From contig JBDRPX010000003.1 in the NCBI GenBank assembly GCA_043826565.1, positions 3,614-67,613 of the forward strand: a stretch of DNA of 64,000 nucleotides. Direction: 5' to 3'. Numbering within the stretch: position 1 is the stretch's first letter; each line of letters begins with the position of its first letter. The DNA is from Candidatus Omnitrophota bacterium. GTDB lineage: Bacteria; Omnitrophota; Gorgyraeia; B26-G9. Made by a program: the position numbers and the translations under genes. Shown here piece by piece: positions 1 through 64,000 of this stretch. A model generated the notes under the pieces. It did no database searches, was not told the DNA's origin, and saw nothing but the letters and a program-made list of their open reading frames with translations.

Positions 1-14
1 TGTGGAAAAATAAC

Positions 15-1634
15 ATGAAAGATAAGGGTGTTCAGGACGAGAAGGCTTTAGATGCCTTTGCCCAAGCACTGCGAAATGCGACTGTTACTGGTGACCAGAT
101 TACTATGCAGATTGGCGCAGCTCAGATAGTTGCTTCTGTCCAGGATGGAAAAGTTGCGGTAGTTCCTAGTCAGGGAGAACTTGCCAAAGAATTGGCCAAG
201 ATTACCGGGACTAGTGCTGTTGGACGTTATAATAAGGAAGGAAATACTTCCGCGCAGAACCAGGCAGGTTTTGATAATCTGATGAGTAAAGCCTTTGCGA
301 CATTTCAGACCCGTGATATGAGCGGATTACTGGATGCGATGGAAGCAAGAATTAATAAGAATACTGATCTTGACGCAGCGGGTAAGACAGCTGCTTTGGA
401 AACTCTGGCTAAATTAAGAGCAATGAACGCAGCCGGAAACCTGGGAATGATCGAGTCTCAGGTTGAAGGACAAGAGCAGTATGTTATTGCCGGAAGCAAA
501 GATGGTAAAATTGGTTTAAGCACTGCTTTCTTTGACGGCAATGAATTATCCGCGTTTGGTGAGCAGATACTTTTCCATGAAGCTCAGCCGGAAGGAAGTT
601 ATGCTGATCATCGAGCGGCATATACTACCGGGTTACAGAGCAAAGTTTATGCTGAACAGATCAGGGATGCGGGAAATGCCATGCGTCAACATATTGATGC
701 CCAGGCTCCTCAGGCAGCAGCTGTTGATGTGGACATGAATGTAGCGCTGGGAATTACCAAAATGACCGAAACTCAGGCAGATGCAATTTTAGAAAAAGCT
801 GATATTGATGCGTCTGCTTTAGATGCTCAGCAGAAAATTGATATAACTACACAGATTTTAAGCACTCAGGTTAAGGACGCAATTACTAATCCGGCATCAG
901 TTGCCGCACGTAATACAAGTGCTGGTTTTGCAAAGTTAACATTGACCAGTACTGATGGGGCTAATGCCGCGGTGAGTGTGGCTGCTTTGAGTGGTGAAGA
1001 AGTCAGAGATATGATCGTGAATAAAAGAACTATCGCATTAAGTTCTGAAGCAGGGTTGATTAATAAAGACGGGAAATTAGTACCGAATACAATTCTTGCT
1101 CAGGCAATTTCTATTGCGGTTGATGTAAAAGATGTAACTGTTGCCGAAGGACAGCCGAAACCATTTAATATTATCAATGTTCCTCAGGCTAATGTAGAGC
1201 AGTTAAGCAGAATGTTCATGGCTTTAGGTATTGCGCATTTGTTTGATGTTCGGACTGCTAATGAACAGGTTTTAGCGGATGCGGGTGTGCCGGCGGCTAA
1301 TATATCTGTTGTGTATACACAGGGTGAATCAATTGCTAACATAACCGGAGCATTTTACCTGCAGTTAGATAGTGAAGTATTGAGAACTATGGCATCAGGC
1401 ACGGTTGTTAATGGTACTGTGGTATATGATAGTTTGGGAGTATTCATGGCGGCTGTCTCTCAGGATATTCAGCGCTTAGGATTAAGTGCCGAAGCACAGC
1501 AGGCATATACTTTAGCACGTGCTAAAGGTGAAGTTTTTAATGCAGTACCTCAGCTGACAGTTGCTAATGAAGCCCAGTATCAGGCAGCTTCTAGTGAGTA
1601 CAATAAACTCGTAAGTCTTTGTGAACAGGCATAA
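15..1634 (+). CDS. Hypothetical protein, 539 aa from the first ATG. The frame stays open back to the window edge, so it could be the 3' part of a longer gene.
   Basis: Long ORF with no in-frame stop between nt 3 and 15. No signal peptide and no recognisable motifs. An out-of-frame TAA at 11-13 could be the stop of an upstream gene, which would make 15 a true start. Confidence 0.5.
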   Translation: MKDKGVQDEKALDAFAQALRNATVTGDQITMQIGAAQIVASVQDGKVAVVPSQGELAKELAKITGTSAVGRYNKEGNTSAQNQAGFDNLMSKAFATFQTRDMSGLLDAMEARINKNTDLDAAGKTAALETLAKLRAMNAAGNLGMIESQVEGQEQYVIAGSKDGKIGLSTAFFDGNELSAFGEQILFHEAQPEGSYADHRAAYTTGLQSKVYAEQIRDAGNAMRQHIDAQAPQAAAVDVDMNVALGITKMTETQADAILEKADIDASALDAQQKIDITTQILSTQVKDAITNPASVAARNTSAGFAKLTLTSTDGANAAVSVAALSGEEVRDMIVNKRTIALSSEAGLINKDGKLVPNTILAQAISIAVDVKDVTVAEGQPKPFNIINVPQANVEQLSRMFMALGIAHLFDVRTANEQVLADAGVPAANISVVYTQGESIANITGAFYLQLDSEVLRTMASGTVVNGTVVYDSLGVFMAAVSQDIQRLGLSAEAQQAYTLARAKGEVFNAVPQLTVANEAQYQAASSEYNKLVSLCEQA

Positions 1635-1714
1635 TATATGCCGGGTATACGCCCATTGCTGATGTTCTTGGAAAAATAATAAATACAGCATATAAGATTT
1701 AGAATAGGATGGGA

Positions 1715-1758
1715 GGGTGGGCGAAACACAATAATAATGTTTCGCCCACCCTTTTACC
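1715..1758 (+). terminator. Rho-independent terminator
   Basis: Perfect 14-bp inverted repeat GGGTGGGCGAAACA (1715-1728) / TGTTTCGCCCACCC (1738-1751) with a 9-nt loop, followed by TTTT. It lies inside ORF-track call 1709-3463, which argues that the gene's real start is downstream. Confidence 0.75.
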
Positions 1759-1816
1759 TTTAATGGGTAAAAGGAAAATACTGAAACTAAATATAAATAT
1801 AGAGAAGGAGAAATTG

Positions 1817-3463
1817 ATGAAAGCAACACTAGTGTTACGTAAGTATCTGTTTCTCATCAGAATTCTTCTTCCTTGCCTAATACTGGTTTCCGGTATAGTT
1901 GTAAAAACTTGCTGCGCGGATTCTTTTTTGAAAACACGCGTGGAAAAGATTGACACTCCGCAGCTTAAAGAAGTTAATCGCATAAAGCAGGTTTTGCGCC
2001 ACTTTGATATTCCCAGAGATATCGGGTTTATTAAAGAACTGCATGTTTCCAATCAGCCCAGCGAGAAATTAGTAATTACTATTCAGGATTTGCATTGCCA
2101 TTATCAGGCCCAAAAAAATATTGCGGCTTTATTAGATTATCTCATCAATACTTACGGGCTAAAAGTTGTCAGTGTCGAAGGCGGTTCCGGAAAGATTGAT
2201 ACTACTTTTTATAAAGAATTACCGGATGCGAATGTTAAGGAGCAGGTCGCTGATTATTTTTTAAGAGAAGCCCGGATTAATGGTACGGAATATTTTGCGA
2301 TTACGACAAAAAAAGACATTGCTCTTTACGGAGCCGAAGACGCGAAATATTATGATAAGAATCTGGAAGCATTTTTAAAAGCGCTGCCCAAAAGAGAGAC
2401 TATTTTAGAGGGGATCGCGGTTTTAGAAAATGATTTAAATATATTAAAAGACCGTATCTATAATAAACATTTAAGAGAACTTGATGATCTTGTGGTTGCT
2501 TATGATAACGGAACATTGCCGTTTGAGGATTATGTTTTATATATCGCTGATCATTATTCGCAGGATAAGATAAAAAGTGAATTTACTCAGCTGCCGAATT
2601 TAGTCGATAGTATCAGGATAAAAAAAGATATGGACCTTGAAGAAGCGGAAAAACAGCGCGGGGAGATGATTGATTATTTGACCAACAAGCTTACCCGTTT
2701 GGAACTTGAAGATTTCTTAAAGGTAACCTTGGAATTTAAGTCTAAGAGCATCGATAGTCTCCAGTACCATAACCGGCTTAAGGATTTGTATGCTCAAATG
2801 GAGGTTAAGTCTAAAACTCTTGACCGGGCCTGGCCGGAACTTAGTAAGTATATGGAATATCTGAATAAATATGAAACGTTAGATAAATTTGTTATGTTTC
2901 ATGAGATAAATGAAGTTCTTGATCGGATAAAGGATTCAATGTATACAAGTTATACGCAAAAGGATCTGGATTATTGCTTGAGTACTGTCCGCCTGGCGAG
3001 AAATTTATTTTCCACCAAGCTGCTTACCCGGGATCTTCCGGTTATGGAGAAGCACAAGAGTGATTTTAGCGCTCGTAAGCTTACGAAATTTATTAAAACT
3101 CAAAGCAAAAGATTGAAGTTAAATCTGCCGATTCCGGCAGGAATTAATGAAATGCAGGAAAATCTTCCTATTTTAGAAGATTTTTATGACTATGCTTCCC
3201 GGAGAAATGATGTTTTAGCCGAGAATACTTTGCAGGGGATGAATAATGAGGGAGAATGCATTGGTGTTTTGATAACCGGCGGTTTTCACACGGACGGAAT
3301 ATCCGAGTATTTTAAAGAAAGACGGATCAGCTATGTTGTGATTGCTCCGGTTGTGGATAAATTAGATGAAGATGATACCCGGTATATTCGGGCATTACAG
3401 GGGAAAAAGACTCCGTTTGAATTGCAGCTGGAACAGGAAGAAAAATTGGCGAAACAGGAATAA
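1817..3463 (+). CDS. Hypothetical N-terminally membrane-anchored protein (548 aa)
   Basis: ATG at 1817 preceded by GAAGGAG RBS at a 7-nt spacing. Hydrophobic N-terminus (LFLIRILLPCLILVSGIVV). The start lies downstream of the terminator hairpin. No family recognised. Confidence 0.6.
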   Translation: MKATLVLRKYLFLIRILLPCLILVSGIVVKTCCADSFLKTRVEKIDTPQLKEVNRIKQVLRHFDIPRDIGFIKELHVSNQPSEKLVITIQDLHCHYQAQKNIAALLDYLINTYGLKVVSVEGGSGKIDTTFYKELPDANVKEQVADYFLREARINGTEYFAITTKKDIALYGAEDAKYYDKNLEAFLKALPKRETILEGIAVLENDLNILKDRIYNKHLRELDDLVVAYDNGTLPFEDYVLYIADHYSQDKIKSEFTQLPNLVDSIRIKKDMDLEEAEKQRGEMIDYLTNKLTRLELEDFLKVTLEFKSKSIDSLQYHNRLKDLYAQMEVKSKTLDRAWPELSKYMEYLNKYETLDKFVMFHEINEVLDRIKDSMYTSYTQKDLDYCLSTVRLARNLFSTKLLTRDLPVMEKHKSDFSARKLTKFIKTQSKRLKLNLPIPAGINEMQENLPILEDFYDYASRRNDVLAENTLQGMNNEGECIGVLITGGFHTDGISEYFKERRISYVVIAPVVDKLDEDDTRYIRALQGKKTPFELQLEQEEKLAKQE

Positions 3464-3485
3464 TAAATAAAAATAAAGGAAGATT

Positions 3486-6485
3486 ATGTTTAAGCAAAAA
3501 GAAGGTTTATTGAGAAAAGCATTTATAGTATTCCTTATTAATATATTTATTTTTGCGAATACGCAAGGATCATTTGCGGCACAGGTATATGTTGAACATA
3601 AGAATATGGAGACTTCTACACTGGCTCCGAATCTGCGCATGACCATGGATACGCTGAGAATGGTATTCAATAGTTTTATGAATCCGTCTAAGGAAATTAA
3701 AATTCGCAATTTAAATATTTCCTGCGGAGTATTATCCGATCTGGTTAAAGAAATACAAGCAACTGAAACCGGTTGTATAATCACTAATAAAAATGGTGAT
3801 ACTTTAAATGTAGATGCTATTCAATACGGTGATTTCGATCTATTACAGGTCGGTGACATAAGGTATGTTGTCCGGGATACATCCCAAACAGTTGATCTCG
3901 CTCAGATAAATCCATTGGCAAATACGGCTTATCAGCAGTTTTTCGGAATTGATATTAATGCTATTTCTCCGGAACAGTTGGGATTTGCTCTGCCGGTTGC
4001 CGAAGCAAAAGAAAAAAATAGTGTGGATATGTTCCCGGTACGGGGACAGACTGCGGATACGGTTTTAGCATCCGCGCGTGAGTTTGTTCTAAAAGCACAG
4101 GGAATGGTAGATGCCGGATCTTCACTGAACCGCCGTTTGATAAACGAATTGCTGAATAATATTTTAATTATCGGTTTAAACGGCAGCTGGGAAGATTATT
4201 ATTTAGCTAAGGATGTGCTGGAAAAATATAGGGAAGTGAAGCATTTTTCTGATTATAAGAATATCATGGTCAATATGATGAACGGATTGTTTTTTTCCTA
4301 TGTCAGCTGTGACTGGAGAAAAGTAGAGGAGTACAGCAGGATAATTCTGCAGGGAGAAAAAAGCGTTTCCGGACGCACAAAAACAATGTTTGAATTACCC
4401 ATAGAAAATGCTCGTCTTCCAGTAAATAATACCGTAGATTATGAAGTGGAAAGCATAAAAATACTGGGTGAAGAAGAATTGGAGCATATGGCTACTGATG
4501 ATTCCCGGGAAGAATTTCGTTTAGGACAATCCGCGGTTGAGCAGGGCCGGATTGTTTCTATTCCCTTTTGCGGCGGTTCCGCGACAACAGTAAAAAACCT
4601 TATTGGAGAACATAAATTAGTGCATCAGGCGATTAAAGTGAGGGTGAAAAAAGCCGATGGAACTGAAGAAATAAGATATATAAGTGTTACGGACGCGCGG
4701 TTAGGTTTATTACGCGCGCAGAATCCCAACGCGCAAATTGCTATGGTTACCAGTGTCTCCGAGCCTGGTGGTGTGGATAGTGATAAAAGTATCAGACAGG
4801 CCATATCCAAGCGTTACCCCGGAGCCTTAGCCGACGGTAGAATCAGTATTTCTATGCAGAGAGCGCAAACAGTACTGAATAATAAAACCGGTTATCCTAT
4901 GCGTTTTGACAGCGGTTATACCGCGGCTTGCGCGGAAAACCATATGTGGGCTTTATTAGCGGTATTGATGAATAAAGAGGCGATGATTAATTATTTAAAA
5001 AACAGTGACGGTATTTTTTCTATCGGTAACGGTGATAATATATTGAATATTGTAAAAGAAGGCATGGTCGGCGCTATTTTAAAAGCCAGAGAACAAGGCC
5101 GGGCTTTGGCCACAGTTCCTCTGGCAGCATTATCTGCCGGAGACAGAAAAGGCGGAGTAATGGTGGAAGTTACTTATCGTCATAAAGACAGGCATTCGGA
5201 AAAAATAGTGCAAAAAGAGATCCGTGAGATCAGTGAATTCCCGACACGTCCGGGCAGCGGTTTTTCCGGAGTTACCATTGACGCGGAAAAAGAATTAGAG
5301 GCTTTTCAGTATTTTGAGCAAAAGGGCTGGTTTATTGAAGATTTGTTCGGAAATACCGCGAAAGCGTTTAATGTCGCGTTTTACGCGATTGACGGACGTT
5401 TAATAATTTCCCGAATATTTGGTTTTGATGAAAATAGCGCTGGTTTTATCGAACAGTTGGAAAAGATCAGTGCGGATGAATGGATAAATAGAATACTTGA
5501 TATTGTTTATGAGGTGCAAACTACGGTAAAGCCGTCCAAAGGAGTTCCTAATGAAAATGGAACAGATACGGTAAAAGGACGAATAATTGAAAATGCCGTA
5601 CAGGATTTTATTGTTAATGGCTTGGCATTATTAGCAAAAGAGGGAAAGCCTAATCTGGAAGCAGAGATGCTTATTGCCGACAGAAAGGATATTTTTTTAC
5701 CTTACAAAGGAACGGCCCAGCAGAGATTGGATAAAAAAGGAGAACCGATCCTGGGAACTAATGTTTATGATTTGATCGCCAATCAGGACCGCATTGCCGG
5801 AGTTATTGAGGAAATGGCTGCTCAGGGGCAATTAGCTGATTTAGGTAATGGAGAACAGGTGCTGGAAGCAATCCCGATTTATAATCTTGATGAAATTATG
5901 ATCGCCAGCAGTGATGAGGGTTTAACACCGAGTGATATTAGTGAAGATATGGTCATCCGTCATTCTTTGGCACGTTTGGCAAAACACACTCAATCAACCA
6001 GTGCTAAAATATTAAAATCTTTTGGTTTGATCCCGGATAATAAGGAAAACGCAAAAAAGAACTTATTGAGTATTCGTGATGCGGCGAAGAGCCTGAAAGA
6101 AGAAATCGAAACTATGGCCTATCACCGGGTAATTTATGATACGATTGATAATGTTTTAAGACCGAAATATAAATTAGATGGTATTCTTATTAATATTGAA
6201 ACAACAAGCCAGTTAATTGTCGAGAGGATGGATAGTGAAGGTTTTAATTATGCCGAAGCAATGTTAAGATTATCTGAGGCCTTGGGCGAACTTAGTGTTT
6301 TTGCTCATGATTTTTTAGAAGCATCTTCGCAGGAATTGATTTTAGGGGAAGTTGCTCCGAATAAAACAGCGATCGATATTACCAGGATGGTTTTAAATGG
6401 AAGAGCTCCGGTTGATCAGCAGGAACCGGGTAAAGCAAATGTAGAAGCCCTAGATTCCGTAAATATGGTTTTGCAGGCTATATAG
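3486..6485 (+). CDS. Large secreted or membrane protein (999 aa), member of the leader/LAP-motif family
   Basis: RBS AAAGGAAG before the ATG. N-terminal hydrophobic leader (KAFIVFLINIFIFANTQGSFAAQ) followed by TLAPNLRM, which matches the [C/Y]LAPxV motif that follows the leaders of four other proteins in this window. Confidence 0.65.
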   Translation: MFKQKEGLLRKAFIVFLINIFIFANTQGSFAAQVYVEHKNMETSTLAPNLRMTMDTLRMVFNSFMNPSKEIKIRNLNISCGVLSDLVKEIQATETGCIITNKNGDTLNVDAIQYGDFDLLQVGDIRYVVRDTSQTVDLAQINPLANTAYQQFFGIDINAISPEQLGFALPVAEAKEKNSVDMFPVRGQTADTVLASAREFVLKAQGMVDAGSSLNRRLINELLNNILIIGLNGSWEDYYLAKDVLEKYREVKHFSDYKNIMVNMMNGLFFSYVSCDWRKVEEYSRIILQGEKSVSGRTKTMFELPIENARLPVNNTVDYEVESIKILGEEELEHMATDDSREEFRLGQSAVEQGRIVSIPFCGGSATTVKNLIGEHKLVHQAIKVRVKKADGTEEIRYISVTDARLGLLRAQNPNAQIAMVTSVSEPGGVDSDKSIRQAISKRYPGALADGRISISMQRAQTVLNNKTGYPMRFDSGYTAACAENHMWALLAVLMNKEAMINYLKNSDGIFSIGNGDNILNIVKEGMVGAILKAREQGRALATVPLAALSAGDRKGGVMVEVTYRHKDRHSEKIVQKEIREISEFPTRPGSGFSGVTIDAEKELEAFQYFEQKGWFIEDLFGNTAKAFNVAFYAIDGRLIISRIFGFDENSAGFIEQLEKISADEWINRILDIVYEVQTTVKPSKGVPNENGTDTVKGRIIENAVQDFIVNGLALLAKEGKPNLEAEMLIADRKDIFLPYKGTAQQRLDKKGEPILGTNVYDLIANQDRIAGVIEEMAAQGQLADLGNGEQVLEAIPIYNLDEIMIASSDEGLTPSDISEDMVIRHSLARLAKHTQSTSAKILKSFGLIPDNKENAKKNLLSIRDAAKSLKEEIETMAYHRVIYDTIDNVLRPKYKLDGILINIETTSQLIVERMDSEGFNYAEAMLRLSEALGELSVFAHDFLEASSQELILGEVAPNKTAIDITRMVLNGRAPVDQQEPGKANVEALDSVNMVLQAI

Positions 6486-6494
6486 TAATAAAGT

Positions 6495-6515
6495 TGAGTG
6501 AAGATGTTCTTCACT
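6495..6515 (+). terminator. Weak hairpin after the 3486-6485 gene
   Basis: 8-bp inverted repeat GAGTGAAG/CTTCACTC with a 5-nt loop. There is no U tract, so it may be only a partial terminator or an RNA-processing site. Confidence 0.3.
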
Positions 6516-6583
6516 CAAATACTCATTGGTAGTGCTGGGAAATTTTATGGCCGGTAAATAAATGAGTTTAAAAAGGATGTGTT

Positions 6584-6967
6584 ATGGCTGAAGAAAAACG
6601 CAAATTTATTCGTGTTAAGACCCGCAAGTCTGTAGCTAACTGCCGATTACTCGCAAATGAGAGATCCGGGGAAAGTAAATTCGCGGTTTGGCCGGTTAAA
6701 GATCTTGGAATCGGCGGAGCTGCAGTTTATTGCGAAGATGATATTCCTTTGGAAACCCTGGCCTATTTGAATATGGACCTTGATGTGATCAGAAGAACTA
6801 TTGGGGTTATTGCTAAAGTAATCTGGCGTCAGGCCAAGGATGCCGGATATGAATTAGGTTTGCGGTTTTGCTGGTGGCCGTTGACAGATGACCGGGATGT
6901 CATGGCTGATTATATTGAAAATAAAATAACTTATAACGATACTTCCGAGGAAGTATTACTAGGATAG
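6584..6967 (+). CDS. PilZ-domain protein (putative c-di-GMP receptor), 127 aa
   Basis: N-terminal RxxxR-type motif (KRKFIRVKTRK) and DxSxxG-type motif (DLGIGGAAV), as expected for PilZ. C-terminal FCWWPLTDDRD motif shared with the two other small PilZ proteins here. Confidence 0.7.
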   Translation: MAEEKRKFIRVKTRKSVANCRLLANERSGESKFAVWPVKDLGIGGAAVYCEDDIPLETLAYLNMDLDVIRRTIGVIAKVIWRQAKDAGYELGLRFCWWPLTDDRDVMADYIENKITYNDTSEEVLLG

Positions 6968-6978
6968 AGAACCATTCT

Positions 6979-6997
6979 CTCACCCCCGGGGTGAGGG
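6979..6997. repeat. GC-rich palindromic element CTCACCCC-C-GGGGTGAG(GG)
   Basis: Inverted repeat between the PilZ stop (6967) and the next gene. The same CACCCCCGGGGTGAGGG 17-mer recurs at 63982-63998. Confidence 0.6.
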
Positions 6998-7029
6998 AAT
7001 GGTTGGTAAATCAGGAGGAAATCAGGTTA

Positions 7030-9669
7030 ATGCGTGCTCTGAATTTGAAAAACAGGATGTGTTTCAAAATTACAGCTTTTATTATTTTACAGGTGTTTCT
7101 ATTGTCCAGTACAGTAGGCGCAGCTGGGTTGGATCATTTTGCAGTTAATGATCGCGCGGAGTGTCTTGCGCCGTCTGTGCGTTTGGATAACTCTCTGCTT
7201 ATGGATGTGTTTAAAAGAGCGTCGGAGCAAGGTACTGGGCTAGGGGTATTCTCTATTGAGTCAGAAGATATCAACACGGAAGTTGCTGAAGGACTAGTAA
7301 ATTCTTCAAAACAGGCAGCTGACGAGGGAACTTCCGGGCCGAATAATAGCGGGCAATCAGTTAATGGGACAAACAGTGCTCCCGGGCAGATGTTTTTTGG
7401 CAGCGGTAATCCGGAACAAATTGAAGAGCCGATCTGGCCGCCGCCGCAAGCAGAAGCGATCGTTGTCGGCAATGGAAATAATTTCGGCTTACCTTATTTG
7501 TGGAAAAAAGATGAAATGATCAAAGCTTTAAGAGCCTATGGCTTGGCTTGTAATTGGGATGAGTTTTCCCGGATGGAACTGCGCAGCCTTTTAAAAACAT
7601 TAGGAGAATTAATTGAAAAAGACGGTACTTTTGCCGCGAACTTAGCCGCGGTAAAGCCTTTGGCAGTAACCAGAGGTTCTTATTATGTTAATAAGGGAAG
7701 AAAAGACAGTAATCAGCTGGCAAAAATAGTGCAGAGTAAAGGCGAAACCCGGTTGGTATTGTATAAGCCTTTCTTTTATCAATTGATGTTCATGCCGCAA
7801 AACCGGCAGATGAAAAGAGAAGCTTTACAGCAGATCATTGGTGATTATGCGGAATCAAATTTATTTTTTGATAAGCCGCAAGCTAAAGGTAAAGAGGAAC
7901 AGCCAGTGATGGTTTCTTTTAATGATTTGGAACTTATGTCTGCTGCGGATGGTGACGCGAAATTAATAAAGATCGGAGTTCCGGAACATATGATCCCGAT
8001 CACAAAATATATTGTCTACAGATTAAAGCAGTATCGTGACCCGGCACCAGAACATCAATGGCAAAAGGGATTTTCCAATGTACGGATAGTTCGGGCGCCG
8101 GTTTTTTCCCTTAATGTTTTTGAAGCAGCTTTAAAAGAAGCTAATGTGCCTGCAGAGCATATCGATAGAAATCATATAGAAGAATTGTGTGAACTGATCA
8201 ATAAAGAGATGAAGGACCGGAAAGAAACGAGACTTGAGGTAATGTTTTTTAATAGCGCATTGCGAGTTGTTCCGGCGATCAGTCCTTTAAATGATAAACA
8301 AAAAGAAATAATTGTTAATTATTTAAACAGGGCAATTAGTGAGTTAAAAGAATATGAAAAACGTTTTTGGGTTGTTTGGGAAAAGCCGCGGGAAGACGGT
8401 GACGGCACAGAAACTGTTTTAGATATTTATGTGGATAAAATCCCTTATCTTTATACTCTTTCGCAGGATTGCCTGAAATATCCCGGAGCTCCGGATGGAG
8501 CCCGGATCTGGCGCATTGATCCGGCAAACACCGCAGAGCCGGCTAAGACATTATTAGATTTGGTGCTTGACGCATCTCTGGCTCCGCATGAAGGCGGTAA
8601 ACACGGGCACGCGATGAGAGTTCCGGTTGCGCAGGGAAGCGGTGATGCTTTAGCTATTCCCTGGGATGAGATCGAAGACGCGCAGGATCGGGAAAAAATG
8701 CTTATGGATTTCTTAGTAAGGATCGCGAAAAGAGATTGGCCGCAAATAATTCTGGATGTTTTTAAAGGCCCGCATAAATGGGTACCGGCATTAAATGCTA
8801 TTGGCAATGCTTTAAAACAAAAAGGCCAGGGCCCTTATTTGCCGGGGCCAAGGCCTATTACCCAGTCAATAATCAGAGAAGTTCAGGCTAATGCCGGAGT
8901 ATTTCATGAATCCGGGATCATGGGCCTTGCGGTCGGGCAATGGTTTTTCCATGTTTATTGCGCGGATGATATCGGCCGGATACACGCGAACAATAATATT
9001 GATTATTATTTGGCTACGCGCTGCACATTTTTAGATGCCAAACAGCGTGATGAGGTAAAACGCTGGGTAGTTAAAATTAATAATGCCCACCGCAGTTTAC
9101 TGGGGCAGAAACCGCAGGAATTAAACATTGTATTTGATACTGATGACGGTTATCTGTTTGGGACGAAAGTTCCCACAAATAGCGGCGGGCTGTTTGCGAA
9201 TTTAACAAGTAGAAAAATCGGAACAGGAATGTTTTCTTTACTGGCAAGTATTTTTACGCTCAAGAGTATTTTTGGGGTTCCGGCTGCGGAAGCGGCAGTG
9301 CCCGGAATTGTTAAGGCAGGATTTGCCGGTTCCGGAGGCTCATTACTTTTCGCTGTTGGAATTACTCTGGCGATTGGCGTTCCTCTGGTGATTATTGTTT
9401 TTTCCAGAAGATATCTAAACAGCAGAAGAGTTTCCCTGGCTTTGCGTGCCGGTATTGGCGGGCCGGTAGAATATACTGCTGGTAATAAATATCCTCTGGG
9501 AACAGGATGGGGGGATATTATACCGGCTAATAAAGATATTATTAGCGCAACAGCAGCAGCAGCCAGCGCTTTTGTCCGAAAAAGAGGATCAATGGTAACT
9601 CCTCCGGTTGATAATGGTAGTGGAGTCGGCAGCCGTAATACAGGTGTTTTGATAGAGTCATCAATTTAG
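7030..9669 (+). CDS. Leader-family membrane or secreted protein (about 880 aa) with a C-terminal TM anchor
   Basis: The ORF track starts at GTG 6991. I prefer ATG 7030, which has AGGAGG 11 nt upstream and aligns the leader (KNRMCFKITAFIILQVFLLSSTVGAAG) with the other family members. ECLAPSVRL motif follows. A hydrophobic stretch lies near the C-terminus (LLFAVGITLAIGVPLVIIVF). Confidence 0.6.
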   Translation: MRALNLKNRMCFKITAFIILQVFLLSSTVGAAGLDHFAVNDRAECLAPSVRLDNSLLMDVFKRASEQGTGLGVFSIESEDINTEVAEGLVNSSKQAADEGTSGPNNSGQSVNGTNSAPGQMFFGSGNPEQIEEPIWPPPQAEAIVVGNGNNFGLPYLWKKDEMIKALRAYGLACNWDEFSRMELRSLLKTLGELIEKDGTFAANLAAVKPLAVTRGSYYVNKGRKDSNQLAKIVQSKGETRLVLYKPFFYQLMFMPQNRQMKREALQQIIGDYAESNLFFDKPQAKGKEEQPVMVSFNDLELMSAADGDAKLIKIGVPEHMIPITKYIVYRLKQYRDPAPEHQWQKGFSNVRIVRAPVFSLNVFEAALKEANVPAEHIDRNHIEELCELINKEMKDRKETRLEVMFFNSALRVVPAISPLNDKQKEIIVNYLNRAISELKEYEKRFWVVWEKPREDGDGTETVLDIYVDKIPYLYTLSQDCLKYPGAPDGARIWRIDPANTAEPAKTLLDLVLDASLAPHEGGKHGHAMRVPVAQGSGDALAIPWDEIEDAQDREKMLMDFLVRIAKRDWPQIILDVFKGPHKWVPALNAIGNALKQKGQGPYLPGPRPITQSIIREVQANAGVFHESGIMGLAVGQWFFHVYCADDIGRIHANNNIDYYLATRCTFLDAKQRDEVKRWVVKINNAHRSLLGQKPQELNIVFDTDDGYLFGTKVPTNSGGLFANLTSRKIGTGMFSLLASIFTLKSIFGVPAAEAAVPGIVKAGFAGSGGSLLFAVGITLAIGVPLVIIVFSRRYLNSRRVSLALRAGIGGPVEYTAGNKYPLGTGWGDIIPANKDIISATAAAASAFVRKRGSMVTPPVDNGSGVGSRNTGVLIESSI

Positions 9670-9688
9670 ATTTTAAAAGAGAATTAAA

Positions 9689-10054
9689 ATGTCAGATAAA
9701 GAAAGAAGACAATACAAAAGAATTAAAGTTGAAAAGATTGGGGCGGATTACCGTCTTGTTGACCCTAATTTTTGGGCCCAGTCCAGAGCGCAGGGGAAAA
9801 ACAGTTTGCAGGATATTAGCCTTAGCGGAGCATCGTTTAATACCGGAGATATTTTGCCGGAAGATTCTGTTTTGGATTTAAATCTAAAATTGGGAAGTCT
9901 GATAAATATTGATGGGATTTGCGGCCGCATTGTCCGCGTACGAAAACTCACTAGCGAGAATTTTGAAATTGGGGTTGTTTTTTCCTGGTGGGAAAGAGAA
10001 GAAGATAAGCAAAATCTCGTAAAATTTATGGAACAAACCGGAACTAAACAATAG
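9689..10054 (+). CDS. PilZ-domain protein (putative c-di-GMP receptor), 121 aa
   Basis: ERRQYKRIKVEK (RxxxR) and DISLSGASF (DxSxxG) motifs. C-terminal VFSWWEREEDKQ motif. Confidence 0.7.
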   Translation: MSDKERRQYKRIKVEKIGADYRLVDPNFWAQSRAQGKNSLQDISLSGASFNTGDILPEDSVLDLNLKLGSLINIDGICGRIVRVRKLTSENFEIGVVFSWWEREEDKQNLVKFMEQTGTKQ

Positions 10055-10067
10055 AGCATCCTGAGAG

Positions 10068-10101
10068 GTTCCGCGAGCGAAGCGAAGCGCAAAAGCGGAA
10101 C
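10068..10101 (+). terminator. Candidate hairpin after the PilZ gene
   Basis: GTTCCGC (10068-10074) / GCGGAAC (10095-10101) 7-bp stem with a 20-nt loop and no U tract. Weak. Confidence 0.25.
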
Positions 10102-10369
10102 AGGTTGCCCGCAATCCGATGGTGCGATTTCAACACATCCCCTTCCTTTAATTAGTCTATTATAGAAACAAATTTTTTAGTTATTTGTGATGAATTTGTG
10201 TTTTATTTTAAAAATTTCTTTTAAATATAATTTTTTAAAGTAAAATATTTAGTTAAGAAAATAACGCATTTTTGGGCAAGTCAAGAAATGACTGGTTTTA
10301 GCTGATGGGATATTTTCGTAACTCCTCTATTTTTAGTTAGTTACATTCCGAAGAAAACTCAGATTTTTT

Positions 10370-10398
10370 TTGACACCCCCCACTTTTTATGATATACT
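10370..10398 (+). promoter_or_regulatory. Sigma70-like promoter for the giant gene
   Basis: TTGACA (10370-10375), exact 17-nt spacer, TATACT (10393-10398), with an AT-rich UP-like tract upstream. Predicts a leader of about 150 nt before ATG 10552. Confidence 0.6.
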
Positions 10399-10551
10399 AT
10401 AAATGTGTTAAAAAAGTAGGAAAAAAATAATATAACTTGTTCAAAAATAAGGTAATTACAAAAAACATATATAGATTTTTAGTTGACTGATTAAAGAGCT
10501 GGTAATTCAAATGTTTATTGATTAAATTGAGTGTTATGAAAATCAGGTGAT

Positions 10552-13500
10552 TTGATGTATTACTCAAACAAAAAATTCAGTCTCGGTTTTAAAATAATCG
10601 CTGCGGTGATTATCCAGGCTTTTTTGGTGACTGATATTGTTTGGGCTGCCGGTGGAGATCTCCGCTGGATAAATGATCAGGAGAATACATCACGCTCGGC
10701 TTCTAAAACTTCCTATCTTGCGCCTACCGCAAATATTAACAAAGGCATATTCCGCACAAAATTTGATTTAGTAGTTTCGCTTATTAATGCTATGGAGAAT
10801 CGGGATAATACGGAACTATTGGCTAAACATGGAATTAATGTGTTTAGTGAAAATGTCCTCTCTATTCAGGGTGAAAAAGAAACACTTTATATTTATGATC
10901 GGAATGCTGAGGGTATTCCTTTGTTCATAACCGGGGCAGAGCAAAAGATTATATTTAATGGGTATGTGATTTCTGCTGTGCCCAATGAAAATGCTGATGC
11001 GCAAAGTCTGAATGTTCCGGAGGGTCAGGCAAGTGTTCTGAGCCGGCGTGAATTTAGTGATAAGCTTAAAGTTTTGGAAACGCAGGGAAAGGACTTTAAT
11101 CAGGAGGAGGCTCTGGAATTAGTAAAGCAATCAATACTTTTAAGCGGGCTTACCGGTGGGCAGTGGAAGGATGAAAAGTGGGTTATTCAGAAAGATGCGA
11201 TTGTCTTGATGCAGAGCGGTATGGTTGTTCGGATGCCGACTTCTGCGGGTAAGACATTTGTATTTAACGGTACCGGGATATTAAGAAGCCTGGCCAATAA
11301 ACTAAATCCGGATGCGCAAAGGGAAGTATCTATTGTTCATACTGAAGAAGGCTTGATTGAAAGAGACGCGAGAAATGCCGGAAAAGTAAATGGCCGTTTC
11401 GGGCTGAAAACAGGATATGTTGTTTCACGTGATGGTAAAAGAACAGCTTATTTTGTTGATGCTAATGGACAGGAGCAGGAAACCACCGAGCAGGAGCTTT
11501 ATAAAGAAGCAAATATCGTTTATGTGAATATTTATAATTTCATCCATCGTTTTTTGGATGACCGGTTTACCGCCAGAAAAGCCGGGGATCAGGCTTTACG
11601 CTGGGGAGAGCAGACTTATTTTGTTGCCTTTGACGAAGGTGATGTTCCATTAAAGCACCATGTTTCTACGCCTTGTATAATTTCCGGAGGAGAAACCCTG
11701 AATGCGGATGATCTCGTGAAGCGGGCGGAACAGCTGCTTAAGATGCAGGAAATCATTGATCAGCTTATTCATGAAGGACTCTTGAATGAAGACGGAACCA
11801 GGGCCGAAAATGAATTAGCGGAAGTTAAAACTGGTTCTCAGACCGCGACTCTTACGAGAAAAGGAAAAGCCTGGCTTAAAGATAAACTTCAGCAGGTAGA
11901 GCAATACAAAAATAATCAAGGTAAACAATCTATTTTTGCGGATGATGCTTTATGGGAAGAGCATGTCGAGCAAGCGCTTTCCGCTTATTTATTTTACCGT
12001 AAAGGTGAAGCCTATAATATCTCCGAGAATAATGAAATCGTGATCATTGATAAAGATACCAGCGGTATGCAGTTAGCCGGAAGGCGCTGGAGCCATGGAC
12101 TTGATATTGCGGTAAGGTTAAAAGAAAACAGAACCAGAGATGAAAACAGTAAGCTGGAAATTAAACCTGACCAGATGACGATTGCTTCCATGATGCTTCC
12201 GGAAATCCTCAGCGATACGTTGGGACTTGTTTCCGGAATATGCGCGGCTTCGGCGACGATCAATAAAGATACCGCGGATATGTATGGTTTGGATTTTAAA
12301 TCTCTTAGCGGTGAAGCTTCCAAAAGAACAGAGCGGGTAATTATGAGTTCTGATCAGGCTGAATCAGCGCGGAATGCGCTTAAGGCAATTGATGTTCTAA
12401 AAGCGGGAGTTGCGGCTGATGAATCAATGCAGGATTGGGGCCTTCCGGAAAAATCAGGATCGGTATTAATCCGCTGTGATGGAGAAGTGCAGGTTCGTGA
12501 GTTTGCCGATTTGCTTATAGCAAATACTCAGATGAAGGGCCGGAATATCCGGCGGATTACTCAGGATGGGAAAATACTTGATGCCAGCGGCAAAGAAGTT
12601 CCGGGAATAACTATTGATGATCTTGATTCTTTGGTTAGTGATGAAACAATTGATAATGTAATAATTGAATTTACTTCCCAGAATCGCGAAGTGCCGGCGG
12701 ATGGGAAAATGCTTAAAGATCGGATAGAAGATCTTTCTCAGCATCCTAAAGTTATAATTGTATCCACACACTTAGCCGGACGCGGAGTTGATTTTAAGGG
12801 CGATGATATGGTGGTCATGTCTTTAAGCGCTGACCCGGCTGAAGAAACTGATGTGCAGTTGAGAGGCCGCGGCGGCCGTGACGGCAGAGTGGGTTACTTT
12901 TTCGGATTTTGGTCAGTCCAGGATGCGGTATTTACAAAATATACAAGTCTGGTTAATGAAGAACTGAAATATTTCACCGCTAAGGTTAAACCCGGACAAA
13001 CGCATACTTTTGAGATCACCAATGATAGTAAGACCGCGGGTGATAGTGAAAAAACTGTAATGGCAATGCGCGAAATAATAAACGCGCATAATCAGAATAT
13101 GCGGCGCGCGCAAAAAGCTTTTGGTGAATTATCATGGAATGAGGGGGATGAAAACGGTTTTGGCGAAGGTTTTGCCAGAACGCACTCCAGAGCCAGAGAG
13201 CGGATCATTTCTAAAGGAATAGAAGGATTAAATATTCCGGAGGATGTTTTAGCCGCGATCAAGACTAAAATCAGCAAGGTTGTTAAACAGAAGCGCAAAA
13301 CTCTTACCGGGATACCCAGCTCGGCAACGGTTATTTCGATATTAGAAGATGAGTTTGGGTTAAAGAATGTTGATGCTGATATTGCACAGCAAGCATTAGT
13401 TTCGGCACAATATAACCTGGAAATGGCTTTATTTACGGTTATTGCTGATGTGCTTCAGGCTAGAGCATTACAAATCGTTGATCAGCAATGGATGCGTTTT

Positions 13501-16500
13501 GTTACCGATTCAGAATACCAGAAACATCGGCTGGAAAAAGCACTGGCGAGATCGGGATATCGGAGACAGTTTATTCCCCAACAGCAGTTTGATTCGGAAA
13601 TAAGGCTGGTCATTACGGAAATTTTTGAACGGATAAATAAGGATACCAAACGGCGGCTGGGTGAAGGGGTTATCGGTCTGGCTCATCAACTTGCGGATAA
13701 AACTCCTACGGATACGGAAATGTCCGAAGCTAGCGCTGCCGCTCAACCAGACCGTGTCCCGTTTACGGCGCGCATGAAATTATTGGCATTAAAAATAATT
13801 CCTTCGGCAGTTATGATTGCGGCTAATGTCGGTCTGGCTTATGGACTGGGCTTAGTATTTAAAGGACTTACTTTAGGCGGGGTTGAAGCTGCTTCCGGAT
13901 TACCCATAATCGGAAATTTGATTACATTACTTCTCGGTTTGGGGCCGGTGGCACTTGTGGCGATTACTATTGGTACGATAATTATTGCCTGGTCACTTAA
14001 TTCTCAAATAAAAAGATTATCACAGGTTGATTCTACTATTGCGAAGATGGCTGAAGCTATTTCCTTGGGGCATAGGAAAAAAGCTAAAGAATTAGGAGCA
14101 ACGGTTGTTACTTCTTCATGGCGTAAAACTCTTACGGTTACTGCTACTTTCGCGCCGCTGGTCGCGGCCATGACTCTTTTTTCACTTTTAGGTTCTGCTC
14201 CTTTTACCGCGGGAAGTGTGGGAGTTATTGTCCTGCTGGCTTCAGCGGTATTAGGTATAATAAGTGTTGTTTCTTCCGGATTGCTCTTGGCGACTTCACG
14301 TAAAGATATGAAAAATGCCCCGAAACTTCCCATGACGGCAACAAAAAGATTTTTCCGCGGAATGATCGGAGGAGCTTTAACTATTTTAGGTATGGGAGCA
14401 TTTTTGTTCGCTTCCGGCGGCACTATGGGGCTGCCGATTCTTGCTGGTATCGCGGCGATTATTGCCAGCGGGTTTATTGCCCGTAAAATATTCTCTATAA
14501 GCAGTGATGATGTGGCCGCGAAAAAATGGGTTACTCCGATGGGTTTTGTCGCGGGTATCGCGGTCGGACTGGGAATTATTTTAGGGGTGGTCCCGTTCTT
14601 TGGCGCTCAGGTTTTTGAATCGATGACTACAGCAATGCAGACCGGAGCTATGCCCGGAGGCGGAGTGCTTAAGGTTGTGGGATATCTGGTAATGGGATTG
14701 TTTGCTTTTCAGGGAATAATGTTTGTTGGAGCTCAGCGCTATGCCGCAAAAAGAATTGCCGGGCAGGAAGGCGGGCTTACCGGAGAAACAGGACAGATAA
14801 AGCGTAAACAGCTGGGCTACATGATCAGAGCCTCAGCACTTAATGCCCGCATGGTCATGATCGCTGTCGGTGCAGTTGTCGGAATAGCTTTGCTGCTTAC
14901 CGGAGCATGGGTTGCTCCGGTTGCCGGATGGGGAATCCCGATGTGGGGCGCACGATTACTCGCTGCTTTGCCGGTGATGGCTTTATTTAGTGCCTTGGGA
15001 TTTGTTTTGCAGCGTTTTATTACTCGGGCATTAGATAAACCGGTAAATTATTCCTCTCTTGCCAAACGAAAAAGAAAAGATTTTCTCAGTATCCAATCGC
15101 AGTTAGAAAAGGTTGGCCTTAGAGATTTTTCAAATAATATCGGCGATGTAGTTAATGAATTTAAGAAGGATGTTGCTAAAACAAATAGTCCTTTGGAATT
15201 GGCTTATCAAAAGCTTGGCGGTATTTCTTCGGAAGATAAGCTTTTTCAGGCATTTCTTAATGAACTGCAGAACTCAACGCCTAATGACGGAAGATATTTT
15301 TCTCAGGCAGAGATTGATCATCTGGTTGCCAAAATACCGGAGGCATTATTAACTGCTCAACAGCGCCCGGTTTTCCGAAAAGCCGTTACCGCGGTTTTAG
15401 TTGAACTTAATCTGGCTAAAATCGGATTCGATAGATTATTCTACACTGCTTCCAATCCGGAAAAAATCACCAAAGGAATGAATTCTTTTCTTATGCCGCT
15501 TATGGGCACTTCTATGCTTGTGGCTGCTCCGACTGCTGCGGCAGTTGCCCAAAGCCAATATGCCGGAGTTCCCTATACTAATGTTGAGGTCAATGTCGCG
15601 GAAGCTCCGCAGAAGGTTCGGGATTACTATAGCACTTTAGCGGGGAAGATGTTTGAGACTGTTCCGGCAGAAGAAGATGCTGATGCCCAGGTTCTTCCAC
15701 AGCAGGGAACGATTGATTGGGGGACACAGGTTGAATCATTTACAGCTAAGCAGATAATCAGCCGGATAGAAAAAGACGCGGCGGAAAAATTTAATGCGGA
15801 TATTGAGCAAGCGCGGCAAGAAGCAGAACAAGCGCAGACCGAACGTGAGAAAATAGCGGCTAATCTGAAATTAATGGAGCTTGTTATTAACCGCAAGAAA
15901 TTTATTTTAGACCAGATTGATAAACATGCGGAGGTTACCGCGGAAGATAAACAAAAAGCAAAAGATATTTTAACCGATGTCAGCCGGCTGGAGGCACTTA
16001 TCCAGTATCAGCAGATGATTGATATGCGGGAAGAGATCCTGAATAACCAAAAAGAAAGACTGGATAAACTTCAGAAACAATTAGCTGCCGCAGCGGATCA
16101 GGTGCAAAAAGATATTCTAACGAAAACAATAGAAGATCTTAAAAAACAAATCCAGGAAGCAGAATTGACGGTTACCAGACATCGGGAAGCCTATGCAGCA
16201 CAGGCACAGGAAAAAGGAATCGATCCGCTGCTTTCTACTAAAGAGCTTACCGATCAAAAAGACCGGATGATTGCTTCGGTAATTGGTATTCCTGCCTACA
16301 TTATTAAATTGTCACAGGAAGTTGAAAGAATATTAAGTTCACAGCAGATGCTTAAACAGCAGGAAGAATTGTTGAATCTAAGGGAACAAGCCGAAGCTGA
16401 GCGTAAGAAGCAGGAAGCTGCTGAGCAAGCCAGAAGAGAAGTTGCGGAAAGAGCAGCAGCGGTAACCAGAGTAGATACGGTAACCGATGGTTCCGGACCT

Positions 16501-19500
16501 CCGCCGGAAGATAAAGAGCCGGCAGTTACACGGACAGATCCTGTTGCCGGGCCGGCTCAAAGAAGAGATTTTTCCGTGGCAGAAGTAAGCAGTGCTTATT
16601 TGAATAACGGCTACAGTCCGCAGGATGTTTCCGCTATCCTTAATACAGCAGATGCTCCGGCAACCGAAGCATTCCAGGGAATAATTCAAGCAAAAGGTGT
16701 GGCCTATTCTAAGCAGGCAATCCAGGATTTAATAAACGGCGGTTATAAAGAAGCGGATGTCTATGCCGGGGCAGTTACCGAACTTCAAATCAGAGGCTAT
16801 AATGCCGAACAGATCGTAATATTACTGCTTGATCCTGTAACCGCGGGCACAGAACCTACTGCCGAGCAGATGGAAAGAGCAAAGCTCTTAGCCGGTATAT
16901 TACTTAAAGGAGTAACCGAACAGAATAAATTGCGCGCGGCATTGGATTCTCTAATATTAATTCCGGAAAGATTAGGCGTTGATAGTCCTCCGGTTCAACT
17001 GGGAGCAATGCTTACCGGCCGGCCGTCGCTTAGTGATGTTTCTCTAAAAGCAAAACTTGACGCGCTGCAGCAGAAACTTGATAACAAAGAAAAAATCACA
17101 CAAGGTGATATTGACAGTGCTTATGATTTAGTCGAGAGAGTTCTTAAATGGCGGGTTGCTGAAACCGCATTAAAAGACATGGCTAGACAGCGGCAGCAGC
17201 AAAGGGAGCAATCAGCATCAACATTAGTTGCTCCGGTTGATGCTACAAATATTCCTCGGGCCATAATCGTAGATGAAGACGCGGATACGGTTACTATTCC
17301 CCGGGCAATAATTGTCAGCGAGGATTCAGATAATATTACTATTTCGCGAAAGAGCATTACCGAGGCTTCTCTTCCGGAGTTACCGGCATGGGGGCCTCAG
17401 AATGAAGGGATTTCAGATGTAGGAGTTTTACCGCCAAAAGACGCTATTGGTTCGGATAATATTATTATTCCCCGGGCAATAATTGTCAGTGAAGATGCGG
17501 ATACGGTTACTATTCCTCGGGCAATAATAGTTGAAGAGAATGCCGTGGCTAGCACTCCTCAACCGGATGCAGAACATATTGTCCGAAGCGGAGATCGTGT
17601 CGGTGAAGTCATGGTTGACCTGGCTTCGAATCCTACGCAGTGGCAGGCGATTGTAAATATTTACAATAAATTTGCGCATGATAATCCGCAATTGGGATTA
17701 AAATTAATCAGAGTTTCCGATGGTACTTCCGGAGTTAATATTTCCTGGGTCAATCCTGTGGATGCGGTAAATACTGCCGCGGGCTTGACCGTGACTTCTT
17801 TAGCCGATCAGCTTGCCGGTAAAAAAGCAGTTACTGCGGCAGATTTTGGTATTAGCCTGGATATTGACCTGGTGATTCGCATTGAAAGCAATGCCGACCC
17901 GCGGGCGGAAAACGCTAAGAGTAAAGCCAGAGGGCTGATGCAGATAATGAAAGAAGGAGCATTAGCCGATTGGAATAAATATCATCCGCGGGAACAGTAT
18001 TCTTTTGACGATATGTGGGACGCGGATAAAAATCGGAGAGTAGGCAGTTGGTATCTAAATCTAAGAATACCCCAGATGCTCCAGGCTAGTAATAAAGAGA
18101 TCACTTTGGAAAATATTTTATGGGCTTACAATGGCGGGATTAAAAAGGTGGTTGACGGTGTCCTTCCTAATGAAACCAGAGATTATATTAGAAAATATAG
18201 AGTCGGCCTAATAACAACCGCGGATAATCTTACGGACCGGATTACCGATCTTCTGGTCAGCAATGATATTAGAGGATTGATCCAGGTTGCCAGCGGTGCT
18301 AAGCCCGGGGAAGTCCTCGCAACTACAGCGGCGGCGCCAAAAGAGGGAACAGCAATAACTCAGGCTAAACAGCGGCTTTTAGAAGCTGTGGGGCGTTATC
18401 AGGAAATGGAACAAAGGTATCAGGAACTTGAACTGGAATATTCGCGTTACTTTGATGTTATTCAAAGCGGCGCGTATTTTCTGGATCTTAAAAAAGGTGT
18501 TATTGATGTTAATGCTGTAGCCAAGCTGAAACTGCAGTTGGAAAAGCTAAAGAAAGTTGATCTGGAATTTAGAAGAACCCAGTTGGAATTTATTCAGGAT
18601 TCTCTGGAGGCCTTAGAAGCGGAGATCAAAAAGCTGGAAGAGTCCGCGGAAACTTTACAGAGCAATGATGATATTCTGAATTCTTCCTTAGCCAGACTCC
18701 AGGAACAGATAGAAGAAACCGCAGCTAATATTACTTCTGCCGGAGTACAGATAGAAAAACTAAAGAGTTCATTGAAATTGTGGCAGCAGGCGCTTGCGGA
18801 TGTTAAAGCCGGGAAAAAGGTAAACATACCGCAATTACTGGGAATGGTCAGAGAAGAAGATAAAATATATGCCCAGCAGGTTGCCGCGGCGAAAAAAGGA
18901 GATGTTACACAATTAACCGCGGAGCAGACGAGATTGGGAATTGATCCTGATCGCGCTTTGATTATTACTAATGTACAAATTGATGCTAATGCCGTAATCC
19001 TGAATCAGGCAGGGATAGATATTAAAACGCTTAATTTGATGATCGCGAATAATCAGTGGCTAGTTCATCGTTTAGGTGATCGTGTCGAACTTGCTCCGTT
19101 TGCCGGAAGTTCTCCGGTCAAGATTGAATATTTTATTTTAGGACACAATTTAACACCTCTGGCCCGGGAAAGTGCTTTTAACACGGCGATCACCTATTGG
19201 GAAAAACAGCTCGAATGGGCAATTGCCGATATTCAATATCTGCAAAATATACGGCTTATTTCTCCGGAAGTTTCCGATGAAGAAAAGAAAATCATTCAAG
19301 GTCAGGTAAGTAATCTTCGGGATAAAGTGCAATTTGCTGAAGCTACGATCGCTGATCTTAGGGGTGATCTTGATTATTGGAAATTATCCCCCACCCAAAG
19401 AACTAATGCCCGGGCTCAGCTTGCGGTAAGGAAGTTGAAAGTAGTTAAAGGGAAAGTTTCCTTTTTTACCGACGTGTTAGCTTTGTTGAAGGATATGGAA

Positions 19501-22500
19501 GCTTTTGGCCGGAAGCAGGCCCAGGAAGGAGTAGATTACTGGCAGGTTGAAATAGATAAAGCGATAAACGAGCTTAATTTCTTAAATACAAAGATGTCAT
19601 CTTTACAAGCACAGCTGGCGGCGGATCCTACTAATGAAATGCTCAAGAAACTCATACCTATAGTTGAGCATCAGATCTCCAATAAAAAATTATATAAGAC
19701 TTTTGCCGAACATTCAAAACGGGATACGGAAAAAAATCTGGCTTATATTACTTCCGGCGGTATTGGTGAATCGCGTGCCGCGATCATTTCCCGGTTTAAA
19801 GCTCTGGCTGCCGAAGGGGCTGTTTATTATGAAGATACGACATCTTTAATCACCACCATGCTGCAATACCAGACCCTGGAGATTGATACAGGTATTGCTT
19901 ACTGGACAAAAATGAGATCTGATTCAGCTACCCGGTTAGAGCAGGTAGAAGCATATTTACAGGATTTTAATATTGATAATTTACCACTTGATCATCCGGA
20001 TAATATTTTCGGCGAAGAAGGCATCCCGGTTTCAGTTGACCGGAGAATGGCTTTGCAGCAGGCTATTCTTGATCCTAATAATGAGGCCAAAGATGCTCAG
20101 GGTAATTTTGTTTCCGCGGTCAAAGCTAAAAAATGGGCCCAGGAACAGCTGGCGGTTTTTGAACAGAGAATTACCGATGAGATGGCGAAGCCGGAAGCAG
20201 AAAGAAATCAAAGCAATTTGACTTTATGGCGCGCGGAAGTCCAAAAAAGGAAATTATATATTGCGAATGCCGATACGCAGATCAAGAAAGCAACCATATA
20301 TGTAAATACTCTGGGAATGCTTAAAGCTGCCTATATCGCGGAAAGGACATCCTTAGAATCATTAATTCCTTTATCTCGTTTAGAGCTTGATTCATTGGCA
20401 AAAAATAAGGCCTATGTATTAGGATCATCTTCGGAAACCGACGCGCAGTTTATTCAGAGAAATATTGATCTTATTAATGAAGAATTAAAATTTTATCCTT
20501 TAGCCAGACAAGCCGCGGCTTTGAAATTGGAATGGCTGGATAAAATTAAGCAGGATGCCGCGGTTATCCTTGGTGAAATATCTCCTGATACTCATTCTAC
20601 AATTGCCGCACTTGTGGCTGAGCATGAAAAAACAAAAACCGAACTTGAAAAACAGCTTGCTGAGGCGCAGGAAGGATTGCGTCTGGTCCAGGCTGAGATT
20701 AGTCAGGGCATGGCTTGGCTGGATAAACTGAATAACCGTGATCATGATGTCTTAACCCGTTTGCGGGAAAGACAGGAAAGCCGCCTGGGTCAGCTTGAGC
20801 AAATGATTCGCGCTAAGGGCAGAAAAATATATCAGGCTAATCTGATTAAAGAAGCGCAGCGTCAGATCGGCCAGGAAATTGAACGCTTAAAATCTTTAGG
20901 GGTCAGTGAGATCGCGATCGCGAACATAACCCGTAATCAGCGAAATGATAATTTCCCCATGGTTTTAGATAGAGCTTCGTTAGAAAAGTTTGTCCGTGGC
21001 CTTACCAGCAGTCCGGATGCTCCGCAGGATTTATTAAAGATAGCTCAGGAAGGTTTTACTCCGTCTAATGCCCGGGATATCTTAGCGCAGTTGGGATTGT
21101 CTTTAGAACGTATGGATCTAGGTGAAGATTATTATATTGTTACTCATCTTGGTTTTGGCGGGGAGTGGCAGGAAATGTACTTACGCTTAGGTAACTTCTT
21201 CGGTTCCCATAAAAATATTCAGGTCAGCCCGTTCATTTACACAGTGGAAGCTACGGAACCGCGGCGCGGTGCTGAGGGTATGGGATTGGTCATGGATATT
21301 ACCCCGGAAAATAAACCGATTTATTACGGTTTGGTAGTTGATATTTATAAACCAAAATATCAGCAGCTGGGCTGGGATTATTCCATGACCGAAGAAAAGG
21401 TCCGGTTAATGATCACCCAGGATTATACCATGCTGATGATGCCGGAAAAAGATGAAACCGGTAAACCGACCGGTGAGTATCGCGCGTTTGTCGGCGCGAC
21501 CATGTTCGCGGATATGCCGGCTAATTTGCAAATGGGAGAAGACCTTACAACGATTGGCGGTACTTTGCGCGCTGATCTAAAACTTACCGAAGCATTTAAG
21601 CTTAAAGGAATTATTTCCGGAGCAAGGATTATTGATCCGTATAATAAGAGATTTGAATGGGAGTTTGGGGATCAGCAATTATTCCCGGATGAAGTAAGAC
21701 GTTACGCGGCAACTGTTGAAGGACAGGAAATGAGTATGCTTTATGAACGCCTGGCCTTAGAAGTGGATATGTGGAAGCTTTTGAAAAAGAGCGGTAAACA
21801 GGTAGATACTGATCCGGCAAATAAAGAAAAGCAAGAGCGTCTGGATGCACTGGAACATCAGATCGGTAATATTAATCTGTTCTTAGAATTAGCAAAAGCA
21901 TTGCAGGATCCCCAGCAGGCAGCAACAGATCAGACTCAACAAAGAGCGAGAGAATATTATGCGGATACCACTGCTTTACTGGCTGTTTTGCAAAAGAGCA
22001 AAGATAAAGAATTACAGCCGTATATTGCTTTCTGGAAGAAACAGCAGGAGATCGCTTATATTATTAGTGAAGGTGGAAAACTGCCGCAGGAATGGACTGT
22101 TTATATGCAGGATGCGCAGACTCAGCTGAAAGCTCTTAAGAAAGTTCAGGAAACACTTGATGCCGACTTAAACTTCCAGAGAGAATTTACCATGCAGTTC
22201 TTTGTCCAGAATGAAAATAATACTGAAGGATATGATCAGGCTTCCGTGGGTATTGGGGTGGCTCATTCATTCCGCTGGAATCTGGTCGCTCCGATAGAGA
22301 CAAGAATTGCCGCAGAAGGCGCGGTTGGACAGCAGATGAATCAGGCGAGTATTGAAGTAAATAACCGTATCGGCGGTACTGACGGGGTTGATGTCGGTGT
22401 CCGGGCCAGCAGAAGAGGCGAAAGAAATACTTATATGTTTAGAGTGGCTAAGAAGGTTCTGGGTGTGGACTTAGCCGCTACTTACGGAGATCAATACGGA

Positions 22501-25500
22501 AACGGCCAGCCGAAACTTGGTATTGAAGCCCGTCAGAGAGTTGAAAAAGATGATGTGTTCCGGCAGGCCATAGGTGTTGCCGAAGATATCGACAGAGTAA
22601 CCAGCGGTGTGGATAAATTAAGAGAAAGCGAAGATGCTTTAAGCCGCGCGCTTGTCTATACACTGCGGAACAATTCACAGTTTTATGACACGATGATCGA
22701 AGCCCGGAAGAATGTTGTCGAAGGGTTTAGCCGCTGGGTAGCTGCGGTGGAAGCCCGTTACGGCGGTTCTATAGACACCGCTCAGGTGGAAGCGGAAATT
22801 AAAAAGCGCTTTTCTATTGATCTGGGCATTGATTTTACTTTGGAGCGCCGGGGAAGCCGCGAAGGGGATGAGCTGGCTTTGATCAGATTAAAAAGAGGTA
22901 TGGATCAGAGCAAAATCGTGATGCGCGATGCCATGAACGCGGTGACAAAAGCATATATTGATCTAGTTCAGGCAAAAATGGCTTATGAAGCTATGGATAG
23001 TTCCCGGGTGCGGGAATTGATCGCCGGGTCGGATAGTGAACAGGCTGTGCGCAGTTTGCAGGCGGAGACCACCAGATTAAGGACCGAATTTGAATTGCGC
23101 CGGGGCGCGTTTATCCGGTTGACTGGTATGTCGGAAAAAGAAGTGGATACGATCGTCGCCGCGGTTCCGAAAGTAGAAGTTCCGGAACGCGATGTTCCCA
23201 AAGTTATGGAAGTAGTCAATAAACAGATCCAGATCATGACGGCTCAGTGGGTACCCTTAATGCAGAGCGTGGAAGTAAAAGCGGAATTAAAGAAAGATTC
23301 TTTCCTGCGCAAATTATTCTTCTGGATTCCGGTCAAGAAAATCACGGTAGGATTTAATCCTTCGGATACAGCGTTCCAGATCGGTGATTTTGGTGTGCGT
23401 ATGAGCATACCGCTTACAGTTTATGAAGACGGAGCGGCAAAGAAGGAACGAGAACTTCCAGTTACCGTAGAAGGAAGAGCTTTGACCAGAGAGCAAAGAG
23501 ATTATATTCGGCAGTCCCAGTTTACTATGGGGGTTCTTCCGGAAAAAATGAGACTTACGGATATTACCTTAGGACAATTACGGCAGAGTGAACCTGTGGT
23601 TTTAGGAAGCTTGGAGAGCGCGGTAACCGCATATAATAATGTTCTTGCTTCCAGTGAAACAAATATATGGAGTCAGTTTGAACAGGCATCACGTGCTCTT
23701 TTTGAGAATATTAATCTCACCTTAGATCAGGCAGCTTACAGATCACATTTAGAAAATGAAAGAAAATATTATGAAACACTCCTGCCGGATAAAGACCGGG
23801 AAAAATTAGCTGCTGCGGTAACTCAAGTTACTTCTTCGCCGGCAACCGGTACAAATTTAGAAGAGATATTCAGAACTCACGTTGCTCCGACAAATATTAG
23901 TTTGGCTAATGCCCAGGATAAACTGGATATGGCTCGTCAGATACAGGGGGCAGGGTCTTCCAGTTGGTTTAAGGAATTAGTTGTTGATATCGGCCCGGGA
24001 ATTAGTGTGGGTAAGCCGACGGTATTACCGAGCGTGAATTTGGTTTTTGACCGGGCTCCTCAGGAACGTACTGCTCAGCGCGGATTAAGATCTCTCAGCC
24101 GGGAGCAGGAGACAGCTGTTGTTGCGGCGGAATTAAAAGGACGTTTCTTAGTGGCTTATTTAGATTATAAACGCGCGGAACAGTATCTGGCGTATTTAAG
24201 AAGCCAAAAATCTGATCAACCGACGGTGATTGCTGAGATCGGACAGGTGGAAAGAAATCTGGTGGAACGTAAAGCCGCTTTAAATTATATGCTCGGCCAG
24301 CCGTTTGACGCGGAAATTAAAATCAATCTTTCCTATGCCGAGGTAGAAGGGCAGATGGAAGCGTTATTCGGAACTTCTTTTGATAAGACAGTCTTAGAAG
24401 AAGAAGTTGCCCGGATTAAGATCAGAATTTTAGAAAAGCAATTAGAGATATTGGAAAAAGGCGGTACGGTTCGTCTGGATCTGCCGATTTCGGAAATCAT
24501 TGCTTCGGTTTCTTCGGCAAACCCCGGGCCTTTAGTCTGGTGGGCCGGAGTTAAAGTAGTTAACTGGTTTGTCTGGACATTCAGCGGAGCTAAAGAAAGA
24601 AACGAATCTGAGCAGAGGCAGTTAGTCAATAATGAAATTGCCAAAGCCCGTACGCAATTACAGCAGAGTATTACATTCGCTCAGGTATATAAAGCTCAGG
24701 CGATATCTGATACCGTATATGCCGACGATGATTATGAACAGGCAAAAGCCAGAGTGAGCACACAATTGTACGGTGTTTCCGATGCCGCTGCTGATCCGAA
24801 TCGAACACGCGGTTCTCCGGGACAGGTGCGTATGAGTATTGCTGGTTTTATCGGTAAAGTTGTAGAAAATGATATTCAGGTTACGATTGCCTTTAACAAC
24901 TTAGAATCGGCAAAGCGTGGTACCGGAGTAGATATTATCCCTTCAGTCCGGCCGCGCGGTTTTGAAGAAACCGGGATGAGATTTGGTTCTGATACGACTC
25001 TTTATACCGGCGTATTAGAACTCTTTCCGAATATCGAATACACTTACTTAAGCGATCAGCAGCGATCAGTATTAGAAATTAAAGCAACCGAACGTTTATT
25101 CAGAGCGGCTGTTGATAAAGCCCGTGCGGAAGCCACTTCACTTTTATACCAGCTTGCCTTGATCAATGATATTAGACAATCAATTCCGGGAAGTCAGGAT
25201 ATGGAAGCATTGATTAAACAGCAAAAAACCCTGGAAAAACGTTTAAAAGAATTAGCCCGGGTTGCTCCGGAAGCAGATTTGCAGATCGTGGATATGAATA
25301 CCTTGTCTTTGCAGACACTTGATTATTCACAGGCACAGATCGATGCGATGTCTGTTCCTATTCAGACCGCGCCGGAAATAGAGGCCTTGCAAGCCAGAGT
25401 TGATCAGCAGGTCATTATTGTTAATAATTTATTGAGAAGATTGGGCACTGTAACTCCGCGAACCTTGATCGCTCATATCGGCGGCGGGGATATCAGTGAT

Positions 25501-28500
25501 TTTGCCATGGGGCAGTATTTTGAAATACCGCGGGCCGCGGATATTGCCGATCAGATCCGGCCGCATGTTTACCGGATGATGGAAGATAAACTCCAGCAGG
25601 AAAAATTAACAAATAATCTTACCGCGGAAATACGGACCGCGATCAGTGACCTGAATGCCTATATGCAGCGCATGATCACCAGTAAAGCGGCGATGATGAG
25701 TTTCTACCGGGAATATTTAGCAAGTTTACAGCAGGTCAAGGATAAGCGGCTTACACAGCAAGAGCTTCAGGCTGCGGTTGATCAGTTTACCCGGCATCTA
25801 AAAGCTTATCTGGATAATGTCAATGCTTATCAGACCCGGTTCCATCATCTAAGCGCGGCTTTGAACATGGCGGGTATTGATACAGATACGCTTAGTTCGG
25901 GAACCCCGGCTGTATCCATGACGTCAAAACCGCGTTTCTTTGAATCATTACAGAGACTGGGAGTTAAAGCGGAAGATCAGCAGCGTTTGCTTTCTCCGGA
26001 AGAAGTCAGCACCAGTTTAAAAGCCGCGGAAAGTGATATTATTGTGCAGTTGAGACAGCTTAAAAACCAGATGCATGGAGATAGACAGCAGGTCATGGAG
26101 CTTATTATCGCCAGATATGAAGATATGCTCTCGGCATATCCTGTGGTGGTTAATTCTGTTTTAACTAAAGATGATTATTTTGAAGTAACCGATGAATTTG
26201 TCCGGGTTCAGATTATTCCTTTATATGAACAGCTGGTAGATATTGCTTATGATCAGGCAACGCCTTATGCGGTGCGGCAGAAGCTGGTTAAACTTATCGG
26301 CGAGGATGTTATTAAATACAAAGTGTTATTACGCGAATACCCGCGTGAAGTTGCCCAGGCGGTAATGGTTGAAGATACAATAAAGAAAATATTTGCCAGC
26401 TATAGTTCTCTCATGGGCCAGCTTGTCAGGGGCAGGGCTTTGACTGCCGGACAGCAGGCGGAATTGCAGGATGAGCTTGATGCTTTAAAACAATGGCAGT
26501 TAATTAGTCCGGTGTATAAAAAGCATAATATTGATAAGCAGGATTTACAGAATAAGATTGATGCGGAGCGTATTCTTTGGAATGCCGGTATCCGCCAGAC
26601 CACGATGAGTAATGAAGCTAATCTTCCTGACGCGGAAATCCCGCCGCATTTAGACGCGACTTTGCAGCCGGTTTATGAAACTCCTTTACAGATGATCCAG
26701 GCGGGAGTTCGTAAGGATGAATTAAGTGACCAGTTAAGAACTCAGAATTTTGACCTTGCGGTTGTGGATTGGGCCAGAGGAAACCGCTACAGCGTACTTA
26801 ATTACTTCAGATCGGTCGAAGAATTTGAAGCTTATCTCGCGAAGCATAAATTAAAAATGGAATTTTACGCGGAACTTTCTCCGCTTGAAGCGGCGGAAAA
26901 TCCCCTGGGCCGGGGCGCCAGACTATCCCGTTTTGAACTTGCTCCGCTGGAACGAAATAATATTTCTTATCAGGTATTTATTGTCAGAGAAGACGGAACA
27001 ACTCTGGGCAAGGTTGAATTCAGCAGTGAAATGCTTAAAGATAAGATCGAAAAAAAGCAGGCCTATATCCGGGCTCAGCATGCTCAGGCAGACCAGATGC
27101 TTAATGCCGGTTATGCGGTGCAGATGAGTACAAATCCGAATTATCCGGGATTCTGGGAAACTAAAGTTAGAGATTGGCAGGCCGCGGAGATCATGCCGGA
27201 AGTTGATCTAAAGGATAAATTACCTAAACTTAATGAGCAGGGTTTCCCGATTTTATATCTGGTTACTACAGATGCCCAGGGAGTACAGGTCAAGATCGAA
27301 ATCGGTGCGTACCGTTATATCCAGGGTAAATTGGTGGAAGTTAATCCGGATGAAGAAGATGTTAAATTTATCATTAAATCAACCATAAAGAATAATGACC
27401 CGGAAACCGGAGATCTGATACTTTTCGGAGTTAAGGCTATAGAAAGAAGAATCGCTCTGGTTACTTATGGTGAATATCTTACCCGGCTAAAAGCGATGAA
27501 TATGGCGGATTCAATTAAAGCCGGGGAACTGTGGAAAAAATTTGAAACTCTAACTCCCTTATTCGGGGCGATTACCGAAAGCTATCAGGCGGTCGGTGTT
27601 TCCCGGGTTGGGTTTAATCTGTGGATGGCTTTAAGCGGCTTAGGTTTGCCGAATACTCCAAAAGAAGAAGATATCCTGAATTTCTTTAAACAGAAATGGG
27701 GCGAAGACGATTACGAAAAATTCGTAAAGTTTATCATGGAAGCGCCGAATCCTTCGGATCCGGAACACGAGAAAAAATTATACGAGCATATTAACAGAAC
27801 CCTAGGTTTAAAAACCAAGCAGGAGATCGCTTACGCGAAATGGGTTCTTTACATGGTTGATAGTATCGCGGAGAGCACCGGTAAGACCAGAAATGATGAC
27901 GGCTTATTAAAAGGAGTCTTCTCTTATTTCCGCGGCACAGAAATAAACTTAATGACAATTGCCGGAGATGTATTTAAAGTAACCGATGCTCAAGGGGTAA
28001 AATTCTTAGGTAGAGGGATTACTGCCAGTACCGAAGGATGGCAGCGTTTAGCTACAGCTTATGGAATAACTTTTGATGTTTCCAGTTTATTTGATGTAAT
28101 CCTTACGGATAAAGAATTCCGGGATGTTAATTATGAGGATCTAATCCGTACCTATGCTTTTGGTTATCCGAAATTCGGCAATCCTGCGGATCAGCGTAAA
28201 TATCTCGGTCAATTAATGAATTCTTATGCTTTTGGTATGACCGTAAAACGTGACGGCGGATTCTTAGGCATTGGCGCTAAGACCGAACATTTATTCGGCC
28301 GGGTTTATCAGGATAAAGATGAGTTTAATAGGGCGAATCTGCAAAGAGTCGGCATGATCAGGCTGGCTAAACTGGGAATTGGATGGCCGGTTTATATTAG
28401 CCGTACGCCCGCAACTAATCCTAATACCGGAGCAGTGGAAGTAAGAGAAGAGATCATAATATTCGGCTTAAGAGGATACCATGATAGGCAGACAGAGTTA

Positions 28501-31500
28501 GCTGAAGAAAGCCTTAATAATGCGCATACTTATATCAGCGGACAACAAGGAGAGGGTTTAGTTATCGCCAATACCTATGGCCGAAGCGCGCCGATTGTCC
28601 GCGAGCAAACAGGATCTTTAGATCAGCCGGCACAGCGTCAGCAGATATATGATTTCTTATCATCGAATATAAACGGCCAAAGCGGAACAATTGCCGAGCA
28701 GCATCGTTTTAGCGGTGATAAAGGATTTACTCAGGATGAAGGCCAGGGAACTTTATACGGCAATTCTTTAACCGGATTTGTCTTTGATCTGGTGGACGCA
28801 AGATTAGAACAGCAGGCAATTACGGATTATGTCGTGGATACTCCGAGCTTAATGGTCTATCGTCATGATCCGACTTCTAAGCAGAGAAGCAGAACGAGGT
28901 TGATCGGCATATCTGATTCTTTTGATACCGCTTCTTATACCGGCCGTCCGGAGGAATTGTACGCGACAACCGGTCCGCAGGCATATTATGGCAAGAGATT
29001 ACTCGCGGAATATCAGAGAACCGGAGATAAGAAATATTTAGACCAGGCTTTGGTGATTTACGGATTGCTTAGGGAACGCCAGGTTGCTAACGGCGGTTTT
29101 ATAAAGGCTCCGCAGCGCGGGGATCTCCGGGATAGAGAAGAGGATCAGGATAAGATCATCTCTGGTGAAGAAAATATTGCGGCGCTCAGCTTCTTAAGAG
29201 ATCTTGCGGAAATTATCAAAGGTGATAAACAGTACCGAAAAATTAATAAAGATCTGAGCACAAGATTACATAATGCGGTTAATTTTGTGTATTCATCATT
29301 ATATGACAAACAGACAAATACTTTTACCCGCGGGTTAAACTTTGAGGATAATCAATGGCGCAGGGACGGTGTTATGGCCATAGATGTGCTTAATTTATTG
29401 ATCTTAGAAGAGGGCGCGGATAATCTCGCGCAGCGCATCGGCGCGGATAATCTTATCGTGTTATGGGACCAGAAAGAACGTACAACGCTTGCTGCGGTAA
29501 CAACACAGCGTGCTGACGGAACCAGTGTTACGGTTACCGGTCATGACTGGACAGATAGTACCGGCCGGGGAGATCGTGCTGCCGCGGTGTTTGTCGAACA
29601 GACTTTTATTGATTCTTTAGCGCATTTGGAAATGGCGGCATTATTTAAAAACGCGGGTAATGCGGCTCGTGCGCAGCAGGAATTAAATACCTATAAAACT
29701 CATTTAAGTGAATGTGATAAACTGGCGGTTCATGTCGAAGGCAGAGGAGTTGTTTATCCGTATGCGTCTATGAGCGGGATTAAGCCGTTTAGCGATTCAA
29801 ATCGGATAATCCCGGAGCATTTTGGTAATACTTCCGCTACAGCCTGGGGATTCTTTGCTAAATCCCGGTATAATCTTTTTGGTAATAGAACCCTGGATGC
29901 GGATACTGTTATTGATCGAGTTACTCCGAGTTTTACGAATACTTTGGCCGGCCGGATCCGGGAAGAAGCCGCCAGGCAGATAGAATTATTACCGAATAGA
30001 ATGCAGAACGCGGTGAATGGTTCCTATGAGAAAAAATTAACTTCCGGCCGTCAGTCAATTGATCAGGCCGTAGAAAAATTAGAAGCTTTAATGCTCCGCG
30101 CGGCGGATGATATTACTCCGAGTGTTGATGAAGATTACTTGATCGCTTTTGATAATGAAGCAAGTATATATTGGTTCTGGAGCGCGGAACAGCAGAAAGT
30201 TGTGGAAGTGACCATGATTGCTGATAGCGAGAGTATTAAACGTGACCTGGCGAATCTGCAATTATCTTATGAATACGCCAAATTGCGGCAGTCCATGCGG
30301 CAGGACAATCTAAGTGGTTTGGAAATTACAAGTATTGACGGTGCTCCCATACGTTTACCCAGCGAATTGAACACGCAAACATTAGACGGCCAGCCGTTCC
30401 ATATTCCGGCAGGTTCCGCCGGTGTTGTCATCGGTCATGATCTGCTTTTAAGAAAACTCAATGAAATTGACGCATTGCCTTTAGCGCAGCAGCGTCAAAT
30501 CGAACGCCGCGGCTGGATGCTGGTCGATACTCTCGGCAATATCCTGGGTACGGATGATAAAACACCGGTTCGGGTTCGTTTATTATTCCCTTCAGGCAGT
30601 TGGCAGAGAACCAGAAATAATCCGGATACCGGAGTAGAGGAGACATTACATTTTAGAGGCGGATATGGTTTAGAAAAAGTGGTTACGGATAATTATACTT
30701 CTATAACAAGTTATAATGAGGTCGGCCTTGCAAACCGGGTAATTACTTTTAAACGAGATGCCGGAGAAGAACCAAAAGTAAGAGAGCTTACCGGAAATGC
30801 GCTTGATGAATTCATCATGACCGGTAACTTTAAAGAAATTGCCGGAGTAATTGAAATAAGAAATATTACCGCCCAGGATTTTAAAGGCAGTATTGTTTTA
30901 GCTGATTTAGAGCCGGTAGTCGAAGAGTTTGTCAGAACGCATAGACAATATCTAATTGCCAGAGGTACTCTAAAGCGTGATAGTACCGCGGAAGAAAGAA
31001 AAGCGCTGGTGAAGACAATGTCCGCGGATTTACAGCAGCAGCTTATAGCTAACGGTTATTTAAATGAAAACGGAGATATTTTAGATAAATTTAAAATATT
31101 GCCTGATTCTACCGCGCTTAATATTTCTGATGAATTTACCAGGATGCGGGAAGCTGTTTATAACCGCGTTCTTCGTGCTCTTGATTGGCACAGGATCGGA
31201 TATAGCGTGGATAACCCGGTATTAAACGCGCAGCAGTTGGAAGTATTTACTCCGGCTTCCCGCCAGGCGACCTGGACAATTACCGATACGAAAGTTAAAC
31301 TGGCTTTTCCCAATGAATTCGGACATGTTCAGAGAGCGGATATCTGGCATCAGGATGGAACGATGGATCAGCCGAAGCGCGGTATTTTAGGCTGGCAGGA
31401 AACAACCCTAAACCGGGATAAAACAAATCATGAATTGACAATCCACAGTATTAATCTGCTGAATGACCGGGAAAAAGATACGGTTTTTGATTTATCCTAT

Positions 31501-34500
31501 GCCGGCCGGGAATTGCGCAATAGCATTGCCGGTGCCAATAGAAGACACACCATGCATTATGAGGATGATCATTATTTAGGCCTGGTTCCGAGACTGATCG
31601 ATATCGACGGATTTAATACCGGCAACAGATTAGGATATATTGATATTCGTCCCGGCGGTTATGATCGGGATCAGCGTATGACAACCGGTTATCATTATGA
31701 TGTCAGCAAGATCAATGGTATCGGAACAACCATAACTGATTTTGATAAGGTCAGGCGCGGTGTTCCGACGATGATGATCTGGGATTATCATTATGAATCT
31801 CCGGTTCAGATCCACAGTGCCTTGAGGTCCACTTTTATCGAACATAATCGATATGAAACAGCCTATGATACTCAAAAGAGAGTCCGCGTGCTTAACCTTG
31901 GCAATACCGGAGAGATTATTGAAACCGGTAATGCTTCCTATAATAAGGGAGCAAAACAATGGACAGAAAATACTACTGTATTCCATACTCAAGCTCAGGG
32001 TATTGTAAGCCGCACTCAGCGCAGCCAAAGTAATATCTATGGTAAGCAGAACGCGGTATGGACAGGCAGTGAATTAATGCGTGTTCCGGCATATAACCCT
32101 GACGATATCGAGATCAGGACCGATACCTTCCGGGTAAATCCGGCTAATGGTGAATATGATCTTCTCTACCGTGTGGATGATACTTATGCCTGGAGCAATA
32201 TGCGGCGTACCGCACGTTCGCGTGTTTTTGTTGATGGAAAGCAGTATTCGACAACTTCCATACAGCAGGATATAGAAGGAAGAGATGAATTTTTGACCGT
32301 TACGTTTGATGATCTGATATTCGGCGATTTGATCATTGCCAGAACGACCAATACTTATGACGGAGCGACGGAGCGCAGAAAACAATCAGTTACGGATGTT
32401 AACGGAACGACCAGGACAACAAATGATACAACTGGAGTTACTAAACTTCCGGATGGAAGCTTTATTGAACAAGTTCGGATAACTCCGGCATATGGAATGT
32501 CCCGTGAAGCATTATTTCCGATAACCAATAATTATTACGGCCGGCATTTACGCGAAACCTTGGCCAATGGATATTTTGCTCTGCCGGAATGGATCGAAGG
32601 TACCGGTCTTGCCAGAAATGTGGTCTTAAGTAAGCCGGACGGAACAGTAGTCAATATTTTTGGTAAGAGACTGCATACAGAATTACCGAATAGCGATTAT
32701 GATGAATCCTATATCTACCGCAATGCCGTATTTGATCCGCAGAATAGAATGTCGGAAGATAATATGCTTATGAGCACAAAGGCGATGTATCCGGGCACAG
32801 AATTGGGATTATATAGTATTGCCGGAAAAGAACAGACTTATTTTAATCTGCTGGTTCCTTTTGAATATCCGCTGGTAACCCGCTACGCCGAACAGGGCGG
32901 ATTCAGAGCTCAATTGCACAGAATGTATGATCCTAATGTAACAGCACAGATTAATCGGGTTACCCGGGTATATCAACAGCCGGAAACTCCGGAAGGAGCT
33001 ATCCCGGCCGGCGGAGAAATGCTGGATTTAAGAGATATTGATCTGAGAGGTTTTAAACCGCGGAAGGTCACGGAAAAATCTCAGGATATTCTGGGCGGAT
33101 TAACCGGTTTACAATGGGGAATCACCGAGATCGCTCCCCGGGCGGTCTATGACGGAGCGGATATATTATCCCGTACGGTTACTGAAGAAATAGAAAAAGT
33201 AGGATTTACCTATGCTGCCGGTTTTCTTGTCGATAGAAACAACGGAGAGTATGGATTTGCCGCTTCCAGACAGACAGCGCAGGATATCCCGATTAATCAG
33301 GGTGCCTCAACAGCACAGGATAAAGAGCGGGAAATTCCTACGGCAATGACGATTAAAAAGCTTGACGGAGGAGCATTCCGTACAATTAACCTTACCTTAG
33401 ATAGAGTTTCCCGTAATAATCCTTATTTTCCTTATGTAAAAGGTATGGAATGGAGAGTATATCGAGTAGAGCGGGAAATGGTCAGCGGTAAAAAAGGATA
33501 TACCTCGGAGTATTGGTTTGATGTCCGCGGTAATATGTGGTGCATGATCGATTCTGATTTTGAAGAAGCTGAAGATTACAGTTTGTTTGGTTTTATGAAA
33601 GGGAAAAAAGAAAAAGTAGACCGAAAGAGAATTGTCTATCGTTTACCGGCATCGGAAGAGTATCTTGAGAATTTCCGGCGGGATGCTTTATCTGATCCGA
33701 ATAAATATGTGTTTAGCCGGCCGGATAATTTTGAACTTGCGCAATCTTATTTTCTGGGTTTTTATGTTGGCGATATTGATGTGCAGGAACTTGTGATCAA
33801 AGATGCCAGCGGTAAGGAAGTCCGGGTTGTGCACGGTAAGCCGGATTATAAAAACGGCGTTGCTCCGTTCTATAACCCGCTGATCAGCAGAGAATATGTG
33901 CCCAAGAGTGAAGAGCCGACACGCATTGTTATGGCGGAAGTCGATTCTGATGACTGGGCGAATAATAATGTCTGCATGGTTTCCAGTACTCAGCTGGCTA
34001 AAGCCGGCCTGGATATTTCCCGTATTGTTTCGGTAACGGTAAATTATCAAAGACAAACCGATACCAGCGGCCGTGAAAAACAAGGATGGATTTCCGAAAT
34101 GATTCTCATGGATAATCATGCTTCCGGGAATCGTCAGGTCAAGATGGAAGAGTTTGCCAACCGGACAATGGTTAACCGTAAGGGTATTAATAATGAGCTG
34201 ATAGTTGTCGAACGGCAGAAACCGGAAACGCTTATTGAGCAGGACCCGCTTTTCGGCCGGGATACAACTTATCAGATCTTTTTTAAAGATAAGAATTTGA
34301 AACTGGTTATTTATAACCGCGCGGAAAAGGTCCAGAAATATCCGTTTATGCTGGTCATTGATACGACTCAGCCGGATATGCCTAAACCATTATACGCTTT
34401 ATCTCCGCAGGACGGTGAATTCTACCGCATCAGCGGAGTGCAGGTTGACGGAGACAGGTTGAAGCTGGAAGCTATGCCGATCGGATTCCTGGCTCCGGAA

Positions 34501-37500
34501 TGGTATAATTATAATCCGAATGTTATTACTTTTGAGGTTCCGGAAGAAGTTATTTACGGAGTGGAAAACGCGGTGGAAGTAAAAGCCGGCCGCAGTGATT
34601 CTCTGAACCGGATCTCTTCTAATTTCTTCAGCTGGGCGTATAATAAAGTCGCGCATGGCGATAATTCCTTTAGTGACAGTATTCGTGACGCGGTACAGCT
34701 GGCCGAAGAAATGGATAAATTATATTTATTAGCGGAATCTTTTGTCGATACTGACCTGCCGCTTCCTTCGGCAGCGGCTAAGCCGATCACAATTACTCCC
34801 AGTGATGTTTTGCGGGAAAAGATCACGCCTCATGAAAACGGTCTGATCCTGCACGGAGAAGGAAATCATTATGTAAATACAGGAAAAGAAGCGCAGATGA
34901 TCCTGGAGCTTTTACGTATCGGTTACGTCGGACAGGCAAAGAGCGCGCTGGATTTTTATTGGCTTCGTTTTTATGAGGGCGGTTTGGATATGGTTTCCGG
35001 AACTTATGATGTTGAGTCCGGGGAACCGATCGAGGATGATGTGCGTTTTATCAGAAAGCCGTTCGCGGAAATGACCAGTGATGACCAAATGGCGATTGCC
35101 CGGGCCGCGCTGGCTTATTATGAAAGAACCGGCGATCAGAAATATTACGATCTGGCCAGAGATATCACGATGAGTGTACTGCGTTTATTCTATGTCGGAA
35201 AGATCACTCCGGAAGAAGCCGGCCCATCGCAATTAACGGGATTTGGCGAAGGAGTAAAAGGCCTGGCGAATGCGTACTTTAATCTGGATGAATCAGAAAC
35301 CCCAAAATTTAGACAGACTGATGATCCGCTGGCTTATGGGATTACCAAATACAGATATCGTCCGGACACATCTTTTGTTGACGGTTTTGCGAAATGGGCC
35401 CGTCCGGAAAAATATGAGATAGGTACTCAGCGCACTGCGTATCAGCTGTTAAGACGTTTGAGTACTCATGAGCGGGGAACTGATTTTGGCCGGGAGATCG
35501 CTACTCACTTAGGAGAATTAGAATCCTGGTTTGAAGAGTTTAAAAAACGATATGCCCAAAACGGAGTTGTCCCTAAAGGGATAACGGAAATTATTGAAGT
35601 TAATACCAATACTTCGGCATTGTCCAAAGAGGTTTGGACATCTTCCGCCGACTGGCTGGCCTATATAGAGCAGATGTATGATATTTACACAAAGGATGGC
35701 ATTTTTACTGATGAGGAAAAAGAATATTTAAATACTTGTCTGGACAATTTAAGAAAAGCGCATGGTTTTGAGATTAACGGGTATTGGGGGCTGGATTTTG
35801 GTATACCTTTGAGCCGTTCGCCGGCAATATCACCGGCTTTAACCTACCGGTTTATGAAAATAGCCGAATCTGTGGGCCATGAAAATACTAAGGCAATGGC
35901 CGCGATGGCCTCGGATTCTTTATTCCGCATCAAGCGGGATCTTGGATTTATCCCGGAAGTTTATACTGCTTCCGGAGCCGAACATGTATTAACTTTCCAG
36001 AGAAAAGGAGAGGCTGTCCGCAGGATTAACGGAGAATACGCCGAAGACATATTAACCAGCCTGCGTTTTGTTATTCCGCTGGCTGAGCCGGAAATGCCGG
36101 AACCGGAAACTCTGGGAAGGCAAACTTTATGGACTGCTTTATGGCAGAGAAACGCGGATTTCTGGAAATCTTACGGTTATAAAACTCCGGATCAAATAAA
36201 AGTGAATACCTTAATTAGCGGCACTTTGGTATTTCTGATCATTTGGAGCATGATGTGGTGGACATATTGGAAGATAAAACACAGTAAAAAAACACTGGAT
36301 AAAAAATACGCGAAGTCTAAAGAAAAAGGCGCGTTGATCTATGAAAATCCGAGTATACTGGCAGAGCAGGCGAGAATTGACGCGATGTTCACTCCGGCCG
36401 CGCCGGCGGAAAGTATGTTTAACGGCAGGGTTAATACCGGAGAACTGATCGCGCCTTTTACCGGAGAAATAGAAGCGCGGATCAATGCGGATCATGCTTT
36501 GCTGGAGATCAGAAAGAAAGGGAAAATAGAGCAGGCAAAAAATACGCTATTAAATCTTTTAATTGCCGACCTTGTTTCCCGCGGTTATATTGTGGATTCC
36601 GGCGGAGTAACTAACGCGTTCCTGGCATTATCCGGGCCGGAAGATATGAACTTAAATGACGTATATATGGGGCAGAGGGCCGAGATCTATAAGCTCATCA
36701 AAGCGGCGGCAGATAAATACCGCGGGGATGCGAACCGGCAAAAATATTTAGATGAGTTGAAAGGCCGGGAAGAAGAGCTTAAAAGAGTATTTTTCAGTGA
36801 CGGCCCGGTAGAAGGCAACTTCCTGGCGAATTTAAAAGTATTGTATCAGTTTATCTGGGCCTGGAGAAAAGACGTGCTCCGCAGCAAACTTGCCGAAGAA
36901 GAGGGCCTTACGGATCTTAGCGAAGCAGAGCTTGAAGAACGTTTATATAGTTCTAATGACCAATGGCTCAACGGACTAGGCGAATATTCTCTGGTCATCT
37001 CACTTATATTAAGGAAGATAATTTTTGACCGGAATAAAGACAGTAAGTTAAGTGAAGACGGAAATAAATTTAAATCACGGCTTGACCGTTATCTTGGTGA
37101 ATACGCGTTTAATATTAGAAATCTTTTAGCGGATATGAAAGATGACCCGCAGGCGCTTAATGACCAGATGGAACTTGTGTTAAGGGATATGGGAATTGCT
37201 CCGCGGGAAGATAAAGTCGCCATGGTCAAAAATAATAAGTGGATAGATATTATTTTAAAAGCCGGCGATTGGCGGGGATGGAGCGCCTGGAAAAATTTAA
37301 ATATCCCTGAGGAAAATCCCGAGAAATTCTGGGATTCTTATCAGGCTTTTAAACAGCGAGAGGGAAGTGATATCCTGGCATTGCGTTCCTGGTTCTATGA
37401 CCTGATGTCCATTTTCCCGCATTTATTAGCTTTAGCGATCAGTATTATTGCCGCAAGCAGTGGACAGTTCGGTGCCGGCTCGATATTTACCTATATCAGC

Positions 37501-40500
37501 ACTTCTTTTGCCGGTTTCTTTGCCGCGGGAATCGCTCCCTGGATCTTAGGCGGGATCGCCGCGGTCGCGCTGATCTCCACGGTTGGCGGAAAATTCGTAA
37601 AATACAAAATGCGTTTTGATAAGGATCAGCCTTATCTTGCTAAAGTAAAAGAGGGTAAGATCTGGGACGCGAATCTTTGGGAAAAAGTATCTTTGGCCAG
37701 CAGGATCGCTTTAGCTGTCGGCGCGATCTTTATGGTCCATTCTTTCCCGGCATTTACGCTTTTGCATTATATGATAAACTTTTTGTTTATCTCGGTGGCC
37801 GGGATTGAGCTCATCGGCATGGTCGTTCCGGTGCTGGAAACATTTTTCGGCACCAGATTACAGGATTTTCTGCTTTGGAGAACCGCGGTAGCTAAGAATG
37901 ACCAAGGGTCGATGGCTAAATATAACCGCCTGGAAACAGGCATGTTTAGAATTTTAAATTTTGTGTATAAATTCAAAATCGGCCGCTCAATTTTGGATTT
38001 TATCAACAGCCTGAATTTCGGGCCTTCCAAACCCGGTTCAATTCTTTTTGAATCCACGAAATATTTATTACAGCCTTCAGCTCCTTCCGGCGGTTGGCTG
38101 GGGATGATAATGGCGATAGTATCTTATATAGTCTTGACTGTAAGTTTCTTGTATGTAGGTACGTATGTCGGGCAGGCGGTTATTTCCGGATTTTTCCAGG
38201 ATGCTTTCCTGTTTGCCTGGGATGCCAAGTTCATTCTCGCGGCAGTTATTTTTGCCTTAAATAGTTATTTAATGCGTTATGCTATTTCTGTGGGCTGGTC
38301 GGCAGTGGCTTCTTTGGTCGCTGTTTTTCCGATACGTTTAGGTTTAGTTTTTGTTGTCTTTTATCTTATTTCTTTATTCCCGGTTCTGGGGTCAGGATTT
38401 GTTTTCCTGGGTCTGACCATACCGTATTTTATTCCGATCCTTTTGCTGGCCATGATGTTCGAGGAAGATATTGTAACATGGGTAACTATTCTTCGAGATA
38501 AAAGGAAAAATAAAAATTATAATGACAAACACGAAATGACTTTATTTGAATTTGCCGGCGGTGATGCCATGCGTTCATCAGTTTTTAATGATGCTAAAGA
38601 TAAAGTTGCCGAAGCTACGCATCGGGAACTGGAGCGCTGGGATTTCTTGATAAAGAAAAATGATAAAGGTATTGATTATATAAATAAGTTGCACGGCATC
38701 GAAAATAGAGATAAATTAAAGCTTTTACTGGATAATCTGCACGCGGTGGAATTCTTGCAGGGCACAACCATAGTTGACCCGTCCCAGCTTTTTGTCAAGG
38801 GACAGGAAGAAGAATGGTATGAAGATAATGATTTGCGGATCGTTTTGGAGAATGGGCATATTCCGAAAAATTTATTTGATAAGAGAATATTAGATCTATT
38901 TATAAAGACAGGAACTGTTGCAGAAGATACTAATAATCCGGGATATGTGAGGTTCGCGGAAAGTATAACTGATGAGGCAGGGTTAAATAATAATTTGAGC
39001 ACTGCTGTTACTAAGGAATTGACGGATAGATTAAAAAGAGCCCGGCCGGATTTAACAATAGAAGAGATTGACGTACTTGTTGGAAAAGAATTAGAAGGAA
39101 TAGGGAAAGAAGTAAATGAAATATGGCAGGTTGCTTCGGATATGAAGCAAAGTATTATTACCGCGATGCAGGTCAAGATGTATATGGTTTCCTTGCTTTC
39201 TTATGCCGGAGTTGCCGAAGATACCGGGACTAATTTGATCGAGATGATCCTTTCGGTTGACGGTGATCAAAAGATGAGGAATGCCAACTATGTGGTTAAT
39301 TTAGAGTCAAATTATTTCAAAGAAGATGCTAATGGCCTGCCTTCGGTAACTGATTTTTCCGACACCTCGGAACTTGGCCAGCGTTATAAAATGGCGCGCT
39401 TGATCTCGCGGTTAACTCACCGGGTTAAGCTGGTTGATTTTACAGAAGTTGTTGATGATGATGCCGAAGCTCTTTTGCGGGAATTAGCTGAGCGCGGATA
39501 CATAAACCGCGAAGGCCGGGTGCAGGAGACGTTTAAGAGATTATTGAACCGCCGCATTAACCGGAATGCTTTTAGGAGTGAAGCTTTGGTCCAAAGCCTT
39601 TTATCCGCGGGAATTATTAAGATAGATCCTCAGGATAGTAATTATGTGCGTTTTCACGGAGAAATGAGAAGCCAGTGGCAATTAGCCGAAGCTTTAAAAC
39701 AGATCGGCGGAGTGGACATTGATATGGTCGCATCTCTCTGGCAGCAGTCCAATGATGCTTCGGCAATGGAATTATCCGCCAAGTACGATGATGTTAAACA
39801 GCAGATATTTGACATTATCAAGGACAGCCATGTAAAAGCCCAGGTTGTTTTTGATGTTACTCCGTTCGGGTTTAAGTCCGCGTTTATGACCGGAAAAGAA
39901 ATGAATCCGGAAATGACCAGCCGAATTACTTCGCGTCTGATCTTAGACCGAAACGCGTATGTCGGTGATCTGAACGCGTTTTTAGTTGATTTAAAACGTA
40001 TCCGCACCGATGATACCCTGGTTGTGGTCATTCCCGGAAGAACAACCACGAATACGCTCACCTATGTGGGAAAAGCTTCGGAACTTATTGAAGCCGGGCA
40101 CCGCTCTTTTATCCGGGGCTGTATGATCATCGGCGGCCGTTCCGGAGAAAGTATTTGTACCGGCTGGGGTAATTTCCAGTCCATATCTTTGCAGAAAGTA
40201 ATGAAGATGCTCGGCGATCCGAATCTGGCGATGATGCCGACCAGCTCCCATGCTTACGCGACCCAGGGCGGATTTAAAGCGTTTATGGCCAGATTATTCG
40301 GTTTAGTGGCTTTTGACGCTGATGCCGAGCATATTAGTGAAGATGCCGCGGGTATTCATCAGGAAACAAGGATGAAGATCGGCTTGGGGATCGCGCCTTC
40401 TTTCTGGCGTTCGCGGGCTAAGTGGAGCAAATTAAGAGGAGAGAACTGGAGCCTGATGTCCTGGTTAAGCGCTTACGGCCGCTGGTCCGGAGGCCATCCG

Positions 40501-43500
40501 CAAAAGAGATTTGATAAAACTATCCAGAATATTTTAGAATACGGGCCATTATCGATCTTTGCCAAAGAGGTTAGGGCTAATTCCGGGCGCTTCTTTGACA
40601 TTGTGCTTCCGTCTTTGATTGGTATTGTTACCTATCCTTTAGCGATCAAAGCCGGTGTTTCTCCGTTTGTCGGCATATTGCTTGTTTGCTGGTACGCGTC
40701 ACTTTTATTTAACCAGATCCTGACTTTGCATGGGCTTATCCATTATATGGAAGCTGCCGGATTTAATAAAGTAACCGCGCTTTTGGGTGCGGGGATTGCT
40801 CTGTTCATGGGCTTAAATCCGGCATTTGTGATCATCGGATTCTTAGTCGGCGGGTTTATTATCGGGTTGGGAAGATGGCTGTCCATGATCGGCCCGAACG
40901 CGATCACTTTCGCGTCCCAGCTCATGGTTCATGGATTGTCTCAGCTTATCCGCCAGTCTTTAAAATTTGTCTTATCCGGTGAGGAAAAGACAGATAAAGA
41001 CGGTGTAGACGTGCGCTGGAGAACTACTGTCGGCCCGAATGAAAGTAATAAAGCTAAGCGCTATGAGACTTTTGTAAACTTTAGAACAATGGTGCGTTAT
41101 TTGGGCATAGGTATATTTGTTTTGTATTTATATGTTATTGGAAAAGACCTTGATTTTTTAAATGTTAATATGCTGCTTCCGTTTATCGGCCTGGTTGTCG
41201 GCGGCTTAGTCGGCCCGTTTACCCAAAAAATAAAAGAAGGTAAAGCCACGCCTTTAGGCGCTTTGGGCAGTTTCTTAGGCTGGGTAGCGGGATTCGGCAT
41301 CATGACCTTAGGCACAATGCTTATTCATGCCGGAATGGGTATATTCCCGTTATTAGGAGTTTTGATCATTGTGCTTCCATTTGTCGGTTTTATGGTCTGG
41401 TCTTCTAAGTATTCCCCGATGTTCCATCGGAGGATCGTCGGTTATGCGGATGTTATTAAAAAGTTCGATCTTTTTGATGGCGCAAAATTAAAACAGTTTT
41501 ATGATTTGATCGCTCATGAACCGATGTTTGATGTTAGCGGCCGCGGCCTTAAAGTGACATCTATTGATGATGTCCGGGCTTATCAAGAAAATAATACCAA
41601 GATAATTAAAGAATTCAATAATTTCGTAAAATTATTGAAAGTGCCGGATATTTCGAAAGCAAGTTTTAGCCGGCAGGATCTAGAAGCTATATTCGGAAAC
41701 AATGAAGCCTTATGGACAAAATATTTAAAAGAAGAAGCCGGAGTGTATACCGTAAAAGACGAAGTTAATACAGAGATTAAATTCCGCGTTTATCTTGATG
41801 CCAGATTTGCTAATTTTGTAGACCTGGTCAGAACAAAACAGGAATTAGGGCTTGCTCTTGAATTCAGCGATAAAGAAATTATGGATTGTTTTTATTCTTT
41901 AGACAGATTTCAGAATTTAATTGGTAATGAATTTATGGATAGAAAAAAGCGAAATTTTATCATAAATTTATTGGGGGATAAAAAAGATAAAATTTCTGTG
42001 CCGAATGCAGGAACATTAGAATTCTTTGATGAAAAGAATAAGGGTATTATTGTGGAATATAGTAAGTGGCTGTCAATATTAGAAAAAAATGTGGAATTTG
42101 ACAGGACACAATTAGAAAGAGCATTTGGTGAAAATCAGGAGTTGTGGGATAAATACTTAGAGGCTAAACTTTATGTGCTCAGTGATGGAGTAGATAAGGA
42201 TGAACTTTTGGCGTATGTAGAGAGGGTTTTCTCAGAAGAAAAACGCGAAGAGTTAAAGAAACTGATGGAAAATTCTAGGATTGAATTTAGTAAAGATGAC
42301 CTGCTTGAAATATTTGGTGAAAATGAAGAGTGGATGAAATATTTTAAAGAAGCAAATATTTATATTCTCAAGGAAGGGATTACCCCATACCAGTTTCGTG
42401 ATTATTTGGAAACAGTTATTGATAAGGATAATGAGGAAAGTGTAAGGGGGCTGTTAAATATATTAGAAGATGTTACCAAGGAATTTAGCGAGGAAGCTTT
42501 GAATGTATTGTTTGGGGAAAAGAACAAACAATGGGCTAAGTATTTAGTTGGAGTAAGCGAAGGCAGGTATAGATTTAGAGAAAATATTGTGAGATCTCTT
42601 GTGGAGGAAATAGAATTCCGCAAACATCTGGATAAAAATTTTGCCGGGTTTGCTTTATTTATCAGGGAAGAAGGAGCCTTGAGAAAACTGTTCAGCAAGG
42701 TGGATGTTTCCAAAAAATTTGATGAAGGCCGGGTCGCAAAGGAAGCTTTTGGTAATAAAAAAATAGTCGCATTACTTTTGGATAATAAAATCATTCAAAA
42801 TGATGGTGAAAATAATAAATATGTATATTTTAATAAGGATATATTGGATGAAACAGAATTAAAAAAACGTTTAGGGCAAAAAGAACTGCAGGAAGAATTG
42901 AAGGCAATAAATGCCGATGCTAAAGGTATTATTGTATCTCTTTGGCAGAAAGCTCATAGTAATTTTAGGGGGTATATGAAATGGATATACCAGTCATTTA
43001 TGCGTTCTTTCGCGATTTCCTTCTTCCTGTTCAGTTTCTTATTGGTCGTGCCTTTGCCGAGTATTTTGGTTTTTGATGTGGGAATGTATCATAAAATGGT
43101 ACTTCCGATGATCTTACTGGTGAAGTTTGTCGGCGCTCTTTTAGTAACTGTTTACGGATTTAAGATCTTAGGCCCGGTAGTAACCGGACATATTACCCGA
43201 AAGGTTCTTACCAGTAAGATTAAAGTAGTTGAGGAAAATTTCCGGCAGCTGATCAAAGAAGACCGTTTGGACCGGGCGACTTTGAGCCAGGTCAAGGCTT
43301 TATTACACCATATCAGTGTATGGATGCATCAGGAAAATTACGGCTGGGTAAAAGCGGATCTGGCAACTGTAAAACGTCTGCTTAAAGCTGCTTCTCCGGA
43401 AAGTCCGGATAGTGAAGAAGGATCAGAAATAGAACAGCCTGTACAGCCTGAACCGCAAGCACTTCCTGATGATTTTATTGCTCCGGAAATCCCGCAAGCA

Positions 43501-46218: not shown

Positions 46219-46257
46219 TAGAGATTAAAAGAGCTCATAGTTCATCGCTGATGGCTC

Positions 46258-46641
46258 ATGGGAAGAAGTAGTGTTATGGATATGATACAGGATAAACGTC
46301 AATGCAAAAGGCGGCGCACAAAATACGCGTCCATTAGTTTGCGGTCTCTGGACCCGCAGGCGTGGTTTAAGTTCTGGGGCGGCGCGGAGTGTTTTCTGCG
46401 TGATCTCAGTTTGCTGGGAGTGGGAGTTTACAGCCAGGAAAAGCTTCCTATCGGCACGCGCTTAAGCATTGACCTGCGTTTGGGAAAACAGGCCAGCAGT
46501 ATCCGGGTTTTCGGCCGGATCACCTGGACGGAAAAAGAGGATGATCAGTACCGCTCCGGAGTAAGCTTTTCCTGGTGGAGAGATGACCAGGATAAAAAAA
46601 TTGTCAGTAGTTTTGTGGAAAGACTTGGATTAGTTAACTAA
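46258..46641 (+). CDS. PilZ-domain protein (putative c-di-GMP receptor), about 120-127 aa
   Basis: KRQCKRRRTKY and DLSLLGVGV motifs. C-terminal SFSWWRDDQDKK. The start is ambiguous among ATGs at 46258, 46276 and 46282. Confidence 0.65.
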   Translation: MGRSSVMDMIQDKRQCKRRRTKYASISLRSLDPQAWFKFWGGAECFLRDLSLLGVGVYSQEKLPIGTRLSIDLRLGKQASSIRVFGRITWTEKEDDQYRSGVSFSWWRDDQDKKIVSSFVERLGLVN

Positions 46642-46721
46642 AAATCCTTTTCGAATTTGGTGTTTTTATTATAACATATTGCTCCGCAATTAGTTACACA
46701 CCAAGAAAATTCTGTTTAAAT

Positions 46722-46750
46722 TTGCAAATTCATGATTTATATGGTAAACT
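46722..46750 (+). promoter_or_regulatory. Sigma70-like promoter upstream of 46820
   Basis: TTGCAA, 17-nt spacer, TAAACT. Confidence 0.45.
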
Positions 46751-46819
46751 TTATCACTATTTTGATAAATATTATTAGGTTATAGTTTGTTTTAATGGGT
46801 AAAAACAGGGTGGATAAAA

Positions 46820-48202
46820 ATGAAAAAAAGAATATTCTTAAAGGTTATTTCAGTTGTTTTGATCCAGGCGTTTTTAATGTTGGATTTTTGCTGGGCGGGA
46901 GGTAATGAAATTCAATCAGCCAATGAATATGGGAAACATCATTTAGCTCCGGCACTGCAGCTTACCAACCAAATGATACAACAGGCGCATCAGCAGGTTA
47001 TTATTGGCAATAGGATTTCTGCGCTCAATAAAACTTTTGAGGGATTACCCGCGGATACTTCTGAATATGGAGAGATTTTAAAAGTAAAACCCAAGCAAGA
47101 TTTAGTTGAAAGCTATTTTATAGACTATAAACAGAAATTTTACGGTAGACATCCAATTTTAAATCTTGTGGTTGGAGCATTGAGTTTAGTTGAAGCTATT
47201 GTTTTACCTGTTTGGGCAATGATTCTTCTTAAAATCGATCCTATCCTAATAGTTATAGGTGTTTTTTTTGTGGTTTTTAGTAATCATCCTTTCATCTTTA
47301 TTAGTTTTTTTCTTTGGTTGAATTCACTGCCGTTAGATCTAATTTCACGAAGGAAGTCAATACTTAATGAGCGGCAATGGAGAAAAAGTTTTAGCATATT
47401 GCAAAAACTGAGGAAAGATAAAACTTGGAGGGACGCGAAAGAGAGTTTTATTGAATTACGGAAATTAGGGTTTCCAGAAGATAAAATTAGGGATGAATAC
47501 ATTCAATTTGCATTGAATGATTTGCCGAAAAATAAAGAATTTATTACAGATGAAGATCTTAGTGCTATAGATTCTGCTATGGCTAAATTGAAGGGAGCAG
47601 GTGTGTTACAGAATGAAGTTGTTAAAATTTATGCTAAAGCATTGCTGGATCTTTTAGCTAGAAAAGAAAAACCTGGAGAGTTAAGGGAGATGAAATATGA
47701 TGATATCCTTGATGGGTTTCGTAACGAGTTTAATAATATAATGGAAGAAGTGGGTTTTATGAAAAGCAGCGGGCGTGTTAGTACTAGTAAGGTTGAGACC
47801 TTTTTCTCTAGTAGAGTAGGAGCATTGCTACGCACCTGGGGTAAGGATGATTCGACTTGGTATGAACTTGTTAGGCGTAGTCGTAATCATGAATTTGAGA
47901 TAGGCAGTGCGCCTGTATCCTCGTATGATTGGCGGCCTGAAGGGTCTTTTAGTGTGATTGATGAGTTTGAATCCGGCGGAAAATTTTTAGTTGAAGTTGA
48001 TAGCCATACACAAAGTTGGGAAGGTGGTGTTGATTATTTAACAGGAGAACCATATGAACCGCATTCAACAACATTTTATAGGTCTCTTTGGATAAGAAAG
48101 GTTGTAGATCAAAATTCCCCAGTATCTTTGCAAAATAAAGGAAAAGTTCAGATGGGGGGGAATAGCTTAAATCTCAAACTCTTGGTTGAACAGTCAATTT
48201 AA
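46820..48202 (+). CDS. Leader-family membrane protein (460 aa)
   Basis: GGGTGGA RBS. Leader KKRIFLKVISVVLIQAFLMLDFCWAGG followed by HHLAPALQL. Internal hydrophobic helices (VGALSLVEAIVLPVWAMILL, IVIGVFFVVF). Confidence 0.7.
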   Translation: MKKRIFLKVISVVLIQAFLMLDFCWAGGNEIQSANEYGKHHLAPALQLTNQMIQQAHQQVIIGNRISALNKTFEGLPADTSEYGEILKVKPKQDLVESYFIDYKQKFYGRHPILNLVVGALSLVEAIVLPVWAMILLKIDPILIVIGVFFVVFSNHPFIFISFFLWLNSLPLDLISRRKSILNERQWRKSFSILQKLRKDKTWRDAKESFIELRKLGFPEDKIRDEYIQFALNDLPKNKEFITDEDLSAIDSAMAKLKGAGVLQNEVVKIYAKALLDLLARKEKPGELREMKYDDILDGFRNEFNNIMEEVGFMKSSGRVSTSKVETFFSSRVGALLRTWGKDDSTWYELVRRSRNHEFEIGSAPVSSYDWRPEGSFSVIDEFESGGKFLVEVDSHTQSWEGGVDYLTGEPYEPHSTTFYRSLWIRKVVDQNSPVSLQNKGKVQMGGNSLNLKLLVEQSI

Positions 48203-48261
48203 CTCATGTTTTGCCTAATTTCTCTAAAAATTCACATTATTGTGATCCCGCCTCATTCACC

Positions 48262-48290
48262 TTGACATATTTGCTGATTTATGATATAAA
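48262..48290 (+). promoter_or_regulatory. Sigma70-like promoter for the transporter/glycosidase operon
   Basis: TTGACA (48262-48267), 17-nt spacer, TATAAA (48285-48290). Confidence 0.55.
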
Positions 48291-48430
48291 ATAAACTTCT
48301 AATATAATTATATTAAGGAAGGATAATTGGAATAGCCCTCCACAAAAAACTTGGCTGGGTTCAATTTATCACGCCAAGAGCACTCAAAGAAGTTAACAGT
48401 GGCGGATTAATCGAAGAAAGAGAGGCTTAA

Positions 48431-49918
48431 ATGAGCGAGGCAAAACATTTTCATACCGCTGCGGAAGATCGTATCTCTTTTTCGCAGAAGATTTATTACG
48501 GTCTGGGTATGCTGTGTAACAATTTGATCCCGGCGGCATTGGGATGCATGGTAGTTGTGCTTAATCTTGGGCTGGGAATGAATCCGGTATTAGTCGGTTA
48601 TATCATGTCTTTTCCTCGTCTTACCGATGCTTTCACCGACCCGATAATGGGTTATATTTCTGATAATACAAGGTCTCGCTTTGGCCGGCGGAGGCCTTAT
48701 ATCTTTTTTGGCGCGATTTTCCTGGGCCTGATTTTTGCTTTAATGTGGCAGATCAATACCGGGCATAGCGAAATGTTCTATTTCTGGTTTTTCATGATCG
48801 GATGCATTCTTTTATTTATTGCCAATACCGTGTTTTCCACACCGTTCATTGCTTTCGGCTATGAAATGACCCCGGATTATCATGAAAGAACACGGGTCAT
48901 GGCCTGGGCCAACTGGTTTGGCCAGATACCCTGGCTTTTATGCCCCTGGTTCTGGTGGATGATGGCGAATAAAAAGTTTTTCGAAACCTCGGTTGACGGT
49001 GCCAAGTTCATTGCCCTGGCAGTCGGGGGAGCAGTAGTTGTATTTGGCGTATTGCCGGCGATTTTCTGTAAAGAGAGGTTTAAAACTGTCGCTGAGGGAG
49101 AAGCAGCTAAAGTATATACCAAGGGTATGTTAAATCATATCAAAGAATTCCTTAAAGGTTTTTTCATTACTATTAAATGCCGTCCGTTTTTAAAGATCTG
49201 CACCGCGACTTTTTTCCTTTTTAACGGTTTTATGATGGTGGCCGGATTAGGGCTGTATGTTTTGATTTATTTTGTGTTTGGCGGAGATGAGGTAATGGGC
49301 GGTAAATATAACGGATTGTTTGGGACGACCTCCGCGCTTTCTACGATATTTATTGTTATTCCGATTGTTACAAGGCTGGCGACAAAAATAGGCAAAAGAA
49401 GAGCATTTATAACCTCAACTTCAATCTCCATGATCGGTTTTTTGATCAAATGGTGGTGTTTTAATCCGAAATACTCATCCTTAATAGTAGTTGATATATT
49501 TGGGATAAAAGATGTCCAGATCATCATTCTGCTTCCGGCAATTCTGATTTCCTTTGGTATCGGAGGTTTGTTCACTCTTATGGGCGCGATGATGGCTGAT
49601 ACCTGTGATATTGATGAACTTAACAGCGGCCAGCGCCGGGAAGGTGTGTTTGGCGCTATTTACTGGTGGACGGTCAAATTGGGTATGTCCGTAGCCTTTG
49701 CTCTTTCCGGACATATTCTTAACTTAACGGGTTTTAGTGTGGAATTGGGAAAAGCTCAGACGGCAAAGACACTGGTATTGATGAGAATATTTGATATTTC
49801 CGTTCCGATATTAACGTCTTTGATCGCGATCCTGGCGATTTTCTTTTATAAGATAACCGAACCCAGAGCGCGGGAAATCCGCACTGAACTGGAAAGCCGG
49901 CGCGGTAAGACTGCTTAA
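48431..49918 (+). CDS. GPH-family (MelB-like) glycoside:cation symporter
   Basis: AGAGAGG RBS. N-terminal DPIMGYISDNTRSRFGRRRPYIF is the classic GPH/MelB signature. About 12 hydrophobic helices. Confidence 0.85.
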   Translation: MSEAKHFHTAAEDRISFSQKIYYGLGMLCNNLIPAALGCMVVVLNLGLGMNPVLVGYIMSFPRLTDAFTDPIMGYISDNTRSRFGRRRPYIFFGAIFLGLIFALMWQINTGHSEMFYFWFFMIGCILLFIANTVFSTPFIAFGYEMTPDYHERTRVMAWANWFGQIPWLLCPWFWWMMANKKFFETSVDGAKFIALAVGGAVVVFGVLPAIFCKERFKTVAEGEAAKVYTKGMLNHIKEFLKGFFITIKCRPFLKICTATFFLFNGFMMVAGLGLYVLIYFVFGGDEVMGGKYNGLFGTTSALSTIFIVIPIVTRLATKIGKRRAFITSTSISMIGFLIKWWCFNPKYSSLIVVDIFGIKDVQIIILLPAILISFGIGGLFTLMGAMMADTCDIDELNSGQRREGVFGAIYWWTVKLGMSVAFALSGHILNLTGFSVELGKAQTAKTLVLMRIFDISVPILTSLIAILAIFFYKITEPRAREIRTELESRRGKTA

Positions 49919-49926
49919 ATAAAATT

Positions 49927-51822
49927 ATGAAGAAATTATTAATAATAACGATAACCTGTTTTTACATTCTCAGTATTTACGGAAACAGCGTTTTTGCTTC
50001 CGGAAAACCTGTCTTTGAGCTCGATGACGCGGGGAAAGAAGAAATCGTTGATTACGAGAAATACGGCGAGTTCAAGGATATCGGTAAAGAAGGATATAAA
50101 TATAAAATTACCAAACGTAAAGAACTGGAAGCCGCGGTAGGAGAGGGAATATTCCCGAATACAAAAAGCCTGTCTAAAGATCCTCAATTTAAAAAATTTA
50201 AAGAAGATAAAAAACTTCAAGGCAGCCACTGGGCGTTTGTAAACAGCCCCGATTATCAGGCGAATTTTTATCGTTGGGCCATGGCCGCGGAAAGCCCGGG
50301 AGTGAAATTATTTTATACCGCGCAAGCCTTAGAAGATGCCGGACATATAAAGCATGCGGTTAAGGCTTACTATGCTTTGGTTGTGAATTTTCCCAAAGAA
50401 GTAGGGGTTACCTATTGGGGTACTCCGTGGTATGTGGGCCCGGCTTCCTTAGACAGAATCTTGTATCTAACCCGGAAACATCCGGAATTGGGAATAAAAC
50501 TTATTGATGCTAAGATCAGCGTGGAAAACCGCTATGATGATGACCGCCGGAATGATGTATTTATTGTAACTCCGGGTAAGTTGATCGCCTGTGATCCCCA
50601 GAAAGTCACGGATAAACCTATAGAATTGAAAGCTCTGGATATAATCGAACGCAAAGATTTTGGACAGGTAAGTTTAGTTAAATATAAAAACAGCCACTGG
50701 AAAATGCTTCTTAACAATGAACAGTTTATGATAAAAAGTATTGCTTATCAGCCGAGTATGGTCGGGCAAAGCCCGGATATCGGGACTTTAGAAGACTGGT
50801 CGTTAATGGATAAGAATAAAAACGGAAAAATTGATAGCCCTTATGATTCCTGGGTTGATAAAAATAAGAACAATATCCAAGACGCGGATGAGCCAGCCAT
50901 AGGTGATTTTCAATTGATGGCTGATATGGGGGTAAATGTACTCAGGATTTATCATCATTCTTTTGTGGGAAATAAAGAGCTATTCCAGGACTTGTATAAA
51001 AATTACGGTATTCGTATCATAATCGGAGATTTTCTCGGTATGTATGCGGTTGGTTCGCAAGCGGCCTGGAACCCCGGGACTAATTATTCTGACCCGCAGC
51101 AGCAGAGGAATATGCTTGATTCAGTGATGAAGATGGTCAATGACTACAAAGACGAACCTTGTGTATTAATGTGGATCCTCGGTAATGAAAATAACTATGG
51201 CACAGCGAATAATTCCAATAAAGAACCAAAAGCATATTATCATTTTGTTAATGAAGTGGCTAAGAAAATAAAGGAAGTAGATCCCGATCATCCGGTAGCA
51301 ATTTGCAATGGAGATATCCAGTTTTTGGATATTTTTGCCGAGCAGTGTCCGGATGTCGATGTTTTTGGAGTTAATTCATATCGCGGTAAACAAGGGTTTG
51401 GCTATTACAATTTCTGGCTTCCGGTCAAAGAAGTTGCTGATAAGCCGGCATTTGTTACCGAGTATGGATGCCCGGCCTATGGGCATAAAAAATCCCGGGA
51501 ATACGCGGAGAACTTTCAATCGGAATATGCAGTTAATAATTGGATGGATATAGTTAATAATAGTGCCGGTTTAGGAGCAGGCAATGCTCTGGGCGGGTCA
51601 TTGTTTGAGTTTCTTGATGAATGGTGGAAAACCGGCGCGCCGCCGGGATATCCGGATATTATTCAGGATGTAGTACCTAATGTGGGAGGGCCTTATGTTG
51701 ACGGCTGGTATTATGAGGAATGGTTTGGTATTGCTAGCCAGGGAGACGGTACTGATTCTCCGTTTATGCGTCAATTAAGAAAAGCCTATTTTGATCTACA
51801 AAAGATTTGGAAAAAGAAATGA
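49927..51822 (+). CDS. Secreted clan GH-A (GH5/GH2/GH72-like) TIM-barrel glycosidase with a dockerin-like Ca-binding insert
   Basis: Signal peptide. WILGNENNYG (acid/base Glu) and VTEYGCPAYG (nucleophile Glu) motifs. MADMGVNVLRIY strand. DKNKNGKIDSPYD...DKNKNNIQDADE resembles paired EF-hand/dockerin loops. Confidence 0.7.
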   Translation: MKKLLIITITCFYILSIYGNSVFASGKPVFELDDAGKEEIVDYEKYGEFKDIGKEGYKYKITKRKELEAAVGEGIFPNTKSLSKDPQFKKFKEDKKLQGSHWAFVNSPDYQANFYRWAMAAESPGVKLFYTAQALEDAGHIKHAVKAYYALVVNFPKEVGVTYWGTPWYVGPASLDRILYLTRKHPELGIKLIDAKISVENRYDDDRRNDVFIVTPGKLIACDPQKVTDKPIELKALDIIERKDFGQVSLVKYKNSHWKMLLNNEQFMIKSIAYQPSMVGQSPDIGTLEDWSLMDKNKNGKIDSPYDSWVDKNKNNIQDADEPAIGDFQLMADMGVNVLRIYHHSFVGNKELFQDLYKNYGIRIIIGDFLGMYAVGSQAAWNPGTNYSDPQQQRNMLDSVMKMVNDYKDEPCVLMWILGNENNYGTANNSNKEPKAYYHFVNEVAKKIKEVDPDHPVAICNGDIQFLDIFAEQCPDVDVFGVNSYRGKQGFGYYNFWLPVKEVADKPAFVTEYGCPAYGHKKSREYAENFQSEYAVNNWMDIVNNSAGLGAGNALGGSLFEFLDEWWKTGAPPGYPDIIQDVVPNVGGPYVDGWYYEEWFGIASQGDGTDSPFMRQLRKAYFDLQKIWKKK

Positions 51823-52484
51823 TGAAAAAGTCTCAGGTCTCAAGTCGCAAGTCACAAGTTAGCAGTAAAAAACCAATACTTTTAATTTTATTTTTTGTTT
51901 TCTGTCTATGGTCTATGGTCTATGGTCTATGGTCTAGTTTCGCGCAAGAGGCTTCGGAAGTCAAACCGGAAGAAGCCAAGCATATTTTTGTCTATGCGGA
52001 TAAAGATTCTCCGGAAAATAGTTTTTCTCCGTCGGAATGGATCGGAGATAAAGAAGCTTTAAGTTTTAATGACGGTTGGGAAAAAGACCCCCAGCAGGGA
52101 AAAACTTGTATAAGAATAGACTATAAGGCCATGGGTAGTTTTGGCTGGGCGGGTATTTACTGGGTTAATCCTCAAGGTAATTGGGGCAATGAAAGAGGCG
52201 GATATGACCTGCGTTTTGCTAAAAAACTTACTTTTTGGGTCCGGGGTGAAAAAGGCGGAGAACATATCGCGGTATTTAAGTTCGGGGGATTAAAAGGAGT
52301 ATTTCCGGATTCAGATAACCACGGCATCGGCCCGATAATATTGACCCCCCAATGGCAGGAAATAAGCGTGGATGTATCCCCAAGAGACATGAAATATATT
52401 GGTGCCGGATTTAGTTTCGCGATTAGTAAAGCTTATAATCGTCAGGGTTGTGTTTTTTATATTGATAATATAAAATATGAGTAG
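51819..52484 (+). CDS. Secreted CBM-like beta-sandwich protein, paralog 1
   Basis: The ORF track begins at TTG 51807. The first ATG (51819) overlaps the upstream stop as ATGA. Signal peptide. Conserved core GWAGIYWVNPQGNWG...KLTFWVRGEKGGE...VFYIDNIKYE shared with the next two genes. Confidence 0.6.
   Translation: MMKKSQVSSRKSQVSSKKPILLILFFVFCLWSMVYGLWSSFAQEASEVKPEEAKHIFVYADKDSPENSFSPSEWIGDKEALSFNDGWEKDPQQGKTCIRIDYKAMGSFGWAGIYWVNPQGNWGNERGGYDLRFAKKLTFWVRGEKGGEHIAVFKFGGLKGVFPDSDNHGIGPIILTPQWQEISVDVSPRDMKYIGAGFSFAISKAYNRQGCVFYIDNIKYE
51894..51926 (+). repeat. Heptanucleotide tandem repeat (GTCTATG) x4.7 inside the signal-peptide coding region
   Basis: gtctatggtctatggtctatggtctatggtcta read directly. 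Encodes LWSMVYGLWSS. Confidence 0.85.
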
Positions 52485-52487
52485 GGA

Positions 52488-52503
52488 CAGGGCATGCCCT
52501 GTT
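52488..52503. repeat. Perfect 16-bp palindrome ACAGGGCATGCCCTGT
   Basis: Self-complementary sequence 4 nt after the stop of paralog 1, with no U tract. It could be a weak terminator or a protein-binding site. Confidence 0.5.
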
Positions 52504-52567
52504 CGGTATAAAGGGTATATCCGCCAAAAAAACTTGGCGGATCATTTAAGAAAGGAGGAGAAAGGTT

Positions 52568-53218
52568 ATGAAAAAATTAATTTTGGTTGCAGCAATGGTA
52601 GTTTTGGGATTGTTTTTAGTTGTAAATGTCCAAGCGCAGGACATGACTGATGATTCTCAGGAAGAAGCTGCATTAGTCGGCAGGCCGGCTAATTTTGTCG
52701 ATGGTGTCTTCGGAGTTTATTATGATCGGGGTGATCGTAATAATCATTATATCCCCTCGGGATGGATGGGGGATTACGGGGATATCAAAATGAATGATAA
52801 TTATAAAGAAAACCCGCATAGTGGGAAAACCAGTATACAATTTAATTATTCGGCTAAAGGAAAACAGGGAGCCAACTGGTGCGGAGTAGCTTGGCAAAAC
52901 CCGGCAAATAACTGGGGAGAAAAAGACGGTGGGAAAGATTTACGCGGAGCAACAAAATTGACTTTCTGGGCCCGGGGAGAACTGGGGAATGAACGGATTT
53001 TGGAGGTTAAGTTTGGCGGTATCGGCGGAACTTACGCGGATTCTGATTCTGTAGGTATCGGGCCGGTTGATTTGACTGCGGAGTGGAAGCAATATACTAT
53101 CGACTTAGCGGATTGTGATTTATCTTATATAATCGGAGGGTTTTGCTGGTCGACAAGTGCTGATGCTAATCCGGAAGGATGTACATTTTATTTTGATGAT
53201 ATACAGTTTGAAAAATAA
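52568..53218 (+). CDS. Secreted CBM-like beta-sandwich protein, paralog 2
   Basis: AGGAGGAG RBS. Signal peptide. Collinear with paralog 3 (GWMGDYGD...NPHSGKT...GANWCGVAWQNPANNWGEK...KLTFWARGE...GFCWSTSADANPEGCTFYFDDIQFE). Confidence 0.7.
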   Translation: MKKLILVAAMVVLGLFLVVNVQAQDMTDDSQEEAALVGRPANFVDGVFGVYYDRGDRNNHYIPSGWMGDYGDIKMNDNYKENPHSGKTSIQFNYSAKGKQGANWCGVAWQNPANNWGEKDGGKDLRGATKLTFWARGELGNERILEVKFGGIGGTYADSDSVGIGPVDLTAEWKQYTIDLADCDLSYIIGGFCWSTSADANPEGCTFYFDDIQFEK

Positions 53219-53242
53219 TCATTTAGTTTGATTGATTTGTAA

Positions 53243-53282
53243 AAAGGGTAGGGGCAAAAATAATAGCTTCTACCCTTTTTTC
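53243..53282 (+). terminator. Rho-independent terminator
   Basis: AAAGGGTAG / CTACCCTTT 9-bp stem followed by TTTT. Confidence 0.6.
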
Positions 53283-53387
53283 GCCTGTTTTATTGCGGAA
53301 AATCTGGGTTGAATTTTTTAGCCGGATGATATAAAATATAAACAATAGCCGGATATACGGCAGCCATTAAAAAAGGGAGGATGGAAA

Positions 53388-54044
53388 ATGAAAAAAATAG
53401 GTTTACTGGTATTTGCGATTATCGCTATCTTAAATTTTTCCTTATTTGTTCATGCCCAGGAACAAGAGTCTGAAAGTGATGAGGCTGTGTATGAAGAATT
53501 AATGGGTATGCCGGGAAAATTCACAGATGGGGTATTTGGGGTCTATTATGACCGCGGCAACCGGAATAATCATTTTGTGCCTTCAGGATGGATGGGGGAT
53601 TTCGGCGATGTTCAGATGAATGAGCGCGCTGAAGAAAATCCGCATAGCGGTAAGACCTGTATCAAGTTTACTTATTCGGCCAAAGGAAAACAAGGAGCAA
53701 ATTGGTGCGGAGTTTTTTGGCAGAACCCGGCAAATAATTGGGGTGAGAAAAAAGGCGGGTTTGATCTGCGGGAAGCTACTAAGCTGACATTCTGGGCCCG
53801 GGGAGAAAAAGGCGACGAGCGTATCCAGGAGTTTAAATTCGGCGGTATCGGCGGAACTTACGCGGATTCTGATTCTATGGGTATTGGCCCTATTGATCTG
53901 ACTGCGGAGTGGAAACAATATACTATCGACTTAGCTGATGTGGATCTTTCCTATGTTAACGGTGGCTTCTGCTGGGCGACAAATGCGGATGCTAATCCGG
54001 AAGGAGCGGTATTTTACTTGGATGATATTCAGTACGAACTATAA
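53388..54044 (+). CDS. Secreted CBM-like beta-sandwich protein, paralog 3
   Basis: GGGAGGATGG RBS. Signal peptide. High identity to paralog 2. Confidence 0.7.
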   Translation: MKKIGLLVFAIIAILNFSLFVHAQEQESESDEAVYEELMGMPGKFTDGVFGVYYDRGNRNNHFVPSGWMGDFGDVQMNERAEENPHSGKTCIKFTYSAKGKQGANWCGVFWQNPANNWGEKKGGFDLREATKLTFWARGEKGDERIQEFKFGGIGGTYADSDSMGIGPIDLTAEWKQYTIDLADVDLSYVNGGFCWATNADANPEGAVFYLDDIQYEL

Positions 54045-54068
54045 TTTTACATATTAACAATATAATCA

Positions 54069-54110
54069 GAAGGGTAGGGGCTCTGTTAGTGTTGCTTCTA
54101 CCCTTGTTTT
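54069..54110 (+). terminator. Rho-independent terminator, sequence-related to the one at 53243
   Basis: AAGGGTAG / CTACCCTT stem followed by GTTTT. Confidence 0.6.
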
Positions 54111-54164
54111 AAAATAACTCAAAAGTATCAATTTTTGGAAAGGGGTTTAAAAAAGGATTTTATT

Positions 54165-55421
54165 ATGAAAAGACTGGGACTTGTTATATTTTTATGTTTC
54201 TTTGTAATGGCCGGCTGCGGGGACAAGGGCCCTAAAAAGGATAGGATAAGCATAGAGCAATTGCCTAATGGGCATTATCGTTTACTTCTTAATAAGGAAC
54301 TGTTTATTGTTAAGGGAGTTTGCTATGCTCCGGTTCCGATTGGAAAAAGCCATCTTTTCAATTTTACATGTGATCCTAACCGTCCCTGGATAGCTGACGG
54401 AAAGCTGATGCAAGACATGGGGGTAAATACTATTCGTCTATACCAGGCGGGTGACGAGTTGGGGACTTGTAAAGAGATGATCGAGGACCTATATAAGCTT
54501 TACGGGATAAGAACGATTATGGGCCATAGCCTGGGGTTTTGGGATTATCCGCCGCCAAATTATGGAGACCAGCAGTTTCTTGATGAAGTCACGGAAAGCG
54601 TAATAAGTATGGTTATGTATTTTAAAGATACTCCCGGCATCCTGATTTGGAACTTAGGGAATGAAAATAATTATAGTTTTGACGGCCGGATCAATCCCTG
54701 GACAACTCCGGAAATAGATGCTATGGAAAGTTATCGGGACCAGACTGATGAAAGAGCCAGGCTGTATTATAGTTTTGTAAATCAGCTTGCCGGGAAAATA
54801 AAGCAAATCGATAAATATCACCCGGTATCTTTGGGGAACGGGGAAACTGTGGGGTTAAAGATTGCCGCGCAGAATTGTCCGGAGGTGGATCTTTTAGGCT
54901 GCATTGTCTACCGGGGCAAAGTATTCGGTACATTTTTTAAAGAAGTAAAACGTAAGTTTGATAAGCCGGTAGTTTTAACGGAATTCGGCTGTGATGCTTT
55001 TAATGCGGAAAAACAAAAAGAAGATCAGAAAAATCAGGCAAAATTTTTAAAAAGCCAGTGGCTGGATATAGAAAAAAATCTCGCCGGCAATGAAGGTATC
55101 GGTAATTGTATCGGCGGAGCAGTATTTGAATGGACTGATGAATGGTGGAAGACTTCCGAAAGCGACCGGGACAGCTGGCTGGTGCATGATACCAGTGCCG
55201 GATGGGGCATGGGAGCGTATGATTTTGACGCCCGGGCCGGGAAGAATATGAATGAAGAATGGTTTGGAATTGTCGCCTTGTCTGAAGAATTAGAAGATGG
55301 TATCAATAAAAGAATTCCGCGTAAAGCGTATTTTGAATTAAGAGAGTTATGGAAGGAACCAGAGACTAGTTACAAGTCTCAAGCCGCAAGTCACAAGTTG
55401 AAGAAAAAAGATAAAAAATAA
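54165..55421 (+). CDS. Lipoprotein clan GH-A glycosidase, paralog of 49927-51822
   Basis: The ORF track begins at TTG 54135. ATG 54165 has an AAAGGA RBS and yields the lipobox MKRLGLVIFLCFFVMAGCG. WNLGNENNYSF and VLTEFGCDAF catalytic motifs. C-terminal SYKSQAASHK tail. Confidence 0.7.
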   Translation: MKRLGLVIFLCFFVMAGCGDKGPKKDRISIEQLPNGHYRLLLNKELFIVKGVCYAPVPIGKSHLFNFTCDPNRPWIADGKLMQDMGVNTIRLYQAGDELGTCKEMIEDLYKLYGIRTIMGHSLGFWDYPPPNYGDQQFLDEVTESVISMVMYFKDTPGILIWNLGNENNYSFDGRINPWTTPEIDAMESYRDQTDERARLYYSFVNQLAGKIKQIDKYHPVSLGNGETVGLKIAAQNCPEVDLLGCIVYRGKVFGTFFKEVKRKFDKPVVLTEFGCDAFNAEKQKEDQKNQAKFLKSQWLDIEKNLAGNEGIGNCIGGAVFEWTDEWWKTSESDRDSWLVHDTSAGWGMGAYDFDARAGKNMNEEWFGIVALSEELEDGINKRIPRKAYFELRELWKEPETSYKSQAASHKLKKKDKK

Positions 55422-55525
55422 ATGGCAAATTGCAGATTAAATAGGTATTTCAAAAATTTTATATTTGGTTTTTTACATTACACGTTACACTTTTAACTTT
55501 ACACAGATAAAGAAGGGTTGTTGTT

Positions 55526-57355
55526 ATGAAGAGAGTTAATATTGTTTTGCTTGTACTTGGGGGAATGCTGCTTTTATGCGCAGCAGAAGTTAGAGCTGCG
55601 GATAACCCGTCTGCTGATGAAGCATTCCTTAAAAGACTTACCGAAACAGTATCAAATTTTTTGAAAGACGAACAATTTCTGGAGGCAGTAGAGTATTTGG
55701 ATAAGATGCATCAGCAAAAGGATGCCGGAGAGGTCAATGATCTTTTCTACATAGAATATTATATACTGCTGACAAAATCCCAATACCTTGATTATTTGGC
55801 GATCAAGGAAGATTGGCAGGATTACTATAATTCCTATCATGATTTAGATACGCAAATAATCAATAAAGCTAAACAGCTTGTGGATAAATATCCTTTAGCG
55901 ATGACATCGATAGATATTCAGTACTTAGCCTGGAAAGCATATGTGCGGGAAGAGGATGAAGCGGAAAGTTCTGTTTTTGATAAACTGGTGAGCATGGTTA
56001 TTTCTTATACCGCAAAAAAAGGGGATATTGTTAAATTTAAAGAAGTTGCGGATCTGGTGGGCCATGAGTCAGGCGGTGCTTATTTAGAAAAATTGTTTAA
56101 GGGATATCAGGATTATCTTATTAGTAAAAAAGCCGATATCCCCGGTATTGAAAGTTTAGCGGAAATTGCGCAACGCTATATGGAAGAAGGCCGCAATGAT
56201 ATGTCCCGGGTTGTCTATGAACGGTATATGAGCCTTATTCGAGGGCGTTATCCCCGGGAACAGGGGATTGCCAAGCTTTCCTTGGTTGCGGATAAGTTTC
56301 GGGCGGATGGCTTTTCTCAAGCTAAAGATGCCGAGTTCGCGGAAATTGTCTACTCTTATATAGAGGAGCATTTCGGTAGTGATGCTTTAGCAGAAAAAGA
56401 AGTTTTTTCCCGGGCCTATAATTTAGAACTTAGCGGTAATTATGAAAGAGCTGTTGAAGAGTATAAAAAGTTTGTTAAAACATATAAAGAAAGTGATTTT
56501 TTAGCCGAAGCCTATTCTCGCTTAGGTATAATTAATTTCTATGTTTTGGCTGCGCCGGAACAGGCAATTGCTTTTTTCCAGAAAGCTATGGATATATCTC
56601 CGGAATCACCGTTAGTATTGTTATGTATTTATGAAACAGCATTGTATTTTCAGTGGAAAGAAGAAAATGAGAAGGCCAGGGAGCTTTATACCCGTTTAGT
56701 AGAAAGCAATGATAACTTAGCTGCTTTGGCAAAACAGCGTTTAGAAGAAATCGATTCCGGGGCCGGGATGCCGGAGAATCTTAAAAATTTATTTAATATT
56801 ATATTTACGCCGGTTCAAGAGTCTACAGTAGTCTTGACTTTAACCGCAGAGCCGGAGAAGAGTTTTGTAAATCAGCCGGTTAAAATTATTGCCACGGCAC
56901 AGGATTTTGCGGCCGGAACAGTTCAGCCTTTATTTGTCTATGATTGGTTAAGAGATACCGGTAAAACAATTAATCCCGGGAATGTAACGGAATTCACTAC
57001 GGAATATGAATCTGCCGGGCCGAAAGTTGTTTGTTTTATCGCCACTTTAGGGGATTCTAAGTCGGCGATATGCCGGGCTCCGGTTGTTTATGATGTTAAA
57101 ATCTCTTCTCCCCTAAAAGGAGCGGTTTTAAAAATAGGAGAGCAAATTGATTTTAAAGCGGAATTTTTCCCCTTCACTTACGAAGATGAAAAAGTTACCT
57201 GGCAGTGGAATATCAGCGGCCCGGAAACAATTTCCGGAGCGGGTAAGGTTTTTTCGGGTGTTTTAAATACCCTGGGTACATATACCGGAGAATTAAAGGG
57301 TTCTCTGGGTGCGGCGCATCAGATAAAGAAATTTGATTTCAAAATCGGGGAATAA
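55526..57355 (+). CDS. Hypothetical secreted protein (609 aa)
   Basis: Signal peptide MKRVNIVLLVLGGMLLLCAAEVRA. Helical repeat-rich N-terminal half and a beta-rich C-terminal region. No family recognised. Confidence 0.6.
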   Translation: MKRVNIVLLVLGGMLLLCAAEVRAADNPSADEAFLKRLTETVSNFLKDEQFLEAVEYLDKMHQQKDAGEVNDLFYIEYYILLTKSQYLDYLAIKEDWQDYYNSYHDLDTQIINKAKQLVDKYPLAMTSIDIQYLAWKAYVREEDEAESSVFDKLVSMVISYTAKKGDIVKFKEVADLVGHESGGAYLEKLFKGYQDYLISKKADIPGIESLAEIAQRYMEEGRNDMSRVVYERYMSLIRGRYPREQGIAKLSLVADKFRADGFSQAKDAEFAEIVYSYIEEHFGSDALAEKEVFSRAYNLELSGNYERAVEEYKKFVKTYKESDFLAEAYSRLGIINFYVLAAPEQAIAFFQKAMDISPESPLVLLCIYETALYFQWKEENEKARELYTRLVESNDNLAALAKQRLEEIDSGAGMPENLKNLFNIIFTPVQESTVVLTLTAEPEKSFVNQPVKIIATAQDFAAGTVQPLFVYDWLRDTGKTINPGNVTEFTTEYESAGPKVVCFIATLGDSKSAICRAPVVYDVKISSPLKGAVLKIGEQIDFKAEFFPFTYEDEKVTWQWNISGPETISGAGKVFSGVLNTLGTYTGELKGSLGAAHQIKKFDFKIGE

Positions 57356-57373
57356 TCGCGGGATCATATTATA

Positions 57374-59344
57374 ATGAAGAATACAGATAGAAGAAAATAC
57401 ATCCGCTTAAACAAGATTTTTCCTGTTGAAATTCAGGTCATTGACCTTCAAAACAAACCGATAAGTGATCTTTTGCAGGGATTTACCAGAGATGTCGGGT
57501 TTGAAGGTGTCTGTGTGGAAATTAATAATTTAAAAGAATCCTATCGGGAAGTGCTTAGCAATAAACAAGCAAAGCTTCTGCTTTTTATTAATATCCCTTT
57601 TAAACATAAGCCGGTAAAAGCAATAGCCCAGTTAACGTGGATGCAAAGAGCGGCTAAACCTTACGCGGATAGTTATCGTTTAGGCCTTAGCTATGAATTT
57701 ATAAGTATCCCGGAACAAAAACATATAATGCGGCATGCCCGGTTTACAAAATATTTTCCGCGTTTTTTAGCGGTATGTTTTCTGTTTTGTTTTATGTTTG
57801 CCGGGTATTTACTGTTTGAAAATATAAAACTTACCCAGGATAATAAGGCCCTGGTGCTGAAACTTACGGCTCTTTCTGAAAAACAGGCTCAGATAAATAC
57901 ATCTTTGGATAAGATCCAGGCAGAAAAAGTTGTGGTTGCCGGGTTATTAAAGAATATCGCTCTCAGCAGGAGGCAATTGGAAGCTCAGATCACTTCTTTA
58001 GAACAAAAACAAAGAGAGAAGGAAATACAGGCCATAGAGGTATATGACCGTCAGACCATAGATTTACTTATCAGTCAGCGTAAAGGAGCGGAACATAAAC
58101 TATCGCTGGTTATGAAAGAAAAGCTTCAGTTAGAAGAGAAATTAAATGATTATAATGAAAGTGAGAGGGGATTAAAAATGGAACTGGCCGCGCTTCAAGG
58201 AAAAAAGAAGGTTTTGGCAAACCGAAGCTTAGAATTAATGTATCAGTGGATTGTCTCGTCTCAGAGCAGTAAGACCGGGCTGGTGGGCAGTTATGATAAT
58301 GATATTAAGTTTATGGATGTGGGCTTTACTTATGATCAGGCTTTAAGCGCGTTTACATTTATTAATTATGAAGAATATAAAAAAGCAAAAGATATATTTA
58401 ATTTTTTTAAAGACACAGCGCAAAGATTTGACGGCGGATTTGCCAATGCCTATGATATTATTACCGGGAAAGTATCCGAGTATATTGTGCATACCGGCCC
58501 CTCTATTTATCTGGGGCTGGCGATGATGCATTATCAGGATAATACCAGTAAAGATACTTATCTGGAATTGACCCGGGAAATCGGAGACTGGCTGTTAATT
58601 CTGCAGAAGGAAGAGTTCAAAGGGGCTTTGCCCGGAGGCCCGGAGTTAACCTGGACCAGTACTGAGCAGAATATTGCCGGATATGTGTTTTTAAATAAAT
58701 TATTTAAAATTACCAGAGAGAAAAAATATAAAATAGCCGCGGATAAGATATTTTACTGGATAAAAAATACCGCTTATAACAGTAAGCTGAAAAGATTTAA
58801 CCGGGGAGAAGGTGACCGGATGATCGCGACGGATACCGTGGCTTTGAGCATTCTGGCGTTTGGCCCGGAGCGTTTGAAAAATATGGGAGTTTCCGTGGAT
58901 GATCTTTTAAATTGTGTTGAAGAGAATTGCCGGGCCAGAGTTAATTATGTGAATATGTTCGGTAAAAATGTAAGTGTTACCGGTTATGATTTTTGCAGTC
59001 CGTCCAGTATCAGCAGATCCGGGGTGATCTGTGTGGAGTGGACAGCGCAGATGGTTGTGGCGTTTAAGGAATTAAGTAATTATTACTTAAGACATGATGA
59101 TGCGGCCAAAGCTAAGGAGTTTATGCGTCAGGCTGAGTATTATATCGGAGAACTGGACAAACTTTTACTGATACGTTCAACCGGATTCGGCGCGAGAAAA
59201 GGCATGGCGGGTTTGCCGTACGCGACGCACAGCGGAGTGGATACCGGCCATGGGTGGGTTACTCCGGATAATATTTCGATTTCCGCGGCCGGGACAAATT
59301 TTGCAATTCTCGCTAAAGAAGAGTATAATATTTTTAGACAGTAA
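57374..59344 (+). CDS. PilZ domain fused to a TM helix, a coiled coil and a six-hairpin glycosidase/epimerase-like domain
   Basis: N-terminal DRRKYIRL and TRDVGFEGV PilZ motifs. TM helix FLAVCFLFCFMFAGYLLF. A coiled coil follows, then FDGGF...ITREKKYKIAADKIFYWI motifs shared with the giant protein. Confidence 0.6.
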   Translation: MKNTDRRKYIRLNKIFPVEIQVIDLQNKPISDLLQGFTRDVGFEGVCVEINNLKESYREVLSNKQAKLLLFINIPFKHKPVKAIAQLTWMQRAAKPYADSYRLGLSYEFISIPEQKHIMRHARFTKYFPRFLAVCFLFCFMFAGYLLFENIKLTQDNKALVLKLTALSEKQAQINTSLDKIQAEKVVVAGLLKNIALSRRQLEAQITSLEQKQREKEIQAIEVYDRQTIDLLISQRKGAEHKLSLVMKEKLQLEEKLNDYNESERGLKMELAALQGKKKVLANRSLELMYQWIVSSQSSKTGLVGSYDNDIKFMDVGFTYDQALSAFTFINYEEYKKAKDIFNFFKDTAQRFDGGFANAYDIITGKVSEYIVHTGPSIYLGLAMMHYQDNTSKDTYLELTREIGDWLLILQKEEFKGALPGGPELTWTSTEQNIAGYVFLNKLFKITREKKYKIAADKIFYWIKNTAYNSKLKRFNRGEGDRMIATDTVALSILAFGPERLKNMGVSVDDLLNCVEENCRARVNYVNMFGKNVSVTGYDFCSPSSISRSGVICVEWTAQMVVAFKELSNYYLRHDDAAKAKEFMRQAEYYIGELDKLLLIRSTGFGARKGMAGLPYATHSGVDTGHGWVTPDNISISAAGTNFAILAKEEYNIFRQ

Positions 59345-59355
59345 ATCCAAGGACG

Positions 59356-61542
59356 GTGTTAAAATTGAAAAAAGTTATTTTTCTCTGTATCTGTGTATTA
59401 TTATTAAGGGGAATTTGTCTGGGGCAGGATTTATCTGAGACAGAAACACTGGATGAAGAAGAGTATAATCCTCTAAATGAATATGATGACCTGCTGCTTG
59501 AACCGGTAGTGCAGGGAAGCTTTCGTTTCAATTTTGGGTTTGAAGATAGTGAAGGTATCGTTAAGAAAGCTAATTATTCACAGCAGGAAGAGACCTGGCG
59601 GTATCTATTCGGGGAAGATAAATACAATACCTATGACCCGGCGATTTTTAATCAGTTTAAATTAAGTATTCTTAGCCCGATCGATGAAAGATTATCGGTT
59701 TATACAAAGATAGTTATTGATCCGTGGGCTTTTGTCGGCACTTCCCAAACCATAACTCTTCCTACCTGGTATGGAGCCGGTGATGCGAATGACCCGGTGG
59801 AACTTCAGCTTAAATACTTCTCCAGTAATACCCGCACATACGCGCAAACCGTGCGTTCAGCATCCGGGGATTCTTTTGATCTGCCGGAATCAAAAGTCGT
59901 TAAAGGAAACTCCCGTCCGGGGAGTGACCTGGGATCTTTCGGTTTTGGAACACATCGTTTGGATATCCCGGAGTTGGATATTGACATGGAATTTAAACCT
60001 ATAAGATCTTTCTGGCTTGATTTCCGGGAAGATGAATACCGGGTAAGATTTTTTCTTTACGCGGAAGATTCTATGGGATTGTATTTTGATGATCCGTTAC
60101 GTTTGTGCGGTAATCACATAAACTGGGAACCAAGTCCCTGGTTTGATAAATGGCAGCCGGGAAGACTTTATACGGCCACCGGATGGGCCAGGGGAGAATG
60201 GATCAGAGATTATTTATTGAGAAACAGCCAGGAGGAATTTCTTAATCTATTGCGGGGAATCCGGCTGGATATAAATGGGATCGAGTATGACGGAAGTTTT
60301 ATGATCGCCGCTCCGGTTGACCCCTGGGAAGATTATGATGATATTAATAATGTGCCGGTGGCATTAAGGTTAAAAAAGCATATTAGTGATGAGCTTACTC
60401 TCGGTACACTTTATACAGCCCGGACCGGATATAATAAAGATAGTTTAGATGCTTTTGACCAGGTTTTAGGTATTGATTCTAAATTAAAATTTTTAGATGA
60501 ATATTCACTGGCTTTAGAAACTGCGGTTTCTAAAAACGGCCGGCATCTTAATGATGAAGATTTTAAGACCTATGAAGATGATTTTGCGTATGCGGCGATT
60601 TTCGGGGCGAATATTCAGCCGTTTGAACTTAATCTGGCTTCCAAGCTTTCCTATGTGTATATGGGCCGGGAATTTGACCCGCCCTTGTCAAATTATGATC
60701 AAACCCGTAATGATCAGTCCTGGGGAGAGCATATCTGGTTTTCTAACCGAAGCCGTGCCGAAGAAACCTACCGGATCGGAAATAGTATTGACCAGGACCG
60801 GAAAGTAGCGGCTTTAGCCATGAATCTGGGGCCTATGGAAGGATTTAATTACTTTTTTGATCTGCGTAATGTCCGTACAGCTTGTGATGATGCGTTTGTG
60901 GAAAATGTATTCCGGAATGAGATGTCTTATAAAGCGGATAAGAATTTATTATACAAATTTTTATATATTTTTAATAAACGTCCGAAAACAACTGAGGGAA
61001 AGCAGCAGGATACAAATACTGTTTCCGGCGGCGTTAAATATGATTTCCTCGAAGATTTTAGTATTGAGGAAATTTTAGAGCGGACCAATAAGTATCCGGC
61101 TTATCCGGGTGAACTTTATGACTGGCTGACGATTAATCCGATAGCGCCGTATCCGTATTACTCTATGTCTAAAACAAGGTTGATCTATAACCCTTATCAT
61201 TGGGTAGAGGTGGCTTTTGAACATACTTATAATGAGTTTGATCACGCGACAACCCTGGATGACTTTATGAACTATTCCGGAATAGACGCGTTTTTCCGGC
61301 CGTTTGATGATTTGACGGCCCGGTTTGTGTACCGGTACAGCCGGGTGGCGGATTACTCAGATAACAATAATGTCAAAGGCCATCATAATTTTTATGTTGA
61401 CCTTATGTATGATCTGGATGAAGATGCTCAGATCGGGATCAGATTTAGTGAAATTGTCAGTGACTTTTACGGTTTAGGATGGGAATCCACGGTTTTAGAT
61501 ACTCAGAAGATTATCCGCGTAGTTTACCAGGGAAAATTCTAA
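59356..61542 (+). CDS. Probable outer-membrane beta-barrel protein (728 aa)
   Basis: GTG start (TTG 59365 is an alternative). Signal peptide. Alternating-hydrophobicity Y/F-rich strands. C-terminal ...VVYQGKF ends in Phe, the classic OMP C-terminal signature. Confidence 0.5.
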   Translation: MLKLKKVIFLCICVLLLRGICLGQDLSETETLDEEEYNPLNEYDDLLLEPVVQGSFRFNFGFEDSEGIVKKANYSQQEETWRYLFGEDKYNTYDPAIFNQFKLSILSPIDERLSVYTKIVIDPWAFVGTSQTITLPTWYGAGDANDPVELQLKYFSSNTRTYAQTVRSASGDSFDLPESKVVKGNSRPGSDLGSFGFGTHRLDIPELDIDMEFKPIRSFWLDFREDEYRVRFFLYAEDSMGLYFDDPLRLCGNHINWEPSPWFDKWQPGRLYTATGWARGEWIRDYLLRNSQEEFLNLLRGIRLDINGIEYDGSFMIAAPVDPWEDYDDINNVPVALRLKKHISDELTLGTLYTARTGYNKDSLDAFDQVLGIDSKLKFLDEYSLALETAVSKNGRHLNDEDFKTYEDDFAYAAIFGANIQPFELNLASKLSYVYMGREFDPPLSNYDQTRNDQSWGEHIWFSNRSRAEETYRIGNSIDQDRKVAALAMNLGPMEGFNYFFDLRNVRTACDDAFVENVFRNEMSYKADKNLLYKFLYIFNKRPKTTEGKQQDTNTVSGGVKYDFLEDFSIEEILERTNKYPAYPGELYDWLTINPIAPYPYYSMSKTRLIYNPYHWVEVAFEHTYNEFDHATTLDDFMNYSGIDAFFRPFDDLTARFVYRYSRVADYSDNNNVKGHHNFYVDLMYDLDEDAQIGIRFSEIVSDFYGLGWESTVLDTQKIIRVVYQGKF

Positions 61543-62189
61543 TGAACAAAAAAGGTCTTACTCTTATTGAAATCCTTGTTTCCATGGGGATTTTAGTTAT
61601 GCTGGTAGCGATTTTATATTCTGTGTTTAGTCTGGCTTTACGCGGCTGGAAAAAATCCGATAATATGCTGGAAAACTCAGCCCAAGCCCGCACCATCTTA
61701 GAACGTATGTCCCGGGAAATATCTTCGGCTGTAGTTAAGCCTTCTGCGGGAATTCAATGCCGGGGATATAATACCGGAAGCGGCATAAAATCTAATAGTA
61801 TTGCGGATGAGTTTTTCTTTATTGCACCGCTTAAGCAGGATAATAAAGATGGTTCGGATCTGTGTGAAGTTGGTTATTGGCTGGATAATACTAATGCTTT
61901 ACGACGACATTATAAAATTGATGAAAGAGGAGCCGGAAGTTCCGAACTGGATTTTAATTTTTCCACGGGAACGAGCAATACTTTTGCCGAAGAAATTACG
62001 GATCTGCAGTTTGAATACTACTCGGGGAGTGACCTGGTAAATCCGGTTATGGCCTGGGATTCACAGACAGACGGCGTTCCGGCAAAGATCAAGATAACGA
62101 TTACAGTGGAAACCGGAAAAGGCTCAGCAGTGACAAATCCCGATTTTTTATCCCGCAGTTATAGTGTTATTGTATCACTTCCTCAATAA
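61542..62189 (+). CDS. Prepilin-type N-terminal cleavage/methylation domain protein (T2SS pseudopilin or T4P minor pilin-like)
   Basis: ATG 61542 overlaps the upstream TAA (TAATG). MNKKGLTLIEILVSMGILVMLVAIL has the G|(L/F)TLIE prepilin motif with a Glu at position +5. Confidence 0.7.
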   Translation: MNKKGLTLIEILVSMGILVMLVAILYSVFSLALRGWKKSDNMLENSAQARTILERMSREISSAVVKPSAGIQCRGYNTGSGIKSNSIADEFFFIAPLKQDNKDGSDLCEVGYWLDNTNALRRHYKIDERGAGSSELDFNFSTGTSNTFAEEITDLQFEYYSGSDLVNPVMAWDSQTDGVPAKIKITITVETGKGSAVTNPDFLSRSYSVIVSLPQ

Positions 62190-62256
62190 TGCCCAAATAT
62201 TGTGCATTTAAACTCATAACATATTTATTACCAATAGGTTAAGTTTTAAAAATTAT

Positions 62257-62285
62257 TTGCAATTTCCGCTTATGTGTGGTATACT
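62257..62285 (+). promoter_or_regulatory. Sigma70-like promoter upstream of 62335
   Basis: TTGCAA (62257-62262), 17-nt spacer, TATACT (62280-62285). Confidence 0.55.
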
Positions 62286-62334
62286 TACTCGTCTTTTACA
62301 AAATTGCAAATTTTTAGCATTTTAAAAGGAGTTT

Positions 62335-63813
62335 ATGATAATGATTTCTAGTATTACCAAGAAAAAATGGTTTAAAACTATATCTTTTTTGCTGATCCAT
62401 GCTTTTTTACTTCTGGATATTGCCTGGGCCGGGGGAACAGAGATATTGTCTAGTAAAAATAATGATTGTTTGTCTCCGATGGTACAGATCGGCAATGATT
62501 CTTTGCAGGTTTATTTTAATTCTGCTTATGACGTTCCATCGTCCGCGCGTACTGCCCGGATGCCTGGGCATTATAAATATAAAAACTCTATATTAAAAAA
62601 ACTAATTGTATTTAATCAGGCAAAAATTGCCAGTATTGGGGATTCAACGAAGCGATATGTAAATAGAATTAAATATCTGGTCCCGGTTCTTTTACTGCTT
62701 TGCGCGCTGGTCTATGGTTTTTTCCATTGGGACAAGTTATCTCCGTTCGGTAAAAAAGCGTTATCTTTTTTTCCGGTGATCATCGGGATAATTCCCGTGG
62801 TGTTTTTGATCATAGCGGAATTTGTTCTAGAGGCTGGTTTCTATATACGTGATTATTTTAAAGACTTAATTGATTTATTTAAATATTCACAGGAAGACTA
62901 TTTTAAAAGCAGAGCAAAGCTTATAACAGACTTTCCGGATCCTTATCATCGGTCACCGTTCTTCTCGGTTACCGATGATAGTACTACTTCCCGTTGCCTG
63001 CGTTTGAAGGCGATCCATAACCGGCAGAAAAAAATAGAGGCTATAAAAATAATTGAAAAATTAGAGCCGGAGAATGCCGTAAGGCTGTTTCTTCATGGGA
63101 TAATCCGAGATCGAGAAAACGAGGTTGTTGAACAAGTAATAATTTCATTAAATAAATTAGGTTTGGATACGGAATTAGTTGTGCTGGCATGTTTAGCTAA
63201 TTATAGACGCGAGGCCATGGTTAAAATCCTACATAAACGTGACCAGGTGAGATTTGATGAATTAATGAAAAAATTTAAAACCTCAAAAGCCGAAAAAAGC
63301 GAACAAGCTAAAGAAAAATTCAAACAACATGCCCAAGATCAAAAGCTGGAAATTTTTTGCCGGGAAATTATTCCGGTTATGAATAATCTGGATTTTTCCA
63401 CAATCGAAAAATTGAGAATTATTTTCACCTTCAGCTCGAGTTATGCAGAGATTTTGCGGATATTAACAGGCTGGATGAAAAAATCCTTACAGGATGGATT
63501 TGAGTTTGACACCGCATCACTGGCCCGATTATTATCCGGCGCGGAAACAAGAGTAGATCTCGTGAGAATTTTACAATATGAAGAACAGCGTTTTGGGAAC
63601 AATACAAAGTATGTTCTTGACCGTTCCGGCCGGCATCTGGTTAGCCGCGTTTATTTTTCCGATCCGGATATAGTGACCGCTCAGGTAATTGATAAAACTC
63701 TTACTGATAGTAAGAAAGAAAGACAGGATCTGGATTTCTCATATACGCTACCGCAGCCTTGGTTAAATAAAATTACTTTTACCCAGGAATTGGCTGTTTT
63801 ACACTCAATTTAA
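62335..63813 (+). CDS. Leader-family membrane protein (492 aa)
   Basis: AAAGGAG RBS. Leader KKKWFKTISFLLIHAFLLLDIAWAGG followed by DCLSPMVQI. Internal TM helices. Confidence 0.7.
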   Translation: MIMISSITKKKWFKTISFLLIHAFLLLDIAWAGGTEILSSKNNDCLSPMVQIGNDSLQVYFNSAYDVPSSARTARMPGHYKYKNSILKKLIVFNQAKIASIGDSTKRYVNRIKYLVPVLLLLCALVYGFFHWDKLSPFGKKALSFFPVIIGIIPVVFLIIAEFVLEAGFYIRDYFKDLIDLFKYSQEDYFKSRAKLITDFPDPYHRSPFFSVTDDSTTSRCLRLKAIHNRQKKIEAIKIIEKLEPENAVRLFLHGIIRDRENEVVEQVIISLNKLGLDTELVVLACLANYRREAMVKILHKRDQVRFDELMKKFKTSKAEKSEQAKEKFKQHAQDQKLEIFCREIIPVMNNLDFSTIEKLRIIFTFSSSYAEILRILTGWMKKSLQDGFEFDTASLARLLSGAETRVDLVRILQYEEQRFGNNTKYVLDRSGRHLVSRVYFSDPDIVTAQVIDKTLTDSKKERQDLDFSYTLPQPWLNKITFTQELAVLHSI

Positions 63814-63904
63814 AAGCCCAAGTTGTCAGTCTTATCTTTCTAAAACCATAAAACCATTTCTCTAACCTGTTTGTTTTTAGTTGCTTATATTTACCCATTT
63901 TGCG

Positions 63905-63933
63905 TTGACAAATCCTGCCTTTTTTGATATATT
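63905..63933 (+). promoter_or_regulatory. Sigma70-like promoter directed at a gene beyond the window end
   Basis: TTGACA (63905-63910), 17-nt spacer, TATATT (63928-63933). Confidence 0.5.
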
Positions 63934-63981
63934 AAACCTATTATAAAATACGTTAATCCACCATTATCGCACCCTTTATCG

Positions 63982-63998
63982 CACCCCCGGGGTGAGGG
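63982..63998. repeat. Second copy of the GC-rich palindromic element CACCCCCGGGGTGAGGG
   Basis: Identical 17-mer to 6981-6997. It lies in the transcribed leader downstream of the 63905 promoter and is preceded by a duplicated ATCGCACCC motif. Confidence 0.6.
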
Positions 63999-64000
63999 GG

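Follow-up and report, generated by a model that had tools for sequence, protein, structure and literature searches.

Giant proteins of the Omnitrophota are among the largest proteins known and are common in the phylum, and one class of them, in which a divergent SecA-like ATPase forms part of a giant protein anchored in the membrane, was described previously (West-Roberts et al. 2023, bioRxiv 10.1101/2023.11.21.568195; Seymour et al. 2023, PMC10066038) and was also delimited as the 'PF07517 architecture cluster' (bioRxiv 10.64898/2026.06.07.730766). For this class self-export and cell-wall degradation were proposed, as were attack on or attachment to other cells. The size thresholds applied are over 20 kb (Seymour 2023), at least 10 kaa for a 'long protein' (2026 preprint) and over 90 kb (West-Roberts 2023), and the 35.7-kb ORF for 11,888 aa found in the window (i.e., the whole stretch of 64,000 nucleotides analysed here) passes the first two but not the 90 kb. 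With the class, the encoded protein shares the divergent SecA DEAD and preprotein-binding domains with undetectable scaffold and wing, many transmembrane (TM) helices, long domain-free stretches and the SLT domain, which occurs occasionally in the class; the gene neighbourhood is likewise shared, with pilZ following the giant gene immediately, glycosidases and sugar uptake encoded further downstream and pilin-like genes close by. The protein differs in size (11.9 kaa and not over 30 kaa), in the adjacent transporter, which is of the MFS type and not binding-protein-dependent, and in that the T2SS-like cluster preceding the giant gene is not recognisable here. Neither the glycosyltransferase, methyltransferase, NUDIX and peptidase domains of the Archaeovorin type nor the dockerin/TSP3 repeats of the Dockerin type (both West-Roberts 2023) were found with Pfam. 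Membership in the class, taken jointly with the layout and mechanism proposed below, is considered probable. This protein, with 11.9 kaa, is short enough for analysis part by part, from which three points emerge, namely a delimited conserved core, a swappable payload and a giant predicted loop with an anchor at either end, and with these the published self-export idea would become accessible to specific experiments.

One real gene of a Candidatus Omnitrophota bacterium, encoding 11,888 aa, is present in the window and corresponds to the giant protein of the preliminary description (Table 1). Giant ORFs from metagenome assemblies can be chimeric; nothing specific was found here that points to misassembly or to a dead gene, and that reading is rendered practically negligible by the absence of any in-frame stop, whereas every one of the five remaining frames has 432-1122 (chance expectation from composition, P ~1e-338), by codon-position GC which is uniform over the full length, by the ribosome-binding site directly 5' of the ATG and by collinear homologs from independent assemblies, which span the first 1,700 aa as well as aa 2589-7288. 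Family profile searches left slightly under 80% of the protein without a recognisable domain.

Table 1. Features of the giant gene and its surroundings, with positions counted from the first nucleotide of the window.
Feature	Position	Strand	Residues (aa)	Remarks
PilZ-domain gene (c-di-GMP receptor family)	6584..6967	+		upstream of giant gene
PilZ-domain gene	9689..10054	+		directly 5' of giant gene
Giant ORF	10552..46218	+		11,888 codons; probable start ATG 10555 after AGGTGA
Conserved N-terminal leader	10555..10662	+		basic stretch, hydrophobic helix IIQAFLVTDIVWAAGG, then ...YLAP
SecA-like ATPase module (NBD1, preprotein-binding domain, NBD2)	11101..12951	+	184-800	Pfam, PDB and NCBIfam matches
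First polytopic block, ten TM helices	13780..15012	+	1077-1487	hydropathy
11th hydrophobic segment, weaker	15490..15546	+	1647-1665	MPLMGTSMLVAAPTAAAVAQS; kept in relatives
Predicted exported loop	15547..36201	+	1666-8550	6,885 aa without strong hydrophobic segment
Longest heptad-like (coiled-coil-like) stretch	15751..16200	+	1734-1883	150 aa; crude heptad score
SLT lytic transglycosylase domain	17869..18150	+	2440-2533	Pfam PF01464, 4.4e-10
Long, mostly helical region with heptad-like stretches	18349..20931	+	2664-2753, 2906-3025, 3176-3256	crude heptad score
Helix/beta-hairpin module	22639..25926	+	4030-5125	about six units of helix, beta-hairpin, long helix (38-69 aa), return helix
Domain common to relatives	28942..30072	+	6131-6507	at a different position in relatives
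TM helix, then K-rich stretch	36202..36258	+	8551-8569	
Further polytopic blocks	37402..43152	+	8951-9301, 10014-10282, 10822-10867	eight helices in the first
C-terminal tandem duplication	43669..45981	+	~11040-11420, ~11430-11810	
PilZ-domain gene	46258..46641	+		directly 3' of giant gene; position as in published pattern
MFS_2 sugar transporter, two GH2_C/GH72-like glycosidases, three paralogous ~220-aa secreted proteins	48431..55421	+		
728-aa ORF, overlapping the pseudopilin gene	59356..62189	+		signal peptide; C-terminal ...VYQGKF
T2SS-J-like pseudopilin gene	61479..62189	+		N_methyl 5.8e-6; T2SSJ 2.2e-4, under its gathering score

The SecA-like motor claimed earlier was recovered by several searches, with Pfam matching SecA_PP_bind (2.5e-9), Helicase_C (3.5e-5) and DEAD (0.0028), with SecA as best PDB relative (2.6e-10) and with an NCBIfam SecA match at 4e-25, the score of which (88 bits) lies far below the family cut-off of 814. 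Like SecA, the module has both nucleotide-binding domains and the preprotein cross-linking domain in recognisable form and retains Walker A (MPTSAGKTF), DExD (DEGD) and arginine-finger-type motifs; AGRGVDF and QLRGRGGRDG are likewise present, and relatives match Pfam SecA_DEAD (PF07517) at 1e-13. In contrast to SecA, no alignment extends past NBD2, the helical scaffold, two-helix finger, wing and C-terminal domains including the linker are not detectable, and the module is covalently continuous with the ten-helix block in the membrane and with the substrate presumed for it. A two-helix finger matched by eye was discarded, as 79 of 500 shuffled sequences did as well. The leader preceding the module, which also occurs in giant-gene relatives (L002, L003 and L008) and in three other ORFs of the window, ends with a Gly-Gly motif and resembles a signal peptide or a signal anchor. 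Were it truly one of these, the ATPase would be placed outside the cytoplasm; this conflict was settled by argument alone, whereby the ATPase is taken to be cytoplasmic.

In the genome contigs searched, the SecA module has only two relatives, both from Candidatus Omnitrophota MAGs (59% identity), and all six homologs of the middle module (aa 2589-7288) that were looked up are hypothetical proteins of Omnitrophota MAGs; judged by these nearest relatives, the source of the window is Omnitrophota. Alignment to the closest relatives is confined to aa 2-1699 (52-54% identity), and by this comparison the conserved core comprises the leader, the SecA-like ATPase, the ten TM helices and the internal export-like signal. 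Directly after the core, the closest relatives possess Peptidase_M23 and LysM, i.e., a different peptidoglycan hydrolase, where the giant protein has SLT, and as judged from this exchange the peptidoglycan-directed payload is swappable. The giant gene of another MAG (P0002 and P0006) shows the same order of TM block, SLT and middle module.

The membrane topology was derived from our own hydropathy and positive-inside calculation and not from a trained predictor. About 30 hydrophobic segments were found, grouped in five blocks, the first of which is the inner-membrane polytopic block of the preliminary description, whose start coordinate (13775) coincides with the beginning of the ten helices. 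The bias in K+R, of which 28 lie in inside loops and 3 in outside loops, suggests that both ends of this block are cytoplasmic. The subsequent 11th segment is weakly hydrophobic (score 1.51) and ends with an Ala-x-Ala-like 'AVAQS' resembling a signal-peptidase site; it may function as an internal export or start-transfer signal. The following loop was placed outside because of the flanking TM segments and the substrate of the SLT domain; at aa 8551-8569, a helix with the charge pattern of an outside-to-inside crossing would take the chain back to the cytoplasmic side, and the segments separating the distal polytopic blocks are predicted to be cytoplasmic by their observed charge bias. Soluble domains would thus occupy both sides of the inner membrane, and not all one side, an arrangement which, together with the lack of an OEP-like fold, had been named earlier as speaking against an envelope-spanning apparatus. 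The low hydropathy of the 11th segment may also be read such that it does not cross and that the 6,900-aa middle stays inside as part of a membrane-tethered intracellular scaffold, in line with 46% of long Omnitrophota proteins being predicted as TM-only with their bulk in the cytoplasm (bioRxiv 10.64898/2026.06.07.730766). This is very improbable, given that an SLT domain with its catalytic motif would find no substrate in the cytoplasm, that the 11th segment is conserved in relatives, which place the peptidoglycan-directed M23 and LysM right behind it, and that the helix at aa 8551 carries the charge pattern described above.

Within the loop assigned to the outside, the peptidoglycan-cutting SLT domain noticed at first reading is confirmed by a score of 39.6 bits, exceeding the Pfam gathering cut-off of 21.3, and by the catalytic-type Glu-Ser motif (RIESNADP, aa 2443-2450), GLMQIM and AYNGG. 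Family 1 lytic transglycosylases (Slt70-type, PF01464) share these ES, GLMQ and AYNxG motifs, whereas here the domain sits inside a giant chain between coiled-coil-like stretches. Of the very long coiled coils described earlier, heptad-like stretches at four sites remain, the longest of 150 aa by a crude score. The middle module, which begins in the mostly helical region behind the SLT domain, is collinear with other Omnitrophota giant proteins. For aa 6131-6507, the versions of relatives give weak GH76-like Pfam matches. Outside the loop, the two C-terminal duplicate copies are 36% identical (E 2e-51), each with a coiled coil and a helix-hairpin-helix-like end.

The layout considered probable assumes that the leader and the SecA-like ATPase reside on the cytoplasmic face, tethered to the ten-helix block, and that after a 159-aa cytoplasmic linker the signal-like 11th segment would start export of the ~6,900-aa loop, whose cargo would comprise heptad-rich helices, SLT, the helix/beta-hairpin-unit module and glycosidase-like domains. 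Next, the stop-transfer helix at aa 8551 would bring the chain back to the membrane, the last third being polytopic membrane blocks with cytoplasmic inserts. As proposed for the class, the SecA-like motor, tethered in cis, may help to thread its own loop across the inner membrane, and the exported loop may serve, within the envelope or on the surface of the cell, for attachment and for the cutting of cell walls; we infer loop export, motor action in cis and a target wall, be it the cell's own or that of a prey. Compatible with this explanation rather than opposed to it is the idea of a polyprotein, translated whole and then cut into separate products (an ATPase in the membrane, lytic enzymes that are secreted and a membrane protein from the C-terminus), whereby the one-chain 'machine' would exist only as a precursor. 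The published class description considered cleavage possible, on the grounds that C39 or S8 peptidase domains occur in some of the giants. The Gly-Gly end of the leader and the 'AVAQS' of the 11th segment fit such processing, as does another genome in which the corresponding parts are split over neighbouring ORFs, one of 1,615 aa with leader and TM segments and, after it, one of 6,932 aa (P0001). With no peptidase domain found in the giant protein or its neighbours, processing of this kind is deemed less likely.

Compared to tripartite efflux and type I secretion systems with TolC and to T2SS, the parts list is alike, i.e., cytoplasmic ATPase, inner-membrane component, periplasm-spanning helices and outer-membrane channel, the last being unproven here; those systems consist of separate proteins of defined stoichiometry, whereas here the parts would be placed in series on one chain. 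Homologs of membrane-fusion protein, ABC transporter, GspD, GspE and GspF were not found within the window. The outer-membrane part depends on the helix/beta-hairpin module, for which a TolC/OEP-like fold had been suggested. Its repeated order of helix, beta-hairpin, long helix and return helix resembles that of outer-membrane factor (OMF) channels such as TolC, OprM, CusC and CmeC, and weakly suggests a candidate member of the TolC family. Two separately predicted tiles of the module were compared to the PDB with Foldseek. For the first (pLDDT 53, pTM 0.36, i.e., poor), all top 16 and most of the top 36 matches were TolC, OprM, CmeC, VceC, CusC, SilC and MtrE (best E 1.1e-3); for the second, equally poor one (pLDDT 54.5, pTM 0.27), all top 40 were OMFs (best E 1e-4, probability 1.00), aligned over 410-470 columns, i.e., the whole protomer, at a TM-score of 0.34-0.44. 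Strands are the least confident parts of both models, and several of them alternate hydrophobic and polar residues. The last unit consists of a 24-aa helix, a hairpin, a 69-aa helix and a 38-aa helix, lengths which resemble those of a TolC half-repeat, and the best profile-profile alignment ran in register over a complete OMF half-repeat (P 0.0076, where coiled-coil controls taken from the giant protein itself gave P 0.2-0.6). Conservation of the module, in collinear arrangement, extends to seven Omnitrophota proteins.

Taken together, these observations would allow for a true single-chain trans-envelope conduit, in which one polypeptide joins the cytoplasmic motor, the inner membrane, the peptidoglycan-cutting domain and, with aa 4030-5125 as TolC-family-like duct, an outer-membrane pore. 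Against this stand the quality of both models and a six-unit single-chain tile which did not close into a barrel (pTM 0.27). Sequence-profile searches likewise gave no match, be it to Pfam OEP (PF02321; large tiles searched at E<=0.1 and eight sub-tiles at E<=10), to TolC families of NCBIfam or to OMFs among PDB profiles; an OMF half-repeat HMM scored negatively throughout, hhalign probabilities were 0.9-5%, and the units do not match one another by profile. The module is moreover absent from the first ~4,150 aa of the closest relatives and hence not in the conserved core, and since the chain is back at the inner membrane 3,400 residues past it, the distal domains would stay periplasmic. A conduit of this kind is therefore regarded as unlikely. 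Its specific form, a pseudo-trimeric TolC-like duct of aa ~4030-5125, in which six half-repeat-like units of one chain would replace the six of the homotrimer within an exported loop tied to the SecA-like motor and inner-membrane block, is likewise unlikely. If real, the module would explain how such giant proteins engage the outer membrane; the duct would provide a covalently continuous link from cytoplasm to outer membrane and a structural basis for Omnitrophota giants reaching or piercing it, be it their own or that of a prey. Neither a module of TolC-like order nor the conserved leader is mentioned in the class literature searched (where 'TolC' occurs 0 times). Of the new kind of single-chain envelope machine proposed earlier, the ordered parts (ATPase, inner-membrane block, helical segments and SLT) are real, but the class had already been described, and the finding is mainly a re-discovery, with the weakly supported TolC-like segment as possibly new feature.

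As to the neighbourhood, a T2SS cluster was not detectable in the 10.5 kb upstream, where four large ORFs lack a Pfam or NCBIfam match; a T2SS-like cluster could lie beyond the window. As to the outer-membrane protein and pseudopilin reported just downstream, the only pseudopilin gene found in the window lies 15 kb downstream of the giant gene, and the overlapping 728-aa ORF, which has no family match, is a possible outer-membrane protein. The adjacent glycosidases and sugar transporter would cooperate with the giant protein, and the flanking PilZ proteins would put it under c-di-GMP control.

The giant ORF is a real gene. Its frame (10552..46218, forward strand, 11,888 codons) holds no stop codon and each of the five other frames of the same 35.7 kb holds 432-1122; base composition puts the probability of such a stop-free frame at about 1e-338. 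At each of the three codon positions, GC content is uniform over the whole ORF, and a ribosome-binding site (AGGTGA) lies immediately 5' of the ATG at 10555. The range 13775-25200, to which the preliminary description had assigned the protein, lies inside the giant ORF but was found to be too narrow, covering aa ~1075-4883 only and leaving the preceding SecA-like part out. What had been observed there was largely right, as the SecA-like ATPase, the membrane blocks, the coiled-coil-like stretches and the SLT domain were all confirmed.

Coordinates of features in the window, the giant protein and related loci
Feature	Position (nt)	Giant protein (aa)	Evidence or remark
Leader, giant ORF	window 10555-10662
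Leader, ORF 6991..9669	window 6991-7150
Leader, ORF 46820..48202	window 46820-46960
Leader, ORF 62335..63813	window 62335-62480
Leader in relatives	L002 ~9554; L003 ~1882; L008 5132-5320
DEAD		212-364	Pfam, weak match
SecA_PP_bind		422-521	Pfam 2.5e-9
Helicase_C		723-778	Pfam 3.5e-5
Coiled-coil-like stretches		1734-1883 (150 aa), 2664-2753, 2906-3025, 3176-3256	crude heptad score
SLT domain		2440-2533	Pfam 4.4e-10, above gathering score; motifs ES, GLMQIM, AYNGG
By-eye glucan-synthase-like region	window ~40300-41400	~9920-10280
PilZ-domain genes (three)	window 6584-6967, 9689-10054, 46258-46641		around the giant gene
MFS_2 sugar transporter			downstream of the giant gene
GH2_C/GH72-like glycosidases (two)			downstream of the giant gene
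T2SS-J-like pseudopilin			downstream of the giant gene

PDB sequence searches identified SecA as the closest solved structure (2.6e-10), with Walker B, the preprotein-binding domain and the NBD2 motifs being aligned, and the motifs MPTSAGKTF, DEGD, AGRGVDF and QLRGRGGRDG are present in the SecA-like module. The NCBIfam SecA model matches at 4e-25, yet with 88 bits as compared to a cut-off of 814, and neither the PDB search nor the HMM comparison aligned the scaffold, wing and C-terminal parts of SecA to the giant protein. A by-eye likeness of aa 972-1030 to the SecA two-helix finger was dismissed: its score was equalled in 79 of 500 shuffles and is not significant, and an HMM from three giants left the region unaligned to SecA.

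Proteins of this kind have been reported from Omnitrophota before. West-Roberts 2023 (bioRxiv 10.1101/2023.11.21.568195) described giants with divergent SecA DEAD and preprotein-binding domains but without scaffold or wing, with many TM helices and with SLT as a rarer domain, whose genes are directly followed 3' by small pilZ genes and then by glycosidase and carbohydrate uptake genes, with T2SS-like genes close by; the SecA-like part was proposed to mediate self-export and the proteins to bind and digest prey cell walls. Most Omnitrophota classes possess ORFs >20 kb (Seymour 2023, PMC10066038), and a 2026 preprint (bioRxiv 10.64898/2026.06.07.730766) found 24-28% of Omnitrophota contigs to encode proteins of at least 10 kaa, including a SecA-DEAD architecture cluster, with no beta-barrel calls. 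With its PilZ genes, MFS_2 transporter, glycosidases and pseudopilin the window fits the West-Roberts pattern. It differs in that its gene is smaller than the 90-kb threshold applied there, in that the Archaeovorin and Dockerin domain sets are both absent from its protein, and in that no T2SS cluster is recognisable upstream of the giant gene. A further difference concerns the OMP-like and pseudopilin ORFs, which had been placed just downstream but actually lie 13-15 kb beyond the giant-gene stop codon. The earlier interpretation, a new kind of single-chain envelope machine, is partly supported: motor, membrane block and an SLT domain in the part predicted as exported hold, whereas such proteins and their proposed action have been published before.

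The SecA module had two relatives in a scan covering one genome per species; both come from Candidatus Omnitrophota MAGs (59% identity), and their frames stay open for >4,150 codons and run off the fetched DNA. Alignment to these two closest relatives is limited to aa 2-1699 (52-54% identity), beyond which the proteins are unrelated save for one domain (aa 6131-6507 in the giant protein) that is sited elsewhere in the relatives. Right behind this core, where the window's protein carries coiled coils and SLT, the relatives possess Peptidase_M23 (1e-16 to 1e-18) and LysM (L002, 9455-21922; L003, 1687-14238), and weak GH76-like matches in addition. As the alignment stops at aa 1699 and the post-core domains differ, the protein is, by sequence comparison, a conserved core (leader, ATPase, ten helices, linker and 11th segment) joined to a variable, putatively peptidoglycan-directed payload.

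The leader is common to four window ORFs and the giant-gene relatives and is built from a basic stretch and the hydrophobic helix '..I(I/L)QAFL..D..(W/F)A(A)GG', with a '(C/Y/H)L(A/S)P' motif some 15-20 aa further along; no family match was found for it. In L008, the locus of the middle-module homolog P0001, it is recognised by 49% identity over aa 2-64 (E 4e-14) and starts a 1,615-aa polytopic ORF without SecA module directly 5' of P0001. Given its terminal Gly-Gly and the acidic residue at -8, the leader may act as a signal dedicated to sorting or processing.

Topology was derived from our own hydropathy and charge calculation, without a trained predictor, which gave about 30 membrane-type segments in five blocks (aa 1077-1487, 8551-8569, 8951-9301, 10014-10282 and 10822-10867) and no strong hydrophobic segment within aa 1666-8550. 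Alternate loops of the ten-helix block hold 28 versus 3 Lys+Arg, which by the positive-inside rule would place the SecA-like module in the cytoplasm, together with the residues that follow helix 10 ('AKRKRKDF'). The N-terminal leader gives a conflicting sign, as it resembles a signal peptide or anchor and would place the ATPase outside the cytoplasm; such a location is unlikely, given the ATP requirement of an ATPase and the loop charges of the ten-helix block. Helix 10 is followed by a linker of 159 aa and a weaker hydrophobic segment at aa 1647-1665 ('MPLMGTSMLVAAPTAAAVAQS'), which is reminiscent of a signal-peptide core and is kept in the two closest relatives, the similarity to both stopping just past it. 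If this segment crosses the membrane, aa 1666-8550 would lie outside the cytoplasm, which agrees with the substrate of the SLT domain. Seven Lys/Arg are found within 20 residues after the helix at aa 8551, and loop charges between the polytopic blocks suggest the last third of the protein to be mostly cytoplasmic. Taken with the putative crossing at aa 1647-1665, these charges argue for an exported loop of ~6,900 aa, both ends of which would be anchored in the inner membrane, and not for a linear inside-to-outside series. Soluble domains would hence reside on either side of the inner membrane, as proposed earlier, but the chain would return to that membrane.

The peptidoglycan-cutting SLT domain proposed earlier locates to the part predicted as exported. 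An alpha-helix rises 0.15 nm per residue, and the 150-residue coiled-coil-like stretch would, if one continuous helix, measure ~22 nm, which is on the order of the periplasm width. Just 5' of the SLT-coding region, four to five short peptide repeats 'TIPRAIIV(S/D/E)ED(A/S)D' were observed (window 17248-17532, aa 2233-2327).

For aa 3880-4900, an exhaustive HMMER search of 1.84 billion representatives returned only seven relatives, which match aa 2589-7288 collinearly with 24-45% identity; all six members looked up are 'hypothetical protein' entries from Omnitrophota MAGs. Two of the homologs, P0002 and P0006, come from the same MAG with overlapping ends and form one giant gene, whose order of TM block, SLT and middle module is that of the window's protein. 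A word-indexed homolog search gave no matches for the TolC-like tile or for its family alignment.

This TolC-like segment (aa ~4030-5125) had been described, by eye and as a weak call, as TolC/OEP-like. Pfam OEP did not match large tiles or eight sub-tiles at E<=10, NCBIfam did not match the segment, and a PDB search with its family profile yielded no match. Hhalign assigned 0.9% probability against a thin TolC/CusC/MdtP profile, restricted to the E. coli proteins as the homolog search gave just ~90%-identical TolCs, unfit for diversity. The best profile-profile score against an OMF half-repeat was P 0.0076 (5% probability), the full half-repeat being aligned in register, with same-protein coiled-coil controls at P 0.2-0.6; the half-repeat HMM scored negatively throughout, three of its five matches falling within the TolC-like module. 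Sequence methods hence yielded nothing significant, and hhalign among the five by-eye units found no significant internal-repeat similarity. A hand-made regex for the OMF signature 'strand-P-x-x-D-G-G' was discarded, with 0 matches in the TolC/CusC positive controls.

Structure prediction, limited by an alignment of eight sequences, gave pLDDT 53 and pTM 0.36 for aa 3880-4900 and pLDDT 54.5 and pTM 0.27 for aa 4030-5125. In both models a unit made up of a helix, a beta-hairpin, a long helix (38-69 aa) and a return helix occurs about six times, with pLDDT 55-72 in helices and 33-57 in strands. The order of local structure in these models resembles that of an OMF, which establishes neither fold identity nor homology, and the outer-membrane element remains putative. 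A single chain whose six units would replace the TolC trimer, i.e., a single-chain TolC-like duct, would be new if true but is improbable: including the sixth unit did not let AlphaFold close the barrel (pTM 0.27), although the shallow alignment limits the weight of this result.

PDB sequence searches with aa 5126-11888 remained without any match. Direct pairwise comparison identified a C-terminal tandem duplication (window 43669-45981, aa ~11040-11810; 36% identity, E 2e-51), each copy consisting of a coiled coil and a helix-hairpin-helix-like end 'ITANALG.TVG.MAL.II.ERGANGAFTS' (Pfam HHH_6 1.7e-4, below threshold); self-BLAST of the whole giant protein gave no off-diagonal matches. At aa ~8080-8500, a 16-residue motif match is the sole basis for a second (alpha/alpha)6-like domain, which is not claimed. 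P0001 (L008 9995-30799) carries a genuine 1,3-beta-glucan-synthase domain (PF02364, 2e-22) and a GT2 in its C-terminal membrane part, and a polysaccharide-synthase module in such giants would deserve a look. In the giant protein, a by-eye FKS/glucan-synthase motif near aa 9927 ('HISEDAAGIH', before the third TM block) was rejected, with no Pfam match at E<=10 and BLAST E of 0.01-0.055 against the P0001 region, which is not significant.

The three PilZ genes bracketing the giant gene, together with the PilZ-like start ('RRKYIRL') of a downstream 656-aa ORF (57374-59344) that continues with a TM helix and a coiled coil, point to c-di-GMP control of the locus. Between both glycosidase genes lie three paralogous ORFs of ~220 aa, each with a signal peptide (window 51807-54044), two of them very alike ('VFGVYYDRG.RNNH..PSGWMGD.GD..MN'); without family match, they may encode carbohydrate-binding proteins. 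Window 59356-62189 holds the 728-aa OMP-like ORF and the pseudopilin ORF. The former has a signal peptide and a C-terminal ...VYQGKF, with no match in Pfam or NCBIfam. As listed, it overlaps the pseudopilin ORF start by 64 nt, the true start of the latter probably being a later Met ahead of 'KKGLTLIEIL'. All ORFs judged plausibly coding lie on the forward strand (window 1-64000), every reverse-strand ORF of at least 120 aa falls inside a forward-strand ORF, and GC skew is positive in all 2-kb bins with a monotonically climbing cumulative skew, consistent with a single long block of genes running co-directionally on the leading strand. A 13.5-kb Logan contig of SRR26275510 carries the identical MFS transporter, 460-aa leader-bearing ORF and PilZ gene; public reads therefore exist for the window's organism.

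Follow-up and report, generated by a model that had tools for sequence, protein, structure and literature searches.

The giant gene and its neighbours

The window, that is, the whole 64,000-nucleotide stretch of DNA analysed here, carries a giant ORF of 11,888 aa at positions 10552–46218 of the plus strand, which is also the strand of every feature of this gene given below. The ORF starts with TTG, and ATG is the next codon. Since the 35.7-kb frame is uninterrupted at 44% GC, it is not a chance ORF. A lytic transglycosylase (LT) domain had been proposed to lie inside a giant protein, and the single unbroken frame of 11,888 codons bears this out.

The predicted protein begins with a signal-like helix ending in VWAAGG (aa 1–33, 10552–10650; hydrophobic peak at aa 15–33). 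The VWAAGG motif is common to ORFs 6991, 46820, and 62335, and TDIVWAAGGDLRW is identical in the window protein and in its relatives P0014 and L005. A divergent SecA-like ATPase is located at aa 212–778 (11185–12885), where it was recognised by Pfam and NCBIfam; it has a Walker A motif, TSAGKTF (11239–11259), and a DEGD box (11629–11646). Pfam returned SecA_PP_bind with 37.6 bits, Helicase_C with 23.5 bits, and a weak DEAD match, and the NCBIfam SecA equivalog models scored 87 bits against a cut-off of 814, aligning at model positions 80–384 only. The region comprises divergent SecA DEAD and preprotein-binding parts without scaffold/wing domains, and its matches beyond the Omnitrophota relatives were true SecA proteins only.

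Hydropathy analysis located a first transmembrane (TM) cluster at aa 1075–1490 (13774–15021), with approximately 10 helices arranged as hairpins, and later hydrophobic clusters at aa 8549–8573, 8951–9311, 10014–10285, and 10819–10877 (36196–43182). The numerous TM helices of the protein, indicated by hydropathy only, correspond to five hydrophobic clusters in all; hydrophobic stretches free of charged residues number 20. Four copies of the short repeat IPRAIIV(D/S/E)E (aa 2234–2328, 17251–17535) are predicted to be disordered (AlphaFold pLDDT <50). Upstream of the SLT domain lies a possible degenerate LysM-like segment (aa 2342–2424, 17575–17823), modelled as helix-helix-strand-strand with a pLDDT of 52–74. 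This candidate has no Pfam match, and its pairwise alignment to HTVVSGDTLSAIAKN of L005 had an E value of 0.1; that part of L005 scored 24 bits with LysM (cut-off 20.9), covering profile positions 1–16 only. No further credible domain was found in the giant protein with Pfam (10 sub-fragments, E values up to 0.5) or with phmmer against PDB sequences, and the SLT domain is one of just two sequence-recognisable domains in 11,888 aa, the other being the SecA-like ATPase. The motif RTGD(K/Q)KY occurs in two stretches, at aa ~6156 and ~8192, which by eye look like six-hairpin glycosidases and share no mutual BLAST similarity.

Directly 3′ of the giant gene lies a small PilZ-domain gene (46258–46641; PF07238 on an identical Logan contig, TIGR02266 weak). 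Profile matches identified a GPH-family sugar:cation symporter at 48431–49918 and, after it, a GH2-like TIM-barrel protein at 49927–51822; all three genes are on the plus strand. The order is pilZ, transporter, and glycosyl hydrolase, the transporter being an MFS/GPH symporter and not of the binding-protein-dependent type reported by West-Roberts et al. (2023) for such loci. An AmpG-type muropeptide permease was considered as a neighbour and ruled out, the MFS protein being a GPH glycoside symporter. The hydrolases nearby are GH2-like, and the locus contains no muropeptide-specific gene. Neither gspD, gspE, nor gspF was found in the 10.5 kb upstream of the giant gene; the four ORFs of this region (15–9669) gave no Pfam match to a secretion system, and the region does not resemble a type II/IV secretion-like locus. 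A pseudopilin-like gene at 61479–62189 is the sole secretion-related find in the window, in which no phage or mobile-element genes were found.

The SLT domain

The SLT domain (GH23, family-1 LT) occupies aa 2429–2550 of the giant ORF (17836–18201), as supported by Pfam, a family profile, AlphaFold2, and Foldseek. Translation of positions 17680–18400 in the giant-ORF frame gave LVIRIESNADPRAENAKSKARGLMQIMKEG and 30 further residues, and the motif strings of the original prediction are an exact translation of this region. Alignment assigned the GAA codon at 17884–17886 to the predicted catalytic residue of motif I (IES), which is Glu2445 when the TTG start is counted as 1; this corrects the earlier numbering. 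Motif II, GLMQ (aa 2461–2464), is found at 17932–17943, motif III, AYNGG (aa 2525–2529), at 18124–18138, and the C-terminal YIRKY with the invariant Tyr of the family (aa 2545–2549) at 18184–18198. GLMQ, AYNGG, and the C-terminal Tyr, by which family-1 LTs are recognised, are all present; these motif definitions reportedly go back to Blackburn and Clarke in 2001.

The Pfam SLT profile (PF01464), suggested with the original prediction as a check, matched the fragment with 44.6 bits (E = 1.2e-11) against a gathering cut-off of 21.3. The alignment spans profile positions 19–102 of 117, and the same profile scored 39.6 bits at aa 2440–2533 of a 4,900-aa piece. A family profile of 99 members gave a single match in the six frames of the window, at nt 17836–18201 (E = 1.5e-49), so that the proposed span of 17830–18200 proved accurate. 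The column of the catalytic Glu (IES, aa 2444–2446) is invariant in the alignments of 14 and of 99 sequences, and the window sequence retains each of the 12 columns that do not vary in the 14-sequence alignment (I-E-S, G..Q, N, Y, A-Y-N-x-G, Y). The Glu is also kept after alignment with MltE and MltC, the family-profile string IESsgNP aligning with IAIESGGNP and QTESSFNP, respectively. Its MltE counterpart is chain residue 47, counted from the alignment, which we take to be the catalytic E64 of full-length numbering, the difference being a construct offset. PDB entries titled ‘MltE inactive mutant E64Q’ back the role of the aligned Glu.

The AlphaFold2 model of aa 2420–2580 reached a mean pLDDT of 91.6 and a pTM of 0.82 and displays the goose-lysozyme-like all-helical fold expected for an SLT domain. 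The best 35 Foldseek matches in the PDB were all bacterial LTs (Slt, Slt70, LtgA, Cj0843, MltE, and MltC), the best of them with an E value of 9e-4 and a TM score of about 0.57, and fold matches in the viral database BFVD went down to E = 4e-6. Profile score, motifs, model confidence, and LT-only fold matches in the PDB thus uphold the SLT/GH23 assignment. No competing ORF of at least 60 aa extends across the domain on either strand. The GC content is 0.436 for the domain vs. 0.438 for the gene. Recent horizontal transfer was considered and left no signal in composition, as GC and GC3 of the domain fall inside the spread of the gene. We conclude that alignments and structural model confirm 17836–18201 as a compact family-1 LT module (GH23, Slt70/MltE type) with its predicted catalytic residues intact.

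Phage-type relatives of the module

The best database matches to the SLT domain were proteins of 129–166 aa with 44–53% identity, and the P0006 and P0007 genes are located on phage-like contigs. A scan of viral contigs seeded with the 14-sequence alignment found relatives on 25 IMG/VR viral contigs, at 31–55% identity. According to distances from a neighbour-joining tree (122 columns), the nearest relative is L011, whose SLT gene lies between the genes for the large terminase and the major head protein. P0001 matches the PHROG ‘internal virion protein with endolysin domain’, and the subfamily member P0147 carries an ART-PolyVal domain. A tblastn search of the INPHARED phages with the SLT domain gave no match at 1e-5, so that the link to phages is one to uncultivated viral contigs only. 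The frame measured 131–231 codons in 77 of the 80 metagenome loci, the longest reaching 812, and none of the best 150 of 486 strong representatives was a giant carrier of a related SLT. Judged by sequence, the subfamily of the module is a compact one whose other members are small stand-alone proteins, several of them demonstrably encoded by phages. The module appears to have been captured by the giant-protein lineage, long enough ago for its composition to match that of the host gene.

Related giant proteins

Close relatives of the carrier were P0014, L004, and L005 only, all from Candidatus Omnitrophota MAGs; the identity to an Omnitrophota MAG protein was 38% across 1,000 aa. An exact 41-mer taken from the SLT had no match among the GTDB species representatives, and membership in Omnitrophota was read from these relatives. 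This restriction agrees with the epibiotic or predatory lineage setting envisaged in the original prediction. The L005 homologue, which matches the carrier at aa 2–805 and 2587–4795, is the sole related giant protein that covers the SLT position, and no SLT was found in its first 4,256 aa. The SLT is therefore an accessory insertion, and its absence from L005 speaks for a variable module linked to the target and against a core part of the assembly. A search of JGI metagenomes with an N-terminal alignment found no orthologues covering the SLT position. A protein search with aa 2100–3100 returned nothing that scored, a weak result, as coiled-coil words probably crowded out candidates. The SLT had also been thought to characterise the whole protein; it is instead one accessory module of 120 aa in a stretch of ~7,000 aa that otherwise defies annotation, and the L005 homologue lacks it. 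The phage-type ancestry of the module, together with its patchy occurrence, suggests that wall-attacking modules come and go in giant proteins, which could relate to partner range.

Membrane topology

The helix count of the first TM cluster is ambiguous (10–13), its uncharged stretches being 34 to 57 residues long. In a 10-helix model, 41 Lys and Arg residues fall into even loops vs. 3 into odd loops. This distribution places the flank leading into the SLT-bearing segment on the side of the SecA-like ATPase, which is the cytoplasmic side, at synthesis. After the first cluster, hydropathy analysis detected no convincing hydrophobic segment before aa 8549. Positive-inside placement means that export of the SLT-bearing segment must be postulated. 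The carrier can thus be called no more than a putative surface protein. The predicted topology is internally paradoxical, with an N-terminal signal-like helix ahead of the ATPase.

Possible function of the module

The reading that we favour, tentatively and at slightly short of an even chance, is that the SLT-bearing segment is exported and that the module breaches the cell wall of an attached bacterium, be it partner or prey. Glu2445 would serve as the single acid/base cleaving the MurNAc-β-1,4-GlcNAc bond, and cleavage would be non-hydrolytic, leaving a 1,6-anhydroMurNAc end. Tethering in the giant polypeptide would confine cutting to the site at which that protein operates. The carrying segment would be exported, perhaps by means of the SecA-like motor and the TM clusters that the protein itself provides, and the module may then open partner or prey peptidoglycan at the contact site, by analogy with virion-borne phage transglycosylases on entry. 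Where very large delivered proteins include a peptidoglycan-cutting domain, this domain is described as breaching the recipient wall (PMC5512222). Several points count against the favoured reading: the SLT flank is predicted on the cytoplasmic side, a compartment without peptidoglycan; the only cultured relative preys on archaea without murein; and the locus appears to hold nothing specific for muropeptides. Since Omnitrophota have a complete peptidoglycan pathway, their own wall is equally available as a substrate.

In a bolder form, which we consider unlikely, the protein would export itself and act as a weapon at cell contacts. The SecA-like motor and the TM clusters would thread the ~7,000-residue segment out of the cell despite the cytoplasmic placement by simple topology rules, and a domesticated phage transglycosylase would breach the wall of the attached bacterium. 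If this were true, the intact SLT would be a compartment marker for the non-canonical translocation of a huge segment.

The intact peptidoglycan pathway equally suits a self-directed role, which is possible though on the doubtful side: the tethered LT may open the producer's own sacculus for passage or anchoring of the giant polypeptide or its machine. In flagella and in type III/IV secretion systems, dedicated LTs make such a local opening in the sacculus of the producer, and an exported segment of several thousand residues could not cross an intact sacculus. The module is compact, SLT-only, and sized like specialised LTs, it has weak NCBIfam matches to a flagellar-assembly LT and to MltC, and tethering in cis would limit a dangerous activity to one site; the pseudopilin gene within the window points in the same direction. 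A part essential for assembly should, however, be conserved, short of being provided in trans, and SLT was graded a ‘less common’ domain by West-Roberts et al. (2023, bioRxiv 10.1101/2023.11.21.568195). In the L005 homologue, the SecA-like motor is kept, as are the downstream blocks, yet no SLT was found in the part that covers the position. Moreover, the closest relatives of the module are phage enzymes, not machine-associated LTs.

To our knowledge, family-1 LTs are known solely as extracytoplasmic murein enzymes, and this makes it very improbable that the SLT segment stays in the cytoplasm, where it would act on a non-murein glycan or have no substrate in the producer and become relevant only after release by lysis or injection. 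The presence of such an enzyme constrains the final location of ~7,000 residues of opaque sequence. The 41 vs. 3 charge distribution favours a chain that leaves the first TM cluster on the cytoplasmic side, and 46% of long proteins were predicted to be TM-only with their bulk on the cytoplasmic face (2026 Omnitrophota preprint). Yet the helix count is ambiguous, and TM predictions on Omnitrophota giant proteins are called unreliable by West-Roberts et al. (2023). The single SLT copy in 11,888 aa and the partial LysM match at the equivalent place in L005 (24 vs. 20.9 bits), which suggests that wall binding could be the conserved role of the region, would fit a domain that is mainly a peptidoglycan-binding anchor or an evolutionary relic; with catalysis irrelevant, it would only hold part of the giant protein at a wall layer. 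This is likewise very improbable, as all invariant catalytic and structural residues are kept at just 40–53% identity, which is unexpected for a relic, and the modelled fold is complete and confident.

Our preferred reading remains that an exported module attacks the wall of an attached bacterium. As the only domain of the giant protein with a clear biochemical assay, the SLT offers a practical experimental handle. The published general picture of the phylum is unchanged by this find.

Comparison with known systems

An SLT in an Omnitrophota giant protein is already in the literature and is not a new kind of find: the accessible text of West-Roberts et al. (2023) lists the domain among those of such proteins. 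The subfamily or origin of the giant-protein SLT is not described in that text. New here are the subfamily membership, the accessory insertion, and the topology that places the start of the segment on the ATPase side. The window protein resembles the SecA-domain giant membrane proteins of that text, a class that includes the PF07517 group of the 2026 preprint: it is a very long Omnitrophota protein rich in TM helices, it combines an LT domain with divergent SecA DEAD and preprotein-binding parts, and its gene is followed by pilZ, a sugar transporter, and glycosyl hydrolases. Unlike the Archaeovorins described there, which exceed 30,000 aa, it measures 11,888 aa; it has no glycosyltransferase, methyltransferase, glycosyl hydrolase, peptidase, or NUDIX domains by Pfam and no PDB sequence matches, and is not of this subtype in either domain set or size. 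Pfam found no dockerin or TSP3 repeats in the giant protein either, which sets it apart from dockerin-type giant proteins.

The module shares its fold and the motifs ES, GLMQ, and AYNxG, with the Glu aligned, with MltE (EmtA), MltC, and Slt70 of E. coli and Slt of P. aeruginosa. In contrast to the likeness in fold, identity to these enzymes is as low as 18–24% in fold alignments; they serve housekeeping roles as periplasmic enzymes or lipoproteins, and Slt70 and MltC carry additional domains. A weak NCBIfam match to BB0259_flg_lyt recalls the machine-associated LTs. VirB1, EtgA/IpgF, the flagellar SltF/FlgJ, and Borrelia BB0259 are compact SLT-only units, each serving one envelope-spanning apparatus, and are separate polypeptides recruited through protein-protein contacts. 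The window SLT, unlike these, is covalently part of a giant protein.

Stand-alone phage SLTs (IMG/VR UViG_3300009431_000231; PHROGs 669, 2013, and 4067) share 40–53% identity with the module over a core of 115–120 aa, together with the four motifs. They are proteins of 130–230 aa with their own N-terminal hydrophobic leader, encoded beside terminase, head, or tail genes, whereas the window module lies in the interior of a giant cellular protein and lacks a separate leader. In a window without phage genes, the SLT is a homologue of phage endolysins and virion transglycosylases rather than one of them. Polyvalent proteins combine several disparate effector domains in a mobile-element context; the window protein, unlike them, is not set in a phage or conjugative context within the window, and only its SecA-like and SLT domains are detectable. 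What it has in common with phage internal virion proteins (T7 gp16 type) and with polyvalent proteins is a wall-cutting domain in a very large multi-part protein; in those proteins, it is a lysozyme or LT domain, and the protein must cross the envelope of another cell (Iyer et al., 2017, PMC5512222).

Identification of an intact lytic transglycosylase domain

The giant gene occupies positions 10552-46218 (+) of the window and comprises 11,888 codons. With the exception of one antisense ORF within the giant gene, every ORF of at least 150 aa in the window is on the + strand. An SLT/GH23 lytic transglycosylase (LT) domain with ES and AYNGG motifs had been predicted at 17830-18200. Translation of nt 17680-18400 in the giant-ORF frame yielded LVIRIESNADPRAENAKSKARGLMQIM, which contains the strings quoted in the original prediction. 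The SLT fragment scored 44.6 bits (E 1.2e-11) against Pfam SLT (PF01464), whose gathering cut-off is 21.3 bits, and the match recurred in the long protein at aa 2440-2533. A 99-member family profile gave a single match in the six-frame translation of the window (nt 17836-18201, E 1.5e-49), and no ORF of at least 60 aa other than the giant one crosses the domain on either strand. Thus, both the predicted coordinates and the motifs were correct, and the assignment as an SLT domain is secure.

In a 14-sequence alignment, the domain retains 12 of 12 invariant columns (I-E-S, G..Q, N, Y, A-Y-N-x-G, Y); in a 99-sequence alignment it retains all six, together with the near-invariant ones. The predicted catalytic residue, Glu2445 (codon 17884-17886, +), is part of the IES motif. 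A profile search of PDB sequences placed the family sequence IESsgNP opposite IAIESGGNP in E. coli MltE and QTESSFNP in MltC, and the catalytic Glu, whose loss would have spoken against the prediction, is present. By our own count, the aligned Glu is chain residue 47 of MltE, which would be the catalytic E64 once the construct offset is taken into account; the role of E64 is supported by the title "MltE inactive mutant E64Q" of PDB entries. The AlphaFold2 model of aa 2420-2580 reached a mean pLDDT of 91.6 and a pTM of 0.82. With this domain, the first 35 ranks of a Foldseek search against the PDB were exclusively bacterial LTs (P. aeruginosa Slt, Slt70, LtgA, Cj0843, MltE, MltC), at a probability of 1.00 but with modest E-values (best 9e-4) and a TM of ~0.57. 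Among predicted viral structures, the best E-value was 4e-6.

Origin and accessory status of the SLT module

Compared with 5.8 billion proteins, the SLT region found its best matches in proteins of 129-166 aa (44-53% identity), most of them with a hydrophobic N-terminus. Searched with a profile, 1.84 billion representatives yielded 486 proteins at E <=1e-30. Among the best 150 of these, most are 125-300 aa long, about 12 carry the domain C-terminally in proteins of 466-996 aa, and one, P0147 (1,575 aa), which additionally bears an ART-PolyVal domain, has it near the N-terminus; none is a giant carrier. The stop-to-stop frame containing the SLT spans 131-231 codons in 77 of the best 80 metagenome loci (maximum 812). 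The gene of one database match, P0006, closely follows a group of tail genes, namely a tape-measure ORF and five others; that of another, P0007, is located on a contig related to the P0006 contig. IMG/VR holds 25 viral contigs with SLT relatives (31-55% identity). The nearest sequence by BLOSUM distance resides on the viral contig L011, between the genes for the large terminase and the major head protein. Not all family members are viral: the gene of P0013, a more remote relative (32% identity), is located on a chromosome. GC and GC3 of the domain match the rest of the giant gene, so the capture was not recent.

The contig L005 from a related Omnitrophota MAG carries part of a homologous giant ORF (4,256 aa), which has a strong SecA_DEAD domain and matches window aa 2-805 and 2587-4795. 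Neither Pfam nor the family profile detected an SLT in these 4,256 aa, and the homologous block restarts ~37 residues past the end of the window SLT; L005 was the sole orthologue found that spans this position. Just upstream of the resumed block, L005 has the segment HTVVSGDTLSAIAKN (L005 9132-9380), which scored 24 bits against Pfam LysM (cut-off 20.9), covering the first 16 profile positions only. Its window counterpart, HIVRSGDRVGEVMVDL / HIVRSGDRVGEV... (17575-17823), gave no Pfam match, aligned with L005 at a non-significant E of 0.1, and was modelled at pLDDT 52-74. We read the SLT as an accessory insertion or loss adjoining a possibly wall-binding segment. Segment 17575-17823 may be a conserved wall-binding element beside the insertion point, with a putative LysM identity. 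Just upstream of the SLT region, a short IPRAIIV(D/S/E)E(D/N) repeat occurs four times in aa 2234-2328 (17251-17535), paired copies being 94% identical over 17 residues (AlphaFold pLDDT <50).

Possible targets of the domain

We tentatively favour, at not quite even odds, that the SLT breaches the wall of a partner or prey. This is supported by its accessory, non-conserved nature and by the phage enzymes among its relatives. Peptidoglycan-cutting domains fused into very large delivered proteins have been interpreted as wall-breaching devices (PMC5512222). The presumed epibiotic or predatory lifestyle of the Omnitrophota lineage is a further point for a partner wall. Somewhat unlikely, in our estimate, is that the SLT opens the producer's own wall; in favour of this reading, Omnitrophota make peptidoglycan, and large envelope machines commonly possess dedicated LTs. 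A binding or relic role seems improbable for this domain with its full set of invariant residues.

Carrier domains and topology

On the carrier, Pfam placed three matches at aa 212-778, namely SecA preprotein cross-linking (37.6 bits), Helicase_C and, weakly, DEAD, and elsewhere detected the SLT only; NCBIfam SecA models scored 87 bits, limited to model positions 80-384. For the first 1,000 aa, the one close relative is encoded in a "Candidatus Omnitrophica bacterium" MAG; this partial protein is 38% identical and has the same Walker A (TSAGKTF) and DEGD motifs. All remaining matches are true SecA. A scan of GTDB genomes for the carrier returned two loci, both in Candidatus Omnitrophota MAGs.

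Hydropathy analysis revealed an N-terminal helix, a cluster at aa 1075-1490 and four further clusters from aa 8549 on, with no convincing hydrophobic segment between aa 1490 and 8549. In a 10-helix model of the first cluster, whose helix count is uncertain by one in several uncharged stretches of 34-57 residues, the even loops contain 5, 9, 7, 3, 8 and 9 K+R and the odd loops 1, 0, 0, 1 and 1. Counted among the even loops are the ATPase-contiguous stretch and the 41 residues that follow the final helix. Because K+R are concentrated in the even loops, the positive-inside rule predicts that the segment leading to the SLT exits the membrane on the ATPase side, that is, in the cytoplasm. This placement is qualified by the helix-count ambiguity and by the paradox of a signal-like N-terminal helix before an ATPase. 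The "giant surface protein" of the original prediction is thus an assumption. Published work on Omnitrophota giant proteins likewise expresses uncertainty about topology (West-Roberts et al., 10.1101/2023.11.21.568195; 2026 preprint). We nevertheless regard it as improbable that the SLT-bearing segment is truly cytoplasmic. To our knowledge, family-1 LTs act only outside the cytoplasm, and since the LT is intact, this argues that the segment would be exported at some stage.

The signal-like N-terminal motif preceding the ATPase domain recurs in four or five ORFs (10552-10720 of the giant gene, 46820-46960, 62335-62480, 6991-7200 and, weaker, 3486-3650). It consists of a hydrophobic helix (..IQAFL..D..) ending in WAGG/WAAGG, followed ~10-17 residues on by an L(A/S)P box; P0014 and L005, two giant homologues, retain TDIVWAAGGDLRW unchanged. 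The motif resembles a signal or sorting sequence particular to the lineage.

The region separating the late TM clusters (38449-43000, aa ~9413-10800) contains several ~90-aa helical repeats of weak mutual similarity (27-44% identity, E 1e-3 to 8e-7). At the C-terminus is a large tandem duplication, aa 11035-11459 and 11477-11836 (43654-44928 and 44980-46059), with 35-44% identity over the two longest matched stretches (E to 4e-43) and 67% over a 45-residue core. Both copies combine a coiled-coil portion with an ITANALG.TVG.MAL.II.ERGANGAFTS segment; the last copy gave a weak HHH_6 Pfam match. Two stretches, ~29000-30300 (aa ~6150-6560) and ~35100-36150 (aa ~8190-8530), contain an RTGD(K/Q)KY motif, have no Pfam or PDB sequence match and no detectable mutual similarity; on visual inspection, the periodicity of their helices is reminiscent of six-hairpin (alpha/alpha)6 glycosidases. 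Glycosyltransferase, methyltransferase, peptidase, NUDIX and dockerin domains were not detected in the carrier by Pfam or PDB sequence search.

The locus and known Omnitrophota giant-protein loci

The giant gene is followed directly by a PilZ gene, then by genes for a GPH sugar symporter, two GH2-like TIM-barrel proteins, a TPR protein and a pseudopilin-like protein. A locus specific for muropeptide harvesting is disfavoured, as the transporter is a glycoside symporter, not AmpG-like, and the hydrolases are GH2-like. Between the two GH2-like genes lie adjacent paralogues (52568-53218 and 53388-54044; 216 and 218 aa, 71% identical) with signal peptides and no Pfam or NCBIfam match; because of this placement, they could be secreted glycan-binding proteins. 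The window's MFS protein is identical on L003, a Logan contig assembled from a public run (SRR26275510, 13,481 bp), where the PilZ and 460-aa neighbours are also the same; other sampling has therefore captured the organism, in fragments only. An exact 41-mer from the SLT is absent from GTDB representatives.

Upstream, four large ORFs (15-9669; 539, 584, 999 and 892 aa) matched no credible Pfam family apart from one sub-threshold DUF1722 match (two were also compared with NCBIfam), and have no counterpart in the relatives L004 and L005. Many Omnitrophota giant genes are reported to be preceded by a gspD/E/F-type locus; none was seen in 15-9669. The pseudopilin-like gene (61479-62189), the only secretion- or pilus-like one in the window, encodes a prepilin-type N-terminal methylation motif, with a weak T2SS protein J match and 'Verru_Chthon cassette protein C' as best NCBIfam match.

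West-Roberts et al. (10.1101/2023.11.21.568195) describe a locus type whose giant gene encodes many TM regions and divergent SecA DEAD domains without scaffold and wing, with pilZ next to it on the downstream side and then transporters and glycosyl hydrolases. Our locus corresponds to this type in its TM regions, divergent SecA, PilZ, transporter and glycosyl hydrolases, and they already record the SLT as a "less common" domain of Omnitrophota giant proteins. By the Archaeovorin definition they give, the carrier's length of 11,888 aa and the undetected defining enzyme domains rule out that identity. The setting is thus of an already described kind, and the SLT-bearing giant protein is not a first; new here are the phage-type ancestry of the SLT, its accessory status and the topology caveat.

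Follow-up and report, generated by a model that had tools for sequence, protein, structure and literature searches.

To our knowledge, the PilZ outputs described so far act either on cytoplasmic partners, as with BcsA, YcgR and MapZ, or on a polymerase complex, as with Alg44. In BcsA, the PilZ domain present in cis gives c-di-GMP direct allosteric control. In Alg44, the alginate co-polymerase of Pseudomonas aeruginosa, internal c-di-GMP governs a step of polysaccharide handling in the envelope, and the alginate system places a TPR protein (AlgK) and an outer-membrane protein (AlgE) beside it. LapD is built from degenerate GGDEF-EAL and HAMP domains and a periplasmic domain that binds LapG. Alg44 is a PilZ-HlyD fusion in which the C-terminal helix of the PilZ domain dimerises; this helix mediates interactions of PilZ domains as well as Alg44 dimerisation, and PilZ domains in fusion proteins keep c-di-GMP binding (Galperin and Chou, bioRxiv 10.1101/814665). 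In Listeria, c-di-GMP signalling and a protein of the six-hairpin glycosidase superfamily (Lmo1913) are combined in one operon (PMC4125290); our literature searches for a fusion of PilZ with a six-hairpin domain found only this case, which is in trans. PilZ homologues, transporters and glycosyl hydrolases (GHs) have also been reported downstream of the giant genes of Omnitrophota (10.1101/2023.11.21.568195; 10.64898/2026.06.07.730766), with T2SS-like genes near the giant genes (West-Roberts et al. 2023, 10.1101/2023.11.21.568195). A literature search on c-di-GMP in V. archaeovorus found nothing.

Domain architecture of the PilZ fusion protein

Here we analysed one gene in a 64-kb window, the whole stretch of DNA considered, which is part of a Candidatus Omnitrophota MAG (Table 1). 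The protein is 100% identical to the NCBI entry 'hypothetical protein ABII88_00265 [Candidatus Omnitrophota bacterium]', and the database search returned 46 further homologues. The fact that 442 relatives were found among the GTDB species representatives (the best 80 of the 442 being full-length) argues that the ORF is not a chance one, and these matches place the gene across the Omnitrophota phylum. The domain order given by the initial annotation (PilZ, one transmembrane helix, a helical stalk and an extracytoplasmic six-hairpin domain) was borne out by family matches, AF2 and Foldseek, and the motifs quoted there, FDGGF and TREKKYKIAADKIFYWI, are both present in the sequence. The full-length AF2 model has a pLDDT of 89.4 and a pTM of 0.79, and the hairpin and domain arrangement described below were read from this monomer model.

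Table 1. Features of the PilZ fusion gene, its neighbours and the giant ORF in the window
Feature	Position	Strand	Basis
Whole gene, PilZ + TM helix + helical hairpin + (α/α)6 (656 aa, ATG start)	57374..59344	+	ORF list
PilZ domain, cytoplasmic, aa 5-121	57386..57736	+	Pfam PF07238, family profile, AF2
RxxxR motif, R7-K-Y-I-R11	57392..57406	+	R7 and R11 invariant (42/42); aligned to RRQYVR of 5vx6
(D/N)x(S/G)xxG motif, D40-V-G-F-E-G45	57491..57508	+	Aligned to NISAGG of 5vx6
Single transmembrane helix, aa 128-151	57755..57826	+	Kyte-Doolittle, AF2
Antiparallel helical hairpin, predicted periplasmic, aa 152-295	57827..58258	+	AF2, homologue lengths
(α/α)6 six-hairpin domain, predicted periplasmic, aa 296-656	58259..59341	+	AF2, Foldseek, profiles
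MFS_2 sugar symporter	48431-49918	+	Pfam
GH158-like TIM-barrel GH	49927-51822	+	Pfam, PDB phmmer
Three secreted CBM-like paralogues	51807-54044	+	CBM-like C-termini
GH158-like lipoprotein	54135-55421	+	PDB phmmer
Upstream partner, secreted TPR protein, 609 aa	55526..57355	+	Pfam TPR; ends 18 nt before the fusion gene
Downstream partner, 728-aa secreted protein, putative outer-membrane	59356..61542	+	Starts 11 nt past the stop of the fusion gene
GspJ-like pseudopilin	61542..62189	+	Pfam N_methyl and T2SSJ; NCBIfam pilin models
Giant ORF, 11,888 aa	10552-46218		SecA_PP_bind, Helicase_C and SLT domains
Full copy of the barrel domain in the giant ORF, aa 6029-6443	28636..29880	+	Profile searches
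Partial/divergent second copy in the giant ORF, aa 8103-8212	34858..35187	+	Model positions 26-128 only

The Pfam PilZ model PF07238 matched 41 of 42 full-length relatives at E ≤ 0.01 (best E 7e-10). The copy studied here is the sole member of the 42 without a match at that level, scoring 15.1 bits (E 0.03, profile span 1-99 of 102), below the gathering cut-off of 22.5 bits. A profile built from aa 1-125 matched PDB 5vx6 (YpfA/MotI, a solved c-di-GMP receptor) at E 5.5e-5 with both motifs aligned. In the second motif, position 40 is D in 38 and N in 4 of the 42 relatives and G45 is found in all of them, while position 42 is occupied by S in 30 relatives and by G in 12, this copy being one with G (DVGFEG). 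Degeneracy of the motifs on alignment, named beforehand as grounds for giving up the initial reading, was thus not what we found: they are kept, save the Ser-to-Gly change at that one position. AF2 predicts the six-stranded β-barrel and C-terminal α-helix of a PilZ domain, with strands at aa 10-23, 34-41, 45-51, 67-72, 81-92 and 100-109 followed by a helix that begins at aa 112; most of this region is modelled with a pLDDT of about 85-92 (61 at aa 1-10 and 71 at aa 91-100).

The segment of aa 128-151 is the only one in the protein with a 19-residue window whose Kyte-Doolittle mean exceeds 1.6. In the AF2 model, this transmembrane helix is continuous with the C-terminal helix of PilZ within an unbroken helix of aa 112-219, which a turn (aa 220-224) joins to a second helix of aa 225-295, giving periplasmic arms of aa 152-219 and 225-295, each about 100 Å long. 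Across 42 homologues, the arm segments 152-205 (54 residues) and 241-295 (55 residues) are constant in length; the tip segment between them (206-240) has 12 to 58 residues and holds all indels of the stalk. The 'coiled coil' of the initial annotation is therefore right as a helical stalk but not as an extended coiled coil, since the model gives an antiparallel two-helix hairpin, and a stalk of this shape would place the barrel next to the inner membrane and not at the tip of an extended coiled coil. The presence of one transmembrane helix, the basic residues that flank it on the N-terminal (PilZ) side (RHARFTKYFPR) and the signal peptides or lipobox of stand-alone homologues of the barrel support the prediction that the barrel lies on the periplasmic side.

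The AF2 model of aa 283-656 (pLDDT 92.8, pTM 0.93) has 12 helices in the predicted two-layer arrangement of an (α/α)6 barrel. Foldseek matched it to (α/α)6 carbohydrate enzymes with a probability of 1.0, E values of 1e-8 to 2e-9 and TM scores of 0.60-0.70, the top matches being 7qsj (MmpH), 4z4l, 8h1l, 3ren and GH76/88/105 members, along with AGE epimerases, GH126 and GH100; over the six-hairpin enzymes compared below, TM scores were 0.55-0.70 at an identity of only 8-13% (about 10-13% for the nearest folds). A profile of the barrel matched the GH76-like PDB entries 4mu9 (E 8e-4) and 6u4z (E 0.004). The earlier guess of a GH76/GH88/AGE-like fold was therefore right at the superfamily level, and the barrel received no assignment to a non-catalytic repeat family. 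Single-sequence Pfam, NCBIfam and PDB phmmer searches gave no match for the C-terminal domain. Coiled-coil matches to SMC and HAUS2 were discarded as noise, and a Pfam match to Intimin_C (E 0.088) was taken as chance.

At the family level, the AGE/cellobiose 2-epimerase family PF07221 is among the top Foldseek matches, yet the protein has no Pfam match to it. The GH76 model PF03663 likewise gave no match in this protein and only sub-threshold matches in 5 of 42 relatives (best E 1.1e-4). The weak GH76 profile similarity spans helices 4-7, and membership of GH76 was rejected: in a weak profile alignment to 6shm/6y8f (E 0.04-0.06), whose positions 136/137 are the mutated catalytic Asp pair, the Asp-Asp aligns with an invariant Gly375-Pro376. 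The domain was found in 1884 cluster representatives (248 at E ≤ 1e-30), among them secreted stand-alone proteins and modules of Omnitrophota giant proteins, and on these profile matches the barrel is a member of a large unnamed family that has no Pfam model. We know of no characterised member of this family. The conserved polar set of the barrel comprises Y320, D321, E369, H373, E431, N433, R477, D481, D487, D539, R548, E555, Y616 and T624-GHGW628; over 223 domain sequences, E431 and E555 are conserved at 98%, D487 at 96% and D321 at 95%. AGE enzymes have a catalytic His pair on inner helices; in the PilZ-fused family two His residues, H373 and H626, are invariant, but they are conserved neither in the wider domain family nor in the giant-protein copy. 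When conservation was mapped on the AF2 helices, the conserved D/E/H/N/T residues fell at the starts of helices 2, 4, 6, 8, 10 and 12, the alternate helix N-termini at which the funnel of the (α/α)6 fold is located. Taken together, the 'polysaccharide-enzyme output' first proposed stands as far as the six-hairpin fold is concerned, whereas its enzymatic nature is an inference, given that the family has no characterised member and the GH76 Asp-Asp is not conserved.

Operon, giant protein and context across the family

The gene lies in a cluster whose upstream part runs from the symporter to the GH158-like lipoprotein (48431..55421, + strand). PDB phmmer matched the two GHs of this cluster to the GH158 structure 9oro (E 1.6e-12 and 4.9e-7) and also to 6pal. 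Homologues of the upstream TPR protein also have PKD-like matches, and the TPR gene is immediately 5′ of the fusion gene in 14 loci. The 728-aa protein, for which no Pfam, NCBIfam or PDB match was found, is a putative outer-membrane protein by its sequence features, such as the signal peptide and C-terminus (...VVYQGKF); it has an orthologue of 67% identity in locus L001 and is directly 3′ of the fusion gene in 16 loci. It was considered as a relative of the Omp85 proteins downstream in distant clades, and this was rejected for lack of similarity. The pseudopilin, kept in the close clade of this locus, has its likely true start at 61542 (MNKKG|LTLIE) and overlaps the preceding stop as TAATG. 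This overlap and the 18-nt and 11-nt spacings on either side of the fusion gene suggest that it is co-transcribed with the cluster here. Promoter and terminator scans were uninformative because their counts equalled the shuffled expectation (50 versus 49.8 and 19 versus 17.3). No glycosyltransferase was found among the ORFs of the window.

Across 78 loci, unbiased neighbour clustering found no partner gene common to the family. Three of the largest neighbour clusters were artefacts (antisense shadow ORFs inside the gene itself), and many others were housekeeping synteny. The cluster gene order is the same in loci L001, L005 and L006, in which a GT4-family transferase and an ABC2-type transporter come after the cluster. 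GH and CBM-like genes lie nearby in about 20 of the 78 loci, some of them from relatives at 34-37% identity, and about 58 loci have unrelated housekeeping neighbours (EndoIII-like, SNase-like, M20 peptidase, HypD/HypF, Era and an Omp85 protein). Because housekeeping neighbours prevail in most clades, it may be only in certain lineages that the fusion gene is tied to a GH158-like cluster and a giant gene.

The giant ORF lies 11 kb upstream of the fusion gene. The initial annotation held that the same motif family occurs twice within it. The domain is indeed present, although one copy is full and the other merely partial: the full copy scored 59.4 bits by the narrow family profile (hmmsearch) and 124.8 bits by the 223-sequence profile (E 4e-39, model positions 4-370), and the partial one 6.3 bits (E 0.004) and 27.8 bits (E 1.2e-9) by the narrow and broad profiles, respectively. 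The full copy retains the equivalents of E369, E431, N433, R477, D481, D487, D539, R548, E555 and Y616 but lacks D321 and TGHGW. The functional link that had been drawn from this sharing is not supported as such, as it comes down to a common domain family at about 25% identity and proximity in one clade, while in most clades the gene lies elsewhere. The window has the make-up of a giant-gene accessory locus, although the protein family as a whole does not. The three small ORFs at 51807-54044 were considered as the 'small pilZ homologs' reported downstream of giant genes and rejected, since a PilZ family HMM and a Pfam search at E ≤ 1 were both negative.

Proposed mechanism and competing explanations

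The explanation that we favour, and to which we give an even chance, treats the protein as a c-di-GMP receptor that is bitopic in the inner membrane, carries a periplasmic domain of glycan-active type and works as an inside-out switch in the manner of Alg44 or LapD. The PilZ domain, probably dimeric as in Alg44, is predicted to bind c-di-GMP, and binding would move the rod formed by the PilZ C-terminal helix, the transmembrane helix and the hairpin. The hairpin is modelled to bring the chain back to the membrane surface, where the barrel would be attached, so that movement of the rod might make the barrel more or less active or accessible, or change how it docks to partners in the envelope, for which the upstream TPR protein and the downstream putative outer-membrane protein are candidates. 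The barrel is predicted most likely to bind a glycan and to cleave or otherwise convert it in the central funnel, where E431, D487 and E555, with D321, D481 and D539, would provide carboxylates at the alternate helix N-termini; hydrolysis is favoured over epimerase or lyase activity. The probable substrate in this lineage is the glycan processed by the GH158-like (β-1,3-glucanase-like) enzymes, CBM-like proteins and MFS sugar symporter of the same operon, and the barrel copy of the giant protein may share it. Several points weigh against this explanation: the PilZ domain of this copy falls below the Pfam threshold and carries the motif Gly, no c-di-GMP turnover domain (GGDEF, EAL or HD-GYP) was found within the 64-kb window, the gene is surrounded in most clades by housekeeping genes and not by GHs, and the hairpin and domain arrangement are those of a monomer AF2 model.

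A different and rather doubtful explanation is that the protein is a housekeeping envelope enzyme acting in all Omnitrophota on a polymer of the cell's own, such as a peptidoglycan-associated glycan, capsule or EPS, with no part in the use of prey or external glycans and with only an incidental position in the cluster. The phylum-wide distribution of the family, with its 442 relatives in species representatives, and the unrelated neighbours in about 58 of the 78 loci agree with such a role, as does the classical control of self-made exopolysaccharides by c-di-GMP; a precedent is the six-hairpin protein within a c-di-GMP operon of Listeria (PMC4125290). Nevertheless, GH158-like and CBM-like neighbours recur in several divergent clades (34-57% identity), beyond close relatives, the gene spacing and TAATG overlap point to co-transcription with the cluster, and giant proteins contain the same barrel domain.

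It is less probable that the protein is a non-catalytic envelope adaptor, a scaffold like Alg44 or a membrane-fusion protein, with a hairpin that docks by its tip to the outer-membrane protein encoded downstream and a barrel that only binds a glycan or a partner protein; what c-di-GMP switches would then be the formation of a conduit across the envelope, for export of polysaccharide or uptake of oligosaccharide, and not the activity of an enzyme. An N-terminal PilZ domain, a single transmembrane helix and a periplasmic α-hairpin are the layout of Alg44, a hairpin that docks would be expected to vary in length only at the tip, as this one does, and the barrel is without the GH76 catalytic dyad. 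The TPR protein directly upstream and the putative outer-membrane protein directly downstream recall AlgK and AlgE, and the GT4-family transferase and ABC2-type transporter that follow the cluster in L001, L005 and L006 would also suit such a conduit. Against this, the outer-membrane and TPR neighbours are absent from most clades, no HlyD/MFP Pfam match was found, and no synthase-type glycosyltransferase adjoins the gene in the window; the importer-type MFS_2 symporter, GHs and CBM-like proteins of the cluster point instead to breakdown and uptake, and the five or six near-universal carboxylates at helix N-termini look more like an active site than a scaffold. Finally, it is very unlikely that this copy has a degenerate PilZ domain serving merely as a module for protein interaction or dimerisation, like PilZ proteins that do not bind c-di-GMP: although it scores 15.1 against a cut-off of 22.5 as the one unmatched member of 42, has Gly for Ser in DVGFEG and lies in a window in which no c-di-GMP turnover domain was detected, its R7, R11, D40 and G45 are intact (R7, R11 and G45 in 42/42; D/N at position 40), the Gly recurs naturally in 12 of the 42 members and throughout one clade, a sign that the change is tolerated, both motifs line up when the family profile is aligned to 5vx6, and PilZ domains of fusion proteins are reported to retain binding (10.1101/814665).

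If the switch that we favour operates, a PilZ domain wired across the membrane to a barrel of sugar-enzyme type would be a new class of output and a compact one-protein model of inside-out signalling. We propose, tentatively and as something that may well not be so, that the protein is the first of its kind, a transmembrane switch by which c-di-GMP gates a catalytic (α/α)6 domain in the periplasm, and that this domain represents a new family of CAZy type. Omnitrophota would then use the family in two ways, here as an inner-membrane enzyme under regulation and also as part of their giant predation-associated proteins, and the state of the second messenger would be tied directly to the processing of prey or envelope glycans. 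The barrel domain sits in giant proteins thought to mediate predation; as the PilZ fusion is small, partly soluble and conserved in the phylum, it offers a tractable route to their target glycan, and it could also show whether c-di-GMP controls the glycan process of the giant proteins.

Comparison with known systems

In fold, the barrel shares its 12 helices and short β-hairpins with MmpH (7qsj), the AGE-family 2-epimerases (4z4l, 8h1l and 3vw5), the GH76 α-1,6-mannanases, GH88/105 and GH126 (3ren); MmpH has a deep, acidic and conserved central cavity (PMC9883506). Lmo1913 of Listeria and the BcsZ-type GH8 enzymes of c-di-GMP-controlled EPS loci are hydrolases without a c-di-GMP-binding domain, encoded in trans by separate genes, whereas the protein studied here combines both parts in one polypeptide. 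The locus resembles the giant-gene loci of West-Roberts et al. in that a giant ORF with SecA-like and SLT domains is followed by an MFS gene, GHs, the PilZ fusion and a pseudopilin. However, 'small pilZ homologs' lie directly 3′ of the giant gene in those loci, while the sole PilZ gene here encodes a 656-aa fusion 11 kb downstream, and neither the fusion architecture nor the shared (α/α)6 domain figures in that account (10.1101/2023.11.21.568195).

Alg44 and the fusion protein are alike in their N-terminal cytoplasmic PilZ domain, single transmembrane helix and periplasmic helical hairpin, and in having TPR and outer-membrane partners encoded nearby. They differ in that the periplasmic part of Alg44 is HlyD/MFP-like, whereas the fusion protein gave no HlyD-family match at E ≤ 1 and its hairpin bears an (α/α)6 barrel. 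Moreover, Alg44 has an Alg8-type synthase adjacent, while the fusion gene has none and its neighbours (GH158-like, CBM-like and MFS importer) look catabolic. LapD, in which a cytoplasmic c-di-GMP receptor acts through transmembrane helices on a periplasmic output, offers a mechanistic precedent; the two proteins have no domain in common, and the analogy is one of function only. BcsA, the parallel drawn by the initial annotation, is similar in the fusion in cis of PilZ to a polysaccharide-active domain, and to that extent the parallel stands. It fails for gating within one compartment: the PilZ domain of BcsA is C-terminal and packed on the cytoplasmic GT2 domain, whereas here PilZ is N-terminal and the membrane would lie between the domains, and the output fold is GT-A in BcsA but six-hairpin here. 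With PilZ and the barrel on opposite sides of the membrane, the logic of the protein would be nearer to that of Alg44 or to inside-out signalling of the LapD type.

The PilZ fusion gene and its N-terminal domain

The initial annotation had read one ORF of the window as a PilZ domain fused to a membrane-anchored, glycosidase- or epimerase-like domain. Sequence comparison indicates that this ORF is a genuine gene and that it is kept throughout the phylum Omnitrophota. Its product is 100% identical to the database entry 'hypothetical protein ABII88_00265 [Candidatus Omnitrophota bacterium]'. Of 46 further homologues, nearly all measure 640–690 aa and are collinear over their full length. When one genome was scanned for each GTDB species, 442 encoded relatives came up, the best 80 of which are full-length and labelled Omnitrophota almost without exception.

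Against Pfam, the PilZ domain of the target scored 15.1 bits (E 0.03; cut-off 22.5) and covered profile positions 1–99 of 102, and 41 of 42 aligned family members scanned singly gave a PilZ match, the best at E 7e-10. A profile built from residues 1–125 reached the solved c-di-GMP receptor YpfA/MotI (5vx6) at E 5.5e-5, with RRQYVR aligned to R7-K-Y-I-R11 and NISAGG to D40-V-G-F-E-G45. R7, R11 and G45 are invariant in all 42 sequences and position 40 is Asp in 38 and Asn in 4; the 'Ser' position of the motif is Ser in 30 and Gly in 12, including the target copy. The AF2 model of the domain is a β-barrel of six strands within aa 10–109 followed by a helix, as expected for PilZ. The PilZ identification is borne out at the family level. 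The motifs are conserved on alignment, apart from Gly at the Ser position in the target copy, and so do not show the degeneracy that the initial annotation had named as grounds for rejecting its reading.

Membrane topology, hairpin and (α/α)6 barrel

The protein contains a single hydrophobic stretch (aa 128–151), flanked N-terminally by basic residues, and stand-alone homologues of its C-terminal domain begin with a signal peptide or lipobox; from these features the PilZ domain is predicted to be cytoplasmic and the remainder periplasmic. In the AF2 full-length model (pLDDT 89.4, pTM 0.79), an unbroken helix (aa 112–219) runs from the C-helix of the PilZ domain through the TM helix into the stalk, followed by a turn (aa 220–224) and a return helix (aa 225–295). 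Thus, the TM helix claimed earlier stands, whereas the claimed coiled coil is modelled not as an extended one but as an antiparallel hairpin approximately 100 Å long. Independently of AF2, the hairpin arms (152–205 and 241–295) are exactly 54 and 55 residues in 42 of 42 homologues, with indels confined to the segment around the predicted turn (206–240; 12 to 58 residues), as expected for a hairpin growing or shrinking at its tip. Being antiparallel, the hairpin would be directed to the outer membrane and leave the barrel beside the inner membrane.

Sequence searches of Pfam, NCBIfam and the PDB with the target protein matched nothing to the C-terminal domain. AF2 with a 30-sequence alignment produced twelve helices (pLDDT 92.8, pTM 0.93), and Foldseek against the PDB returned 300 matches at E <= 0.001. 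The 50 listed were all six-hairpin carbohydrate enzymes (identity 8–13%), including cellobiose, glucose and GlcNAc 2-epimerases, CPF_2247 (GH126), GH76, GH88/105 and GH100; when the full-length model was the query, MmpH ranked first (E 2.4e-9, TM 0.70). The models place the domain as an (α/α)6 barrel of the six-hairpin superfamily, in no characterised family, so that the GH76/GH88/AGE-like fold proposed at first holds at the superfamily level. GH76 itself was ruled out: the family profile reaches GH76-type chains weakly (4mu9, E 8e-4; 6u4z, E 0.004), and in these weak alignments the catalytic Asp-Asp falls on the invariant G375-P376 of the target family.

Among 1.84 billion cluster representatives searched by profile, 1884 carry the domain, 248 of them matching at E <= 1e-30. 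They comprise PilZ fusions, secreted proteins of 370–450 aa and proteins of 2,000–7,900 aa in which the domain is embedded. The named carriers are all 'hypothetical' and mostly from Omnitrophota, and no Pfam model covers them. The N-terminal ends of helices 2, 4, 6, 8, 10 and 12 bear conserved polar residues; conservation over 223 domain sequences is 98% for E431 and E555, 96% for D487, 95% for D321, 92% for D481 and 89% for D539, and R477, R548, Y320, Y616 and W628 are conserved too. A second fusion type is represented by the homologue P0097 (871 aa, encoded outside the window), in which the domain (aa 508–869) follows a long N-terminal region that gives weak MgtE_N/FliG-like matches and lacks an obvious signal peptide; the protein may contradict a strictly extracytoplasmic location of the domain.

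The giant protein and the gene neighbourhood

Features of the locus (window positions unless marked aa)
Feature	Position	Strand	Remarks
Four large ORFs upstream of giant gene	15-9669		539, 584, 999 and 892 aa
Leader-coding stretches	10552-10760, 46820-46990, 62335-62520, 6991-7200, 3486-3650		
Giant ORF	10552-46218	+	11,888 aa, TTG start
Full (α/α)6 copy in giant protein	aa 6029-6443	+	124.8 bits, E 4e-39
Partial (α/α)6 copy in giant protein	aa 8103-8212	+	27.8 bits, E 1e-9, model's first third only
Two TIM-barrel GHs	49927-51822, 54135-55421	+	Pfam only GH2_C/GH72-like
Three tandem secreted paralogues	51807-52484, 52568-53218, 53388-54044	+	216-225 aa
Secreted TPR protein	55526-57355		
Target	57374-59344	+	656 aa, ATG start
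728-aa secreted protein	59356-61542	+	no detectable family; C-terminal ...VVYQGKF

The domain is indeed present in the giant protein, as the initial annotation had stated, in one full and one partial copy. The proposed architecture is borne out once two points are amended, the stalk being a hairpin instead of an extended coiled coil and one of the two copies in the giant protein being partial. The full copy retains equivalents of E369, E431, N433, R477, D481, D487, D539, R548, E555 and Y616, and lacks D321 and the TGHGW loop. Residues 5001–10000 of the giant protein gave no Pfam match, despite holding both copies. Its N-terminus carries SecA-like domains (SecA_PP_bind, aa 422–521; Helicase_C, aa 723–778), and an SLT lytic transglycosylase domain follows at aa 2440–2533, in keeping with published Omnitrophota giant proteins (10.1101/2023.11.21.568195); a GGDEF domain was looked for in the giant ORF and not found.

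An N-terminal leader composed of a hydrophobic helix, (W)A(A)GG, 10–25 residues and xL(A/S)Pxxx(L/I/M) is common to five proteins encoded at the locus, among them the giant protein and the products of two of the four large ORFs upstream of it. The leader reads IIQAFLVTDIVWAAGG...YLAPTANI in the giant protein, LIQAFLMLDFCWAGG...HLAPALQL in ORF 46820 and LIHAFLLLDIAWAGG...CLSPMVQI in ORF 62335. The latter two ORFs, which flank the GH/PilZ cluster on both sides, resemble each other only in the initial ~55 aa (43% identity, E 2e-9). The leader may be a dedicated sorting signal. At E <= 0.01, Pfam gave nothing for the four upstream ORFs but a sub-threshold DUF1722 match in the 584-aa ORF (17.7 bits; cut-off 22.5). 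All but one of the 18 window ORFs of at least 150 aa lie on the + strand; the exception (38676-39176), nested in the giant gene, is probably spurious. GC skew stays positive across all 2-kb bins (0.05 to 0.30).

The target starts 18 nt past the end of the TPR gene and ends 11 nt ahead of the gene for the 728-aa protein, a putative outer-membrane protein whose C-terminus resembles an outer-membrane β-signal. The stop codon of the latter overlaps the start of a GspJ-like pseudopilin gene as TAATG (61540-61544), so that the true pseudopilin start is probably 61542 (prepilin motif MNKKG/LTLIE) and not the listed 61479. Upstream of the target lie an MFS_2 sugar symporter gene, the two TIM-barrel GHs and the three tandem paralogues of ~215 aa. 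The closest solved relatives of both GHs belong to GH158 (9oro, E 1.6e-12 and 4.9e-7; 6pal, matched by the first, 631-aa GH only), pointing to substrates of the β-1,3-glucan type; a lipoprotein signal (..VMAGC) is present in the second GH. The paralogues begin with signal peptides, end in CBM-like C-terminal regions (FYxDDIxxE) and gave no Pfam or PDB match; in 20 of 78 loci, members of their family, often 2–3 of them, are found close to the PilZ fusion. Relatives at 47–57% identity (loci L001, L005 and L006) keep the gene order of the window, and GH and CBM-like genes also adjoin distant members (34–37% identity), in about 20 of 78 loci overall. PilZ genes, transporters and GH2-type hydrolases have been reported around Omnitrophota giant genes in two preprints, neither of which describes the PilZ/(α/α)6 fusion (10.1101/2023.11.21.568195; 10.64898/2026.06.07.730766); the 'small pilZ homologs' mentioned in that literature are absent as separate genes from the window by PilZ HMM and Pfam.

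Proposed signalling and related systems

From the computed domain order, topology, rigid helix–TM–hairpin connection, fold, conservation pattern and operon, we propose that c-di-GMP binds the PilZ domain, probably in a dimer formed via the C-helix as in Alg44, a helix described as an interaction element in PilZ proteins (Galperin and Chou, 10.1101/814665). The signal would travel along the continuous helix into the periplasmic hairpin and would either modulate how active or exposed the barrel is or affect how it docks to the TPR protein and the putative outer-membrane protein. The substrate is probably a glycan processed by the GH158-like enzymes and imported by the MFS symporter, and the domain copy of the giant protein may engage it as well. 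We give this mechanism, with its predicted glycan, roughly even chances.

In some clades the target homologue adjoins pseudopilins and an SNase-like gene, in others it follows a small TPR protein and a transglutaminase-like lipoprotein and precedes an Omp85 protein or Era, and in further clades it sits amid plain housekeeping genes; thus, the lineage of the window does tie the gene to the giant gene and to the breakdown and uptake of glycans, but the family as a whole does not. That the target acts on the cell's own envelope polymer, its position at the giant-gene/GH cluster being incidental, is a tentative alternative, and because it concerns the substrate it can coexist with the c-di-GMP-driven mechanism. 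Somewhat less probable, at about one chance in four, is that the barrel, despite its conserved polar residues, serves as a non-catalytic adaptor within a trans-envelope machine of the Alg44 type; the hairpin and barrel layout resembles that of membrane-fusion proteins and Alg44. The target copy is the weakest PilZ of its family, but a loss of c-di-GMP binding is improbable, with R7, R11 and G45 in place and binding kept by PilZ domains in fusion proteins (Galperin and Chou, 10.1101/814665).

The proposal that the target is a PilZ–effector fusion controlling a polysaccharide step, a known type of system, is partly supported. The protein is of interest since its output domain family is large, uncharacterised and common to giant proteins of a little-understood phylum. 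In the literature, six-hairpin glycosidases in c-di-GMP operons have been described as separate genes only, as with Listeria Lmo1913 (PMC4125290). The parallel with BcsA drawn at the outset is inexact, as BcsA holds its PilZ and catalytic domains in one compartment, unlike the target. Alg44 is closest in layout, although the target has neither HlyD domains nor an adjacent synthase and so falls outside that family, and LapD, which shares no domain with the target, is closest in signalling logic.
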